Part shown: piece by piece, positions 1 through 36,150 of the stretch
Numbering within the stretch: the stretch's first letter is position 1
How the letters are laid out: the number at the start of each line of letters is the position of its first letter
Origin: a bacterium
Lineage (GTDB): Bacteria; Patescibacteriota; Minisyncoccia; Minisyncoccales; PWPS01
Direction of reading: 5' to 3'
Length of the DNA stretch: 36,150 bases
Assembly (NCBI GenBank): GCA_018400405.1
Contig: JAGYMX010000002.1
Location: forward strand, 1 to 36,150
Program-made: the position numbers and the translations under genes
The notes under the pieces: model-generated
Seen by the model: only the letters and a program-made list of their open reading frames with translations
What the model was told of the DNA's origin: nothing
Databases searched by the model: none

Positions 1-529
1 AGACTAATCTTTCTTCAAGGGTTCTTTTTTCTTTACGTAAAAATTGCTCTTCTGCTTTTATCTTTCTTTCTTCTTCTTCCTTAGTTTGCTTTATATCTTC
101 TTTTTCTTTCTTTAGTGTGTCTTCTAATATTTTCTCTTCCTCTTCCTTTTCTTTTCCCCCTATCTGAGAAGTTGCTTCCTCTTCTGCTTTTATCTTTCTT
201 TCTTCTTCTTCCTTAGTTTGCTTTATATCTTCTTTTTCTCTCTCTTCACCTTCTTCTTTTCTCTTTTCTTCCTTTTCCTCTATCTGAGAAGTTGCTTCTT
301 CTTTTGCCTTTTCTGTTGTTTCCTTATCTTTTTTTTCTTCTTCTTCAATTTCGCGAGCAAGTTTTTCTTTTTGAGAGACTTTATTATTAGATAATTCATA
401 CGCAAAACTTTCTCCTGTTGCAATACCGGATGAACGTTTTTTTATTTTTTCAAGAAAAGGTTTTACGGGAGGCTTTTCTTTTTTCTTTTTTGTCTCTCCT
501 CTTTGAATTCGAGCGAGATCTCCCTTCAT
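1..529 (-). CDS. Glu/Lys-rich repeat protein, N-terminal part (gene runs off the window start)
   Basis: Not in the ORF track because there is no stop in the window. Complement ATG at 529-527. An AAGGAGG Shine-Dalgarno (complement of cctcctt at 540-546) lies 10 nt upstream. The frame stays open to nt 1: MKGDLARIQRGETKKKKEKPPVKPFLEKIKKRSSGIATGESFAYELSNNKVSQKEKLAREIEEEEKKDKE... Confidence 0.55.
   Translation of the reverse strand, partial: MKGDLARIQRGETKKKKEKPPVKPFLEKIKKRSSGIATGESFAYELSNNKVSQKEKLAREIEEEEKKDKETTEKAKEEATSQIEEKEEKRKEEGEEREKEDIKQTKEEEERKIKAEEEATSQIGGKEKEEEEKILEDTLKKEKEDIKQTKEEEERKIKAEEQFLRKEKRTLEERLV
47..298 (-). repeat. Intragenic direct repeats: 61-nt identical copies at 47-107 and 179-239 (offset 132 nt), and 19-nt copies at 160-178 and 280-298 (offset 120 nt)
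   Basis: Read directly: ctcttctgcttttatctttctttcttcttcttccttagtttgctttatatcttctttttct occurs twice and ctatctgagaagttgcttc occurs twice. Both offsets are multiples of 3, so they encode repeated ...EEATSQI... / ...KEDIKQTKEEEERKIKAEE modules. Confidence 0.85.
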
Positions 530-683
530 TGTCCGAACCCCTCCTTTATAGTAATTATCCGCGGACATTTATATATGAGAAAATACTTACATTTTGCAAA
601 AACTTTTATTTGTTCATTATAAACAAAAAACTTATAAAAGCCAACCGCAAAAGTTGACAAGAGAGAAGAGCAGTTTTACCTTT

Positions 684-2777
684 TTACTCTTTTGCTTTTT
701 TTATAGAGAGACTTGTTTTTCCGTTACTGTCTACTTTGATAACTTTGACGCGGACAATCTGCCCTACCTCCAACTCGCTTTCTACGCTTTCTACCCTTCT
801 GTCGTCAATTTCTGAGATATGAACCAATCCTTCTTGTCCCGGAAGTATTTCTACTACTGCCCCAAAGTTAAAAAGTTTTATAACCCTTCCTTCAAATATT
901 TCACCTTCTTTTATTTCCCTAGTAATATTCTTGATCCAGTTAACAGCTTTTTCTATATTTTCTTCTTTTTCCGAAGCAATAGAGATAAGTCCGGAGTCGT
1001 CAATGTCAATCGCAACATTAGTTTTTTCTATAATTTCGTTAATTGTTTTTCCTTTTGGTCCGATAACATCGCCAATTTTTTCCGAATCAATTTTAAGCGT
1101 TTTTATACGAGGAGCATAAGGAGAGAGCTCTTCGCGTGGAGCCGGAATAACTTCTTTTATCTTTTCTATAAGGTAAAGGCGTGTTTTTTTTGCTCTCTGC
1201 AATGTTTCAGAAATCATCTTTTCAGTTACACCGTCTATCTTTACATCCATCTGAATAGCAGTAATTCCATCTTCTGTTCCAGCAACTTTAAAATCCATGT
1301 CTCCGTAATGATCTTCTGGTCCCTGAATGTCGGTAAGAAGCTTGTACTCTTTCTTGTCTCCAGTGACAAGACCGATAGAGATTCCTGCTGCTGGTTTTTT
1401 AATCGGCACGCCCGCATCCATAAGAGAAAGAGTTGTAGCGCAAACAGAGGCCATAGATGTTGAGCCGTTGGAAGAAACGATTTCTGAAACTCCGCGAATA
1501 GTATAAGGGAAGATCTCTGCTTCTGGTATTAAAGGCGATATCGCATTTTCGGCAAGCATGCCGTGTCCGATCTCTCTTCTACCTGGACCCCTTACTGGGC
1601 GTATTTCTCCCACAGAGTAGGGAGGAAAGTTGTAGTGGTGCATAAAGCGTTTTTTTTCAGAAAGTTCCATGTCATCCATCAGCTGTTCTTCTCCTGGAGC
1701 TCCGAGGGTAATAATAGAAAGCGCTTTTGTTTGACCTCTTTTAAAAAGTGATGAGCCGTGAGTGCGAGGGAGTATTCCCACAGAACAATCTATTTTTCTT
1801 ACTTCATCAAGCTTTCTTCCATCTATACGTGTATCTTTTTTAAGAACGCTTTCTCTCACCTTTTTCTTAATATTTTCTTCTAAACAGGAGAATGCGTAAT
1901 CAGCATTTTTTTCTTCATAATTTTCCTCAATAAGTTTGGAAATTTCTTTTTTTAATTTCTCTAACTTTTCTTCCTTATTTTCTTCCTGAAAAATTTTTTC
2001 AAGTTGTTTTTCTGATTTTTCTTTTATCTTTTCTTCTATATCTTTATCTTCAAGTGAAGAAGAAACTTCTATTTTTTCTTTTCCGATACTTTTTCTGATT
2101 TTTTCTTGAAAGGCACATAACTCTGCTATTGGAGAACTGGAAAAACGGAAAGCACCCATTACAGAATCTTCATCTTCTTCCTTAAAAAAACCTTCAATCA
2201 TATTTACAACGAGATTTTTTTCTTCTCCAATAAATCCACTTATTACAACATCCATCTTCTTTTTTGTGCGAGCTTCGTAATTTGGGTTTAGAATATAATC
2301 TTCTTCTTTGGCAAGACGCACTGCTCCCAATGGTCCTTTCCACGGAATGTCGGAGATGTGTAGGGCTGTTGATGCGGCGATCATTCCTAAAACTCCTGGA
2401 TCGTTTTCTTCGTCCCACGAAAGACAAGTAATAATTACTTGCACCTCTCTTTTCATTTCGCTGGGGAATTTTGGGCGTATTGCACGATCTATCATTCTAG
2501 AGATAAGTGTTGCTCTGTCGGAGGGCTTGCCCTCTCTTCTCGTGTATCGAGAACCACTTATTTTACCTGCGGCGTAAAATTTTTCCTCATAATTTACGGA
2601 AAGAGGGAAGAATCCTTTATCAATCTCTTCATCGGACATTGTAACTGTGGCAAAAACAACAGTATCTCCGTAGCGAAGCATTACTTCTCCATTTGCCTTT
2701 TCTGCTAAGTTTTCAAAAGAAGCAGAAAGTGTTCTTTCTCCTATTTGCAAGGTAAATTCTTTAGTTTTCTTTTCCAT
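684..2777 (-). CDS. pnp: Polyribonucleotide nucleotidyltransferase (PNPase)
   Basis: 697 aa. Two RNase PH-like cores (…GRREIGHGMLAE…, …MDFKVAGT…GITAIQMD…), a KH domain (IGDVIGPKGKTINEI) and a C-terminal S1 domain (GEIFEGRVIKLFNFGAVVEILPGQEGLVHISE). Lies downstream of rpsO, as in most bacteria. Confidence 0.95.
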   Translation of the reverse strand: MEKKTKEFTLQIGERTLSASFENLAEKANGEVMLRYGDTVVFATVTMSDEEIDKGFFPLSVNYEEKFYAAGKISGSRYTRREGKPSDRATLISRMIDRAIRPKFPSEMKREVQVIITCLSWDEENDPGVLGMIAASTALHISDIPWKGPLGAVRLAKEEDYILNPNYEARTKKKMDVVISGFIGEEKNLVVNMIEGFFKEEDEDSVMGAFRFSSSPIAELCAFQEKIRKSIGKEKIEVSSSLEDKDIEEKIKEKSEKQLEKIFQEENKEEKLEKLKKEISKLIEENYEEKNADYAFSCLEENIKKKVRESVLKKDTRIDGRKLDEVRKIDCSVGILPRTHGSSLFKRGQTKALSIITLGAPGEEQLMDDMELSEKKRFMHHYNFPPYSVGEIRPVRGPGRREIGHGMLAENAISPLIPEAEIFPYTIRGVSEIVSSNGSTSMASVCATTLSLMDAGVPIKKPAAGISIGLVTGDKKEYKLLTDIQGPEDHYGDMDFKVAGTEDGITAIQMDVKIDGVTEKMISETLQRAKKTRLYLIEKIKEVIPAPREELSPYAPRIKTLKIDSEKIGDVIGPKGKTINEIIEKTNVAIDIDDSGLISIASEKEENIEKAVNWIKNITREIKEGEIFEGRVIKLFNFGAVVEILPGQEGLVHISEIDDRRVESVESELEVGQIVRVKVIKVDSNGKTSLSIKKAKE

Positions 2778-2788
2778 AAAAATAGATT

Positions 2789-3331
2789 TTAATTTTTCTT
2801 TTTTTGAGTTGTTCTTCTTGTTCTTGAAGATGTAGAAAGCAAAAATCTTTTTGTATTTTCTTCTAAGTTTACAAATTCATCTGCTACTTCTTTTAATTTT
2901 GAGGAAGCAGATCTTTCAAATGCAAGAACTTCTACTCTTTTCCCTCTGTTTTTTAGGTACTCTACAAGAGGAACAAAATCGCCGTCTCCTGTTACTAAAA
3001 CAATAGCGTCCATTACAGAAGCCATGCGTATTGCATCTACGGCCATGCCAACGTCCCAATCTCCTTTTTTAAAACCTCCATAAAATTCTTGGAGATCTTT
3101 TACTCTTGTTTCTATGCCAAGATTTGTGAGTGCTTCAAAGAAAGATTTTTCTTCCCCTGTTTTTGTTTTTATCACATAAGCAAATGCCCGAATGAGACTT
3201 CTTTTATTTACCGCGGTTTCTACAACTTTGCTAAAATCAACGCGAGCGTTGTAGAGATTTTTTGCAGAGTGATAAAGATTTTGAACGTCTATAAAAACGG
3301 CAACGCGTTGTCCCTTGTGTTTAAAAATCAT
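2789..3331 (-). CDS. NYN-domain (LabA/DUF88-like, PIN-fold) putative ribonuclease
   Basis: 180 aa. Acidic signature VAVFIDVQNL…, KGDWDVGMAVD…, VLVTGDGDFVPLVEYL is typical of NYN/LabA-like domains. Sits 6 nt downstream of rpsO and 11 nt upstream of pnp. Confidence 0.75.
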   Translation of the reverse strand: MIFKHKGQRVAVFIDVQNLYHSAKNLYNARVDFSKVVETAVNKRSLIRAFAYVIKTKTGEEKSFFEALTNLGIETRVKDLQEFYGGFKKGDWDVGMAVDAIRMASVMDAIVLVTGDGDFVPLVEYLKNRGKRVEVLAFERSASSKLKEVADEFVNLEENTKRFLLSTSSRTRRTTQKKKN

Positions 3332-3337
3332 AAAAAA

Positions 3338-3592
3338 TTATTTTTTCAGACCAATCTTGGATAAAAGCTCTTTATATCTCTTTTCGTCTTTATTTTTTAG
3401 ATATAAAAGAAGTTTTTTCCTTTTATTTACCATTCCCAAAAGTCCTCTTTTAGAATGAACATCTTTGGGATTTTTTTTAAGGTGTGAAAAAAGTTTCTTA
3501 ATTTTTTCTGTAAGCAGAGACACTTGTGCTTCTTCTCCCCCAGTGCTTTTAACGTCTTTTAAAATCTTTTCTTTTTCTTCTTTGGTTAACAT
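3338..3592 (-). CDS. rpsO: 30S ribosomal protein S15
   Basis: 84 aa. …LTEKIKKLFSHLKKNPKDVHSKRGLLGMVNKRKKLLLYLK… matches the conserved bS15 core (HxKDxHSRRGLL-like). Confidence 0.93.
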   Translation of the reverse strand: MLTKEEKEKILKDVKSTGGEEAQVSLLTEKIKKLFSHLKKNPKDVHSKRGLLGMVNKRKKLLLYLKNKDEKRYKELLSKIGLKK

Positions 3593-3722
3593 ATTTTACA
3601 AATTATCTAAGAGTTTTTATCTTCTAACAGATGAACACCTAAGTTTTTGTTGCGAAAGCATACTAATGTTAATGGAAAACGCTTTAAAAATCAAGTAAGA
3701 GGAGTTTTTATAAAAATTTTTC

Positions 3723-3750
3723 TTGACTTATTAAGTTATCTTGCAATAAT
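3723..3750 (+). promoter_or_regulatory. Sigma70-like promoter upstream of the pilin-like gene (TTGACT-16 nt-AATAAT)
   Basis: TTGACT at 3723-3728, 16-nt spacer, AATAAT at 3745-3750, about 20 nt before the ATG at 3771. Confidence 0.4.
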
Positions 3751-3770
3751 TAAAAAAGATCAAACAAAAA

Positions 3771-4607
3771 ATGTCTTCTCTAAAAAAATATTTAATGCTT
3801 TTTTTCTTGTCAGAAAAAAACGGTGATTCTTTTTTTAAGAATAAAGGTTTTACTTTAATTGAGTTTTTAATTTATAGCGTTATTGTTGCTTTTATGACGG
3901 GAACACTTATTCTTGCGGGAGTAAATATTATGCAAGGAAGATCAAAAGTAGAAGCGATAGAAGAAGTAAATCATAACGGGAGAATGATAACGGAAGTTGT
4001 TACTCACTACATCCGACAAGCAGAAAACATAAACTATCCTTCTGAGGGAATTGCTGCAGACTACTTGTCTTTAGAGATGCCTATTGCTGAGGAGAGCCCG
4101 ATACGATTTTATGTAGAAGACAGTGTATTGCTTTTTGAAAGAGGATCGGCAGAAGCATCTCCTTTGACATCCGAGAGGGTGCGCGTAAGTAGCATTCAGT
4201 TTACAAATACTTCTTATCCGGAAAGTGCAAAAACAGTAAAAATGGTAGCGACGATAGAGTACAACAATCTCTCTGGGAAAAGTGAGTATGATTTTGCAAA
4301 AAACTTTTATGTTACAGAAAATATAAAAGAATTGGCAGGGATTGAAGAAGAGACAACCTCCACTACTTATGTTTTAACATTAGAAGAAAGTCCTTCTGCT
4401 GGCGGAACGGCAGTAGACAACACAAACAATTCTCCTTATGAGGCGGGGGAGGTTATAGATATAAACGCTTCCGTGGAAGATGGATATATTTTTAGCCACT
4501 GGTCTGATTCTGCGGGGGGAACATTTGGTAACTCATCTGTTGCCGATACAAATTATATTATGCCAGCGGAGGACGCAACGGTTACTGCTAATTTTGATTC
4601 TTTTTAA
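3771..4607 (+). CDS. Type IV pilin/pseudopilin-like protein with a C-terminal InlB B-repeat-like domain
   Basis: Class III (prepilin) signal …FFKNKG|FTLIEFLIYSVIVAFMTGTLIL, with Glu at +5 and a hydrophobic helix. The C-terminus YVLTLEESPSAGGTAVDNTNNSPYEAGEVIDINASVEDGYIFSHWSDSAGGTF…NYIMPAEDATVTANF fits the divergent InlB B-repeat pattern (Y.LT…GG…Y..G..v…A….GY.F..W……m…..v.A.F). Confidence 0.7.
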   Translation: MSSLKKYLMLFFLSEKNGDSFFKNKGFTLIEFLIYSVIVAFMTGTLILAGVNIMQGRSKVEAIEEVNHNGRMITEVVTHYIRQAENINYPSEGIAADYLSLEMPIAEESPIRFYVEDSVLLFERGSAEASPLTSERVRVSSIQFTNTSYPESAKTVKMVATIEYNNLSGKSEYDFAKNFYVTENIKELAGIEEETTSTTYVLTLEESPSAGGTAVDNTNNSPYEAGEVIDINASVEDGYIFSHWSDSAGGTFGNSSVADTNYIMPAEDATVTANFDSF

Positions 4608-4620
4608 TTATTCTATTTAG

Positions 4621-4693
4621 TGCCCCCGGTAGGACTTGAACCTACGACACTCGGCTTAAGAGGCCGCTGCTCTGCCAACTGAGCTACGGGGGC
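4621..4693 (-). tRNA. tRNA-Lys (anticodon CTT), no encoded CCA
   Basis: Folded by hand: GCCCCCG TA GCTC AGTTGGCA GAGC A GCGGC CT-CTT-AA GCCGA GTGTC GTAGG TTCAAGT CCTAC CGGGGGC A. 73 nt, 7-bp acceptor stem, canonical T-loop. Confidence 0.9.
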
Positions 4694-4699
4694 GTGTAT

Positions 4700-5080
4700 T
4701 TAGCAGCCAATTGTTATTTCTGGCCACTGAACGTCAACTACTCCAAGAGCGTTTAAAATCATAGAGATTAAAAAGTGAGAACCGTAAACAATAACGATTC
4801 CAACAACTACACTCATTAGTATTTTTCTGCCTTGCTCTACTCCTGCAGGGTTTCCCATTGATGTATAAAACTTTATTCCTCCCCAGATAAAAAGCATTGC
4901 GGCAACAGGTGGAACAATACTAAAAAGAAGAAACTCTAAAATATTTACAAAAAGCTGGAAAAGGTGACAAAGTTGGCAAGGAGGCTGTCCTGGGCCCCCA
5001 CAAGGGACAAGACCTTGTGCAAACCCAATAGCAGGAAAAAGTAGTAAAAACAGAAAAATAGAATTTTTTATTTTTTTCAT
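4700..5080 (-). CDS. Small secreted/membrane Cys-containing protein, T4SS-pilin-like (TrbC/VirB2-type family common in CPR genomes)
   Basis: 126 aa. Signal peptide MKKIKNSIFLFLLLFPAIGFAQG, then LVPCGGPGQPPCQLCHLFQL and two hydrophobic helices (…PPVAAMLFIWGGIKFYTS…, …ILMSVVVGIVIVYGSHFL…). This layout matches my recollection of Pfam T4SS_pilin (PF18895). Family assignment is from memory. Confidence 0.55.
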   Translation of the reverse strand: MKKIKNSIFLFLLLFPAIGFAQGLVPCGGPGQPPCQLCHLFQLFVNILEFLLFSIVPPVAAMLFIWGGIKFYTSMGNPAGVEQGRKILMSVVVGIVIVYGSHFLISMILNALGVVDVQWPEITIGC

Positions 5081-5172
5081 TGTAAGAATTATAGTATTTT
5101 TTCTAAAAAATAAAATACTTCTTCCTGTACGGGATCAGACCTCATACGGATTATAAAGAAGTGTGCCGTTAG

Positions 5173-5245
5173 TGCCCCCCAGAGGACTCGAACCTCTAAT
5201 CTCAAGTCCGAAGCTTGATGTGATATCCAATTTCACCAAGGGGGC
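5173..5245 (-). tRNA. tRNA-Arg (anticodon TCG), no encoded CCA
   Basis: GCCCCCT TG GTGA AATTGGATA TCAC A TCAAG CT-TCG-GA CTTGA GATT AGAGG TTCGAGT CCTCT GGGGGGC A. 73 nt, all stems pair (one U:G in the acceptor). Confidence 0.88.
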
Positions 5246-5267
5246 CAGATCAGTAAAAGCTTTTTTT

Positions 5268-5295
5268 AATATACCAGAGAATGTCAATTCGTCAA
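5268..5295 (-). promoter_or_regulatory. Sigma70-like promoter for tRNA-Arg, and probably the downstream small ORF and tRNA-Lys (TTGACG-16 nt-TATATT)
   Basis: On the minus strand, TTGACG (5295-5290), 16-nt spacer, TATATT (5273-5268). Lies 22 nt upstream of the mature tRNA 5' end. Confidence 0.45.
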
Positions 5296-5374
5296 CCGTT
5301 TTTTCTTTACTAAAAAAAGATTATAAAAATTTTAATGTATTAATGTATTAAGGTTGCAAAATAGATGTGTTTGT

Positions 5375-5403
5375 TTGAAAAAAGAGCAGATATAGAATAC
5401 AAT
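5375..5403 (+). promoter_or_regulatory. Sigma70-like promoter for cca (TTGAAA-17 nt-TACAAT)
   Basis: TTGAAA at 5375-5380, 17-nt spacer, TACAAT at 5398-5403. Only 10 nt separate the -10 element from the ATG at 5414, and there is no SD. Confidence 0.35.
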
Positions 5404-5413
5404 TACAGAATCT

Positions 5414-6889
5414 ATGCTTAAAAAAAAGATGGAAGTTCCCGAAAAAATAGGGCAAATAATAAAAGAGATTAATAAAAAAGGGTTTGAAGCTTATGTTGTT
5501 GGCGGATGCGTAAGAGATATGTTTCTTGGAAGAGTTCCAGAAGATTTTGACGTGGCAACAAATGCTTCTCCAGAAGAAGTAAAAAAGATTTTTAAAAAAA
5601 GTTTTTCAAACAATGATTTTGGAACGGTAACCGTTCTTACTCGGGCAGAAGAAGAAAATATTCGTGAAGTGCAAATCACTACTTATCGAAAAGAAGAAAA
5701 CTATAAAGACAAAAGACATCCCGAAAAAGTTAATTTTGTAAAAAATATAGAAGAGGATTTAAAGCGTAGAGATTTTACAATCAACGCGATGGCACTTTTA
5801 AAAAAAGAAGACGGCTCTTGCGAGGTGGTTGATCCTTTTTGTGGAAAAGAAGATTTAGAAAAAAAAATAATAAGGGCAGTAGGAAGTCCTAAAGAGAGGT
5901 TTTCTGAAGACGCTTTGCGTATGATGCGTGCAGTAAGGTTTTCTTCTGTTTTAGATTTTTGTATTGAAAAAGAAACAGAAGAAGCGATAAAGAAAAATGC
6001 ACCGCTTTTAAAGAAGATATCAAGCGAAAGAATTAGAGACGAGTTTGTAAAAATAATTATGAGCCCTATGGCGATGGAAGGTGTAGAAAATTTGCGAAAA
6101 CTTTATCTACTAGAACAGTTTCTTCCAGAAATTTTAGAGGGCTATAAAGTACCACAGAGTAAACACCATATATATGATTGTTATGAACATGCTCTTTATT
6201 CACTAAAATATGCGGCAAAGAAAAAATTTAATTTTCGTGTGCGGATGGCTTCTTTTTTGCATGATATCGGAAAACCACGAGTGAAAAGAGGAGAGGGAGA
6301 AAAAGCTACTTTTTACAATCACGAGGTAGTTGGAGCAAAGATGACAAAGAACATACTTCAACGTCTGAAGTTCAAAAAAGAAGATGTAGAAAAGATAACT
6401 CTTCTCGTACGTTATCATCTCTTCTACTATAATGTAGGCGAGGTTTCAGAAAGTTCCGTAAGAAGATTAATCCGTAAAGTAGGGAGGGAAAACATGAAGG
6501 ATCTTTTAGAAGTAAGGATGGCTGACAGGATAGGGTCTGGAGTTCCAAAGGCAGAGCCCTATCGCTTGCGTCATATGCGGTACTTGATAGAGAAAACAGC
6601 TCAAGATCCAATAAACGCAAGTATGCTTGTTGTGGGAGGAAAAGAAGTGATAGAGATAATGGGTGTCCGCCCAGGTCCATTAGTAGGAAGTATTTTGAAT
6701 ATTCTTCTTTTGGAAGTGATTGAAGATCCTAAAAAAAATAAAAAAGAGATGTTGGAGGCGAAGATAAAAGAAATAAAAAAGTGGGGAGAAGAAGAGATCA
6801 AAAAAAAAGCGCAAGATGCAAAAAAAGAAATAGAAAAAGTGGAGATGAAAAAAGAAGAGATGACAAAAAAGAAGTACTGGGTAACATAA
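5414..6889 (+). CDS. cca: CCA-adding enzyme (tRNA nucleotidyltransferase) with HD domain and Lys/Glu-rich C-terminal tail
   Basis: 491 aa. Pol-beta head motif GGCVRDMFLGRVPEDFDVAT, RRDFTINAMA, and HD region HHIYDCYEHAL…FLHDIGKP. The tail is …KKKAQDAKKEIEKVEMKKEEMTKKKYWVT. Confidence 0.9.
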   Translation: MLKKKMEVPEKIGQIIKEINKKGFEAYVVGGCVRDMFLGRVPEDFDVATNASPEEVKKIFKKSFSNNDFGTVTVLTRAEEENIREVQITTYRKEENYKDKRHPEKVNFVKNIEEDLKRRDFTINAMALLKKEDGSCEVVDPFCGKEDLEKKIIRAVGSPKERFSEDALRMMRAVRFSSVLDFCIEKETEEAIKKNAPLLKKISSERIRDEFVKIIMSPMAMEGVENLRKLYLLEQFLPEILEGYKVPQSKHHIYDCYEHALYSLKYAAKKKFNFRVRMASFLHDIGKPRVKRGEGEKATFYNHEVVGAKMTKNILQRLKFKKEDVEKITLLVRYHLFYYNVGEVSESSVRRLIRKVGRENMKDLLEVRMADRIGSGVPKAEPYRLRHMRYLIEKTAQDPINASMLVVGGKEVIEIMGVRPGPLVGSILNILLLEVIEDPKKNKKEMLEAKIKEIKKWGEEEIKKKAQDAKKEIEKVEMKKEEMTKKKYWVT

Positions 6890-6898
6890 AAACTTTAT

Positions 6899-6970
6899 CG
6901 GGCCGTAGTGTAACGGCAACATGCACGCTTCGGGTGCGTGTGACTCCGGGTTCGAATCCCGGCGGCCCGA
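6899..6970 (+). tRNA. tRNA-Pro (anticodon CGG), no encoded CCA
   Basis: CGGGCCG TA GTGT AACGGCA ACAT G CACGC TT-CGG-GT GCGTG TGACT CCGGG TTCGAAT CCCGG CGGCCCG A. Has the C1:G72 pair typical of bacterial tRNA-Pro. Starts 10 nt after the cca stop. Confidence 0.9.
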
Positions 6971-6985
6971 CATGACAAAAGTTTC

Positions 6986-7058
6986 GGGCCCGTAGTTCAT
7001 CCGGCAGAACATCCGATTCGCATTCGGGAGGTAGGCGGTTCGATTCCGCCCGGGTCCA
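6986..7058 (+). tRNA. tRNA-Ala (anticodon CGC), no encoded CCA
   Basis: GGGCCCG TA GTTC ATCCGGCA GAAC A TCCGA TT-CGC-AT TCGGG AGGTA GGCGG TTCGATT CCGCC CGGGTCC A. The G3:U70 alanine identity pair is present. Confidence 0.9.
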
Positions 7059-7123
7059 CGTTTATAAATAATATAGTGGAAAAAAGTAATTTCCGTGTTA
7101 AGATAAAATAGTAATCCATTAAA

Positions 7124-8299
7124 ATGCAAAAAAAAGAAGAAAAAATAAAAGAGCTTTTAGAGAGAGGAATTGAAGAAGTAATTGACAAGAAAAATCTTGA
7201 AAAAAAACTTTTTAGTGGAAAAAAGCTACGCGTTAAACTTGGGATTGATCCTACGAGTCCAAATCTTCATCTTGGGAGGTCTATTCCTCTTTTAAAACTG
7301 CGTGACTTTCAAGAACTGGGTCACAAGATAGTTTTTATTATAGGAGATTTCACGGGAGTAATAGGAGATACATCAGATAAAGAAAGTGAAAGACCAATGC
7401 TTCCCCAGAAAGAAGTGAAAGAAAATTTAAAAACCTACATAAAGCAAGCAGAGAAGATTATTGATATAAAAAAAGCAGAAGTTTATTACAACAGTGAGTG
7501 GCTTGGAAAACTTGGCTACGCAGAGATCGGCACGCAAGCAAATATTTTTTCCTTAAACGAATTTATCTCTCGAGAAAATATAAAAAGAAGAACAAAAAAG
7601 GGGAAAAGAGTTTCTTTAAGAGAGGTGCTCTATCCTTTAATGCAGGGATATGACTCGGTTGTTGTAAAAGCGAATGTAGAGATAGGAGGAACAGACCAAA
7701 GATTTAATCTTTTAACAGGGAGAGAGATGCAGAAATTTTATAATCAAGACCCACAAGATATTATTACTAATCCACTTATTGAGGGGACAGATGGGAAAAA
7801 AATGAGTTCAAGTATGGGGAATACGATTAATCTTTCTGAAGATCCCAGTGATATGTTTGGGAAAGTAATGTCTCTCCAAGATGAACTGATTATAAGATAC
7901 TTTACTCTTCTTACAAGGAAAGATATGGAAACGGTGAAAAGCTATGAAAAGAAAATTAAGAAAGGAGAAAATCCTCGTAATATAAAATTAAAGTTAGCAA
8001 AAGAAATTGTTAAAATGTATCACTCGGAAAGTGAGGCGATTAATGCAGAGAGTTATTTTATAAATACTTTTTCAAAAAAAGAAGTTCCAGAGAAATTAAA
8101 AAAATTAAAACCATCTTCTTACGATATTGTCTCTGTTCTTCTTGATGGTGGTTTTGTTTCTTCAAGATCAGAAGCGAAAAGAGTTATTTCTCAAGGAGGA
8201 GTAAAAATAAACGGAAAAAAAATAAAGGAGATTAATTTTAAAGTAAAAGAAGGATCTGTTCTTCAGAAAGGAAAGATGAACTTTCTTAAGGTTGTTTAA
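7124..8299 (+). CDS. tyrS: Tyrosine--tRNA ligase (with C-terminal S4-like domain)
   Basis: 391 aa. GIDPTSPNLHLGRSIPL (HIGH-type), KMSSSMGN (KMSKS-type), and C-terminal S4-like LLDGGFVSSRSEAKRVISQGGVKINGKKI. Confidence 0.9.
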   Translation: MQKKEEKIKELLERGIEEVIDKKNLEKKLFSGKKLRVKLGIDPTSPNLHLGRSIPLLKLRDFQELGHKIVFIIGDFTGVIGDTSDKESERPMLPQKEVKENLKTYIKQAEKIIDIKKAEVYYNSEWLGKLGYAEIGTQANIFSLNEFISRENIKRRTKKGKRVSLREVLYPLMQGYDSVVVKANVEIGGTDQRFNLLTGREMQKFYNQDPQDIITNPLIEGTDGKKMSSSMGNTINLSEDPSDMFGKVMSLQDELIIRYFTLLTRKDMETVKSYEKKIKKGENPRNIKLKLAKEIVKMYHSESEAINAESYFINTFSKKEVPEKLKKLKPSSYDIVSVLLDGGFVSSRSEAKRVISQGGVKINGKKIKEINFKVKEGSVLQKGKMNFLKVV

Positions 8300-8309
8300 T
8301 TCTTTTTGT

Positions 8310-8337
8310 TTGACAAAAAGAAATATTTTGTTATTCT
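8310..8337 (+). promoter_or_regulatory. Candidate promoter between tyrS and nusA (TTGACA-16 nt-TATTCT)
   Basis: TTGACA at 8310-8315, 16-nt spacer, TATTCT at 8332-8337. Lies upstream of the hairpin at 8361. Confidence 0.35.
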
Positions 8338-8360
8338 ATTAAGCAGATTGAAGTGTTACC

Positions 8361-8387
8361 TGTCCGTTGAGAAACGGACATTTTTTT
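8361..8387 (+). terminator. Intrinsic terminator-type hairpin (tyrS terminator and/or nusA leader attenuator)
   Basis: tgtccgtt-gaga-aacggaca forms a perfect 8-bp stem with a 4-nt loop, followed by TTTTTTT (8381-8387). It ends 22 nt before the nusA ATG. Confidence 0.7.
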
Positions 8388-8409
8388 ACAAAATTTTAAG
8401 AAAAAGAAT

Positions 8410-9708
8410 ATGGATATTAAAGGATTTACTTCTGCAATTTCTCAGATTGCAACAGAAAAAGAGATACCTCAAGAAAAAGTAGTAGACATTATAGAACAGG
8501 CCGTTGCTACCGCTTATAAAAAGGAATACCGAGAAAAGGGGGAAGTAGTAAAAGCAAAGATTGATGCAAAAACAGGAGAGGCACATTTTTGGTTGGTAAA
8601 AACAGTGGTAGATGAAAACACGGCTGTTTTTTCTGATGAAGATGGAGAAACAGAAGAAGAGCAAGAAGTAGAAGAAGGAAAAGTAAGGTACAACCCAAAG
8701 CGACATATGACCCTTGAAGAAGCAAAAAAGATAAAGAAAGATGTAAAAACAGGAGAAGAGATAGAGACTCCATTAGAAGTAAAAGAAAGTTTTGGAAGAA
8801 TTGCTGCCCAAACAGCAAAACAAGTAATTTTGCAAAAAATAAAAGAGACAGAAAGAGAGTTGATTTTTGCAGAGTATAAAGAAAAAGAAGGGGATGTTCT
8901 TTCTGGAATAGTACAAAGAATAGAAGGGAGAAATGTTCTTATGGATATCGGAAAAATATTAGGTGTACTCCATAAAGAAGAACAGATCCCAGGAGAGTCG
9001 TATCGTCCGGGACAAAGATACAAAGTGTATGTTTTAAGTGTAGAAGAAAGTTCAAAGGGTCCGAATGTGGTTCTTTCTCGTGCTTTTCCGAAACTTGTTT
9101 CTAAGCTTTTTGAGCTGGAGGTTCCTGAAATTGCTGCCGAAACAGTAGAAATTAAATCAATTGCTCGAGAGCCAGGGTCAAGAACAAAAATTGCCGTGTA
9201 CTCTGAAGAAGAAGGAGTAGATCCAGTAGGAACTGCTGTTGGGCAAAGAGGGACGCGAGTGGGAGCAATTATTTCTGAGCTAGGAGGAGAAAAAATAGAT
9301 ATAGTAGAGTATTTGGAAAAACCAGAAGACTTTATTAGAAACGCACTCTCTCCTGCAAAGATTTCTGACGTAGAAATAAAAGATGGACGAGCAGTTGTAA
9401 CTGTGCCTGATGATCAACTTTCTCTTGCTATTGGAAAAGAAGGGCAGAATGTGCGTCTTGCAGCGAAGCTTACTGGCTGGAGAATAGACGTAAAAGCAAT
9501 TGGAAAAGAGAAAATAGAAGAAACAGCGGAGGTTAATGACGTAGATAAAAAAGAAACGGAAAAAAATAAAGAAACTCAAGATGGAGAGAAAGAGCTTTCG
9601 AAAAACGAAGAAAATAAAGAAGACAGCAGAAAAGAGAAAAATTCTACAGAAAAAGAAACGGAAGAAAAAAATCTTGAAGAAAACTCAAAAAAAGAAAAAG
9701 AAGATTAG
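8410..9708 (+). CDS. nusA: Transcription termination/antitermination factor NusA, with an acidic N-terminal insertion and a Lys/Glu-rich C-terminal tail
   Basis: 432 aa. NTD (…[31 protein letters not shown]), S1 ([21 protein letters not shown]), KH1/KH2 (…[24 protein letters not shown]…, …[23 protein letters not shown]). Confidence 0.93.
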
Positions 9709-9731
9709 TTAAAAATTTAAAATCTAAAAAT

Positions 9732-10322
9732 ATGACACTAATTCCAACAGTAATAGAAAAAACTCAGTATGGAGAGCGAGCCTACGATATATACTCTCGT
9801 CTCTTAAAAGAAAGAATTATTTTTTTAGGAACGCCAATTAATGATGGCGTTGCTAATGCAATAATTGCGCAGATGCTTTTTTTGGCGAGTCAAAGTTCGC
9901 AAAAAGATATTCGGCTTTATATCAACAGTCCTGGAGGGGTAGTTACCGCAGGAATGGCCATTTACGATACGATGCAGTATGTAAGATGTGACGTTTCTAC
10001 AGTTTGTGTAGGAATGGCCGGTTCAATGGCCGCTGTGCTTCTTGCGACGGGTACACCAAAAAAAAGATTTGCACTTCCAAACTCAGAAATTCTTCTTCAC
10101 CAAGTAATGGGAGGAGCACAAGGAGCGGCTTCAGAGATAGAGATAACAGCAAAGCAGATCTTAAAAATTAAAGACAGAATAAACAATATTCTTTCTGCAC
10201 ACACCAAGCAACCCTTAAAAAAGATACAAAAAGATACGGACAGGGATTTTTATCTTTCTGCCAAGGAAGCGAAAGATTATGGAGTTATTGATGAAGTAAT
10301 CACAGAAAAGAAAAGAATATAA
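9732..10322 (+). CDS. clpP: ATP-dependent Clp protease proteolytic subunit
   Basis: 196 aa. …[19 protein letters not shown]…, catalytic Ser in [11 protein letters not shown], His in LLHQVMGG, Asp in [10 protein letters not shown]. Confidence 0.95.
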
Positions 10323-10357
10323 GCAACTCTCTTTTTTATTTTAAGAAAAACTCTTTT

Positions 10358-10386
10358 TTGACAAAGTTTCTTCTTTCTGATATATT
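10358..10386 (+). promoter_or_regulatory. Strong sigma70-like promoter (TTGACA-17 nt-TATATT) about 275 nt upstream of rny
   Basis: TTGACA at 10358-10363, exact 17-nt spacer, TATATT at 10381-10386. Confidence 0.5.
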
Positions 10387-10409
10387 AAAAAACAGTTAAA
10401 CAATTAACC

Positions 10410-10654
10410 TTTGGGCTTGAAATCTGTAAATATCTTATGTCCGAGCAAAAAAAAGAAACTTTTAGCGTAGCTTATTATCCGAAAGTAGAAAATAATCTCA
10501 CTAAAAAAATAAAGCCAAAAAAAGCTGTTTTGAATGAAAATAGTCATTTTTTGCGGTTGTAAGAAACTCTAGTTTCTTTTTCTAAAGAGATTTTTTAGAA
10601 AAAGAAATACCGAAGCATTCGGACAAAAGGTTTATGGTATTTCAAGCTACCAAA
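10410..10654 (+). other. Structured RNA region (long rny leader, small RNA, or small-ORF transcript)
   Basis: Long-range complementarity: 10410-10423 (tttgggcttgaaat) pairs with 10639-10654 (atttcaagc-ta-ccaaa) as 9+5 bp, and 10438-10444 (tgtccga) pairs with 10619-10625 (tcggaca). Competing local hairpins lie at 10605-10611/10636-10642 and 10610-10622. A terminator-like hairpin sits at 10561-10578, followed by TTTCT. Confidence 0.3.
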
Positions 10655-10662
10655 ATTTTGAT

Positions 10663-12192
10663 ATGGAACAGATAATTTTACTCATAACAGGAACTATCTC
10701 TTTAGTTGTTGGTGCAGTTTTGGGATATTTTGCGAGACAATCAATTGCAAAAAGAGATTACAAAGCGTTAGAAACAAAAGTACAGAGTCGGATTGATTAT
10801 GCAAAAAAGAAAAGTAAGGAGATAATTATTGAAGCGAAAAAAAAATACGCGGAAATAATAGAGACAGGAAGAAAAGAAACGGAAGAAAAAAATGAAGAGC
10901 TTTTCAAAAGAGAGAAGTTTCTTTTAAAAAGAGAAAATACATTAGATCAGAGAATTTCGGATTACGAAAGAAAAGAAAAAATCTTTAACCAGAGAGTGAA
11001 AAGGTTAAGGGAGCTAAAAGAGGAGATGGATGAAATAAAAAAGAAAGCGGAAGAGGAACTTATGAAAGTTGCCGGACTCTCTAAAGAAGAAGCAAAAGAA
11101 GAACTTTATAACGTGCTCGAAAAAGAGTACGAGATGGATATTTTAGAAAGGATAAATAAGCTTGAGAAAGAAGGAGAAGAAAGATATTTAAGTAGAGCAA
11201 AGGAGATACTTTCTTCTGTTATCCAAAAATACTCTTCTTCTCAAGTTCAAGATTTGACAACAACAAATGTTAGTTTACCCGATGATGATATTAAAGGAAG
11301 AATTATTGGAAAAGAAGGAAGAAATATTAAAACTTTAGAAAAACTTACAGGAGCAGAGGTTGTTGTGGATGATACACCAGGTGTAGTGATTATTTCTAGT
11401 TTTGATCCTATAAGAAGGCAGATAGCAAAAACAGCTCTAGAAAAGCTTATTTTTGATGGAAGGATTCAGCCAGCAAGAATTGAAGAGATGGTAGAACGGG
11501 CAGAAGAAGATATTTCTGATGAAATAAAGAAGGCGGGAGAAGGCGCTGTTTATGAAACAGGAATTATTGATCTTGACCCAAAAGTAGTAAATCTTTTAGG
11601 GCGACTTCGTTTCCGTTCAAGTTACGGACAAAATGTTTTAAATCACTCTTTGGAGGTGTGTTTCTTGGCGGAAGCTCTTGCTGCAGAGATAGGAGCAGAT
11701 ACCTCTGTTTGTAAAAAAGCAGGCCTTTTACATGATATAGGGAAGGCTCTTGATCATCAGGTAGAAGGATCTCATGTGGATATTGGGATGAGAGTTCTAC
11801 AAAAGTTTGGGGTTGAAGAAGAAGTAATTAATGCGATGAAGTCGCATCACGAAGAATACCCCTATGAAAGCATAGAAGCAGTAATTGTACAGACCGCAGA
11901 TGCGATCTCTGGAGGAAGACCGGGAGCAAGAAAAGACACCTTAGAAAACTATCTAAAAAGGTTGGGAGAACTAGAAGAGGTGGCAAACTCTTTCTCTGGA
12001 GTAGAAAAAACTTATGCGATTCAAGCAGGAAGAGAAGTAAGAGTTTTTGTGAGACCAGAAGAAATTGGTGATTTAGAGGCAAAAAAAATGGCACGAGAAA
12101 TAGCAAAAAGAATACAGTCCGAACTAAAGTATCCAGGAGAGATAAAGATAACCCTTATAAGAGAAAGTAGGGTTATTGAGTATGCAAAATAA
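10663..12192 (+). CDS. rny: Ribonuclease Y
   Basis: 509 aa. N-terminal TM helix (IILLITGTISLVVGAVLGYF), coiled coil, KH (GRIIGKEGRNIKTLEKLTGAEVVVDD), HD domain (…LLHDIGKALDH…). Confidence 0.93.
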   Translation: MEQIILLITGTISLVVGAVLGYFARQSIAKRDYKALETKVQSRIDYAKKKSKEIIIEAKKKYAEIIETGRKETEEKNEELFKREKFLLKRENTLDQRISDYERKEKIFNQRVKRLRELKEEMDEIKKKAEEELMKVAGLSKEEAKEELYNVLEKEYEMDILERINKLEKEGEERYLSRAKEILSSVIQKYSSSQVQDLTTTNVSLPDDDIKGRIIGKEGRNIKTLEKLTGAEVVVDDTPGVVIISSFDPIRRQIAKTALEKLIFDGRIQPARIEEMVERAEEDISDEIKKAGEGAVYETGIIDLDPKVVNLLGRLRFRSSYGQNVLNHSLEVCFLAEALAAEIGADTSVCKKAGLLHDIGKALDHQVEGSHVDIGMRVLQKFGVEEEVINAMKSHHEEYPYESIEAVIVQTADAISGGRPGARKDTLENYLKRLGELEEVANSFSGVEKTYAIQAGREVRVFVRPEEIGDLEAKKMAREIAKRIQSELKYPGEIKITLIRESRVIEYAK

Positions 12193-12214
12193 AGAGCTAA
12201 AAAAAGAAAGAAAA

Positions 12215-12243
12215 ACACCGTCAAAACAGACGGTGTTTTTTTT
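12215..12243. terminator. Bidirectional intrinsic terminator between rny (+) and the tRNA-Gly/Pro unit (-)
   Basis: acaccgtc-aaaaca-gacggtgt forms an 8-bp stem, flanked by an A-run on the left and a T-run on the right (12237-12243). Confidence 0.8.
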
Positions 12244-12244
12244 G

Positions 12245-12316
12245 AGCGGGCGATGGGAATCGAACCCACATCACGACCTTGGAAGGGTCGGGTAATAGCC
12301 TTTATACCACGCCCGC
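12245..12316 (-). tRNA. tRNA-Gly (anticodon TCC), no encoded CCA
   Basis: GCGGGCG TG GTAT AAAGGCTA TTAC C CGACC CT-TCC-AA GGTCG TGAT GTGGG TTCGATT CCCAT CGCCCGC T. U73 discriminator, as in bacterial tRNA-Gly. Confidence 0.9.
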
Positions 12317-12365
12317 GACGTGTATATTTTATAACAAAATCTTTATAAGGCAAGATGTCAAAAAT

Positions 12366-12436
12366 TCGGAGAGCCGGGATTCGAACCCGAACTACATCCT
12401 CCCAAAGGATGCGTGCTGCCGTTACACCACTCTCCG
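12366..12436 (-). tRNA. tRNA-Pro (anticodon TGG), no encoded CCA
   Basis: CGGAGAG TG GTGT AACGGCA GCAC G CATCC TT-TGG-GA GGATG TAGT TCGGG TTCGAAT CCCGG CTCTCCG A. C1:G72 pair present. Confidence 0.9.
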
Positions 12437-12499
12437 GAACTATTTACAAAAAGAATTATAGCAGATATTTATTTTTACTAAAAGGAAGTTTAAAATTTA

Positions 12500-12528
12500 T
12501 TGGCAAGGAATGGGCGATGTGATAAGAT
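12500..12528 (+). promoter_or_regulatory. Candidate promoter for the exonuclease/sensor operon (TTGGCA-17 nt-TAAGAT)
   Basis: TTGGCA at 12500-12505, 17-nt spacer, TAAGAT at 12523-12528. Only 9 nt lie before the ATG at 12538, and there is no SD. Confidence 0.35.
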
Positions 12529-12537
12529 GATCTTAAT

Positions 12538-13473
12538 ATGAAAAGAGAAAAACTTCTTCTTTTTGATACAAACTCTATTATCCATCGTGCTTTTCACGCG
12601 TTACCTCCCTTAAAAGATAGTGAGGGCAATCCAGCAGGAGCACTTTACGGATCGCTTCTCGCGTTTTTTAAGATTCTTCAAGAAATTAATCCTTGCTATG
12701 TGGCTGTTGCTTTTGATTCTCCCGGAAAAACTTTTCGCCACAAAAAATATAAAGAATATAAAGCCAACCGACCGAAAGCGCCGGAAGAATTGATATCCCA
12801 AATTAAAAAAACAAAAGAAGTTTTTGCAAAAATAGGGGTAAAAGTTTTTTCCAAAGAAGGATTAGAGGCGGATGATATTGTCGGTGCGATTTCTTATCAA
12901 GCTCCTCAAGAAATTGAAACAGTAATTGTTACTGGAGATGCTGATATTCTTCAGCTTGTCAATGAAAAAACAAAAGTATATACTTTAAAAAGAGGAGTAA
13001 AAGAGACTGTTCTTTATGATAAAGAAAGGGTGAAAGAAAAGTACGAAGGAGTTGGTCCGGAAAAAATAATAGAGATAAAGTCGCTTCAAGGCGACCCTTC
13101 AGACAATATTCCGGGAGTTAAGGGGGTAGGTAAAAAAACAGCAGTAAAGCTTATTAGGGAGTTTAAGAATTTGGAAAATCTTTATATCTCTCTTGAAGAT
13201 GGAAAGTGTGATTCTTTCTCTGAAGGATTAAAAAAGAAACTTTTGATGGGCAAGAAATCAGCATTTCTTAGCAGGGAGTTGGCAGAAATAAAAAAAACAG
13301 ATTTTTTAAAAGTTGATTTCTCAGAGCTCTTTTTTGAAAAAGACAATGTAAAGATAAAAAATATTTTGGAAGAACTTGGGTTTTCAAGTGTCGCAAAAAG
13401 ATTTTCGGCGGAAAATTTTTTAGAAAAGAAAACATCTCACGAGAAAGAAAAAAATTTGAAATTTAATTTTTAG
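12538..13473 (+). CDS. Stand-alone 5'-3' exonuclease / flap endonuclease (Pol I N-terminal domain family)
   Basis: 311 aa. LLLFDTNSIIHRAFHALPPL…GNPAGALYGSL…VAVAFDSPGKTFRHKKYKEYKANR…EADDIVG…VTGDADILQLV…LQGDPSDNIPGVKGVGKKTAVKLI (H3TH). No polymerase domain follows. Confidence 0.85.
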   Translation: MKREKLLLFDTNSIIHRAFHALPPLKDSEGNPAGALYGSLLAFFKILQEINPCYVAVAFDSPGKTFRHKKYKEYKANRPKAPEELISQIKKTKEVFAKIGVKVFSKEGLEADDIVGAISYQAPQEIETVIVTGDADILQLVNEKTKVYTLKRGVKETVLYDKERVKEKYEGVGPEKIIEIKSLQGDPSDNIPGVKGVGKKTAVKLIREFKNLENLYISLEDGKCDSFSEGLKKKLLMGKKSAFLSRELAEIKKTDFLKVDFSELFFEKDNVKIKNILEELGFSSVAKRFSAENFLEKKTSHEKEKNLKFNF

Positions 13474-13486
13474 GAAGAAGCAATTG

Positions 13487-14089
13487 ATGTATTACAATAT
13501 AAATAAAGAGACAATAAGTGCGATGATGAGTGTTCCTGGAGAGGTGCGAGGAAGTGTTCTGAAAAAGGATGAAAGTTACATACTGATGAAAGAAGGAGAG
13601 AGGAAGTTAAAAGAAGTAGAAAAAGAGATAAAGGAGATGGGGTGTGCCTTTTCTTATAAAGATATAAAGAACAGTAGTTTTTATCCTTGGGGGGAAAGAG
13701 TTCTTTCTCTTTTGGCGATAAGTATGGTGCTTAATATGGACAAAGAAAAAATAAAAGAAATGGGAAGATGTGCAGTAGAAGACACCTTTTTTGCGCGTTT
13801 TTTTATGCGCTACTTTCTTTCTCTTGAAAGTGTTTTTCAAAAAGTTTCTCGGATGTGGAGGAAGAGAAATACTATTGGAAGATTAGAGGTGGAAGAGATA
13901 GATAAAAAAAGAAGAAAAGTTGTTCTTCATCTTTATAATCTAAATTTTCACCCTATTTTTTGTGATTATCTTTGTGGATATTTTTCAAAAATTGGAAGTG
14001 TGGCACAAGGAAAAGAAGTGACCTGCAAAGAAGAAAGGTGCTATTTTAAGGGAGAAAGTCCCTTTCACGAGTTTATCTTAAGATGGTAA
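13487..14089 (+). CDS. V4R/DUF2378-like putative sensor-domain protein, paralog 1 of 4
   Basis: The ORF track starts at TTG 13484; ATG 13487 is preferred (GGAAGAAG SD at 13473-13480). Shares GEVRG, FYP, KEMG, FFMRYFLS, HPIFCDYLCGYF and C-term …ERCYFKGESPFHEFILRW with the next three ORFs. Confidence 0.8.
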   Translation: MYYNINKETISAMMSVPGEVRGSVLKKDESYILMKEGERKLKEVEKEIKEMGCAFSYKDIKNSSFYPWGERVLSLLAISMVLNMDKEKIKEMGRCAVEDTFFARFFMRYFLSLESVFQKVSRMWRKRNTIGRLEVEEIDKKRRKVVLHLYNLNFHPIFCDYLCGYFSKIGSVAQGKEVTCKEERCYFKGESPFHEFILRW

Positions 14090-14091
14090 AT

Positions 14092-14688
14092 ATGACCTAT
14101 AACATAACAAAAGAAGAAGAAAAAAAAATAAAAAATATAAAAGGAGAAGTACGTGGAGCAGTGTTTTTAACAGACAAAAGTTTTATTTTGCAAAAAGGGG
14201 GTGAAGCAAAACTTAAGCAGGTAGAGGAAGAGCTTGCAAAGAATGGCTTTCCAATTTTTTTTGAAAATATACGAGCAATGGAATTTTTTCCCTATCCTGC
14301 AAGAATTTTTTCTATTATTGTTACAGAAAAAGTATTAGATCTTGGGAGAGAGGGAGTAAAGGAAATGGGGATAAATGCTCCAAAGATGTCTTTTTTGATA
14401 AAGTTTTTTACAAATTATTTTTTATCTATCAGTAAAACATTAGAAAAAACGGGAGAGATATGGAGTAAACACGCTACTACTGGCACAGTAAAGCTGCTTG
14501 AGGTTAATGAAGAAGAAAAGTACGCAGTTTTTACTTTTCAAGGTGTTTATTTCCCAGAAATTTACTGTGATTATCTTACAGCATACCTTGGAAAAATTAT
14601 ATCCATGGCGCTTGGAGCTAAAAAAGAAGCAAGAACAGAGTGGAAAACAGAAAGCGAAGAAAATTATAGAGTAAAAGTATCTTGGTAA
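14092..14688 (+). CDS. V4R/DUF2378-like paralog 2 of 4 (divergent C-terminus)
   Basis: ATG 14092 (MTYNITKEE…) is preferred over ORF-track ATG 14083, because paralog 4 begins MTYQITDEE…. Keeps GEVRG, KEMG, SFLIKFF.NYFLS and CDYL, but lacks the HP…C…H motif set (FPEIYCDYL…ARTEWKTESEENYRVKVSW). Confidence 0.8.
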   Translation: MTYNITKEEEKKIKNIKGEVRGAVFLTDKSFILQKGGEAKLKQVEEELAKNGFPIFFENIRAMEFFPYPARIFSIIVTEKVLDLGREGVKEMGINAPKMSFLIKFFTNYFLSISKTLEKTGEIWSKHATTGTVKLLEVNEEEKYAVFTFQGVYFPEIYCDYLTAYLGKIISMALGAKKEARTEWKTESEENYRVKVSW

Positions 14689-14692
14689 AAAA

Positions 14693-15310
14693 ATGGTTTA
14701 TGAAAACGAAAAAAATTTAGAAAGAGTAAAAAACATAAAAGGAGAAGTCCGAGGGGTTACTTTAAAAACTGACGAGTATTACGTATTAAAAAAAGAAGGC
14801 GAAGAAACATTAGAGAACGTAAAAAAGGAGCTGGAAAGATTAGGTGCGGGTTTTTGCTATGAAGATTTAGATAAGATGAACTTTTATCCGATATCTTTTC
14901 GTATTTTTTCTCTTCTGGCAATAAGCAAAGTGCTACAGTATGAAAGAGAAGATATAAAAGAAATGGGGAAGGCAGCACCAAGGGTCTCTTTTCTTATAAA
15001 GTTTTTTACAAAATATTTTCTTTCTTCGGGAGAAACACTTAAAAAAGTAACAGAGATGTGGGAAAAACATTATACAGAAGGAAAGATAGAGGCAGTAGAA
15101 GTAAAAGAAGACGAAGGAAGGGCAATTTTTCGTCTTCATGAAGCTAACTTTCATCCTATCTTGTGCGATTATCTTTTAGGTTATTTTTCTTCTATTGTTT
15201 CTATGGTTGTTGGAGAAAAAACAAAAGAAGAAGAAAGAAAATGTTTTTTCCGAGGAGATAAGTACCACGAGTTTTACATAACATGGAAACCGTCAAAAGG
15301 AAAAAACTAA
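14693..15310 (+). CDS. V4R/DUF2378-like paralog 3 of 4
   Basis: 205 aa. GEVRGVTLKTD…FYPISFRIFSLLAIS…KEMGKAAPRVSFLIKFFTKYFLS…EMWEKHYTEG…HPILCDYLLGYF…ERKCFFRGDKYHEFYITW. Confidence 0.8.
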   Translation: MVYENEKNLERVKNIKGEVRGVTLKTDEYYVLKKEGEETLENVKKELERLGAGFCYEDLDKMNFYPISFRIFSLLAISKVLQYEREDIKEMGKAAPRVSFLIKFFTKYFLSSGETLKKVTEMWEKHYTEGKIEAVEVKEDEGRAIFRLHEANFHPILCDYLLGYFSSIVSMVVGEKTKEEERKCFFRGDKYHEFYITWKPSKGKN

Positions 15311-15344
15311 AATTTTATAGTTATAAAAATTAAAAAACAAAGAT

Positions 15345-15947
15345 ATGACCTATCAAATAACAGATGAAGAAATTAATAAAATATTAAGTGCAAAAGGAGA
15401 AGTCCGGGGAGTAGTTTTTAAGACCGATAGACATTTTATTATAAATAGAGCAGGAGAAGATGGGTTAAAAAAAGTAGAAGAAGAATTAAAAAAAATGAAC
15501 TGTTCTTTTGACTACGAAGAAGAAGCAGACAACATGAGTTTTTATCCTATCGGTATGCGTGCAATGTCTATTATTGCCATCAGTAAAGCATTTAACCTTG
15601 ATAGAGAGGGAGTAAAGGAGATGGGGTTCCAAGCTCCGAAATTTTCTCTTATGATAAAGTTTTTTATGCGCTACTTTCTTTCTGCAGAAAAAATTATGGA
15701 GAAGGCGGGAGAGATGTGGAAGAAACACTACACCGTGGGGAAGTTAGAATCTGTAGAATTGAATATGGAAGAAAAGATTTTACGTGCACATCTTTATGAT
15801 ATTGATCTCCACCCTATTTTTTGTGATTATCTTTGTGGATATTTTGGATCTGTGATTAAAATGGGTGTAGGAGAAGATGTAAAAAGTGAAGAAGAAAAAT
15901 GTATTCATCAAGGAGACGAGTATCATGAGTTTGTAATAAGATGGTAG
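15345..15947 (+). CDS. V4R/DUF2378-like paralog 4 of 4
   Basis: 200 aa. GEVRGVVFKTD…FYPIGMRAMSIIAIS…KEMGFQAPKFSLMIKFFMRYFLS…EMWKKHYTVG…HPIFCDYLCGYF…EEKCIHQGDEYHEFVIRW. Its stop overlaps the next ATG (ATGGTAG, 15941-15947). Confidence 0.8.
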   Translation: MTYQITDEEINKILSAKGEVRGVVFKTDRHFIINRAGEDGLKKVEEELKKMNCSFDYEEEADNMSFYPIGMRAMSIIAISKAFNLDREGVKEMGFQAPKFSLMIKFFMRYFLSAEKIMEKAGEMWKKHYTVGKLESVELNMEEKILRAHLYDIDLHPIFCDYLCGYFGSVIKMGVGEDVKSEEEKCIHQGDEYHEFVIRW

Positions 15948-16501
15948 AAAAAGAAGAAAAAATAAAAACCCTTTCCGAGGACATAGCTTTACTTGAAAGC
16001 TATATTGAGGATTTGTTTTCCTTTACCCCTCTTCCACTGTGTTTTGTTAATCCGAAAGGAATGGTTTTAGAAGTTAATCCTGCTTTTATGAAGGTGACTG
16101 GGTATAACGAGTATGACGTTATCGGAGAAAGCTTGTTTTCTTTTATGGAAAAAGAAGACGCAGAAAACATACTAAAAGAAGCAATAGAAAAAGATATTGT
16201 TGAAGGAAAAGAAACGAAGATAAAAACAAAAGAGGAAGAGTATATTCCTGTTACCGCTTTTGCAAAAAGACGGAAAGTAAAAGGCGAAGGAGTAAACGGA
16301 GCGTTTTTTTCTTTTTTCGATCTTGCGGAAATAAAGAAAAAAGAGGAGGAGGTAAAAAAAACGAATAAAAAATTAGAGGAAAAAATAGAAGAGATGGAAA
16401 AGATAAACAGATTGACGATAGGAAGAGAACTTAAAATGGTAGAATTAAAAGAAAAAATAGAAAAATTAGAAAAAGAGCTAAAGAATTATAAAAAGAGTTA
16501 A
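15941..16501 (+). CDS. Soluble PAS-domain protein with C-terminal coiled coil (paralog of the kinase N-terminus)
   Basis: 186 aa. …YIEDLFSFTPLPLCFVNPKGMVLEVNPAFMKVTGYNEYDVIGESLFSF… (PAS S-box), then a Lys/Glu heptad-rich tail …KKLEEKIEEMEKINRLTIGRELKMVELKEKIEKLEKEL. Confidence 0.75.
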   Translation: MVEKEEKIKTLSEDIALLESYIEDLFSFTPLPLCFVNPKGMVLEVNPAFMKVTGYNEYDVIGESLFSFMEKEDAENILKEAIEKDIVEGKETKIKTKEEEYIPVTAFAKRRKVKGEGVNGAFFSFFDLAEIKKKEEEVKKTNKKLEEKIEEMEKINRLTIGRELKMVELKEKIEKLEKELKNYKKS

Positions 16502-16503
16502 GA

Positions 16504-18264
16504 ATGACAGAAGAAGAAACAAAAGAAGAGTTTTTAGAGGAAGACGGAGGAGAGCTTGAAGATCTTCGCCGATATATAGAAGATTTTACCTCTTTTCTTC
16601 CTTTGGCTTTTTGTATGGTCAATCCCCTTGATTATATACTTGACAGCAACAAGGCGTTTCAAGATATTACGGGATATGAAAAGATGGAGGTTATCGGGAG
16701 CAATATAGGAATTCTTTTCAAAAACAAGGGAAAGCTGGAAAGTTTTATTGCTCGAGTGGCAAGTAAAAGCACGGCAGTAGAAGAAGAAGTGACTCTTATT
16801 ACGAAAGAAAAAAAAGAAATCCCGGTAAAAATTTCTGCTCTTTCAAGAAAAGATGAAGAAGGAAGCTTTTCTGGATATTTTCTTACAATTAGTGACATCA
16901 CAGAGACAAAAAGATTTGAAGAGGAACTGGAAAGAAAAATAAAAGAGAGGACAGAAGAGTTGGAAAGAGCAAAAGAAAGACTGGAAGAATCGGAAGCAGT
17001 TTTAGAGGTAAAAATTAAAGCACGCACGAAAGAACTTGCAGAGTTAAATGAAAATCTTGAAGAGAAGGTAAAAGAAAGAACAAGTGAACTTGAAGAAAGA
17101 ACGGAAGATCTGGAAAGAAAAACAAAAGAAATGGAACAGACACAAACAGCACTTCTCAATTTAGCGGAAGATGCCGATGAGTCCTTACATGAGGCAGAGA
17201 AAGAAAAAGAAAAAACAGAAGCAATTATTAAAAGTTTTGTTGATGGTCTTTTCTTTTTTGATCCGGAGAAAAACTTATCGTTAGCAAATCCGAAAGCGGA
17301 AGATATGTTTGATGTGAAATCAAGAGATATTGTTGGGCGATCAACAAAAGAACTGAGAACATTTCCAACTCTTAAACCACTTATTAATTTAGTGGGAAGG
17401 GATATTAAAAATATTTTCCGAGAAGAAATTTCTGTTGGAGAAAATATTTATTTTGAGGTTACAACAATTCCTATTAAACACGAGAAAAGAGATATTGGTA
17501 CCTTGATCAATGTACATGATATTACAAGAGAGAAAAGCATTGAGAAAATTAAAAGTGAGTTTGTTTCTGTTGCTGCCCATCAACTGCGTACACCTCTTGC
17601 TGGAATAAAGTGGACACTTCAAACAATATTAGAAGAAGGAGAGACAGAAAATGTTCCAGAAGAAATTATTGAGTTTATCAAGAGAGCATATGAAGCTAAT
17701 GACCGAATGGTAAACTTGGTAAACGATCTTTTAAATGTAACGCGTATTGAAGAAGGAAGATATGTTTATGAACCAGAAGTAACGGATCTTATGGAAGTTA
17801 TAAACCCTATTGTTGAGGACTATAAAAATCACATTGAAAAAAAGGGGCTTCGCTTTGAGTTTAAAAAACCAGAAAAAGAGCTTCCGAAAGTAAAGATAGA
17901 CAAGGAAAAGATAGGGATCGTTGTACAAAACTTTTTAGATAATGCGATGAAATATACGAAAGAAGGAAAAGTAACTCTTGAAATAAGGTATAGTGAAGGA
18001 AAAATAAAAATCTCTGTTACCGATACGGGGGTGGGAATACCGGAAGATCAACAAAAACGCCTTTTTAACAAGTTCTTTCGTGCGGCAAATGTTCAGCGAA
18101 TGGATACAGAAGGATCAGGGCTGGGACTTTTTATTGCAAAAAACATTGTTGATGCTCATAAAGGAAAGATAGGGTTTGTTTCTAAACCTGGAAAAGGAAC
18201 CTCTTTCTACTTTACTCTTCCTGAGAGCAAAGGTGAGGTGGATGAGTTCTTTAAATCTTTTTAA
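16504..18264 (+). CDS. Cytoplasmic sensor histidine kinase: PAS - coiled coil - PAS - HisKA - HATPase_c
   Basis: 586 aa with no hydrophobic TM segment. PAS1 …YIEDFTSFLPLAFCMVNPLDYILDSNKAFQDITGYEKMEVIG…. Coiled coil with repeated ERT.EL motifs (KERTEELERAKERLE…KARTKELAELNENLEEKVKERTSELEERTEDLE). PAS2 …FVDGLFFFDPEKNLSLANPKAEDMFD…. H-box EFVSVAAHQLRTPL, N-box VVQNFLDNAMKYT, G1 VTDTGVGIP, F LFNKFFR, G2 GSGLGLFIAKNIV. Confidence 0.9.
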   Translation: MTEEETKEEFLEEDGGELEDLRRYIEDFTSFLPLAFCMVNPLDYILDSNKAFQDITGYEKMEVIGSNIGILFKNKGKLESFIARVASKSTAVEEEVTLITKEKKEIPVKISALSRKDEEGSFSGYFLTISDITETKRFEEELERKIKERTEELERAKERLEESEAVLEVKIKARTKELAELNENLEEKVKERTSELEERTEDLERKTKEMEQTQTALLNLAEDADESLHEAEKEKEKTEAIIKSFVDGLFFFDPEKNLSLANPKAEDMFDVKSRDIVGRSTKELRTFPTLKPLINLVGRDIKNIFREEISVGENIYFEVTTIPIKHEKRDIGTLINVHDITREKSIEKIKSEFVSVAAHQLRTPLAGIKWTLQTILEEGETENVPEEIIEFIKRAYEANDRMVNLVNDLLNVTRIEEGRYVYEPEVTDLMEVINPIVEDYKNHIEKKGLRFEFKKPEKELPKVKIDKEKIGIVVQNFLDNAMKYTKEGKVTLEIRYSEGKIKISVTDTGVGIPEDQQKRLFNKFFRAANVQRMDTEGSGLGLFIAKNIVDAHKGKIGFVSKPGKGTSFYFTLPESKGEVDEFFKSF

Positions 18265-18271
18265 AATTTAT

Positions 18272-18300
18272 TTGACAATATTTTTTAATACAGATACAAT
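18272..18300 (+). promoter_or_regulatory. Sigma70-like promoter for the two response-regulator genes (TTGACA-17 nt-TACAAT)
   Basis: TTGACA at 18272-18277, 17-nt spacer, TACAAT at 18295-18300. Starts 8 nt after the kinase stop and lies 40 nt before the ATG at 18341. Confidence 0.5.
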
Positions 18301-18340
18301 GCAGTAAAGGTTTAATCTAAATTATACTTTTTATATAAAT

Positions 18341-18808
18341 ATGAAGAAGATTATTATTGTTGAAGATGAAGAAATTCTTCGCAATCTCTTGCACAAGAAA
18401 CTTGGAAATGAAGGGTATGATGTTGATGTTGCTGAAAACGGAGAAGAAGGTCTTTCTAAAATAAAAGAAAACAAGCCAGACCTTATCCTTTTAGATATTA
18501 TTATGCCTAAGATGGGAGGATTTGAGATGCTTGAAGAGATGCAAAAAGAAGAAGAGCTCTCTAAAATACCAGTAATTGTTGTTTCTAACTCTGGACAACC
18601 TGTAGAAATTGATCGTGCACAAAAACTTGGAGCAAAAGATTGGTTGGTAAAAACAGAGTTTGACCCACAAGAAGTAATTGATAAAGTTGTCACGCAGATT
18701 GGGAAAGGAGAAAAAGAAGATTTTATAGAGGAAAAAAAAGAAGAAATAGAAGAGGAAAGAGAAGAAAATTTAAAAGATAATCCTGAAGAAGAAAACAAGG
18801 AATTTTAA
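18341..18808 (+). CDS. Response regulator, receiver domain plus acidic Glu/Lys-rich tail (no output domain)
   Basis: 155 aa. IIIVEDEE…, phospho-acceptor Asp in PDLILLDIIMPKMGGFE, VVSNSG, GAKDWLVK. The tail is KEDFIEEKKEEIEEEREENLKDNPEEENKEF. Confidence 0.88.
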   Translation: MKKIIIVEDEEILRNLLHKKLGNEGYDVDVAENGEEGLSKIKENKPDLILLDIIMPKMGGFEMLEEMQKEEELSKIPVIVVSNSGQPVEIDRAQKLGAKDWLVKTEFDPQEVIDKVVTQIGKGEKEDFIEEKKEEIEEEREENLKDNPEEENKEF

Positions 18809-18853
18809 AATTAATTATTAAAATTAGTAAATTTATAAATCAAAAGGTTAAGT

Positions 18854-19216
18854 ATGGCTAAAATATTAGTCGTTGAAGACGACAAATTTCTTCGGGAAAT
18901 GATTTCCCGAAAATTGGATAAAGAGGGTTATGAAGTAGTACAAGCAGTTGATGGAGAAAAGGGAGAAGAGATGATAAAGAGTGAAAAACCAGACCTTGTA
19001 CTTCTTGACCTTATACTGCCAGGAATTGACGGATTTGATGTTTTAGAAAGAACAAAAAAAGATCCGGAAGTTGCTGGGATACCAGTAATTATTCTTTCCA
19101 ATTTAGGGCAAAAGAGTGAAGTAGAGAGAGGGCTCAACCTTGGTGCAGTAGATTTTCTCATTAAAGCTCACTTTACTCCCGCAGAAATAGTAAAAAAAAT
19201 CAGAGAAACGATTTAA
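18854..19216 (+). CDS. Single-domain (CheY-like) response regulator
   Basis: 120 aa. ILVVEDDKFLRE…, PDLVLLDLILPGIDGFD, VIILSNLG, GAVDFLIKAHFTP. Confidence 0.9.
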   Translation: MAKILVVEDDKFLREMISRKLDKEGYEVVQAVDGEKGEEMIKSEKPDLVLLDLILPGIDGFDVLERTKKDPEVAGIPVIILSNLGQKSEVERGLNLGAVDFLIKAHFTPAEIVKKIRETI

Positions 19217-19250
19217 TTTTTACTTACCAAGTGTAAGTAAAAGAAACTGT

Positions 19251-20096
19251 ATGCCGGAGTTACCCGAAGTAGAAACTACTGTTTCCATGTTAAAATCAAA
19301 GACCTTAGGAAAGGTCTTTTTTTCCATATGGGCAGAAGACGGAAATGAAAAAAGATTAAAAGAAGCAAAAAATAAAAAAATAAAAGAGATAAAAAGGTTC
19401 GGGAAAAGTATAATTTTTTTCTTAGAGGGAAATGTTTTTCTTTTTGTTCATCTTCGGATGACGGGGCACTTTCTTTTTGGAAAATGGGAAAAAAAATTTT
19501 TCTCAGGAGGAGTTACTTGGGTAAGTAGAGAGAAGGTGATGAAAGAAAGAAAGAACGGGTTTTTAAGATATATATTTTTTTTAGATGATGGGAATCAAAT
19601 CGCTCTTTCTGATCAAAGAAAATTTGCAAAAGTAAAGGTTATCTCCAAAGAAGAAATGGAAAAACACATTGCACGGCTTGGTCCTGATCCACTTTTAATT
19701 ACAAAGGAAGAATTTTTTAAGCTTTTTAAGAACAAAAAAAAAGCAATAAAACCTCTTCTTATGGATCAAAGCTTTCTTTCTGGGATAGGTAACATATATG
19801 CAGCAGAGGTTCTTTTTAAAGCGAAAGTAGATCCAAAGAAAAAAGCAAATTATTTAACAGAAAAGGAAAAAGAAGATATTTACTTTTTTATAAAAAATAT
19901 ATTAAAAAAAGCATTAAAACTTAAAGGAGATAGTACAAGTGATTACCGTCTTTTGACGGGCGAGAAAGGAGGATATCAAGATCACCATCTTGTTTATAAC
20001 AGAGCGGGATTACATTGCTTTGTTTGCAAAGAAAAAATAAAAAGAGTTAATATCGGTGGAAGAGGAAGCTACTTCTGTCCGAAATGTCAAAAATAA
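19251..20096 (+). CDS. mutM: Formamidopyrimidine-DNA glycosylase (Fpg/MutM family)
   Basis: 281 aa. N-terminal MPELPEVETT, H2TH region …LMDQSFLSGIGNIYAAEVLFKA…, C-terminal zinc finger CFVCKEKIKRVNIGGRGSYFCPKCQ. Confidence 0.88.
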   Translation: MPELPEVETTVSMLKSKTLGKVFFSIWAEDGNEKRLKEAKNKKIKEIKRFGKSIIFFLEGNVFLFVHLRMTGHFLFGKWEKKFFSGGVTWVSREKVMKERKNGFLRYIFFLDDGNQIALSDQRKFAKVKVISKEEMEKHIARLGPDPLLITKEEFFKLFKNKKKAIKPLLMDQSFLSGIGNIYAAEVLFKAKVDPKKKANYLTEKEKEDIYFFIKNILKKALKLKGDSTSDYRLLTGEKGGYQDHHLVYNRAGLHCFVCKEKIKRVNIGGRGSYFCPKCQK

Positions 20097-21049
20097 AACA
20101 AATGATAATTTTACTTTACGGAAAAGATACTTACCGCTTACAAGAGAAGATGAAAGAAATTATTGCTGAATACAAAAAAAAGCACTCTAGTGGTCTTAAT
20201 CTTAAATTTTTGGGAGAAAAAGAATCTCTCCAAAATGCATGTGATTACGATAAACAGTTTTCTATGTTTGGAGAAAAACGTCTTCTTGTTGCTTGGAACA
20301 TTTTTTTTACAGAGAAAAATCGCGACGATTTTTTAAAAGAGAAGAAAAGATTTATTTCTTCGGAAAATATTTTTCTTTTTTATGAAGAAAAAGATTTCAA
20401 AAAAAGTGATCAGTTTTTAAAAACTATTGAAAAAGAGAAAGAGAAAGAACCAAAAAATGTAATAATCCAAAAATTTTCTCCTCTTTCTGGAAAAAGTCTT
20501 TTTTTATGGATTAAAAAAGAATTTGAAAAAGAAGGTGTAAATATAGAAGAAAAGGCAGTGAACCTTCTTCAAAAAATAGGCGGAGAAGATCTTTGGAAAA
20601 TAAAAAACGAGATAGAGAAAATTTCTCTTTATAAAAAAGATATAAGCATAGAAGATGTTACTTTTATGTCAAAAATAGGAGTAGAAACAAATATCTTTAA
20701 GACGGTGGACGCGATAGGAGAGAAAGAAAGAGAAAAAGCACTTTTTCTTTTTTATGATCACTTGCAAAAAGGAGATAATCCTCTCTATCTTTTTTCTATG
20801 ATTGTTTATCAGTTCCGAAATCTTATAGTCGTTAGTGATCTTATGAGAAGAAATGTTTCTTATGAAGAGATGAAGCAAAGAAGTGGGCTTCATCCTTTTG
20901 TTTTTAAAAAAACATATCATCAAGTAAAAAAGTTTTCTTTTTCTGAACTTCAAGATATTTATAGCAAGCTTTCCCTTACGGACAGAAAAATAAAAACAGG
21001 GCAGATAGACCCTGTTTTAGGAATTCAGTTGCTTCTTTTTTCTCAGTAG
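20084..21049 (+). CDS. holA: DNA polymerase III delta subunit (HolA-like)
   Basis: 321 aa. …IILLYGKDTYRLQEKMKEII…FGEKRLLV… and C-terminal …NIFKTVDAIGEKEREKALFLFYDHLQKGDNPLYLFSMIVYQFRNLIVV fit the HolA layout. Starting at 20084 overlaps mutM by 13 nt; ATG 20102 (MIILLYG…) is an alternative. Confidence 0.65.
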   Translation: MSKIKQMIILLYGKDTYRLQEKMKEIIAEYKKKHSSGLNLKFLGEKESLQNACDYDKQFSMFGEKRLLVAWNIFFTEKNRDDFLKEKKRFISSENIFLFYEEKDFKKSDQFLKTIEKEKEKEPKNVIIQKFSPLSGKSLFLWIKKEFEKEGVNIEEKAVNLLQKIGGEDLWKIKNEIEKISLYKKDISIEDVTFMSKIGVETNIFKTVDAIGEKEREKALFLFYDHLQKGDNPLYLFSMIVYQFRNLIVVSDLMRRNVSYEEMKQRSGLHPFVFKKTYHQVKKFSFSELQDIYSKLSLTDRKIKTGQIDPVLGIQLLLFSQ

Positions 21050-21052
21050 TTG

Positions 21053-21316
21053 CTACCTTTCTCCATTTACTGCCTTTGTGAGACGTGATTTTTTCCGGGA
21101 AGCAGTATTTTTCTTTATTACACCTATTTTCGCTGCTTTATCAATGATTTTATAACTTTCGGGAAGAAGTTTTTTTGCTGCACTTCTCTTTTTTTCCGCA
21201 ATAAGTTCTCTAATCTCTTTAACAAGTTTTTTCATTTTTCTTTTGTAACTCAAATTGAGTGCGTGTCTTTTTTCACTTTGTCGCAATCTTTTTTTCGCTG
21301 ATTTTGTTATGGGCAT
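21053..21316 (-). CDS. rpsT: 30S ribosomal protein S20
   Basis: 87 aa. MPITKSAKKRLRQSEKRHALNLSYKRKMK…IDKAAKIGVIKKNTASRKKSRL is a typical bS20. Confidence 0.9.
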   Translation of the reverse strand: MPITKSAKKRLRQSEKRHALNLSYKRKMKKLVKEIRELIAEKKRSAAKKLLPESYKIIDKAAKIGVIKKNTASRKKSRLTKAVNGER

Positions 21317-21342
21317 TTTTTTAAATAAATTCTCTAAAGAGT

Positions 21343-21371
21343 AAAAAATAGAAAGCAGTTGTGCGCTTTCT
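21343..21371 (-). promoter_or_regulatory. 5'-proximal hairpin plus U-tract in the rpsT leader (attenuator or 5' stabiliser)
   Basis: Minus strand reads AGAAAGC-GCACAACT-GCTTTCT followed by ATTTTTT. The hairpin begins about at the predicted transcription start of the promoter at 21377-21405. No upstream same-strand gene exists to terminate. Confidence 0.4.
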
Positions 21372-21376
21372 CTAAA

Positions 21377-21405
21377 TTTATATCATCTTTTCACTTTTTA
21401 GTCAA
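21377..21405 (-). promoter_or_regulatory. Sigma70-like promoter for rpsT (TTGACT-17 nt-TATAAA)
   Basis: Minus strand: TTGACT (21405-21400), 17-nt spacer, TATAAA (21382-21377). Confidence 0.5.
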
Positions 21406-21418
21406 ACTTTGATATAAT
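21390..21418 (+). promoter_or_regulatory. Candidate promoter for ruvA with extended -10 (TTCACT-17 nt-TGaTATAAT)
   Basis: TTCACT at 21390-21395, TG at 21410-21411, TATAAT at 21413-21418. Overlaps back-to-back with the rpsT promoter. Confidence 0.4.
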
Positions 21419-21442
21419 AAAAAAATTCTATATACTTTGTCC

Positions 21443-21985
21443 ATGATATACTATTTAAAAGGAAAAATTGTTATTCTAAAAGACGACTTTATTGTTCTTG
21501 ATGTTGGTGGAAAAGGGTATAAAATATTTTTTTTATCTTCAAAAAAGAGAAAAAAAGAAAAGGTAGTAACTATTTTTTGTTATTTGCAAAAAACAGAAAA
21601 AGAAGATCGCCTTTACGGATTTGAGAAAGAAGAGAACTTAGAACTTTTCGAGAAATTAGTGAAAATTTCTGGAATAGGACCAAAAACTGCTTTTCGTATC
21701 GCTTCCTCTTTTTCAATGGAAGAGTTAAAAAAAGGAATAGAAAAAGAAGAAAAAAGAGTGATGGAAAAAATTTTTAGCATTGGAAATAAAAAAGGTCAAC
21801 AAGTTATTTTTGAGCTTTCACGAAGATTTGTTAAAGAAGCAAAAAAAGATGATACTTTTACCGCTTTACAAAATTTAGGATTTTCTGAAAAGGAGATTAG
21901 GGGCGCATTAGAAGACATACCAGCGGAAATCTCAAAAGAGGAAAGAGTTGCACAGGCACTAAAAATTTTAGGAAGAAATGATTAA
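21443..21985 (+). CDS. ruvA: Holliday junction DNA helicase subunit RuvA
   Basis: The ORF track starts at TTG 21437; ATG 21443 (MIYYLKGKIV…DDFIVLDVGGKGYKIF) matches the canonical RuvA N-terminus. HhH region LVKISGIGPKTAFRI; domain III …LQNLGFSEKEIRGAL. Confidence 0.85.
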   Translation: MIYYLKGKIVILKDDFIVLDVGGKGYKIFFLSSKKRKKEKVVTIFCYLQKTEKEDRLYGFEKEENLELFEKLVKISGIGPKTAFRIASSFSMEELKKGIEKEEKRVMEKIFSIGNKKGQQVIFELSRRFVKEAKKDDTFTALQNLGFSEKEIRGALEDIPAEISKEERVAQALKILGRND

Positions 21986-23300
21986 AAAAATAATTCGTAA
22001 AATGAAACTCTTTCTTATAGCGTATCACTTTCTTTATGCATTCTTTGGAGCGTTGTTTTATTTTTTCCCTTCACGAAAAATGAAAGTAATTGCTGTTACG
22101 GGGACCAATGGAAAAACAACAACCGTTGAGCTTATTACACAAACACTTAAAGAAGCAGGCTTTACTGTTGCTGCATTTTCTTCTATAAAATTTGAAATAG
22201 CCGGAAGAGAGGAGCCAAATCTTTTCAAAATGACGATGCCTGGGAGAGCAACACTACAAAAACTTTTAAGAAGAGCGGTAAATAACGGATGTGAAATTGC
22301 TGTAATAGAAGTAACATCTGAAGGAATAAGACAGCACAGGCACAGATTTATAAATATTGATACAGCGATCTTTACAAATCTTTCTCCGGAACACATCGAG
22401 TCCCACGGGGGATTTAAAAACTACAGAAAAGAAAAAAGAAAACTTTTTTTTGCAGCAAAAGACACTCATATTATTAATATTGATGACGAAAATGCGGATT
22501 ATTTTTTAGATGTTCCAAGTAAAAGAAAAATATGTTACGGAATAAATTTTTCCTCAAAAATACTTAAAAAAAAGAAAGAAAACTCTGAAATTATTCGTGC
22601 AAAAGATATTAAAATTTTAGGAAAAGGTGTTTCTTTTAAGGTAAAAGAAGAAAGTTTTTATCTTAATCTTTCGGGAAAGTTTAACGTTTATAACGCTCTT
22701 GCTGCTCTTGCCGTGTGTAAAAAAGAGGGAGTTAAATTTGAAAAAGCAAGGGAAGCATTCAGAAAAGTACAAACGGTTCCAGGAAGAATGGAAGAAGTTA
22801 TTTCTTCTCCTTTTTGCGTGATAGTAGATTATGCAGTTACCCCCGTAACATTAGAAAGCGTATATAAAGAGATTAGAGAAAATATTTCTTCAAAAAGAGT
22901 AATTTCTGTTTTTGGTTCCTGTGGAGGAGGAAGAGATAAGTGGAAACGACCGGTTTTAGGAGAGATTGCTAAAAAGTACTGTGATAAAATAATTCTTACC
23001 AATGAAGATCCGTATGATGAGGATCCGCAAGAAATAATTGATGACATTGAAAAAGGCTTTTTTAAAAATAAAAACGGAAGCTCGCAAATTCCACAATATG
23101 AAAAAATTTTGGATAGAAGAAAAGCAATAAAAAAAGCATTAGAAGTAGCAGAAGAAAATGACGTAATAATTATTACCGGGAAGGGAAGTGAACCGTGGAT
23201 GTGTGTTGCTGGAGATAAAAAAATTTCGTGGGATGATCGGAAAATAATAAAAGAAGAAGCAAAAAAATTAGGAATATTAATCAATGAAGAAAAAACATAA
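21978..23300 (+). CDS. murE: Mur ligase, MurE-like (UDP-MurNAc-tripeptide synthetase), lacking the usual N-terminal domain
   Basis: 440 aa. P-loop VIAVTGTNGKTTT at about residue 38, TNLSPEHIESHGGFKNYRKEKRKLF, DYAVTPVTLESV, FGSCGGGRDKWKRPVLGEIAKKYCDKIILTNEDPYDEDPQEII (compare MurE DYAHTP / GCGGDRDxxKRP). The N-terminus is a hydrophobic stretch LFLIAYHFLYAFFGALFYFF. Confidence 0.75.
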   Translation: MIKKIIRKMKLFLIAYHFLYAFFGALFYFFPSRKMKVIAVTGTNGKTTTVELITQTLKEAGFTVAAFSSIKFEIAGREEPNLFKMTMPGRATLQKLLRRAVNNGCEIAVIEVTSEGIRQHRHRFINIDTAIFTNLSPEHIESHGGFKNYRKEKRKLFFAAKDTHIINIDDENADYFLDVPSKRKICYGINFSSKILKKKKENSEIIRAKDIKILGKGVSFKVKEESFYLNLSGKFNVYNALAALAVCKKEGVKFEKAREAFRKVQTVPGRMEEVISSPFCVIVDYAVTPVTLESVYKEIRENISSKRVISVFGSCGGGRDKWKRPVLGEIAKKYCDKIILTNEDPYDEDPQEIIDDIEKGFFKNKNGSSQIPQYEKILDRRKAIKKALEVAEENDVIIITGKGSEPWMCVAGDKKISWDDRKIIKEEAKKLGILINEEKT

Positions 23301-23307
23301 CAAAAAA

Positions 23308-23433
23308 ATGTCAAAAGGGTTAAGAAGGCATATAAGGAAAGAAAAAGCACGTATTAGACGTGAGGTATTAGAGAAAGAAAAACAAGACAAAGAGATAAAA
23401 AAAATTTTAGAAAAGTATAAAAAGCGTTTTTAA
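23308..23433 (+). CDS. Possible small basic protein (41 aa)
   Basis: ATG 23308 to TAA 23431-23433: MSKGLRRHIRKEKARIRREVLEKEKQDKEIKKILEKYKKRF. It fills the murE-NIF3 gap exactly. Below the ORF-track threshold, and I recognise no family. Confidence 0.3.
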   Translation: MSKGLRRHIRKEKARIRREVLEKEKQDKEIKKILEKYKKRF

Positions 23434-23460
23434 ATTAACCGCCTGAGATTTCTTTTTTGA

Positions 23461-24426
23461 ATGATTTTGATGGCCAAAAATATGACTATTGAAGAGATAT
23501 ATAATCTTGTAATAATGACAGGTATTGATGCTGATTTTCGGGAAGAAAAGAGTATTAAAGATAATCTTTCGCGATTAAAAGAAAAATATGAAAAGATGTC
23601 TGATGAAGAAAAAGAAGAGTATGATAAAGAAAGATTAGAGAATCCTTTCTCAGATACGCGGATTCTTTTTGGAGATCGGAAAAAAGAAGTAAAAAAAATA
23701 CTTGTCGGAATTGATATTGATGGAGAAGAGATGCTCCTTGCAAAAACAATGGGAGATGTTGATCTTGTTCTTTCACATCATCCTCGGGGGATAGCTCTTG
23801 CCGGACTTGACGATGTAATGCAACTTCAAATAGATGTAATGCATCTTTATGGAGTTCCAGTAAATGTTGCTGAAAAAATGATTAAAAAAAGAATAGAAGA
23901 AGTTTCTCGAGGCCTCTCTCCGGCAAACCATAATCGAGTTGTAGATATGGCACGACACTTAGGAGTTCCCCTTATGTGTGCACATACGCCTTGTGATAAT
24001 CTTGCGGCAAAATATGTGAAAGAAAAAATTGAAAAAGAAAACCCTGTTTTTTTAGAAGATGTTATGAACGTTTTAAAAAAGATTCCTGAATACAAAGAAG
24101 CGATAAAGATGGGTGCTGGTCCACAGATTTTTGTAGGAAACAAAAGCAATAGAGCAGGAAAGATTGTTATTACAGAGATGACGGGAGGAACAGAAGGAGC
24201 TCCAGAGATATATGAAAAATTGTCACAAGCAGGGGCGGGGACAGTAGTTGGTATGCATATTTCGGAAAAGCATCGCGAAGCAGCGGAAAAAGCACATATA
24301 AATGTAATTGTTGCTGGACATATGTCTTCTGACTCCATAGGAGTAAACTTTTTTCTTGATAAGTTAGAAAAAAAAGGTATAGAGATTGTCTCTTGTTCTG
24401 GTTTAATAAGATATTCGAGAAATTAG
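23461..24426 (+). CDS. NIF3-like (DUF34, dinuclear metal centre) family protein
   Basis: 321 aa. …DLVLSHHPRG…, …MCAHTPCDNL…, …VVGMHISEKH…VIVAGHMSSDSIG resemble the conserved His/Asp clusters of NIF3/YbgI-type proteins. Assignment is from motif memory. Confidence 0.55.
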   Translation: MILMAKNMTIEEIYNLVIMTGIDADFREEKSIKDNLSRLKEKYEKMSDEEKEEYDKERLENPFSDTRILFGDRKKEVKKILVGIDIDGEEMLLAKTMGDVDLVLSHHPRGIALAGLDDVMQLQIDVMHLYGVPVNVAEKMIKKRIEEVSRGLSPANHNRVVDMARHLGVPLMCAHTPCDNLAAKYVKEKIEKENPVFLEDVMNVLKKIPEYKEAIKMGAGPQIFVGNKSNRAGKIVITEMTGGTEGAPEIYEKLSQAGAGTVVGMHISEKHREAAEKAHINVIVAGHMSSDSIGVNFFLDKLEKKGIEIVSCSGLIRYSRN

Positions 24427-24428
24427 AA

Positions 24429-25976
24429 TTATAAATCTTTTACCATATAGCTTCCCCTTAACTGGTATCCAAGATTTTTCCAGTAATCTCTTACTCCCAC
24501 TCCGGAAATTACGGCAACACGCTTTTTTTTGAACTCTTCTCTCGTTATCTTTTCTGCTATCTTTACCAGTTTTTTCCCCATTCCCTTGTGTTGAGGAGAG
24601 CTTTTGTTTTGTCCTTTGACAGGGAGATGCAAGCCGTAGGTTTTTATCTCTCGTATTATTGCAGAGTTTTTTAAAGAAAGAAAAGGAGTTTTTTCTGGTT
24701 TTCGTAATCGTAAAAGAGCAAAAAGTTTACTTCTATCTTTGTTTTCTAAAGAAAGAAAAATCTCATTTCCCTTTGAAGCAAGATAATTTTCTCGGAAAAG
24801 ATAGACTTTTTCAGAAGGGTTGTATGATTCTTTTACTTCTCGACACCGAATACAGCGACATCTCCACTTTTCTTTTTCTGCTACTTTTGCGACAACTTCT
24901 CTTAAGTTTGAAACCTTGCATCCCGCGAAAATGTGTTTTGCGGGAATATCTCGGAAAAGGCGCTGGATGCGGACATAATAAGGAATGATGTCTTTTTTTA
25001 TTTTTGCAATTATTTTTACAAGTTGTTTTTCACTAAAAGGAGTATACTTTCCTTTTTTAAAAAGAGAGAAAAGTTCTGTATTAGCAATGACAAGGCAAGG
25101 ATATATTTTTAAAAAGTCCGGTTGGTAATCAGAATTTTGAAAAAGCTCTTTAAATGTTTTTATGTCTTTTTGAGGAGTGCTTTTGGGCAGGTTTAACATT
25201 ACTTGATAACAAATCTTAAAACCCGCATCTTTTAGAAGTTTTGTTGCCCTTATCGTTGATTCTGTGGTGTGACCTCTTTTTATAAAAGAAAGAACATTGT
25301 TATCTACAGACTGCACCCCGAGCTCTACCATCGTCACTCCGAGAGCACGCATTTCTTTTATTTCTTCTTTTGTTATAAAATCTGGTCTTGTCTCTATAGA
25401 AAGACAAACAATGCGGTGTTTTGCTTTTTCGTTTTTTCTCTGTGATTCTTTGAGTGTTTTGCTTTTCTTTTTATTGCACGCATCAAAACAATTTTTAACA
25501 AACCATCTCCTGTATTTTTTTGGATAAAAAGACCATGTTCCTCCAACAATGCGAAGCTCTATCTTTTCTGTCGGATGCCCTGTTTTTTCTAATGCTTCTA
25601 TCCTTTTTGTAGTTTGTTTTGCCGGATGGTAGTTACTCATCCATGCACGCATTGCGGCTGGTTCGTCTTTTAAGTAACTTTTTGGTGATGCCTTTTCATC
25701 TGGACAGTAGATACATTTTCCAGGGCAAGGGAATGGCTTTGTGAGAACGGAAATATTAACTACCCCAGAAAGAGAACGAACGGGACGTGTTCGAAGAAGA
25801 GAAACTGTCTGTTCCTTACTTCCTCCCATTTTGTGATAGAATTGGAGGAGATGGACATTGGAAAGAAAAGAAGTTTTATATTTTTTTGCAAAAATTTTCT
25901 TTATCTTTTCAAGATCTTTTGCCGTTGTTACTTCTCCTTGGTCAATTTTTTTAATTATTTCTTTTTCAATTTTCAT
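24429..25976 (-). CDS. elp3: Elp3-family radical-SAM/GNAT tRNA uridine(34) modification enzyme
   Basis: Start trimmed to ATG 25976 (MKIEKEIIKKIDQG…); the 67 extra N-terminal residues in the ORF track overlap the divergent gene. Radical SAM cluster motif …KPFPCPGKCIYCPDE…, Elp3-type core …RIVGGTWSFYP…, …LSIETRPDFI…, …GVTMVELGVQS…. GNAT C-terminus QHKGMGKKLVKIAEKI…RVAVISGVGVRDYWKNLGYQLRGSYMVKDL. Confidence 0.85.
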   Translation of the reverse strand: MKIEKEIIKKIDQGEVTTAKDLEKIKKIFAKKYKTSFLSNVHLLQFYHKMGGSKEQTVSLLRTRPVRSLSGVVNISVLTKPFPCPGKCIYCPDEKASPKSYLKDEPAAMRAWMSNYHPAKQTTKRIEALEKTGHPTEKIELRIVGGTWSFYPKKYRRWFVKNCFDACNKKKSKTLKESQRKNEKAKHRIVCLSIETRPDFITKEEIKEMRALGVTMVELGVQSVDNNVLSFIKRGHTTESTIRATKLLKDAGFKICYQVMLNLPKSTPQKDIKTFKELFQNSDYQPDFLKIYPCLVIANTELFSLFKKGKYTPFSEKQLVKIIAKIKKDIIPYYVRIQRLFRDIPAKHIFAGCKVSNLREVVAKVAEKEKWRCRCIRCREVKESYNPSEKVYLFRENYLASKGNEIFLSLENKDRSKLFALLRLRKPEKTPFLSLKNSAIIREIKTYGLHLPVKGQNKSSPQHKGMGKKLVKIAEKITREEFKKKRVAVISGVGVRDYWKNLGYQLRGSYMVKDL

Positions 25977-25979
25977 AGA

Positions 25980-26642
25980 ATGAAGAAAAAAGAAGCTCAA
26001 AAAATAATGGAAGAGCTGCGAGATGATTATAACGCGGTAGCCTCTTCTTTTGCAAGCACACGGGATCGTTTGTGGCCAGAAATGAAGTTTCTTTTCAGGG
26101 GTGCAGAAGAAGGTGAAAGGGTTCTTGACATAGGGTGTGGAAACGGAAGATTTTCTCGTTACCTTGAAAAAACACACTACACAGGAGTTGATTTTTCAGA
26201 GAAGATGATTAAAGAAGCAAAAAAGCGGTTTCCTAAAAAAAACTTTATTATAGGGAATGCTCTTTCGCTTCCCTTTATAAGCGACACTTTTTCCAAGGTG
26301 TACAGTATTGCTGTTATTCACCAGATTCCTTCTCCTGAGAATCGAAGAAGATTTGTTTTAGAAGCAAAAAGAGTCCTTTCTCCTGGAGGAAAACTTTTCT
26401 TGACTGCTTGGAATATAAAAAAAGGAAGAAGTTTTTTTTGCGCAAAAGAAGCGATAAAAAATTTTTTTTCTTCTAATTTTCTTGGGAAAAAAGATATTTA
26501 TTTAAAAAGAAAAAGATATTATTATCTTTTTTCCCAAAAAGAACTTTCTTCTCTTGTTGTTTCTTGCAAAATGAAAATAGAAGAAGAAGGAGAAGTAAAA
26601 AAAGGAAAAAGAAGTAATTTTTATATCATTGCGAAAAAGTAA
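25980..26642 (+). CDS. Class I SAM-dependent methyltransferase, Trm9/ALKBH8-MT-like
   Basis: Start trimmed to ATG 25980 (MKKKEAQKIMEELRDDYNAVASSFASTRDRLWPEM…). …YNAVASSFASTRDRLWP… then VLDIGCGNGRFSRYL (motif I), …NALSLPFISDTFSKVYSIAVIHQIPSPENRRRFVLEAKRVLSPGGKLFLTAWN. These parallel yeast Trm9 …YNEIAPHFSQTRYKPWP…DVGCGNGKYL…SIAVVHH…GGQALIYCWA as I recall it. Confidence 0.65.
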   Translation: MKKKEAQKIMEELRDDYNAVASSFASTRDRLWPEMKFLFRGAEEGERVLDIGCGNGRFSRYLEKTHYTGVDFSEKMIKEAKKRFPKKNFIIGNALSLPFISDTFSKVYSIAVIHQIPSPENRRRFVLEAKRVLSPGGKLFLTAWNIKKGRSFFCAKEAIKNFFSSNFLGKKDIYLKRKRYYYLFSQKELSSLVVSCKMKIEEEGEVKKGKRSNFYIIAKK

Positions 26643-26689
26643 TTTTTCCCTTATAATCTTAAAAGATTTTTTATTAAAGTTTTTTAAGG

Positions 26690-27130
26690 ATGGAGCTTAA
26701 TATATATCACGTTTTTTTTCAGTTTTTACTCGCGTCTTTTTTAGGTGCTTGTATTGGAGTAGAGAGAGGATATAAAAGTAAACCAGCAGGAGTAAAAACA
26801 CATGCACTGGTCTCTCTTGGTGCAACTATTTTTGTTGTTCTTGGATACGGAGTTTTTTATGATTTTTTATCTTTTGAAACAAGCTTTGATCCTTCACGTG
26901 TTCTTTCTGCGATTGTTATGGGAGTAGGATTTATTGGAGGGGGGTTGATTATAAAAAGAGATTTTGAGGTTGAGGGGTTAACTACGGCTGCTGGGCTTTG
27001 GGTTGCTGCCGCTCTCGGAGCAACAGTTGGGCTTCGTCTTTATATTCCTGCAGTTTTTATCACTCTTCTCACTCTTCTTATTTTTCATGGGCTTGCTATT
27101 TTTGAAAGAAAATACATAAGAAAAAAGTAA
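26690..27130 (+). CDS. MgtC/SapB family membrane protein
   Basis: 146 aa, 4-5 hydrophobic helices, signature …GACIGVERGYKSKPAGVKTHALVSLGATIF…AAGLWVAAALGATVGL. Confidence 0.8.
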   Translation: MELNIYHVFFQFLLASFLGACIGVERGYKSKPAGVKTHALVSLGATIFVVLGYGVFYDFLSFETSFDPSRVLSAIVMGVGFIGGGLIIKRDFEVEGLTTAAGLWVAAALGATVGLRLYIPAVFITLLTLLIFHGLAIFERKYIRKK

Positions 27131-27175
27131 AAATATTATAAAGATTTTCCGAAATTATAAGGAGATCTTTTAAAA

Positions 27176-27511
27176 ATGAAACACTTAGGAACATTACTAA
27201 TTATTGCAGGAGTTTTTGTTATTTTTTATGGGCTTATCTACTCAACACAAGTTTTTCTACAGGGGAAAGAACCACCGGAAGTGTTTAAACCACAAGAGAT
27301 CTCTGTAAACGAACTTCTTGATATTGAATCTTCCAAAGAAAGTGGAAGCTTCGAGGAAGAGGCGATAGAAGTAAAAGATATTGATTTAGAGGAGGTTTTA
27401 CCGATTAGTCGTTTTTTTAACATCTTGGCAGTAAGTTTATTTGTAATGATTTTTATTTTTGGAGGAGCAAAACTGGTAACGGCGGGAGTTTCTATTTTGA
27501 AAGAGAGATAA
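27176..27511 (+). CDS. Hypothetical two-TM membrane protein with acidic loop
   Basis: 111 aa. AAGGAG SD at 27159-27164. TM1 LGTLLIIAGVFVIFYGLIY, acidic middle (…ESSKESGSFEEEAIEVKDIDLEE…), TM2 FNILAVSLFVMIFIFGGAKLV. Confidence 0.5.
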   Translation: MKHLGTLLIIAGVFVIFYGLIYSTQVFLQGKEPPEVFKPQEISVNELLDIESSKESGSFEEEAIEVKDIDLEEVLPISRFFNILAVSLFVMIFIFGGAKLVTAGVSILKER

Positions 27512-27668
27512 AAAAGCTTGTTGAGAAAAAGGTTTTAGAAAAAACGAAGAAAGTTTTCTGTTCTAATTACTGGTGATTGTTGTAATTGTTTTTTCTTTAT
27601 AGTATCTTGAAACAGGATGTTTATTCTGTTTTTTTGTTTACAAAGAGAAACGAATAAAAATTAAAAGA

Positions 27669-28268
27669 ATGATTAAACCAAATAAACTTATTTTAAAGAT
27701 TATCTGTGCTAGCTTTTTTGTACACGCCGGGTGGGGATTGATCACTCCTATTTTTGCTCTTTTTATTACCGGACAGATAAATGGAGGCAACGTGGAAATG
27801 GTTGGTATTGCTGTCGGGATATACTGGATAACAAAGTCACTTATTCAACCTTTCCTTGCATACCGAATGGATGTTGTTAAGGGAGAACATGACGATATGG
27901 TTTTTCTCCTTAGAGGAACTTTAATTGCCACCCTTGTTCCTCTTGTTTATATTTTCGTTTCTGAGGTTTGGCATGTTTTTCTCCTGGAAGCGGTTCGTGG
28001 TGTAGGATTTGCTATGGTTATTCCTACTTTAAGTGGTGTTCTTACGCGACATGTAGACAAGGACTGGGAGATTTATACCTGGAGTTTAGAAAGTACGGCG
28101 ATGGGGATGGCTGTCGGTTTTTCTGCCGTTTTTGGAGGAGTAGTTGCCGGGCTATTAGGGTTTCAAGCAGTTTTTCTTTTAGTGTCTTTAATTAGCGCTT
28201 TTTCTATGTGCGTTGTTTATTTTACGATTAAAAAAGATCCTTGGCTAAGAGATGGAAAAGAAAAGTAA
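27669..28268 (+). CDS. Polytopic membrane protein resembling one six-helix half of an MFS transporter
   Basis: 199 aa, about 6 hydrophobic segments. Resembles an MFS N-terminal half, but no second half follows (terminator and rplT come next). Function and intactness are uncertain. Confidence 0.4.
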   Translation: MIKPNKLILKIICASFFVHAGWGLITPIFALFITGQINGGNVEMVGIAVGIYWITKSLIQPFLAYRMDVVKGEHDDMVFLLRGTLIATLVPLVYIFVSEVWHVFLLEAVRGVGFAMVIPTLSGVLTRHVDKDWEIYTWSLESTAMGMAVGFSAVFGGVVAGLLGFQAVFLLVSLISAFSMCVVYFTIKKDPWLRDGKEK

Positions 28269-28302
28269 AACATATTTTTAAACATTATTTATTTGTAATT
28301 CA

Positions 28303-28334
28303 AAAACCCGCCTAACGTAATAGACGGGTTTTTT
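28303..28334. terminator. Bidirectional terminator between the membrane-protein gene (+) and rplT (-)
   Basis: aaaa-acccgcc-taacgtaata-gacgggt-tttttt. The stem at 28306-28312/28323-28329 has one C·A mismatch and is flanked by an A-run and a T-run. Confidence 0.6.
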
Positions 28335-28350
28335 AGATCTTTAAAAAATT

Positions 28351-28698
28351 TTATTTTTCTACTTCTTTTACAATTTTTTGAAAAGATTCTGGAAATTCTT
28401 TTGCAACGCGACTAAGAACTTTTCGATCAAGTTCAATATTTTTCTTTTTTAAATTGTAAATAAAATTATGGTAAGTAGTACTGTTTTTTCTACATGCAGC
28501 ATTAATAGAAATGTTCCACATTTTTCGCATTTCTCTCTTTTTTTTCTTTCTATCTCGGTAAGCATAACTCCACGCTTTCATTAGAGCTTCTTTTGCTGCT
28601 TTAAATTTATTTTTTCTTCCCCAACGAAACCCCTTTGCATTCTTCAAGAGATTTTTTCTTCTTTTGTGTGCTACTGTTCCTCTTTTAGTTCGGGGCAT
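28351..28698 (-). CDS. rplT: 50S ribosomal protein L20
   Basis: 115 aa. MPRTKRGTVAHKRRKNLLKNAKGFRWGRKNKFKAAKEALMKAWSYAYRDRKKKKREMRKMWNISINAA… is a canonical bL20. Confidence 0.95.
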   Translation of the reverse strand: MPRTKRGTVAHKRRKNLLKNAKGFRWGRKNKFKAAKEALMKAWSYAYRDRKKKKREMRKMWNISINAACRKNSTTYHNFIYNLKKKNIELDRKVLSRVAKEFPESFQKIVKEVEK

Positions 28699-28701
28699 GT
28701 T

Positions 28702-28902
28702 TTAATAAGTTAAAGATTTTTTTATTTTTTTTACTTCTGCTTTGCTCAACTCTTTTAATCGACGGAGCTTTCTTCTCTTTTCGGCGCTGTTTTTTGCACG
28801 ATAGTGCATCTGACCCACAAGCCGACGGAGTATTTTTCCGCTTTTTGTAATTTTGAATCTTTTCAAAATAGATTTTCTTGTTTTTGGTTTTCCTTTTTTC
28901 AT
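28702..28902 (-). CDS. rpmI: 50S ribosomal protein L35
   Basis: 66 aa. MKKGKPKTRKSILKRFKITKSGKILRR…HYRAKNSAEKRRKLR is a typical bL35. Its ATG overlaps the infC stop (ATGA). Confidence 0.92.
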   Translation of the reverse strand: MKKGKPKTRKSILKRFKITKSGKILRRLVGQMHYRAKNSAEKRRKLRRLKELSKAEVKKIKKSLTY

Positions 28903-29414
28903 TTTTTTATGATAGTTGTTGTTAGTCCTCTTGGTTCTCTGGATATTTCTTTTTCTCTTTTTATCTCTATTTTTTCTTCAAGCATTTTTAAAAATCCCTC
29001 CATCTTTTCTCGGGCTACTTCTTGGAGTGCTTTTTGTCTTCCTTTTAATGGAAGAACAATTCTCACAGAGTCGCCCTCTTTTAAAAACTTTTCCGCAGAT
29101 TTTCCTCTTATTTCCATGTCATGTTCTGAAATAGAAAAACCAAGACGGATTGATTTTACTTGTGGATTATTTGCTTTTTCTTGTTTTTTCTTTTTTTTCT
29201 TTTCAGCGTAAGTGTATTTTCCGTAATCAATAATTTTACAAACAGGGGGATTTACATTGTTAGTAATTTGTACCAAATCAAGATTTCTTTCTCGTGCTTT
29301 TTTTAAGCCTTCTTCCAAAGGAACTACTCCGAAGTGTTCTTCATTGTCAGAGACCAATCGTATTTCTTTCGCTCTTATGTTTTCGTTAACTGGTATTCTT
29401 TTTTCTTTTTTCAA
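28899..29414 (-). CDS. infC: Translation initiation factor IF-3 (non-ATG start)
   Basis: 171 aa. …INENIRAKEIRLVSDNEEHFGVVPLEEGLKKARERNLDLVQI…NPPVCKIIDYGKYTYAEKKK… aligns with IF-3. The codon at 29414-29412 is TTG, and there is no in-frame ATG upstream of the conserved N-terminus. infC-rpmI-rplT order is conserved. Confidence 0.9.
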   Translation of the reverse strand: MKKEKRIPVNENIRAKEIRLVSDNEEHFGVVPLEEGLKKARERNLDLVQITNNVNPPVCKIIDYGKYTYAEKKKKKKQEKANNPQVKSIRLGFSISEHDMEIRGKSAEKFLKEGDSVRIVLPLKGRQKALQEVAREKMEGFLKMLEEKIEIKREKEISREPRGLTTTIIKK

Positions 29415-29458
29415 GATGTTTGTTATTAGTTTTTTGAAAAGTTTTTGATAAATTATTG

Positions 29459-29802
29459 TGGAGATGGGGGGATTGATCCCCCGTCCGGAACTTCAAAAAA
29501 AATAATTCTACAGGATTATCCCGATTCAGTAACGGCAAGATATAAATCGGGCAAAAATCTTGTCGTTTGGCTTTTTTAGCTTCAAAGATAAAAGGTAAAG
29601 CCGTTTCCTTTTATCTTCTATCCTCATATATGACACCTTTTCTACCTATGAGGAATCGGTAGAGAGGCGCCTACATTACGCTAATGCTAACGCAGGTTCC
29701 TTTTTGAATAAGTTGACACTTATTTTTAAGGTTGCAAGTTTAGCGAGATTACGCTCGTCCTGCCTTATTTTCTCCGGGAACTCCGTCGAAACGAACATCC
29801 CC
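29459..29802 (-). ncRNA. ssrA: tmRNA (SsrA), one-piece, no encoded CCA
   Basis: Minus strand 5' GGGGATGTTCGTTTCGACGGAGTTCCCGG… and 3' …GGACGGGGGATCAATCCCCCCATCTCCA. The acceptor GGGGATG/CATCTCC carries the G3:U70 pair. Internal tag frame …GAA CCT GCG TTA GCA TTA GCG TAA (…EPALALA*). Lies directly downstream of smpB. Confidence 0.9.
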
Positions 29803-29817
29803 ATTTTTTGCCTTCAT

Positions 29818-29846
29818 AATATACACGAAAAAGAACTATCCGTCAA
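29818..29846 (-). promoter_or_regulatory. Sigma70-like promoter for ssrA (TTGACG-17 nt-TATATT)
   Basis: Minus strand: TTGACG (29846-29841), 17-nt spacer, TATATT (29823-29818). Lies 15 nt upstream of mature tmRNA G1, consistent with a short RNase P-processed leader. Confidence 0.55.
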
Positions 29847-29924
29847 TAGGCACAGTTTTTTAAAGAAATTTCACTCTAAAATTTTGTTATTTAAAAAAGT
29901 ACGGATAAGAAAAACTTTTTTAAG

Positions 29925-30380
29925 CTATCTTTTGTTTTTTTCAAATCTTCTTAATTTTTTATCAATTTCTCTTTTTTTTATTGTATCTCTTTTATCATAT
30001 TTTTTCTTTCCTTTTGCTACTCCCAACTCTAACTTTAAAAGATTTTTTTTAGAGTATATCCGTAAAGGGATAAGAGTTACTCCTCTTTCTTTTTCTTTCC
30101 CAAACAGATAATCAATTTCGTTTTTCTGCAAAAGAAGCTTGCGGTCTCTTCTGGGGTTATAATCTTTTGGTGTGTTACGTTGCTGATAAGGGGAAATATT
30201 GCAGTTTACAAGAAAACACTCTCCATTTTTTACTGTGATATAAGAACCGACAAGAGTTGCTTTTTTCTTTCTTAATGCTTTTACTTCGTGACCAAACAAA
30301 ACTAAACCCGCCTCCATTTTCTCTATTATGTGGTAGTCAAAATTTGCTTTTTTATTTTTTATTAACTCTTCCATAAGCAT
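29925..30380 (-). CDS. smpB: SsrA-binding protein SmpB
   Basis: 151 aa. …NKKANFDYHIIEKMEAGLVLFGHEVKALR…LVGSYITVKNGECFLVNCNISPYQ…NPRRDRKLLLQKNEI…ERGVTLIPLRIY is a canonical SmpB. Confidence 0.92.
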   Translation of the reverse strand: MLMEELIKNKKANFDYHIIEKMEAGLVLFGHEVKALRKKKATLVGSYITVKNGECFLVNCNISPYQQRNTPKDYNPRRDRKLLLQKNEIDYLFGKEKERGVTLIPLRIYSKKNLLKLELGVAKGKKKYDKRDTIKKREIDKKLRRFEKNKR

Positions 30381-30499
30381 TATTTTAACATAAAATACTT
30401 TAAAGAGTGTGTTTTTATTTTTCTGATAAGACTTTTTGGTGTTTTTGGTGGACAGCAGAAGAGAAATAAGATAAAATTACTTTTATAAAATGAAAATTT

Positions 30500-32134
30500 A
30501 TGAAGGAAAAGATAGAAAAAATCTTAAAAGAAAAGACAGGAGAAGAAGTAAAAGTAGAAAAAGCTCCTTTGGGTTATGGAGATTATGCGACAAATATTGC
30601 TCTTTTACTGGGGAAGAAAGAAAAAAAAGATTCGCGGGAAGTAGCAGAAGAGATAAAAAAAAGCATAAAAAGCCCTCTTTTTGAGAAAGTAGAAGAAAAA
30701 AATGGATTTTTAAACTTTTTTCTTTCTTTGGAAGCATTAAGAGATGAGTTTTTTGAGGTTCTAAAGAAAGAAAAAGACTATGGGAAAGAAAAATGTAAAA
30801 AAATAGTGGTGATCGATTACTCCTCTCCAAATATTGCAAAATCATTTGGGATAGGACATCTACGCTCGACAATCATCGGCCATTCTCTTTATAAGATTTA
30901 CCAGTTTTTAGGATGGAAAGCAGTAGGTATAAATCATTTGGGAGACTGGGGAACACAGTATGGAAAACTTCTCTACCAGATAAAAAAAGAAGGAAAAGAT
31001 CCCGAAAAACTTTCTATAAGAGAGTTAGAAGATCTCTATATTCGCTTTCACAAAGAGGCAGAAAAAGATCCGAAGATGGAAGAAGAAGGCAGAAGATGGT
31101 TTTCACTTCTTGAGAAAGGAGATAAAGAGGCAAAAAGGATCTGGGAAGTATGTCGGGAAAAAAGTCTTGTAGAGTTTGAAAAAATTTATCGTGATTTAGA
31201 AGTAAAGATAGATTACTGCTTGGGAGAGAGTTTTTATGAAGGTAAGTTGGAGGAAGTAATAAAAGAAGCAAAAGAAAAAAAAGTAGCAAAAGAGAGTAAG
31301 GGAGCTTTTATTATAGAGTTTGAGAATATGCCTCCAGCAATGATTTTAAAATCTGATAGAAGCACAACCTATCTTACACGTGATTTAGCAGCAGCAAAAT
31401 ACCGATTAAAAAGATTTTCTCCGGATCTTTTTATTTATGAAGTAGGAGCAGATCAGATCCTTCACTTGAAACAGCTTTTTTCTGCAGTAGAAAAATTAGG
31501 GTGGGCAGATAAAGAAAGGTTTGTACATGTTCCTCACGGTATGTTTCGCCTAAAGGAAGGGAAGTTTTCTACAAGGAAAGGAAGAACAGTGCACTTAGAA
31601 GATGTTCTTTCAATGGCAAAAGAAAAAGCGGAAAAAATTATTGAAAACTCCTCAACAGCGAGAGATATCTCCTTAGAAGAAAAGAAAAAATTAGCAAAAA
31701 TTGTAGGTATTGGTGCAGTAAAGTATAACGATTTAAAAAGACACCACAAAAGAGATGTTCTTTTTGACTGGGATCAAATTTTGTCTCTTAAAGGAGATTC
31801 TGGTCCGTATCTACAGTATACTTGTGTGCGGTGTAAAAGTATTATAAAAAAGGCAAAAGAAGTGCGGAGTGAAATAAAAGATTTAAATAGCGAAGAAAGA
31901 AAAATTGTAAAAAGAATAATTCAATTTAAGGAAACAGTAGAGCTTGCCGCAGAAACTTTTTCACCAAACATTATTGCGGAATATGCTTTTAAGCTTGCGA
32001 AAGAGTTTAACTCTTTTTACGACACATACCCGATTCTGGGAAACGCGAAAAGAGTAGCAGTTACAAAAGCAGTTCTTATTATTCTTGAAAACTCTTTAAA
32101 TTTGCTTACAATATCTGTCCCAGAAAAAATGTAA
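30500..32134 (+). CDS. argS: Arginine--tRNA ligase
   Basis: 544 aa. …VIDYSSPNIAKSFGIGHLRSTIIGHSL… (HIGH-type), …GKFSTRKGRTVHLEDVL… (KMSK-like), DALR anticodon-binding C-terminus …IIAEYAFKLAKEFNSFYD…. Confidence 0.92.
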   Translation: MKEKIEKILKEKTGEEVKVEKAPLGYGDYATNIALLLGKKEKKDSREVAEEIKKSIKSPLFEKVEEKNGFLNFFLSLEALRDEFFEVLKKEKDYGKEKCKKIVVIDYSSPNIAKSFGIGHLRSTIIGHSLYKIYQFLGWKAVGINHLGDWGTQYGKLLYQIKKEGKDPEKLSIRELEDLYIRFHKEAEKDPKMEEEGRRWFSLLEKGDKEAKRIWEVCREKSLVEFEKIYRDLEVKIDYCLGESFYEGKLEEVIKEAKEKKVAKESKGAFIIEFENMPPAMILKSDRSTTYLTRDLAAAKYRLKRFSPDLFIYEVGADQILHLKQLFSAVEKLGWADKERFVHVPHGMFRLKEGKFSTRKGRTVHLEDVLSMAKEKAEKIIENSSTARDISLEEKKKLAKIVGIGAVKYNDLKRHHKRDVLFDWDQILSLKGDSGPYLQYTCVRCKSIIKKAKEVRSEIKDLNSEERKIVKRIIQFKETVELAAETFSPNIIAEYAFKLAKEFNSFYDTYPILGNAKRVAVTKAVLIILENSLNLLTISVPEKM

Positions 32135-32149
32135 AAAATATTTAAAAAA

Positions 32150-35122
32150 ATGGCAGAAAAGAAAAAAGAAAATTTTAAAAATCCTTTTGTAGAAATGGAA
32201 GAAGGTGTCTTGGATTTTTGGGAGAAAAATAAGATTTTTGAAAAATCGCTAGAAAAGGATGCTCCCAACGGAGAGTATACTTTTTATGATGGTCCTCCTT
32301 TTGCCACAGGATTACCTCATTATGGGCACTTGGTAGCAAGTATTATGAAAGATGCTATTCCACGGTACTGGACGATGAAAGGTTATAGAGTAGAAAGAAG
32401 ATGGGGGTGGGATTGTCATGGTCTTCCCGTGGAAAATCTTGCGGAAAAAGAGATGGGTCTAAAAAACAAAAGAGACATTGAAGGCGTAGGGATAGAAAAA
32501 TTTAATAACTACTGTAAAAGTATTGTGCTTCGTTACGCCTTAGAGTGGAAGAAAACAATCAGAAGAATTGGACGCTGGGTTGATATGGAGAACGATTATA
32601 AAACAATGAACCTGGAATATACAGAGTCTATCTGGTGGGTATTTAAAAAACTTTGGGAAAAAAACTTGATATATAAGGATTACAAATCAATGCACATCTG
32701 TTCGCGGTGTGGGACAACACTTTCCAATTTTGAAGTGGGGATTGGGTATAAAGAAATAGAAGATTTTGCGGTTACGGTAAAATTTAAATTAAAAGAAGAA
32801 GATGCCTATATTTTGGCTTGGACAACAACTCCATGGACTCTTGTGGGCAATGTTGCACTTGCTGTTGGAGAAAATATTTCTTATGTGATTGTTTCTTTTA
32901 AAGGAGAAAGATATATTTTGGCAGAGGAAAATATAGAAGATATTTTTGAAGAGAAAGATATTAAAGTTGAGAAAAAAATAAAAGGGAAAGATCTTCTTGG
33001 GAAAACATACGAACCTCTTTTTAAATATTATTTTAAAGATGAAAAGTTAAAAGAAAGAGAAAACGGGTGGAAAATTTATGGAGGTAACTTTGTTACTGTA
33101 GAAGAAGGAACAGGCGTTGTTCATATTGCTCCTGCTTTTGGAGAAGATGATATGGAGATGAGGAAAAAATATAATCTTCCCTTTGTGCAACACATTGATA
33201 TGGATGGAAGGTTCAAAAAAGAAGTAAAAGAGTTTGCTGGATTAGAGGCAAAGCCAAAAGAAGATCACACAACAACCGATGAAAAGATAATTAGTTATTT
33301 AGAGAGAAAGGAAAAAGTTTTTAAAAAAGAGAAATATGTTCACAGTTATCCTCACTGTTGGCGTTGTGAAACTCCTCTTTTAAATTATGCCACAGAGTCG
33401 TGGTTTGTGAAGGTTACAAAGATTAAAAAAGATCTTTTAGAAAATAATAAGAAAGTAAACTGGGTTCCTGAACATGTAAAGATGGGAAGATTTGGAAAGT
33501 GGATAGAGCAGGCACGTGATTGGGCGATTAGCCGAAATCGCTACTGGGGCGCTCCCTTGCCCGTTTGGGAGTGTAAAAATAAAAACAAAGAAGGAAAGGA
33601 GTGTAAAAATGTAAAAGTCGTTGGATCTCTTGAAGAGCTAGAAGAACTTAGTGGAAAAAAGATAGAAGATTTACACCGTCCGTGGATTGATGATGTCGTT
33701 TTTTCTTGCGAAAAATGTGGAGGAGAGATGAGACGTGTTCCGGAGGTTTTGGACTGTTGGTTTGAATCTGGCTCAATGCCTTATGCGCAAGCAAACTACA
33801 CAGGAAATTCCTTAGAAAAATTTGATCCGGAAAAAGGGAAAAACTTTCCTGCTCAATTTGTTGCTGAAGGAATGGATCAGACCAGAGGATGGTTTTATAC
33901 TCTTATGGTTTTAAGCACAGCACTTTTTGATAAACCAGCATTTGAAAATGTTATTGTAAATGGGATTGTTCTTGCGCAAGACGGACAAAAGATGAGCAAA
34001 TCAAAAGGGAACTATCCCGATCCTGCTTTTGTTTTTGAAAAATTCGGTGTAGATGCTTTGCGAAACTATCTTTTAGCTTCTCCCGTCTTAATTGGAGAAA
34101 ATCTTAATTTTTCTGAGAAAGGAGTTTTAGAAGTGTTCCGAAAAAATATTATGCTTCTTTGGAATGTTGTAAAGTTTTATAAAATGTTTGCAGAAAAAGA
34201 AAATTATTTTGTAAAAGACGACAAAGAAAATGTTTCAAAAAGAGAAAATATTCTTGATAGATGGATCACTGCACGAATGGAGGAAACAGTAAAAAGAACA
34301 TCGGAAAGTTTTGAAAATTACAACATCCCTCCCGCATGTCAAGAGATAACATCTTTTATAGACGATCTTTCCACATGGTACATTAGAAGATCTAGGGAAA
34401 GATTTAAAGGAGAAAACAGAGAAGACGCAGAAGATGCTCTTCGGACAACAGGATTTGCTTTGTATCAGATAGCAAGGGTTTCTGCGCCAATAATGCCATT
34501 TATTGCGGAAAGTATTTTTCAAACCGTAACAGAGAAAAATTTTAAAGATGATGAAAGCTCTGTTCATCTTCTCTCATATCCAGAAACAAAAAGATCTTGT
34601 AATGAAAAACTGTTAAAAGAAATGCAAGAAGTGCGCGAGGTGGTTTCTTTGGGGCTAAAGAAAAGATCGGAGGCAGGAATTAAGGTGCGACAACCTCTTT
34701 CTCTTTTAACCGCCTTTTCTTTTAATATTGAAAAGTCAGAAGAGAGAGAAGCTCTTTCTTTCTTAATAAAAGAAGAGCTAAATGTAAAAAAAGTAATCTT
34801 TAAAAAAGGAAAAGAAAAAAATGTTGAGATTGACACAGAAATAACACCAGAGCTCAAAGAAGAAGGAAATATCCGTGAGATAACAAGGGTAATACAGAAT
34901 ATGAGAAAAGAGGCAGATCTTGTTCCTGAAGAAAAGATAACACTTTTTTTTGAAGGAAGATTTTTCAAAGAAGTGCTTTTTAATTGGAAAAGTTATTTTA
35001 AAAAAGAAGGAGGATTAAAAGAAATAAAAGAGATAGTAGACAAAATACCAGAAAATTTAGTTGCACAAAAAGAAGTAGAAGTTGATGGAAAAAAACTTTT
35101 TTTAGGGATTAAAAGGTTTTAA
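32150..35122 (+). CDS. ileS: Isoleucine--tRNA ligase (type 2 / eukaryote-like form)
   Basis: 990 aa. FYDGPPFATGLPHYGHL (HIGH), WDCHGLPVE, editing-domain insert, WAISRNRYWGAPLPVW, QKMSKSKGN (KMSKS), Cys clusters CWRCETP… and CEKCGGEM…. Confidence 0.93.
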   Translation: MAEKKKENFKNPFVEMEEGVLDFWEKNKIFEKSLEKDAPNGEYTFYDGPPFATGLPHYGHLVASIMKDAIPRYWTMKGYRVERRWGWDCHGLPVENLAEKEMGLKNKRDIEGVGIEKFNNYCKSIVLRYALEWKKTIRRIGRWVDMENDYKTMNLEYTESIWWVFKKLWEKNLIYKDYKSMHICSRCGTTLSNFEVGIGYKEIEDFAVTVKFKLKEEDAYILAWTTTPWTLVGNVALAVGENISYVIVSFKGERYILAEENIEDIFEEKDIKVEKKIKGKDLLGKTYEPLFKYYFKDEKLKERENGWKIYGGNFVTVEEGTGVVHIAPAFGEDDMEMRKKYNLPFVQHIDMDGRFKKEVKEFAGLEAKPKEDHTTTDEKIISYLERKEKVFKKEKYVHSYPHCWRCETPLLNYATESWFVKVTKIKKDLLENNKKVNWVPEHVKMGRFGKWIEQARDWAISRNRYWGAPLPVWECKNKNKEGKECKNVKVVGSLEELEELSGKKIEDLHRPWIDDVVFSCEKCGGEMRRVPEVLDCWFESGSMPYAQANYTGNSLEKFDPEKGKNFPAQFVAEGMDQTRGWFYTLMVLSTALFDKPAFENVIVNGIVLAQDGQKMSKSKGNYPDPAFVFEKFGVDALRNYLLASPVLIGENLNFSEKGVLEVFRKNIMLLWNVVKFYKMFAEKENYFVKDDKENVSKRENILDRWITARMEETVKRTSESFENYNIPPACQEITSFIDDLSTWYIRRSRERFKGENREDAEDALRTTGFALYQIARVSAPIMPFIAESIFQTVTEKNFKDDESSVHLLSYPETKRSCNEKLLKEMQEVREVVSLGLKKRSEAGIKVRQPLSLLTAFSFNIEKSEEREALSFLIKEELNVKKVIFKKGKEKNVEIDTEITPELKEEGNIREITRVIQNMRKEADLVPEEKITLFFEGRFFKEVLFNWKSYFKKEGGLKEIKEIVDKIPENLVAQKEVEVDGKKLFLGIKRF

Positions 35123-35127
35123 AGCTT

Positions 35128-35835
35128 ATGTTTACGCACTACCGCACAGAAGGGGTTCTTCTCCAAAAAAAAATTCTTGGAGAAGGAGATGAGCTTCTTA
35201 TTTTTTATACTCGCGATTTTGGAAAGGTGACTGTTCTAGGAAAGTCTATAAAAAAGGGAAACTCAAAATTAAAAACACAGACAATGCTTTTTTCTCATGT
35301 GGAAATTAGTTTTATCCAAGGGAAAAACTACAATACGCTTACTGATGCAAAGACTTTAAACTTTTTTAAAAAATCAAGGAATATACTTGGAAAGCTTTCT
35401 CTTTTTTACCGAATTACGGAAACGATAGATTTTTTTATTCATGGAGAAGAAAAAGATGAGAAAATTTTTTCTTTTCTTTTAAGTTGTTTTAAAAAAATAG
35501 AACACTCAAGAATGGGAGAAAAAGAATTAAAACTTTTTTTCTGTTTCTTTTCATTTCGTTTACTTTATTTTTTGGGTTATAAGGTGTATATTGAAAAATG
35601 CGTATTTTGTAAAAAAAGGGTAAGTAGTGGATACTTTAATCCAAAAGAAGGAGGACTGGTTTGTGCGAAGTGTTTTAAAAAAGATCCTTTTGGAATTTAT
35701 CTTCAAGATACAGATATTTTAAAGTGTTTTTTTAAAAATGATTTTAGAAAAATTTTTTCGCAAGACTCAAAGTTATGTATGAACATCTTAGAAAGCTACT
35801 TTAATTTTTTGCCTCAAAAAAGTGTTTCTGTCTAA
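35128..35835 (+). CDS. recO: DNA repair protein RecO
   Basis: 235 aa. N-terminal OB fold (…TEGVLLQKKILGEGDELLIFYTRDFGKVTVLGKSIKK…) and zinc-finger-like CVFCKK…(x17)…CAKC. Confidence 0.85.
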   Translation: MFTHYRTEGVLLQKKILGEGDELLIFYTRDFGKVTVLGKSIKKGNSKLKTQTMLFSHVEISFIQGKNYNTLTDAKTLNFFKKSRNILGKLSLFYRITETIDFFIHGEEKDEKIFSFLLSCFKKIEHSRMGEKELKLFFCFFSFRLLYFLGYKVYIEKCVFCKKRVSSGYFNPKEGGLVCAKCFKKDPFGIYLQDTDILKCFFKNDFRKIFSQDSKLCMNILESYFNFLPQKSVSV

Positions 35836-35853
35836 AAATTTAAAAAACTCTAT

Positions 35854-35913
35854 TTGGAGAATTAAAAATAAAATATGTTTAATTTAGAGAATTAAAAATA
35901 AAATATGTTTAAT
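35854..35913 (+). repeat. 30-bp tandem duplication of a translation-initiation region
   Basis: 35854-35883 ttggagaattaaaaataaaatatgtttaat and 35884-35913 ttagagaattaaaaataaaatatgtttaat differ at one base (g35856 versus a35886). Confidence 0.9.
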
Positions 35914-36150
35914 GACAAAAATTTAAAAAAAATAATTTTAGTTCTTATTGGGCTTATTATTCTTACTGGAGCCTTAGGATATTTTTATTATAAAAGAAAT
36001 GTTTTTGGTCAAGACAAACTTCGTTTTGAAATTACAGCCCCAGAAACTGTAAAAATGGGAGAAGAGGTAGAGTATATACTGCGCTATAAAAACAATAGCG
36101 ATGTTCGTTTAGAAGAGACTTCCAGTTTTTCATGGACAAACCGAGACTTA
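35905..36150 (+). CDS. Hypothetical N-terminally membrane-anchored protein (3' end outside window)
   Basis: ATG 35905: MFNDKNLKKIILVLIGLIILTGALGYFYYKRNVFGQDKLRFEITAPETVKMGEEVEYILRYKNNSDVRLEE… is open to the window end. Not in the ORF track because there is no stop. Confidence 0.5.
   Translation, partial: MFNDKNLKKIILVLIGLIILTGALGYFYYKRNVFGQDKLRFEITAPETVKMGEEVEYILRYKNNSDVRLEETSSFSWTNRDL

Follow-up and report, generated by a model that had tools for sequence, protein, structure and literature searches.

What do four consecutive paralogous genes do directly ahead of a soluble histidine kinase gene in a patescibacterial genome, and are their products part of the same signalling unit? The locus lies in a window of 36,150 nt, which is the whole stretch of DNA analysed here (Table 1). 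All eight open reading frames and their junctions were recovered at the positions given in the initial annotation; the observation itself is confirmed, and the overall reading of the unit put forward there is partly supported. The first paralog gene, p1, starts 13 nt after the exonuclease gene, the paralog genes are spaced by 2 nt (p1/p2), 4 nt (p2/p3) and 34 nt (p3/p4), p4 overlaps the PAS gene by 7 nt (ATGGTAG, 15941–15947), and the kinase gene follows 2 nt after the PAS gene. Both p1 and p2 could also start farther upstream (TTG at 13484 and ATG at 14083, respectively), but the family alignment supports 13487 and 14092. These junctions demonstrate that the paralogs, the PAS gene and the kinase are translationally coupled in one unit right behind the exonuclease gene, as had been proposed. 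The eight proteins also lack convincing transmembrane segments in a hydropathy scan with a cut-off of 1.6, where the sole segment above it (1.63, in p3) is a buried alpha-G helix common to all paralogs. Pfam detects in them only PAS, HisKA, HATPase_c and Response_reg domains and no DNA-binding output domain, again in agreement with the initial annotation.

Table 1. Features of the signalling locus and its flanks (positions in the window)
Feature	Position	Strand	Remarks
5'-3' exonuclease gene	12538..13473	+	conserved left flank of module
Paralog p1	13487..14089	+	200 aa, H-NOX/V4R-fold protein (predicted)
Paralog p2	14092..14688	+	198 aa, most divergent of the four paralogs
Paralog p3	14693..15310	+	205 aa; C-E-C-H and W-K-H both kept
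Paralog p4	15345..15947	+	200 aa, nearest to kinase; full family consensus
Predicted p4 metal-site codons	15822..15926	+	C160 15822-15824, E183 15891-15893, C186 15900-15902, H194 15924-15926
Kinase-less PAS protein with coiled-coil tail	15941..16501	+	186 aa
Coiled-coil tail core RELKMVELK, within ...MEKINRLTIGRELKMVELKEKIEKLEKEL...	16424..16450	+	sole copy in window
Soluble histidine kinase	16504..18264	+	586 aa
Sigma-70-type promoter-like site TTGACA-17-TACAAT	18272..18300	+	ahead of REC genes
REC1, receiver-only response regulator	18341..18808	+	155 aa, acidic C-terminal tail
REC2, receiver-only response regulator	18854..19216	+	120 aa
Fpg/MutM and holA	19251..21049	+	conserved right flank of module

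The four proteins are clear paralogs, as annotated, with 34–45% mutual identity, 45 invariant alignment columns and phmmer scores of 130–208 bits, far beyond chance. Their family, which is uncurated, consists of stand-alone proteins some 200 residues long. The motifs listed previously as common to the quartet are generally present; however, p2 has PE in place of HP and misses the C-terminal C...GD.YHEF motif, and p1 reads RMWRKRN where the others follow EMW.KHY, that is, W-K-R in place of the conserved W-K-H. The suggested resemblance to V4R domains holds: Pfam V4R is the sole recurrent match, reaching 30 of 51 family members (best E-value 5.4e-7), and stays below the cut-off of 31 bits in p1 (13 bits), p3 (17 bits) and p4 (20 bits), with no match in p2. 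The other resemblance suggested, to DUF2378/TIGR02265, is not supported, since none of the 51 members matched and NCBIfam returned nothing either. Pfam HNOB likewise does not match the paralogs.

At the level of predicted structure the H-NOX/V4R/Bet3 superfamily, with its domains that sense gases and phenols, emerges clearly. The AlphaFold model of p4 (pLDDT 91.9, pTM 0.89) finds full-length H-NOX domains as its best Foldseek matches in the PDB (E ~3e-6, TM 0.6–0.68, ~190 aligned columns), followed by MopR/PoxR sensor domains and TRAPP Bet3, and the modelled paralog fold therefore places the comparison with H-NOX, first made by analogy, on a shared fold. Despite this match, no sequence-level relation of the family to H-NOX was found and the H-NOX heme motif Y-x-S-x-R is absent from the paralogs; thus, the ligand is not inferable from H-NOX. 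The family does carry a V4R-type Cys-Glu-Cys-His signature of a putative metal site. Aligned to MopR residues 154–191, the family profile places p4 C160/E183/C186/H194 onto MopR C155/E178/C181/C189, and the 23/3/8 spacing of p4 is identical to that of XylR C149/E172/C175/C183, the zinc-ligand identities of MopR and XylR being taken from the literature.

The initial annotation called for a neighbourhood survey, and the linkage to the kinase that it anticipated is supported. In 27 of 32 evaluable species-level genomes, one to five copies of the family immediately precede an orthologous soluble PAS-PAS-HisKA-HATPase kinase and two REC-only genes, with identical exonuclease/Fpg/holA flanks. Family genes often overlap the next gene by 7–10 nt: 12 of 20 junctions between a V4R-like gene and a kinase gene overlap, and 11 of 15 junctions with a PAS coiled-coil gene overlap by exactly 7 nt. 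The same layouts occur on independent metagenome contigs retrieved with the coiled-coil motif (e.g. L054, L041, L058 and L122). Orthologues of p4, the PAS protein, the kinase and the RECs are 69–91% identical, versus 55–65% for the flanking housekeeping proteins. The signalling unit is conserved in many "candidate phyla" bacteria with tiny genomes; we found no description of it in the literature. A few family members have no adjacent kinase (L004, L009–L012 and a tandem fusion in L036).

Stand-alone H-NOX proteins encoded beside sensor-less kinases, as in HnoX/HnoK, bind these kinases and control their autophosphorylation, and the V4R domains of XylR, DmpR, MopR and PoxR hold phenolics in an internal cavity. 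By comparison, we favour, with a probability of roughly 0.5, a role of the paralogs as accessory cytoplasmic sensors, or inputs, that control the adjacent soluble PAS kinase; it is plausible, as suggested earlier, that they are ligand sensors which act in trans and converge on the kinase. The paralogs, predicted to be cytoplasmic stand-alone proteins combining the overall superfamily fold with the V4R-type metal site, would be made in fixed proportion with the PAS coiled-coil protein and the kinase owing to the translational coupling of their genes. They would bind the kinase, the PAS coiled-coil protein or both, and modulate autophosphorylation or phosphatase activity of the kinase. The trigger, acting in their internal cavity, may be a small ligand, probably hydrophobic or membrane-permeant, or a redox change. 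The kinase would then control both receiver-only proteins, which would be transcribed from their own promoter and, since they have no output domain, would have to act through protein-protein contacts.

The PAS protein (Pfam PAS_9, 5.5e-12) has orthologues in close relatives and is a member of a kinase-less sensor class with a conserved coiled-coil tail. The tail motif closes every kinase-less partner in the related loci and is found in 124 metagenome ORFs, always near the C-terminus. Another possible role for the paralogs is that of hetero-oligomeric scaffolds or adaptors which, like the Bet3 subunits of TRAPP, would connect the tailed sensor to the soluble kinase; the tailed partner would perceive the signal itself through its Cache, HAMP, 7TM or PAS domain. 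This role is favoured by the constant position of the paralog genes, between or next to those for the tailed sensor and the kinase and overlapping with them, and by the pair of V4R-like and PAS coiled-coil genes that persists in L009–L012 with no kinase adjacent. Tandem fusions of two V4R-like domains (P0121 and P0122) suggest pairing of copies, and Bet3-family paralogs are known to form homo- and heterodimers. p2 fits such a role too: its tetrad has decayed to C-R-W-Y and the metal site is lost, yet its ORF is intact, three related genomes carry orthologues, and a confident model retains the fold (pLDDT 90.9, pTM 0.87). However, a separate kinase immediately follows at least 38 of the 124 tailed metagenome proteins, and only 11 have a V4R-like neighbour. 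Most tailed sensor and kinase pairs in metagenomes thus lack a V4R-like gene, which is therefore not obligatory for the coupling. In L137, a FIST (NosP-type) stand-alone sensor is encoded between the coiled-coil-tailed sensor and the kinase, in the slot taken here by the V4R-like genes. Furthermore, many of the conserved family residues, namely F66, Y67, F107, F111, W125, K127, H128, Y162 and Y166, are of the aromatic or polar kind typical of pockets. We therefore regard a pure scaffold as unlikely.

The kinase comprises PAS, an S-helix coiled coil with ERT repeats, a second PAS, HisKA and HATPase_c (Pfam, NCBIfam), with the H-box at H359 and both G1 and G2 boxes; it has no transmembrane segment, and orthologues are found in 27 loci. 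REC1 (Pfam Response_reg, 8e-27; 80% identity to orthologues) keeps the equivalents of CheY D13, D57, T87 and K109, and REC2 (1.7e-25), the most conserved protein of the unit with 88–91% identity to orthologues, keeps its catalytic residues as well. With Asp, Ser and Lys residues retained in the RECs, the catalytic residues of kinase and receivers are intact, which points to a competent phosphorelay. The promoter-like site ahead of the REC genes, previously proposed to define a separate unit, matches at 11 of 12 positions and is the best within 12100–19400; TTGACA-17-TA[C/G/A]AAT stands at the same place in 8 of 8 close relatives, which supports that proposal. Could the paralogs instead act on the output side, as partners or targets of the phosphorylated RECs that supply the missing output in trans? 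The eight proteins contain no recognisable output domain, a natural REC-V4R-like fusion exists (P0208), archaeal response regulators can carry an H-NOX/V4R-like output domain (MetOD1), and in L004 (5-nt gap) and L095 a family member directly follows REC genes. Nevertheless, the paralogs are coupled to the kinase or PAS protein and not to the REC genes, which are always set off from the kinase gene by a non-overlapping gap (median 73 nt) and, in close relatives, have their own conserved promoter, while P0208, whose metal site has been lost, stems from another setting outside the candidate-phyla bacteria. These features make an output role distinctly unlikely.

The Cys-Glu-Cys-His tetrad is retained in about 56 of 64 family members, strongly so in kinase-proximal copies, and an additional conserved His-Pro stands ahead of its first Cys. 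The paralogs might thus act on the input side as a redox or metal switch triggered by oxidation or metal loss at the tetrad, in the manner of the redox-sensitive V4R cysteines of methanogen MsvR. p4 does match MsvR in NCBIfam (residues 60–198, E 0.005), but weakly, at 16.6 bits against a threshold of 220. Moreover, the equivalent site of MopR, PoxR, DmpR and XylR is a structural zinc that lies about 10 Å away from the ligand pocket; tetrad conservation therefore says nothing on sensing, and the predicted metal is presumably structural zinc. Paralogs without the site, p2 and two copies in L008, have also been retained, and a switch of this kind appears improbable.

That the paralogs are small-molecule carriers or enzymes of the BchJ or ATC hydrolase kind merely sharing the operon is very improbable, for although the V4R superfamily includes non-signalling members and signalling neighbours are absent for a few family members (L036), the overlapping adjacency survives in deeply diverged genomes, at protein identities as low as about 40%, with the other neighbours changing, the module is retained in genomes of 0.65–0.69 Mb (L030, L032), and the window has no metabolic neighbours.

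The four copies and the membrane-less character of the unit, both stressed initially, are real in this genome and do not extend to the family: copy number spans one to at least five, so that four is not a defining number, and relatives usually have a membrane sensor in place of the PAS partner (in distant ones a Cache, HAMP or 7TM protein), so that the ancestral system was not membrane-less. That system would have comprised one H-NOX/V4R-fold protein, a tailed kinase-less sensor, usually membrane-bound, a kinase and two RECs; in this lineage a soluble PAS version would have replaced the membrane sensor, and amplification of the H-NOX/V4R-fold gene would have produced the four diverging copies. 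All members of the quartet arose within this lineage from a single ancestral gene, and the four copies have orthologues in relatives. p4, the most conserved copy with 74–77% identity to orthologues, is probably ancestral and may form the conserved core, whereas pocket positions of p1 and p3 would be altered and p2, having no metal site, would probably be a non-sensing partner. In the family tree p2 forms the longest branch, with 49% identity to its own orthologues. The metal tetrad of p1 is intact, and its orthologue group also occurs in L001, L002, L003, L006, L008 and L013.

All eight open reading frames of the proposed signalling unit are found on the forward strand (Table), and the first of them, p1, starts 13 nt after the end of the 5'-3' exonuclease gene. 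The four proteins of ~200 amino acids, p1 to p4, are paralogs, with pairwise identities of 34–45%, 45 invariant alignment columns and mutual scores of 130–208 bits. The motifs described in the initial annotation as common to the four are shared overall, although the C-terminal Cys/His motif is missing from p2 and the W.KH motif is altered in p1. Neighbouring paralogs are separated by 2, 4 and 34 nt; p4 overlaps the gene of the PAS coiled-coil protein by ATGGTAG, and the kinase gene follows the latter after 2 nt, all as originally described. None of the eight proteins has a convincing transmembrane segment, and the Pfam domains of the unit are confined to PAS, HisKA, HATPase_c and Response_reg, in agreement with the claim that DNA-binding output domains are lacking. 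The kinase matches HisKA (3.9e-15) and HATPase_c (2.6e-29) and displays an H-box histidine, H359, in HQLRTPL, as well as the G1 and G2 boxes DTGVG and GSGLG. REC1 and REC2, in which Pfam finds Response_reg and no output domain, retain the equivalents of CheY residues D13, D57, S(T87) and K109, with glutamate at position 12. Judging from these residues, the kinase and both REC proteins should be catalytically competent. In the clade of the window, the kinase also carries an insertion of ~100 amino acids (residues 135–237), a coiled coil between the two PAS domains with three ERT-type signalling-helix repeats (KERTEEL, KARTKEL and KERTSEL); the shorter kinases of distant relatives (~510 aa) are devoid of it.

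Table. Coordinates of the features discussed. Entries starting with L are related loci, of which L095 and L137 are metagenome loci. Identity is that between window proteins and their orthologues in L002 and L003, compared over window positions 12538-21049.
Sequence	Positions	Strand	Feature	Identity (%)
Window	3771-4607	+	Protein with divergent InlB B-repeat (Flg_new_2) domain	
Window	4700-5080	-	Small T4SS-pilin-like protein	
Window	12538-13473		5'-3' exonuclease	65
Window	13487-14089	+	p1	52-61
Window	14092-14688	+	p2	49
Window	14693-15310	+	p3	61-64
Window	15345-15947	+	p4	74-77
Window	15941-15947		ATGGTAG overlap of p4 and PAS genes	
Window	15941-16501	+	PAS coiled-coil protein	69-77
Window	16424-16450		Tail core of PAS coiled-coil protein	
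Window	16504-18264	+	Kinase	71-72
Window	16906-17214		Coiled-coil insertion of kinase	
Window	18272-18300		TTGACA-17-TACAAT	
Window	18341-18808	+	REC1	80
Window	18854-19216	+	REC2	88-91
Window	19251-21049		Fpg (MutM) and holA	Fpg 60-61; holA 55-58
Window	24429-26177	-	ELP3-like radical SAM ORF	
Window	25833-26642	+	Class I methyltransferase ORF	
Window	29456-29802	-	tmRNA	
Window	29925-30380	-	smpB	
L004	7591-8600		REC gene directly upstream of family member	
L009	12478-13497	-	Tailed sensor, 2TM-HAMP	
L017	8733-9959		Tailed sensor, dCache_1	
L018	9055-10050		Tailed sensor, 2TM-HAMP	
L030	9096-9998		Tailed sensor, 6TM PilS-like domain	
L033	8737-9957		Tailed sensor, 7TM-PAS	
L035	6001-7065		REC-V4R-like fusion protein P0208	
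L036	4062-5279		Tandem fusion protein P0121	
L095	208-1858		REC gene directly upstream of family member	
L137	4416-9618		Tailed sensor, FIST protein, kinase	

Scanning one genome per species yielded 34 loci with members of the paralog family, which we annotated with profiles of the window proteins. Almost all are from metagenome-assembled genomes of Patescibacteria (Nealsonbacteria, Wildermuthbacteria and Paceibacterota), and two are from complete genomes of 0.65 and 0.69 Mb. The recurring gene order is exonuclease, an optional kinase-less sensor, one to five V4R-like genes, an optional PAS coiled-coil protein, a PAS-PAS-HisKA-HATPase kinase, two REC genes, Fpg and holA; the slot between the V4R-like genes and the kinase is filled by the PAS coiled-coil protein in close relatives. 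A kinase gene is adjacent in 27 of the 32 loci with enough sequence, the pattern of an accessory sensor and its kinase, that is, a stand-alone gene in a kinase operon conserved across species, and the co-occurrence with HisKA kinases for which the initial annotation had proposed a neighbourhood survey. The exceptions are L004, in which a p4-like gene comes after a REC gene, and L009–L012, where a V4R-like gene and a PAS coiled-coil gene are present with no kinase nearby. V4R-like genes overlap the kinase gene at 12 of 20 junctions (by 7 or 10 nt in 11 cases and by 49 nt in one) and the PAS coiled-coil gene by exactly 7 nt at 11 of 15, whereas the kinase never overlaps the first REC gene (median gap 73 nt). 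The same layouts were seen again in independent metagenome contigs. In the window, the gap between kinase and REC1 contains TTGACA-17-TACAAT, confirmed as the best promoter-like site of the region, and TTGACA-17-TA(C/G/A)AAT is conserved in this gap in eight close relatives, the window included (with L001, L002, L003, L005, L006, L007 and L008). The -35 and -10 hexamers and their 17-nt spacing are kept amid otherwise diverging spacer sequence, a phylogenetic footprint that marks the promoter as real. Both the overlap pattern and the conserved promoter support the original division of the genes into one unit of six and a REC unit of its own.

A neighbour-joining tree separates four orthologous groups of paralogs. 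All four are represented in the window, L002 and L003; p3 is missing from L001 and p2 from L006 and L008, and L007 has p4 only. Most of the distant genomes have a single V4R-like copy, and separate expansions are found in L014 (five copies), L031 (three) and L034 (four), as well as in metagenome contigs such as L041 and L058 (at least five). By this distribution, the quartet is a local expansion. The core signalling proteins are 69–91% identical to their orthologues versus 55–65% for the flanking housekeeping genes and are therefore more strongly constrained than the latter, and p2, with the lowest identity, is the fastest-evolving protein of the set. Candidate-phyla bacteria, most of them uncultured, possess very small genomes, and little is known of how they sense; a signalling unit more conserved than the neighbouring genes of DNA repair and replication is probably important to their biology.

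The resemblance of the paralogs to V4R domains, proposed in the initial annotation, stands as far as the fold, the metal tetrad and recurrent sub-threshold Pfam matches are concerned, but not by Pfam's own rule: p1, p3 and p4 score 13.2, 17.4 and 20.0 bits against V4R (PF02830; COG1719), below the gathering score of 31 bits, and p2 has no Pfam V4R match. V4R is nevertheless the only Pfam family that recurs across 51 members, with matches in 30 of them at E<=1 (best E 5.4e-7), and a precomputed PF02830 match is on record for some relatives in the database. By sequence, the family is thus best described as a divergent relative of V4R rather than a clean member. Assignment to DUF2378/TIGR02265, suggested alongside V4R, is ruled out, since neither the four paralogs nor any of the 51 members match Pfam PF09536 or NCBIfam TIGR02265 at E<=1. 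DUF2378 probably belongs to the same Pfam clan as V4R and HNOB. Of 1.84 billion representative proteins, 812 match the paralog family at E<=1e-3 and 305 do so at E<=1e-30, nearly all of them stand-alone proteins of ~200 amino acids, and no curated model names the family.

Structure prediction and a Foldseek search, the other check proposed for the fold, link the family to H-NOX, followed by MopR/PoxR and TRAPP Bet3. Modelled by AlphaFold from the family alignment, p4 reaches a pLDDT of 91.9 and a pTM of 0.89. The top PDB matches of this model are full-length H-NOX domains and soluble guanylate cyclase (sGC) beta chains (E ~3e-6, TM 0.6–0.68, ~190 columns), and the 33 best matches all belong to these two types (TM 0.5–0.68 over 188–199 columns). 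MopR, PoxR and TRAPPC3 are matched with E ~3e-5 and a probability of 1.00, the TM-scores to MopR-type domains being 0.47–0.50 versus 0.6–0.68 for H-NOX. The model has both the overall H-NOX fold, with an N-terminal helical and a C-terminal alpha/beta subdomain over ~185 amino acids, and the V4R/Bet3-type alpha/beta fold, in which a four-stranded antiparallel sheet packs against helices; the H-NOX, V4R and Bet3 families have already been seen as one fold group. Kinship with H-NOX at the sequence level is ruled out and the link is one of fold only, since HNOB (PF07700) is matched at E<=1 by none of the 51 members and aligning the family profile with Tt H-NOX (query sequence identical to 1u4h_A) by hhalign yields a non-significant probability of 0.2%. 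The heme motif Y-x-S-x-R, which binds the propionates in H-NOX, occurs in one of 64 family members, at a position that is not conserved. In the p4 model, the helix preceding strand 1 carries the conserved H128 at its C-terminal end; this residue is no more than a candidate counterpart of the proximal heme-ligating His on helix alpha-F of H-NOX.

The predicted metal site is of the V4R type. Searching PDB sequences with the family profile gave a marginal match to MopR (E ~0.3, not significant alone), which provided an alignment to MopR residues 154–191 that places C160, E183, C186 and H194 of p4 onto C155, E178, C181 and C189. The zinc ligands of MopR, PoxR, DmpR and XylR occupy these positions (C149, E172, C175 and C183 in XylR), where the first Cys is carried by the long helix and is followed by Glu-x2-Cys and another Cys of the beta-hairpin. 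The C-E-C-H tetrad is present in p1, p3 and p4 with a spacing of 23/3/8, identical to that of MopR and XylR, and is kept in ~56 of 64 family members of related loci. By model and alignment, the paralogs so appear to unite an H-NOX-like architecture with a V4R-type metal site in which the fourth ligand is His rather than Cys. The exception is p2, where the tetrad reads C-R-W-Y and PE replaces HP before the first cysteine; in L001, L002 and L003, the orthologues of p2 retain the tetrad. The fold of p2 is still confidently predicted (pLDDT 90.9), in a model that leans on the family alignment.

The PAS coiled-coil protein, which has no kinase domains of its own, ends in ...MEKINRLTIGRELKMVELKEKIEKLEKEL, and the same tail, (E/D)LE(K/R)F.(K/R)(L/F).VGRE(L/I)KM(I/V)ELK, is found 9–28 residues before the stop codon in the kinase-less protein of every complete related locus. 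In distant relatives, the tailed protein encoded upstream of the V4R-like gene is a membrane sensor with one of several input domains (Table), and the tail is preceded by ERT-type signalling-helix repeats like those between the PAS domains of the window kinase. The conserved core therefore consists of a tailed sensor, one or more proteins of the H-NOX/V4R fold, a soluble kinase and two REC proteins. Since the membrane sensor is replaced by a soluble PAS version in the clade of the window, the whole system is cytoplasmic there. A reciprocal metagenome scan with the back-translated tail motif returned at least 120 loci (L037–L156). Among the matches listed, 124 ORFs of 52–1127 amino acids carry the motif, 122 of them at 9–37 residues from the stop; in one of the remaining two it lies 86 residues from the stop, and the other ORF is ended by the contig. 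A kinase core is present in none of these 124 listed ORFs, and the next gene downstream encodes a HisKA-type kinase in 33 of them. Five of ten sampled "other" downstream neighbours are short soluble HisKA_2/HWE kinases, and kinase start and sensor stop overlap in at least four of these pairs. Thus, a kinase-less tailed sensor followed by a separate kinase is a widespread layout, and the soluble kinase, of HisKA or HisKA_2 type, is often encoded from the stop of the sensor gene onwards or in overlap with it. A V4R-like gene is adjacent in 11 of the 124 listed tail ORFs, in the layouts of the related loci; the V4R-like protein is accordingly an accessory of one group of organisms rather than an obligatory connector. 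Elsewhere, its slot is filled by a known type of stand-alone sensor: in L137, a FIST_N+FIST_C (NosP-type) protein comes directly after the tailed sensor, with the kinase further downstream.

No Pfam model covers the tail and no description of it was found in the literature. The possibility that it is a degenerate DHp domain, prompted by a HisKA_2 match at E 0.053, found no support: four of 28 tails match weakly, amid generic coiled-coil families, and the PDB gave nothing. As to an in-line occurrence of the motif in unsplit kinases, a protein search with the tail profile returned short proteins only (<=121 aa), and the metagenome scan located the exact motif only near C-termini among the matches listed, with a DNA pattern that is blind to diverged in-line variants. 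GRE.RM.ELK-like linkers may occur in long kinases. Two further ideas fared poorly. One V4R-like protein per tailed sensor does not agree with the counts, which stand, for instance, at 4:1 in the window, at 5:2 in L014 and at 1:2 in L024, and an obligatory role of the V4R-like protein as adaptor between tail and kinase is weakened by the listed metagenome tailed sensors, most of which have no V4R-like gene.

The reading we prefer builds on what is established directly, namely the fold, the metal-site signature, the conserved, translationally coupled gene order, the four orthologous paralog groups, the intact catalytic residues of kinase and REC proteins and the separate, conserved REC promoter. 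By analogy with H-NOX/HnoK and NosP/NahK, the paralogs would associate in a complex with the PAS coiled-coil protein, the kinase or both and would modulate kinase activity upon binding of a small ligand or a redox change, and the REC-only proteins would act through protein-protein contacts; we assign this joint mechanism a probability of about 0.5. Unlikely, in our estimate, is a scaffold role of the paralogs. It would be consistent with the retention of the metal-less p2, with the V4R-like and PAS coiled-coil pairs that occur without a kinase and with natural tandem fusions, in which two family domains share one polypeptide of 405–410 amino acids (family proteins P0121 and P0122), suggesting that family copies pair with each other; the contig of P0121 has no kinase within 7 kb. 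The reciprocal scan for the tail motif weakens this role. That the paralogs instead serve as output, downstream of the REC proteins, is rather improbable. The family protein P0208 is a fusion of REC and a V4R-like domain, encoded beside a sulfatase and a glycoside hydrolase, neighbours untypical of candidate-phyla genomes, and REC genes lie directly upstream of family members in L004 and L095 with no kinase in view. Both observations hint at a functional link between REC and V4R-like proteins and, together with the archaeal REC-MetOD1 proteins, speak for an output role, against which stands the gene coupling. Less likely again is that the Cys/His site acts as a redox or metal switch, and a function of the paralogs unrelated to signalling by the unit seems highly improbable.

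The accessory-sensor mechanism has its closest counterpart in HnoX/HnoK of Shewanella and Vibrio, in which stand-alone H-NOX sensors act with partner kinases. In both, a cytoplasmic protein of ~190–200 amino acids and common overall fold is encoded immediately before a kinase without a membrane sensor of its own, and several response regulators receive the signal. Unlike H-NOX, the window family has neither HNOB sequence similarity nor Y-x-S-x-R and possesses a V4R-type metal site; unlike in HnoX/HnoK, there are one to five paralogous copies, a kinase-less, coiled-coil-tailed sensor is present as a third component, the kinase has two PAS domains and the response regulators are REC-only. The system would thus work like the H-NOX/HnoK class without being a member of it. 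NosP (FIST) with a NahK-type kinase is another accessory sensor/kinase pair; NosP is likewise a stand-alone cytoplasmic sensor encoded beside a kinase, and FIST takes the same slot in L137, but its fold is unrelated. With the V4R/XylR_N A domains of MopR, PoxR, DmpR and XylR, the family shares the C-terminal alpha/beta half and the positions and spacing of the metal tetrad, and its conserved pair W125/H128 recalls the phenol anchor His106/Trp134 of MopR. In contrast to those domains, which are fused to AAA+ sigma-54 activators and have Cys as the fourth ligand, the window proteins are stand-alone, have His at this position, are sub-threshold for Pfam V4R and have a histidine kinase as partner. 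Cys-rich V4R-type domains also function in signal transduction in MsvR, to which p4 has a weak NCBIfam match, and in archaeal REC-MetOD1 proteins, MetOD1 having been described as similar to HNOB and V4R and as containing conserved cysteines. However, those proteins are archaeal and fused to HTH or REC, whereas the window family is bacterial and stand-alone and scores far below their family thresholds.

Split histidine kinases as defined by Amin, Porter and Soyer (2013), with CheA3/CheA4 and Hik36-Hik43 as examples, have their phosphoacceptor (DHp) and ATP-binding (CA) domains on separate proteins. Here, too, functions usual on one kinase polypeptide are spread over several co-encoded proteins, but the separate proteins make up the sensor part. 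By that definition, the system is no split kinase, since HisKA and HATPase_c lie together on its kinase. Our literature search, the coverage of which is incomplete and does not prove absence, returned neither such a module in Patescibacteria nor V4R-type proteins as kinase partners, and no description was found of a layout in which tailed, kinase-less sensors would plug into separate soluble kinases.

The order of H-NOX fold, PAS and coiled coil in the regulatory half of sGC is that of p4 and the overlapping gene of the PAS coiled-coil protein. Unlike in sGC, two separate polypeptides are involved, a histidine kinase serves as output, Pfam does not assign the PAS domain to the HNOBA type and a heme signature is lacking; the resemblance is architectural only. 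A more elaborate, tentative and on balance doubtful extension of the accessory-sensor mechanism would have this architecture rebuilt on separate polypeptides, with proteins of the H-NOX/V4R fold and a tailed PAS or membrane sensor jointly gating the soluble kinase. The arrays, of four copies here and up to five or more elsewhere, might heterodimerise and thereby gain combinatorial specificity for ligands, for example host-derived metabolites or gases governing an episymbiotic lifestyle. The tail, ELEKF.KL.VGRELKM.ELK, would be a general docking module by which kinase-less sensors plug into separate soluble kinases, and the multi-protein cytoplasmic sensor would be one of the few conserved signalling devices of Paceibacteria-type genomes of ~0.65 Mb, unusually conserved for them.

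The module is real, all-soluble and deeply conserved in reduced genomes, and its mechanism, read by analogy, would follow the familiar logic of an accessory sensor and a kinase. With it, the H-NOX/V4R/Bet3 superfamily gains a family of several hundred sequence clusters for which no curated model exists, and the combination of an H-NOX-like architecture with a V4R zinc site in one family may help to explain the kinship of these sensors. Since all eight proteins are soluble, cooperation between the stand-alone sensor, the kinase-less PAS coiled-coil protein and the kinase is testable. The analysis also exposed a wider class of widespread kinase-less sensors that share a C-terminal tail and are encoded beside separate kinases. 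Even if the sensor idea is wrong, the operon is well defined and conserved in reduced genomes.

The rest of the window consists of housekeeping genes for RNA and protein turnover (PNPase, ClpP, RNase Y), transcription and translation (CCA-adding enzyme, TyrRS, NusA, IF3, L20, SmpB/tmRNA, ArgRS and a large class-I tRNA synthetase) and DNA repair (RuvA, RecO). The full-length tmRNA (Rfam, 117 bits), which adjoins smpB, is absent from the ARAGORN scan of the window. The ELP3-like radical SAM and class I methyltransferase ORFs, as listed, overlap by ~345 nt on opposite strands, and the GTG start of one of them has probably been set too far upstream. Among the tRNA genes, the Flg_new_2 protein and the T4SS-pilin-like protein are possible cell-surface components in this otherwise housekeeping stretch.

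Follow-up and report, generated by a model that had tools for sequence, protein, structure and literature searches.

Two divergent genes lie head to head in the window analyzed here, a 36,150-nucleotide stretch of DNA from a bacterium of the Patescibacteria (CPR). The minus-strand gene (positions 24429 to 25976; 515 aa plus stop) encodes an Elp3, a predicted radical-SAM/GNAT tRNA U34 carboxymethylating enzyme of the archaeal type with an N-terminal basic extension. The plus-strand gene (25980 to 26642; 220 aa plus stop) encodes a Trm9-like class I SAM methyltransferase, a predicted tRNA (carboxymethyluridine34-5-O)-methyltransferase. The junction between them (25974 to 25982) consists of CAT, which is the Elp3 ATG read from the minus strand (25974 to 25976), the three bases aga, and the ATG of the methyltransferase (25980 to 25982), just as the preliminary description had it in placing the two start codons 3 nt apart. 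Longer mechanical ORFs, both from GTG, also can be drawn (24429 to 26177 and 25833 to 26642, with a mutual overlap of 345 nt), and these exist solely because an upstream stop codon is absent. Homology backs both ATG starts, since the match to the TIGR01211 model begins at residue 6 of the 515-aa Elp3 and M1 of the methyltransferase lines up with M1 of its relatives. With starts that nearly abut or overlap, the control region of each gene falls inside the other gene; the earlier proposal that each promoter lies within the partner follows from this 3-nt layout. A candidate sigma-70-like Elp3 promoter (TTGCAA-18-TATAAT; 26026 to 26055, minus strand) is found inside the methyltransferase gene, ca. 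50 nt ahead of where Elp3 starts, and matches at 10 of 12 positions; with 1 such site versus 1.4 expected in shuffled sequences, it is not significant. We also considered the pair as being specially leaderless and rejected this; a Shine-Dalgarno sequence is absent from the pair but also from nearly all genes in the window.

Judged from its sequence, the minus-strand protein is a full-length Elp3. It scores 565.6 bits against TIGR01211 (cut-off, 350), with residues 6 to 515 spanning model positions 1 to 522, and both Radical_SAM and Radical_SAM_C of Pfam are above cut-off. The Elp3 architecture had been recognized in the preliminary description from the motifs CPGKCIYCP and QHKGMGKKL, and both were found. 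The first supplies the radical-SAM Fe-S motif C84-x3-C88-x2-C91 (CPGKCIYC; 25704 to 25727, minus strand), whose CX3CX2C spacing has one more residue in the MinElp3 alignment. The second contains Q462, H463 and G467 of the acetyl-CoA motif Q462-H463-x-G-x-G467, which belongs to a GNAT/KAT domain (approximately aa 400 to 515; 24432 to 24779, minus strand) placed by the full-length alignment to 6ia8 in a protein that ends in YMVKDL. Between the two can be read a Cys triad, C373/C375/C378 (CRCIRC; 24843 to 24860, minus strand), corresponding to the Zn-binding linker motif described for bacterial and archaeal Elp3 (PMC6367351). The cysteines of both motifs, together with Q462, H463 and G467, are invariant in our Elp3 alignment (A4). 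Among solved structures, the closest is Elp3 of M. infernus (6ia8; 7e-136 over a full-length alignment, 457 bits), ahead of Dehalococcoides Elp3 (5l7j; 6e-113, 381 bits) and of eukaryotic Elp3 (1e-100); the solved Elp3 8ptx_C matched at 7e-100.

The Lys-rich N-terminal extension (aa 3 to 68; 25773 to 25970, minus strand) aligns to MinElp3 from residue 10 and scores 26.1 bits against Pfam ELP3_N, slightly below the 27-bit cut-off. Such an extension is required for tRNA binding by Elp3 and, unlike in the CPR protein, is missing in the Dehalococcoides enzyme (PMC6367351). DmcElp3, the characterized enzyme from Dehalococcoides mccartyi, is likewise a bacterial stand-alone Elp3 with the same Zn-binding Cys triad; it binds tRNA and has been described as “a rare example of bacterial Elp3s” (PMC6367351). 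We found no description of a Trm9 partner for DmcElp3 in the literature. The view that bacterial Elp3 homologs are rare, which the preliminary description shared, fails for the present lineage, in which each scan gave at least 500 confirmed relatives.

Neither Pfam nor NCBIfam offers a curated HMM for Trm9, and the methyltransferase was assigned through structures, a family profile and pocket residues. The protein carries the motifs SSFASTRDRLWP, LDIGCGNGRF, SIAVIHQ and LTAWN; its SAM-binding motif I, VLDIGCGNG (aa 48 to 56; 26121 to 26147, plus strand), lies in a region matching Pfam Methyltransf_11 at 79.5 bits, and D50, G52, C53 and D71 (the last encoded at 26190 to 26192, plus strand, and the counterpart of ScTrm9 D72) are invariant in alignments A1 and A2. 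The best PDB match of the single sequence was 5cm2_Z (9.4e-19, aa 25 to 219), the Trm9 chain of the Yarrowia complex with Trm112. The same chain came first with the family profile (2.7e-27) and in a Foldseek search with the AF2 model (pLDDT 92.3), at 3.4e-16 and a target-normalized TM score of 0.82. The runner-up was 3sm3, a protein of unknown function, with 2e-13 in the sequence search and 5.8e-15 in the fold search. Trm9 ranks ahead of other class I methyltransferases by a modest 1 to 5 orders of magnitude in E-value. In the reverse direction, YlTrm9 matched all 134 of 134 CPR homologues at ca. 91 bits over ca. 200 aa, versus 20 to 32 bits for five generic methyltransferases. Several homologues are named TRM9 or ALKBH8 by JGI.

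The preliminary description had also raised the prospect that the enzyme would cluster with UbiE-type methyltransferases. The protein is above the cut-off of no curated bacterial model in NCBIfam (UbiE/MenG, BioC, UbiG, ArsM, and others). Its scores fall far under threshold for MenG/UbiE (58.8 versus 158) and BioC (46.8 versus 185), as they do for MTase_DVU1556 (59.6 versus 155) and UbiG (34.9 versus 103), and these partial matches cover chiefly the SAM-binding half. Taken with the conservation of pocket residues outside the SAM motifs, the first rank of 5cm2_Z by sequence, profile and fold bears out the Trm9/ALKBH8 resemblance suggested earlier, and sequence and predicted fold support Trm9 as the closest characterized relative.

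Mutagenesis has identified residues of the ScTrm9 pocket that are needed for activity and tRNA binding (PMC4678810). Using the 5cm2_Z alignment and Table 2 of that study, we mapped Y17, R28, D71, H114, W144, R179, Y181 and N213 of the window protein to ScTrm9 Y18, R29, D72, H115, W145, R241, Y243 and N271, respectively. Among 139 homologues (134 CPR family members and 5 unassigned sequences), and in ScTrm9 numbering, R29 is conserved in 137, H115 in 133, W145 in 139, R241 in 122, Y242 in 137 and N271 in 136; position 243 is Tyr in 87 and Phe in 23. At these positions, 94 fungal Trm9 sequences show no variation and 16 archaeal relatives almost none, and the outgroup methyltransferases mostly lack the residues. 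At the ScTrm9 H116 position, the window protein lacks His and has Gln115, and the 139 homologues have His (84), Gln (44), Asn (8) or Glu (2). H116A inactivates ScTrm9 (PMC4678810). Gln115 is a polar substitution in an otherwise intact pocket. ScTrm9 W168, a solvent-exposed Trp of the lid loop, has no firmly placed counterpart, since the loop is variable: some alignments put F167 there, and the 139-homologue alignment has no conserved aromatic residue.

Fungal Trm9 works as a complex with Trm112, and the CPR enzyme may act without this activator. Two central positions that are hydrophobic in fungal Trm9, and covered there by Trm112, are charged in the CPR family: the counterpart of YlV59 is Arg or Lys in 113 of 134 CPR homologues, and that of YlF78 is Asp, Asn, Glu, Lys or Arg in at least 112 of 134, which is why Trm112 is possibly dispensable here. 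Elsewhere on the interface, the R115 hot spot is lost and the counterparts of F116 and D117 are kept. When every small ORF of the window and of 80 related loci was screened by pattern, a survey of ca. 16 kb per genome, none proved to be Trm112-like. Absence from that span says little, as a homologue could be encoded elsewhere.

The preliminary description recognized that its proposal would suffer if the two genes did not co-occur in relatives; they do, in both directions. Elp3 is divergent and adjacent in 78 of 80 genome loci selected via the methyltransferase. Among the metagenome loci selected via Elp3, 76 were informative, and 71 of these have the methyltransferase divergent with Elp3. Such conservation excludes a chance pairing. 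The distance between the two starts varies among the 78 genome loci: they overlap in 28 (17 of these with a shared CATG) and are separated by 0 to 10 nt in 24, by 11 to 50 nt in 9, and by over 50 nt in 17; thus, the starts are no more than 10 nt apart in 52. The retention of this layout across the lineage fits coupled inheritance and perhaps also coupled expression. In DPANN-type archaea, relatives of the methyltransferase lie 1 to 3 genes from Elp3, a looser linkage than in CPR, in gene neighborhoods otherwise unrelated to the CPR ones, and this arrangement, with the divergent adjacency in CPR, points to a functional link between the two genes. After Elp3, the next most conserved neighbor is present in 37 of 80 loci. 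We weighed the conserved neighbors, each found in a minority of the loci (NIF3/DUF34, an EF-Tu-domain-2-like 89-aa protein, a SLOG protein, a PHP protein and a Mur ligase), as a third partner; they include no thiolase, Kti12 or Trm112, and we regard them as background synteny.

The pair comprises the same two catalytic proteins, homologous over their full length, as the eukaryotic Elongator (Elp3) and Trm9-Trm112 systems (ALKBH8-TRMT112 in animals). Elp3 shares with its eukaryotic counterpart the rSAM and KAT architecture with an N-terminal extension, and the methyltransferase shares with Trm9 the fold, including a C-terminal hairpin with RYY, and R29, H115, W145, R241, Y243 and N271. The differences are that Elp1, Elp2 and Elp4-6 are not expected here, as in archaea (36 kb of this genome is visible); that no Trm112 was detected nearby, with two hydrophobic Trm112-contact positions being charged; that H116 is Gln in the window protein; and that the genes are head to head, whereas in eukaryotes they are unlinked, and reside in a bacterium. 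In the archaeal arrangement, Elp3 likewise stands alone without other Elongator subunits. Clustering of Elp3 and Trm9 genes is known in Sulfolobus (S. solfataricus) (PMC2584109), and archaeal Trm9 has been reported only in Sulfolobales and Halobacteriales, where it acts with Trm112 (PMC5372719, PMC6144793); activity of H. volcanii Trm9 (HVO_1032) with Trm112 has been published (PMC6144793). We initially took 6f5z for the H. volcanii Trm9 structure and dropped it, as this structure is Hvo_0019 (PMC6144793). Compared with the archaeal pair, the CPR pair sits in a bacterial host with bacterial housekeeping genes, is tighter (starts 0 to 10 nt apart or overlapping), and is widespread across CPR lineages. 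A neighbor-joining tree (100 bootstraps; 81 sequences from CPR, archaeal, fungal and generic groups) recovered no clade other than the fungal one; several sequences were misassigned to groups, and the outgroup was heterogeneous. We use this analysis solely for its mean distances, which were 1.45 for CPR-archaeal, 1.57 for CPR-fungal and 1.85 for CPR-outgroup comparisons.

In our judgment, this Patescibacteria bacterium probably uses the pair to modify its wobble uridine in two steps, by a pathway of the archaeal/eukaryotic type, a reading that the preliminary description drew from the pairing and that the identities of both proteins, the pocket residues and the adjacency have strengthened. In the first step, stand-alone Elp3, as its strong homology suggests, would use its radical-SAM domain and GNAT-bound acetyl-CoA to carboxymethylate C5 of U34, yielding cm5U34. 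In the second, the methyltransferase would grip the cm5U carboxylate and uracil ring via R28, H114, W144, R179, Y181 and N213 and, as its conserved active site and the synteny suggest, would then methylate the carboxylate with SAM as the donor, producing mcm5U34, probably without a Trm112 activator. Bacterial MnmE/MnmG (cmnm5U/mnm5U) and CmoA/CmoB/CmoM (cmo5U/mcmo5U) act on the same target, C5 of U34, and CmoM also shares the proposed chemistry by methyl-esterifying a carboxyl group on the U34 side chain; however, these enzymes are unrelated to Elp3.

One alternative, which we consider rather improbable, is that the methyltransferase does partner Elp3 but with another substrate or product: the 2-thiolated form only, a CmoM-like carboxylated U34 (cmo5U to mcmo5U), or another Elp3-dependent intermediate. 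The variable H116 counterpart (His, Gln or Asn) and a lid loop near W168 that is unlike that of fungal Trm9 leave some room for this, as do the lack of a known function for the second-best structural relative, 3sm3, and the yeast pathway itself, which has unresolved steps and in which ncm5U reportedly builds up in trm9 mutants (PMC3110198). Yet the family conserves N271, H115, R241 and R29, which are modeled to read the carboxylate as well as uracil O2/N3/O4; CmoA and CmoB were not found in the neighborhood of the pair, and CmoM-type models are outside the 25 best NCBIfam matches of the methyltransferase.

It is more doubtful still that the enzyme acts as a generic methyltransferase of small molecules or proteins, its place beside Elp3 being synteny that was inherited but has no functional significance. 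Such a notion could draw on its exclusively generic Pfam matches (e.g., Methyltransf_11 and Methyltransf_25), on the NCBI name of its relatives (“class I SAM-dependent methyltransferase”) and the UbiE label given to many by JGI, and on the partial synteny of other neighbors, such as NIF3 and the Mur ligase. These neighbors, however, fall well behind the adjacency to Elp3, which spans many CPR lineages and persists, more loosely, in archaea despite their otherwise unrelated neighborhoods, and a generic enzyme is hard to reconcile with Trm9-specific pocket residues and with UbiE, MenG and BioC scores so far under cut-off. Least probable of all, and by our estimate very unlikely, is that Elp3 is chiefly a protein (lysine) acetyltransferase and that the pair modifies proteins rather than tRNA. 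Elp3 has a GNAT domain, and the historical label of histone acetyltransferase survives in PDB entry names; but acetyl-CoA hydrolysis by bacterial, archaeal and eukaryotic Elp3 is triggered by tRNA only and not by peptides (PMC6367351), and the radical-SAM cluster and the basic, tRNA-binding N-terminal extension are conserved.

Beyond the two-step pathway itself, a broader picture can be drawn, which we offer tentatively and hold to be possible rather than probable. Much of the Patescibacteria may decode with an archaeal/eukaryotic-type xm5U34 system: a stand-alone Elp3, with a Trm9 that needs no Trm112, would produce mcm5U34 in bacterial tRNA, adding to or replacing the canonical MnmE/MnmG route of bacteria. 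The pair would be common to CPR and DPANN archaea through ancient inheritance or interdomain transfer, and it would form one bidirectional unit with overlapping starts, the first codons of each gene doubling as the control region of its partner.

The clustering of Elp3 and Trm9 in Sulfolobus and the existence of bacterial Elp3 were already known. Searching the literature on Elp3 together with Patescibacteria, CPR and DPANN, we found no paper on a lineage-wide bacterial Elp3-Trm9 pair, which appears to be undescribed, and we found no report of mcm5U in bacteria. If the proposed pathway is correct, the annotation of the methyltransferase family, now mostly “class I SAM-dependent methyltransferase” or “UbiE,” would be corrected. 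A minimal and probably Trm112-free Trm9 would become available for structural and mechanistic study, and a compact two-gene cassette would be at hand with which to install mcm5U heterologously. The pair also would offer a clue to how the Elongator pathway originated and to the sharing of genes between CPR bacteria and DPANN archaea. In the textbook view, the wobble uridine carries (c)mnm5(s2)U in bacteria and mcm5(s2)U in eukaryotes (PMC5400242). The recurrence of the same pair across hundreds of related uncultured bacteria suggests that mcm5U is made there as well; if so, a very large bacterial radiation would produce a “eukaryotic” wobble modification with two proteins.

In the window, whose G+C content is ca. 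33%, we found two divergent genes: one for Elp3 on the minus strand (24429-25976; 515 aa) and one for a Trm9-like methyltransferase on the plus strand (25980-26642; 220 aa), with 3 bases between the CAT of the Elp3 start (25974-25976) and the ATG of the methyltransferase start (25980-25982). This is the head-to-head layout given in the preliminary description, and all of the motifs quoted there were found in the two proteins. Judged by its sequence, the minus-strand protein is Elp3, as had been proposed: NCBIfam TIGR01211 matched it over the whole model at 565.6 bits (cut-off, 350), and it aligned along its full length with Elp3 proteins of solved structure (M. infernus, 7e-136; Dehalococcoides, 6e-113; eukaryotic, ca. 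1e-100). Ten diverse homologues all keep the Fe-S cysteines (C84, C88, and C91), the Cys triad of the Zn type (C373, C375, and C378), and the acetyl-CoA motif (Q462-H463...G467). Stand-alone Elp3 is known from archaea and "numerous bacteria" (PMC13315578), with that of Dehalococcoides as a characterized bacterial example (PMC6367351). Unlike the latter, which lacks the basic N-terminal extension (PMC6367351) that archaeal Elp3 requires for tRNA binding (PMC6367351), the window's Elp3 has one, with an ELP3_N score (26.1 bits) slightly below the cut-off.

The plus-strand protein is Trm9-like. Pfam returned only generic class I methyltransferase families, and public annotation of the homologues is mostly generic, with TRM9 and ALKBH8 among the automatic JGI names for some. 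The preliminary description had set UbiE-type membership against its Trm9 reading; no NCBIfam model came near its cut-off (UbiE/MenG, 58.8 versus 158; BioC, 46.8 versus 185), and the protein thus falls outside these curated bacterial families. Among all PDB sequences, the best match was Trm9 of the Yarrowia Trm9-Trm112 complex (5cm2 chain Z), both with the single sequence (9.4e-19; residues 25 to 219) and with a 51-sequence family profile (2.7e-27). An AlphaFold model predicted from the family-profile alignment (pLDDT, 92.3) again placed this chain first in Foldseek (3.4e-16; target-normalized TM-score, 0.82). The Trm9 parallel drawn earlier therefore held by sequence, profile, and fold, and the pocket residues are mostly kept. 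The runner-up on each count was 3sm3 (Methanosarcina mazei Q8PUK2), a structural-genomics methyltransferase of unknown function that might be an archaeal relative of the Trm9-like family. Since the lead over it was modest, as is usual for this superfamily, we turned to positions beyond the SAM-binding core.

Letoquart et al. (PMC4678810) found that R29, D72, H116, W145, W168, R241, Y243, and N271 of ScTrm9 are required for activity. H115 and Y18 also line the modeled cm5U pocket, in which N271 and H115 would read the uracil ring and R29 and R241 would hold the carboxylate (PMC4678810). Mapping through the 5cm2 chain Z alignment puts Y17, R28, D71, H114, W144, R179, Y181, and N213 of the window protein at the positions of Y18, R29, D72, H115, W145, R241, Y243, and N271. 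Across 139 homologues (134 CPR family members and 5 unassigned), the equivalents of R29 (137), H115 (133), W145 (139), R241 (122), Y242 (137), and N271 (136) are conserved, and that of Y243 is Y in 87 and F in 23. Every one of 94 fungal Trm9 proteins keeps these residues; they are nearly invariant in 16 archaeal relatives and mostly missing from five generic methyltransferases. Two positions depart from this pattern: the H116 equivalent is Gln in the window protein (H in 84, Q in 44, and N in 8 of the 139 homologues), and that of W168 falls within a variable loop, with no placeable position.

Both proteins have their closest relatives, among the matches listed, in Patescibacteria (CPR) genomes, e.g., Nealsonbacteria and Paceibacterota. 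The methyltransferase alignment, scanned against one genome from each GTDB species, yielded at least 500 confirmed relatives, the best 80 of which are nearly all patescibacterial (including Nealson-, Lloyd-, Portnoy-, Berkel-, Peri-, Magasanik-, Gracili-, and Campbellbacteria and Paceibacterota). In 78 of these 80 loci, the gene immediately upstream, on the other strand, is Elp3; one exception is a contig end, and the other has no Elp3 inside 8 kb. Conversely, the methyltransferase was divergently upstream in 71 of 80 metagenome loci picked via Elp3, the others being four contig ends, two with the methyltransferase elsewhere, and three without it despite room. Co-occurrence, which the preliminary description had proposed to check in CPR genomes, is thus borne out in both directions. 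The next most conserved neighbor was present in under half of the genome loci (37/80), and none of these conserved neighbors was obviously tRNA related. On the Elp3 side, the most frequent neighbor is a DUF34/NIF3-family gene (34/80; directly adjacent in 20), which in the window (23461-24426, plus strand) is convergent with Elp3 and ends 2 nt from its stop codon; this may be plain synteny. One 4.6-kb contig labeled Candidatus Pacearchaeota archaeon (L032) has a pair of the CPR type (methyltransferase identity, 39%; start gap apparently ca. 800 nt) with Elp3 in two tblastn segments, which could reflect a frameshift, faulty assembly, or a bacterial contig placed in the wrong bin.

Longer mechanical ORFs from GTG codons at 26177 (minus) and 25833 (plus) gained no support, homology favoring the ATG starts: the TIGR01211 alignment starts at residue 6 in the 515-aa version, and the methyltransferase aligns Met to Met with its relatives. 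With no stop codon 5′ of either true start, these ORFs (24429-26177 and 25833-26642), which are on opposite strands, share 345 nt, and automated gene calling could assign the wrong start to either gene. Over the 78 genome loci, the starts overlap in 28 (17 sharing the tetranucleotide CATG) and are separated by 0 to 10 nt in 24, 11 to 50 nt in 9, and more than 50 nt in 17; near-abutting starts are therefore the typical state. The control region of each gene must fall within the first codons of the other. A candidate promoter (TTGCAA-18-TATAAT; 26055-26026, minus strand) lies ca. 50 nt 5′ of the Elp3 ATG, such sigma-70-like sites being no more frequent than in shuffled sequence. Neither gene has a Shine-Dalgarno motif, which is not special to the pair, since almost every gene in the window lacks one; upstream regions are A/T rich throughout, and initiation in this organism seems largely Shine-Dalgarno independent.

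Eukaryotic Trm9 requires Trm112, which covers a hydrophobic patch (V59, F78, V102, A110, P112, and F116 in YlTrm9). Of the 134 CPR proteins, 113 carry R/K at the V59 position and at least 112 carry D/N/E/K/R at that of F78, with similar substitutions in archaeal relatives; all 94 fungal Trm9 proteins have I/V/L at V59, and 88 have Phe at F78. Prokaryotic homologues have lost the R115 hot spot and retained F116 and D117. These interface changes, together with the lack of any Trm112-like ORF close to the pair, point to a stand-alone, probably Trm112-independent enzyme.

More distant methyltransferase relatives (ca. 30% identity) occur on archaeal contigs with histone, aEF-1beta, and aS21 genes, some labeled Micrarchaeia. 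An archaeal Elp3, 40 to 44% identical to ours, lies one to three genes off on the opposite strand in four of five distinct neighborhoods examined (6/7 loci). In three Micrarchaeia-type loci (L083 to L085; about 4560-5330), a gene for a small stand-alone GNAT acetyltransferase is found 5′ of the methyltransferase, between it and Elp3, next to the methyltransferase in L085 and one gene removed from it in L083 and L084.

The analysis establishes that the minus-strand protein is Elp3 and that the pairing is conserved. From homology, pocket conservation, and synteny, we infer the two catalytic steps of a probable pathway: Elp3 would form cm5U34 on tRNAs bearing U34, and the Trm9-like enzyme would methyl-esterify it to mcm5U34. 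Action of the methyltransferase on a related but different substrate seems unlikely beside the conserved pocket. Less probable still is a methyltransferase functionally unrelated to Elp3, set against a pairing recovered from either gene. A protein-modifying role for the pair we consider very improbable.

The window otherwise carries ordinary bacterial housekeeping genes (PNPase, ribosomal S15, CCA-adding enzyme, TyrRS, NusA, ClpP, RNase Y, Fpg, DNA polymerase III delta, S20, RuvA, Mur ligase, L20, L35, IF3, SmpB with tmRNA, ArgRS, IleRS, and RecO). The tmRNA (29456-29802, minus strand; full length by Rfam, 117 bits; not reported by ARAGORN) is directly downstream of smpB (29925-30380, minus strand). 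Four tandem paralogues (13484-15947, plus strand; ca. 200 aa each, 35 to 45% identical, 43 invariant positions) share a CDYL motif and a C-terminal Trp and have no Pfam match; immediately after them (15941-19216) come a PAS protein, a PAS histidine kinase, and two response regulators. tRNA genes flank two pilin-like genes, one (3771-4607, plus strand) carrying a methylation motif at the N terminus and a domain resembling InlB B-repeats and the other (4700-5080, minus strand) T4SS-pilin-like.

Elp3-Trm9 gene clustering has been noted in Sulfolobus (PMC2584109), and an archaeal Trm9-Trm112 is active (PMC6144793). We found no description of a bacterial Elp3-Trm9-like pair in the open-access papers searched on Elp3, the wobble uridine, and CPR/DPANN. 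What is new is the lineage-wide bacterial occurrence of a known pathway and not a new kind of system, albeit one whose probable Trm112 independence and overlapping-start architecture might later merit variant status. The well-supported and testable prediction is of mcm5U synthesis throughout a major radiation of bacteria.
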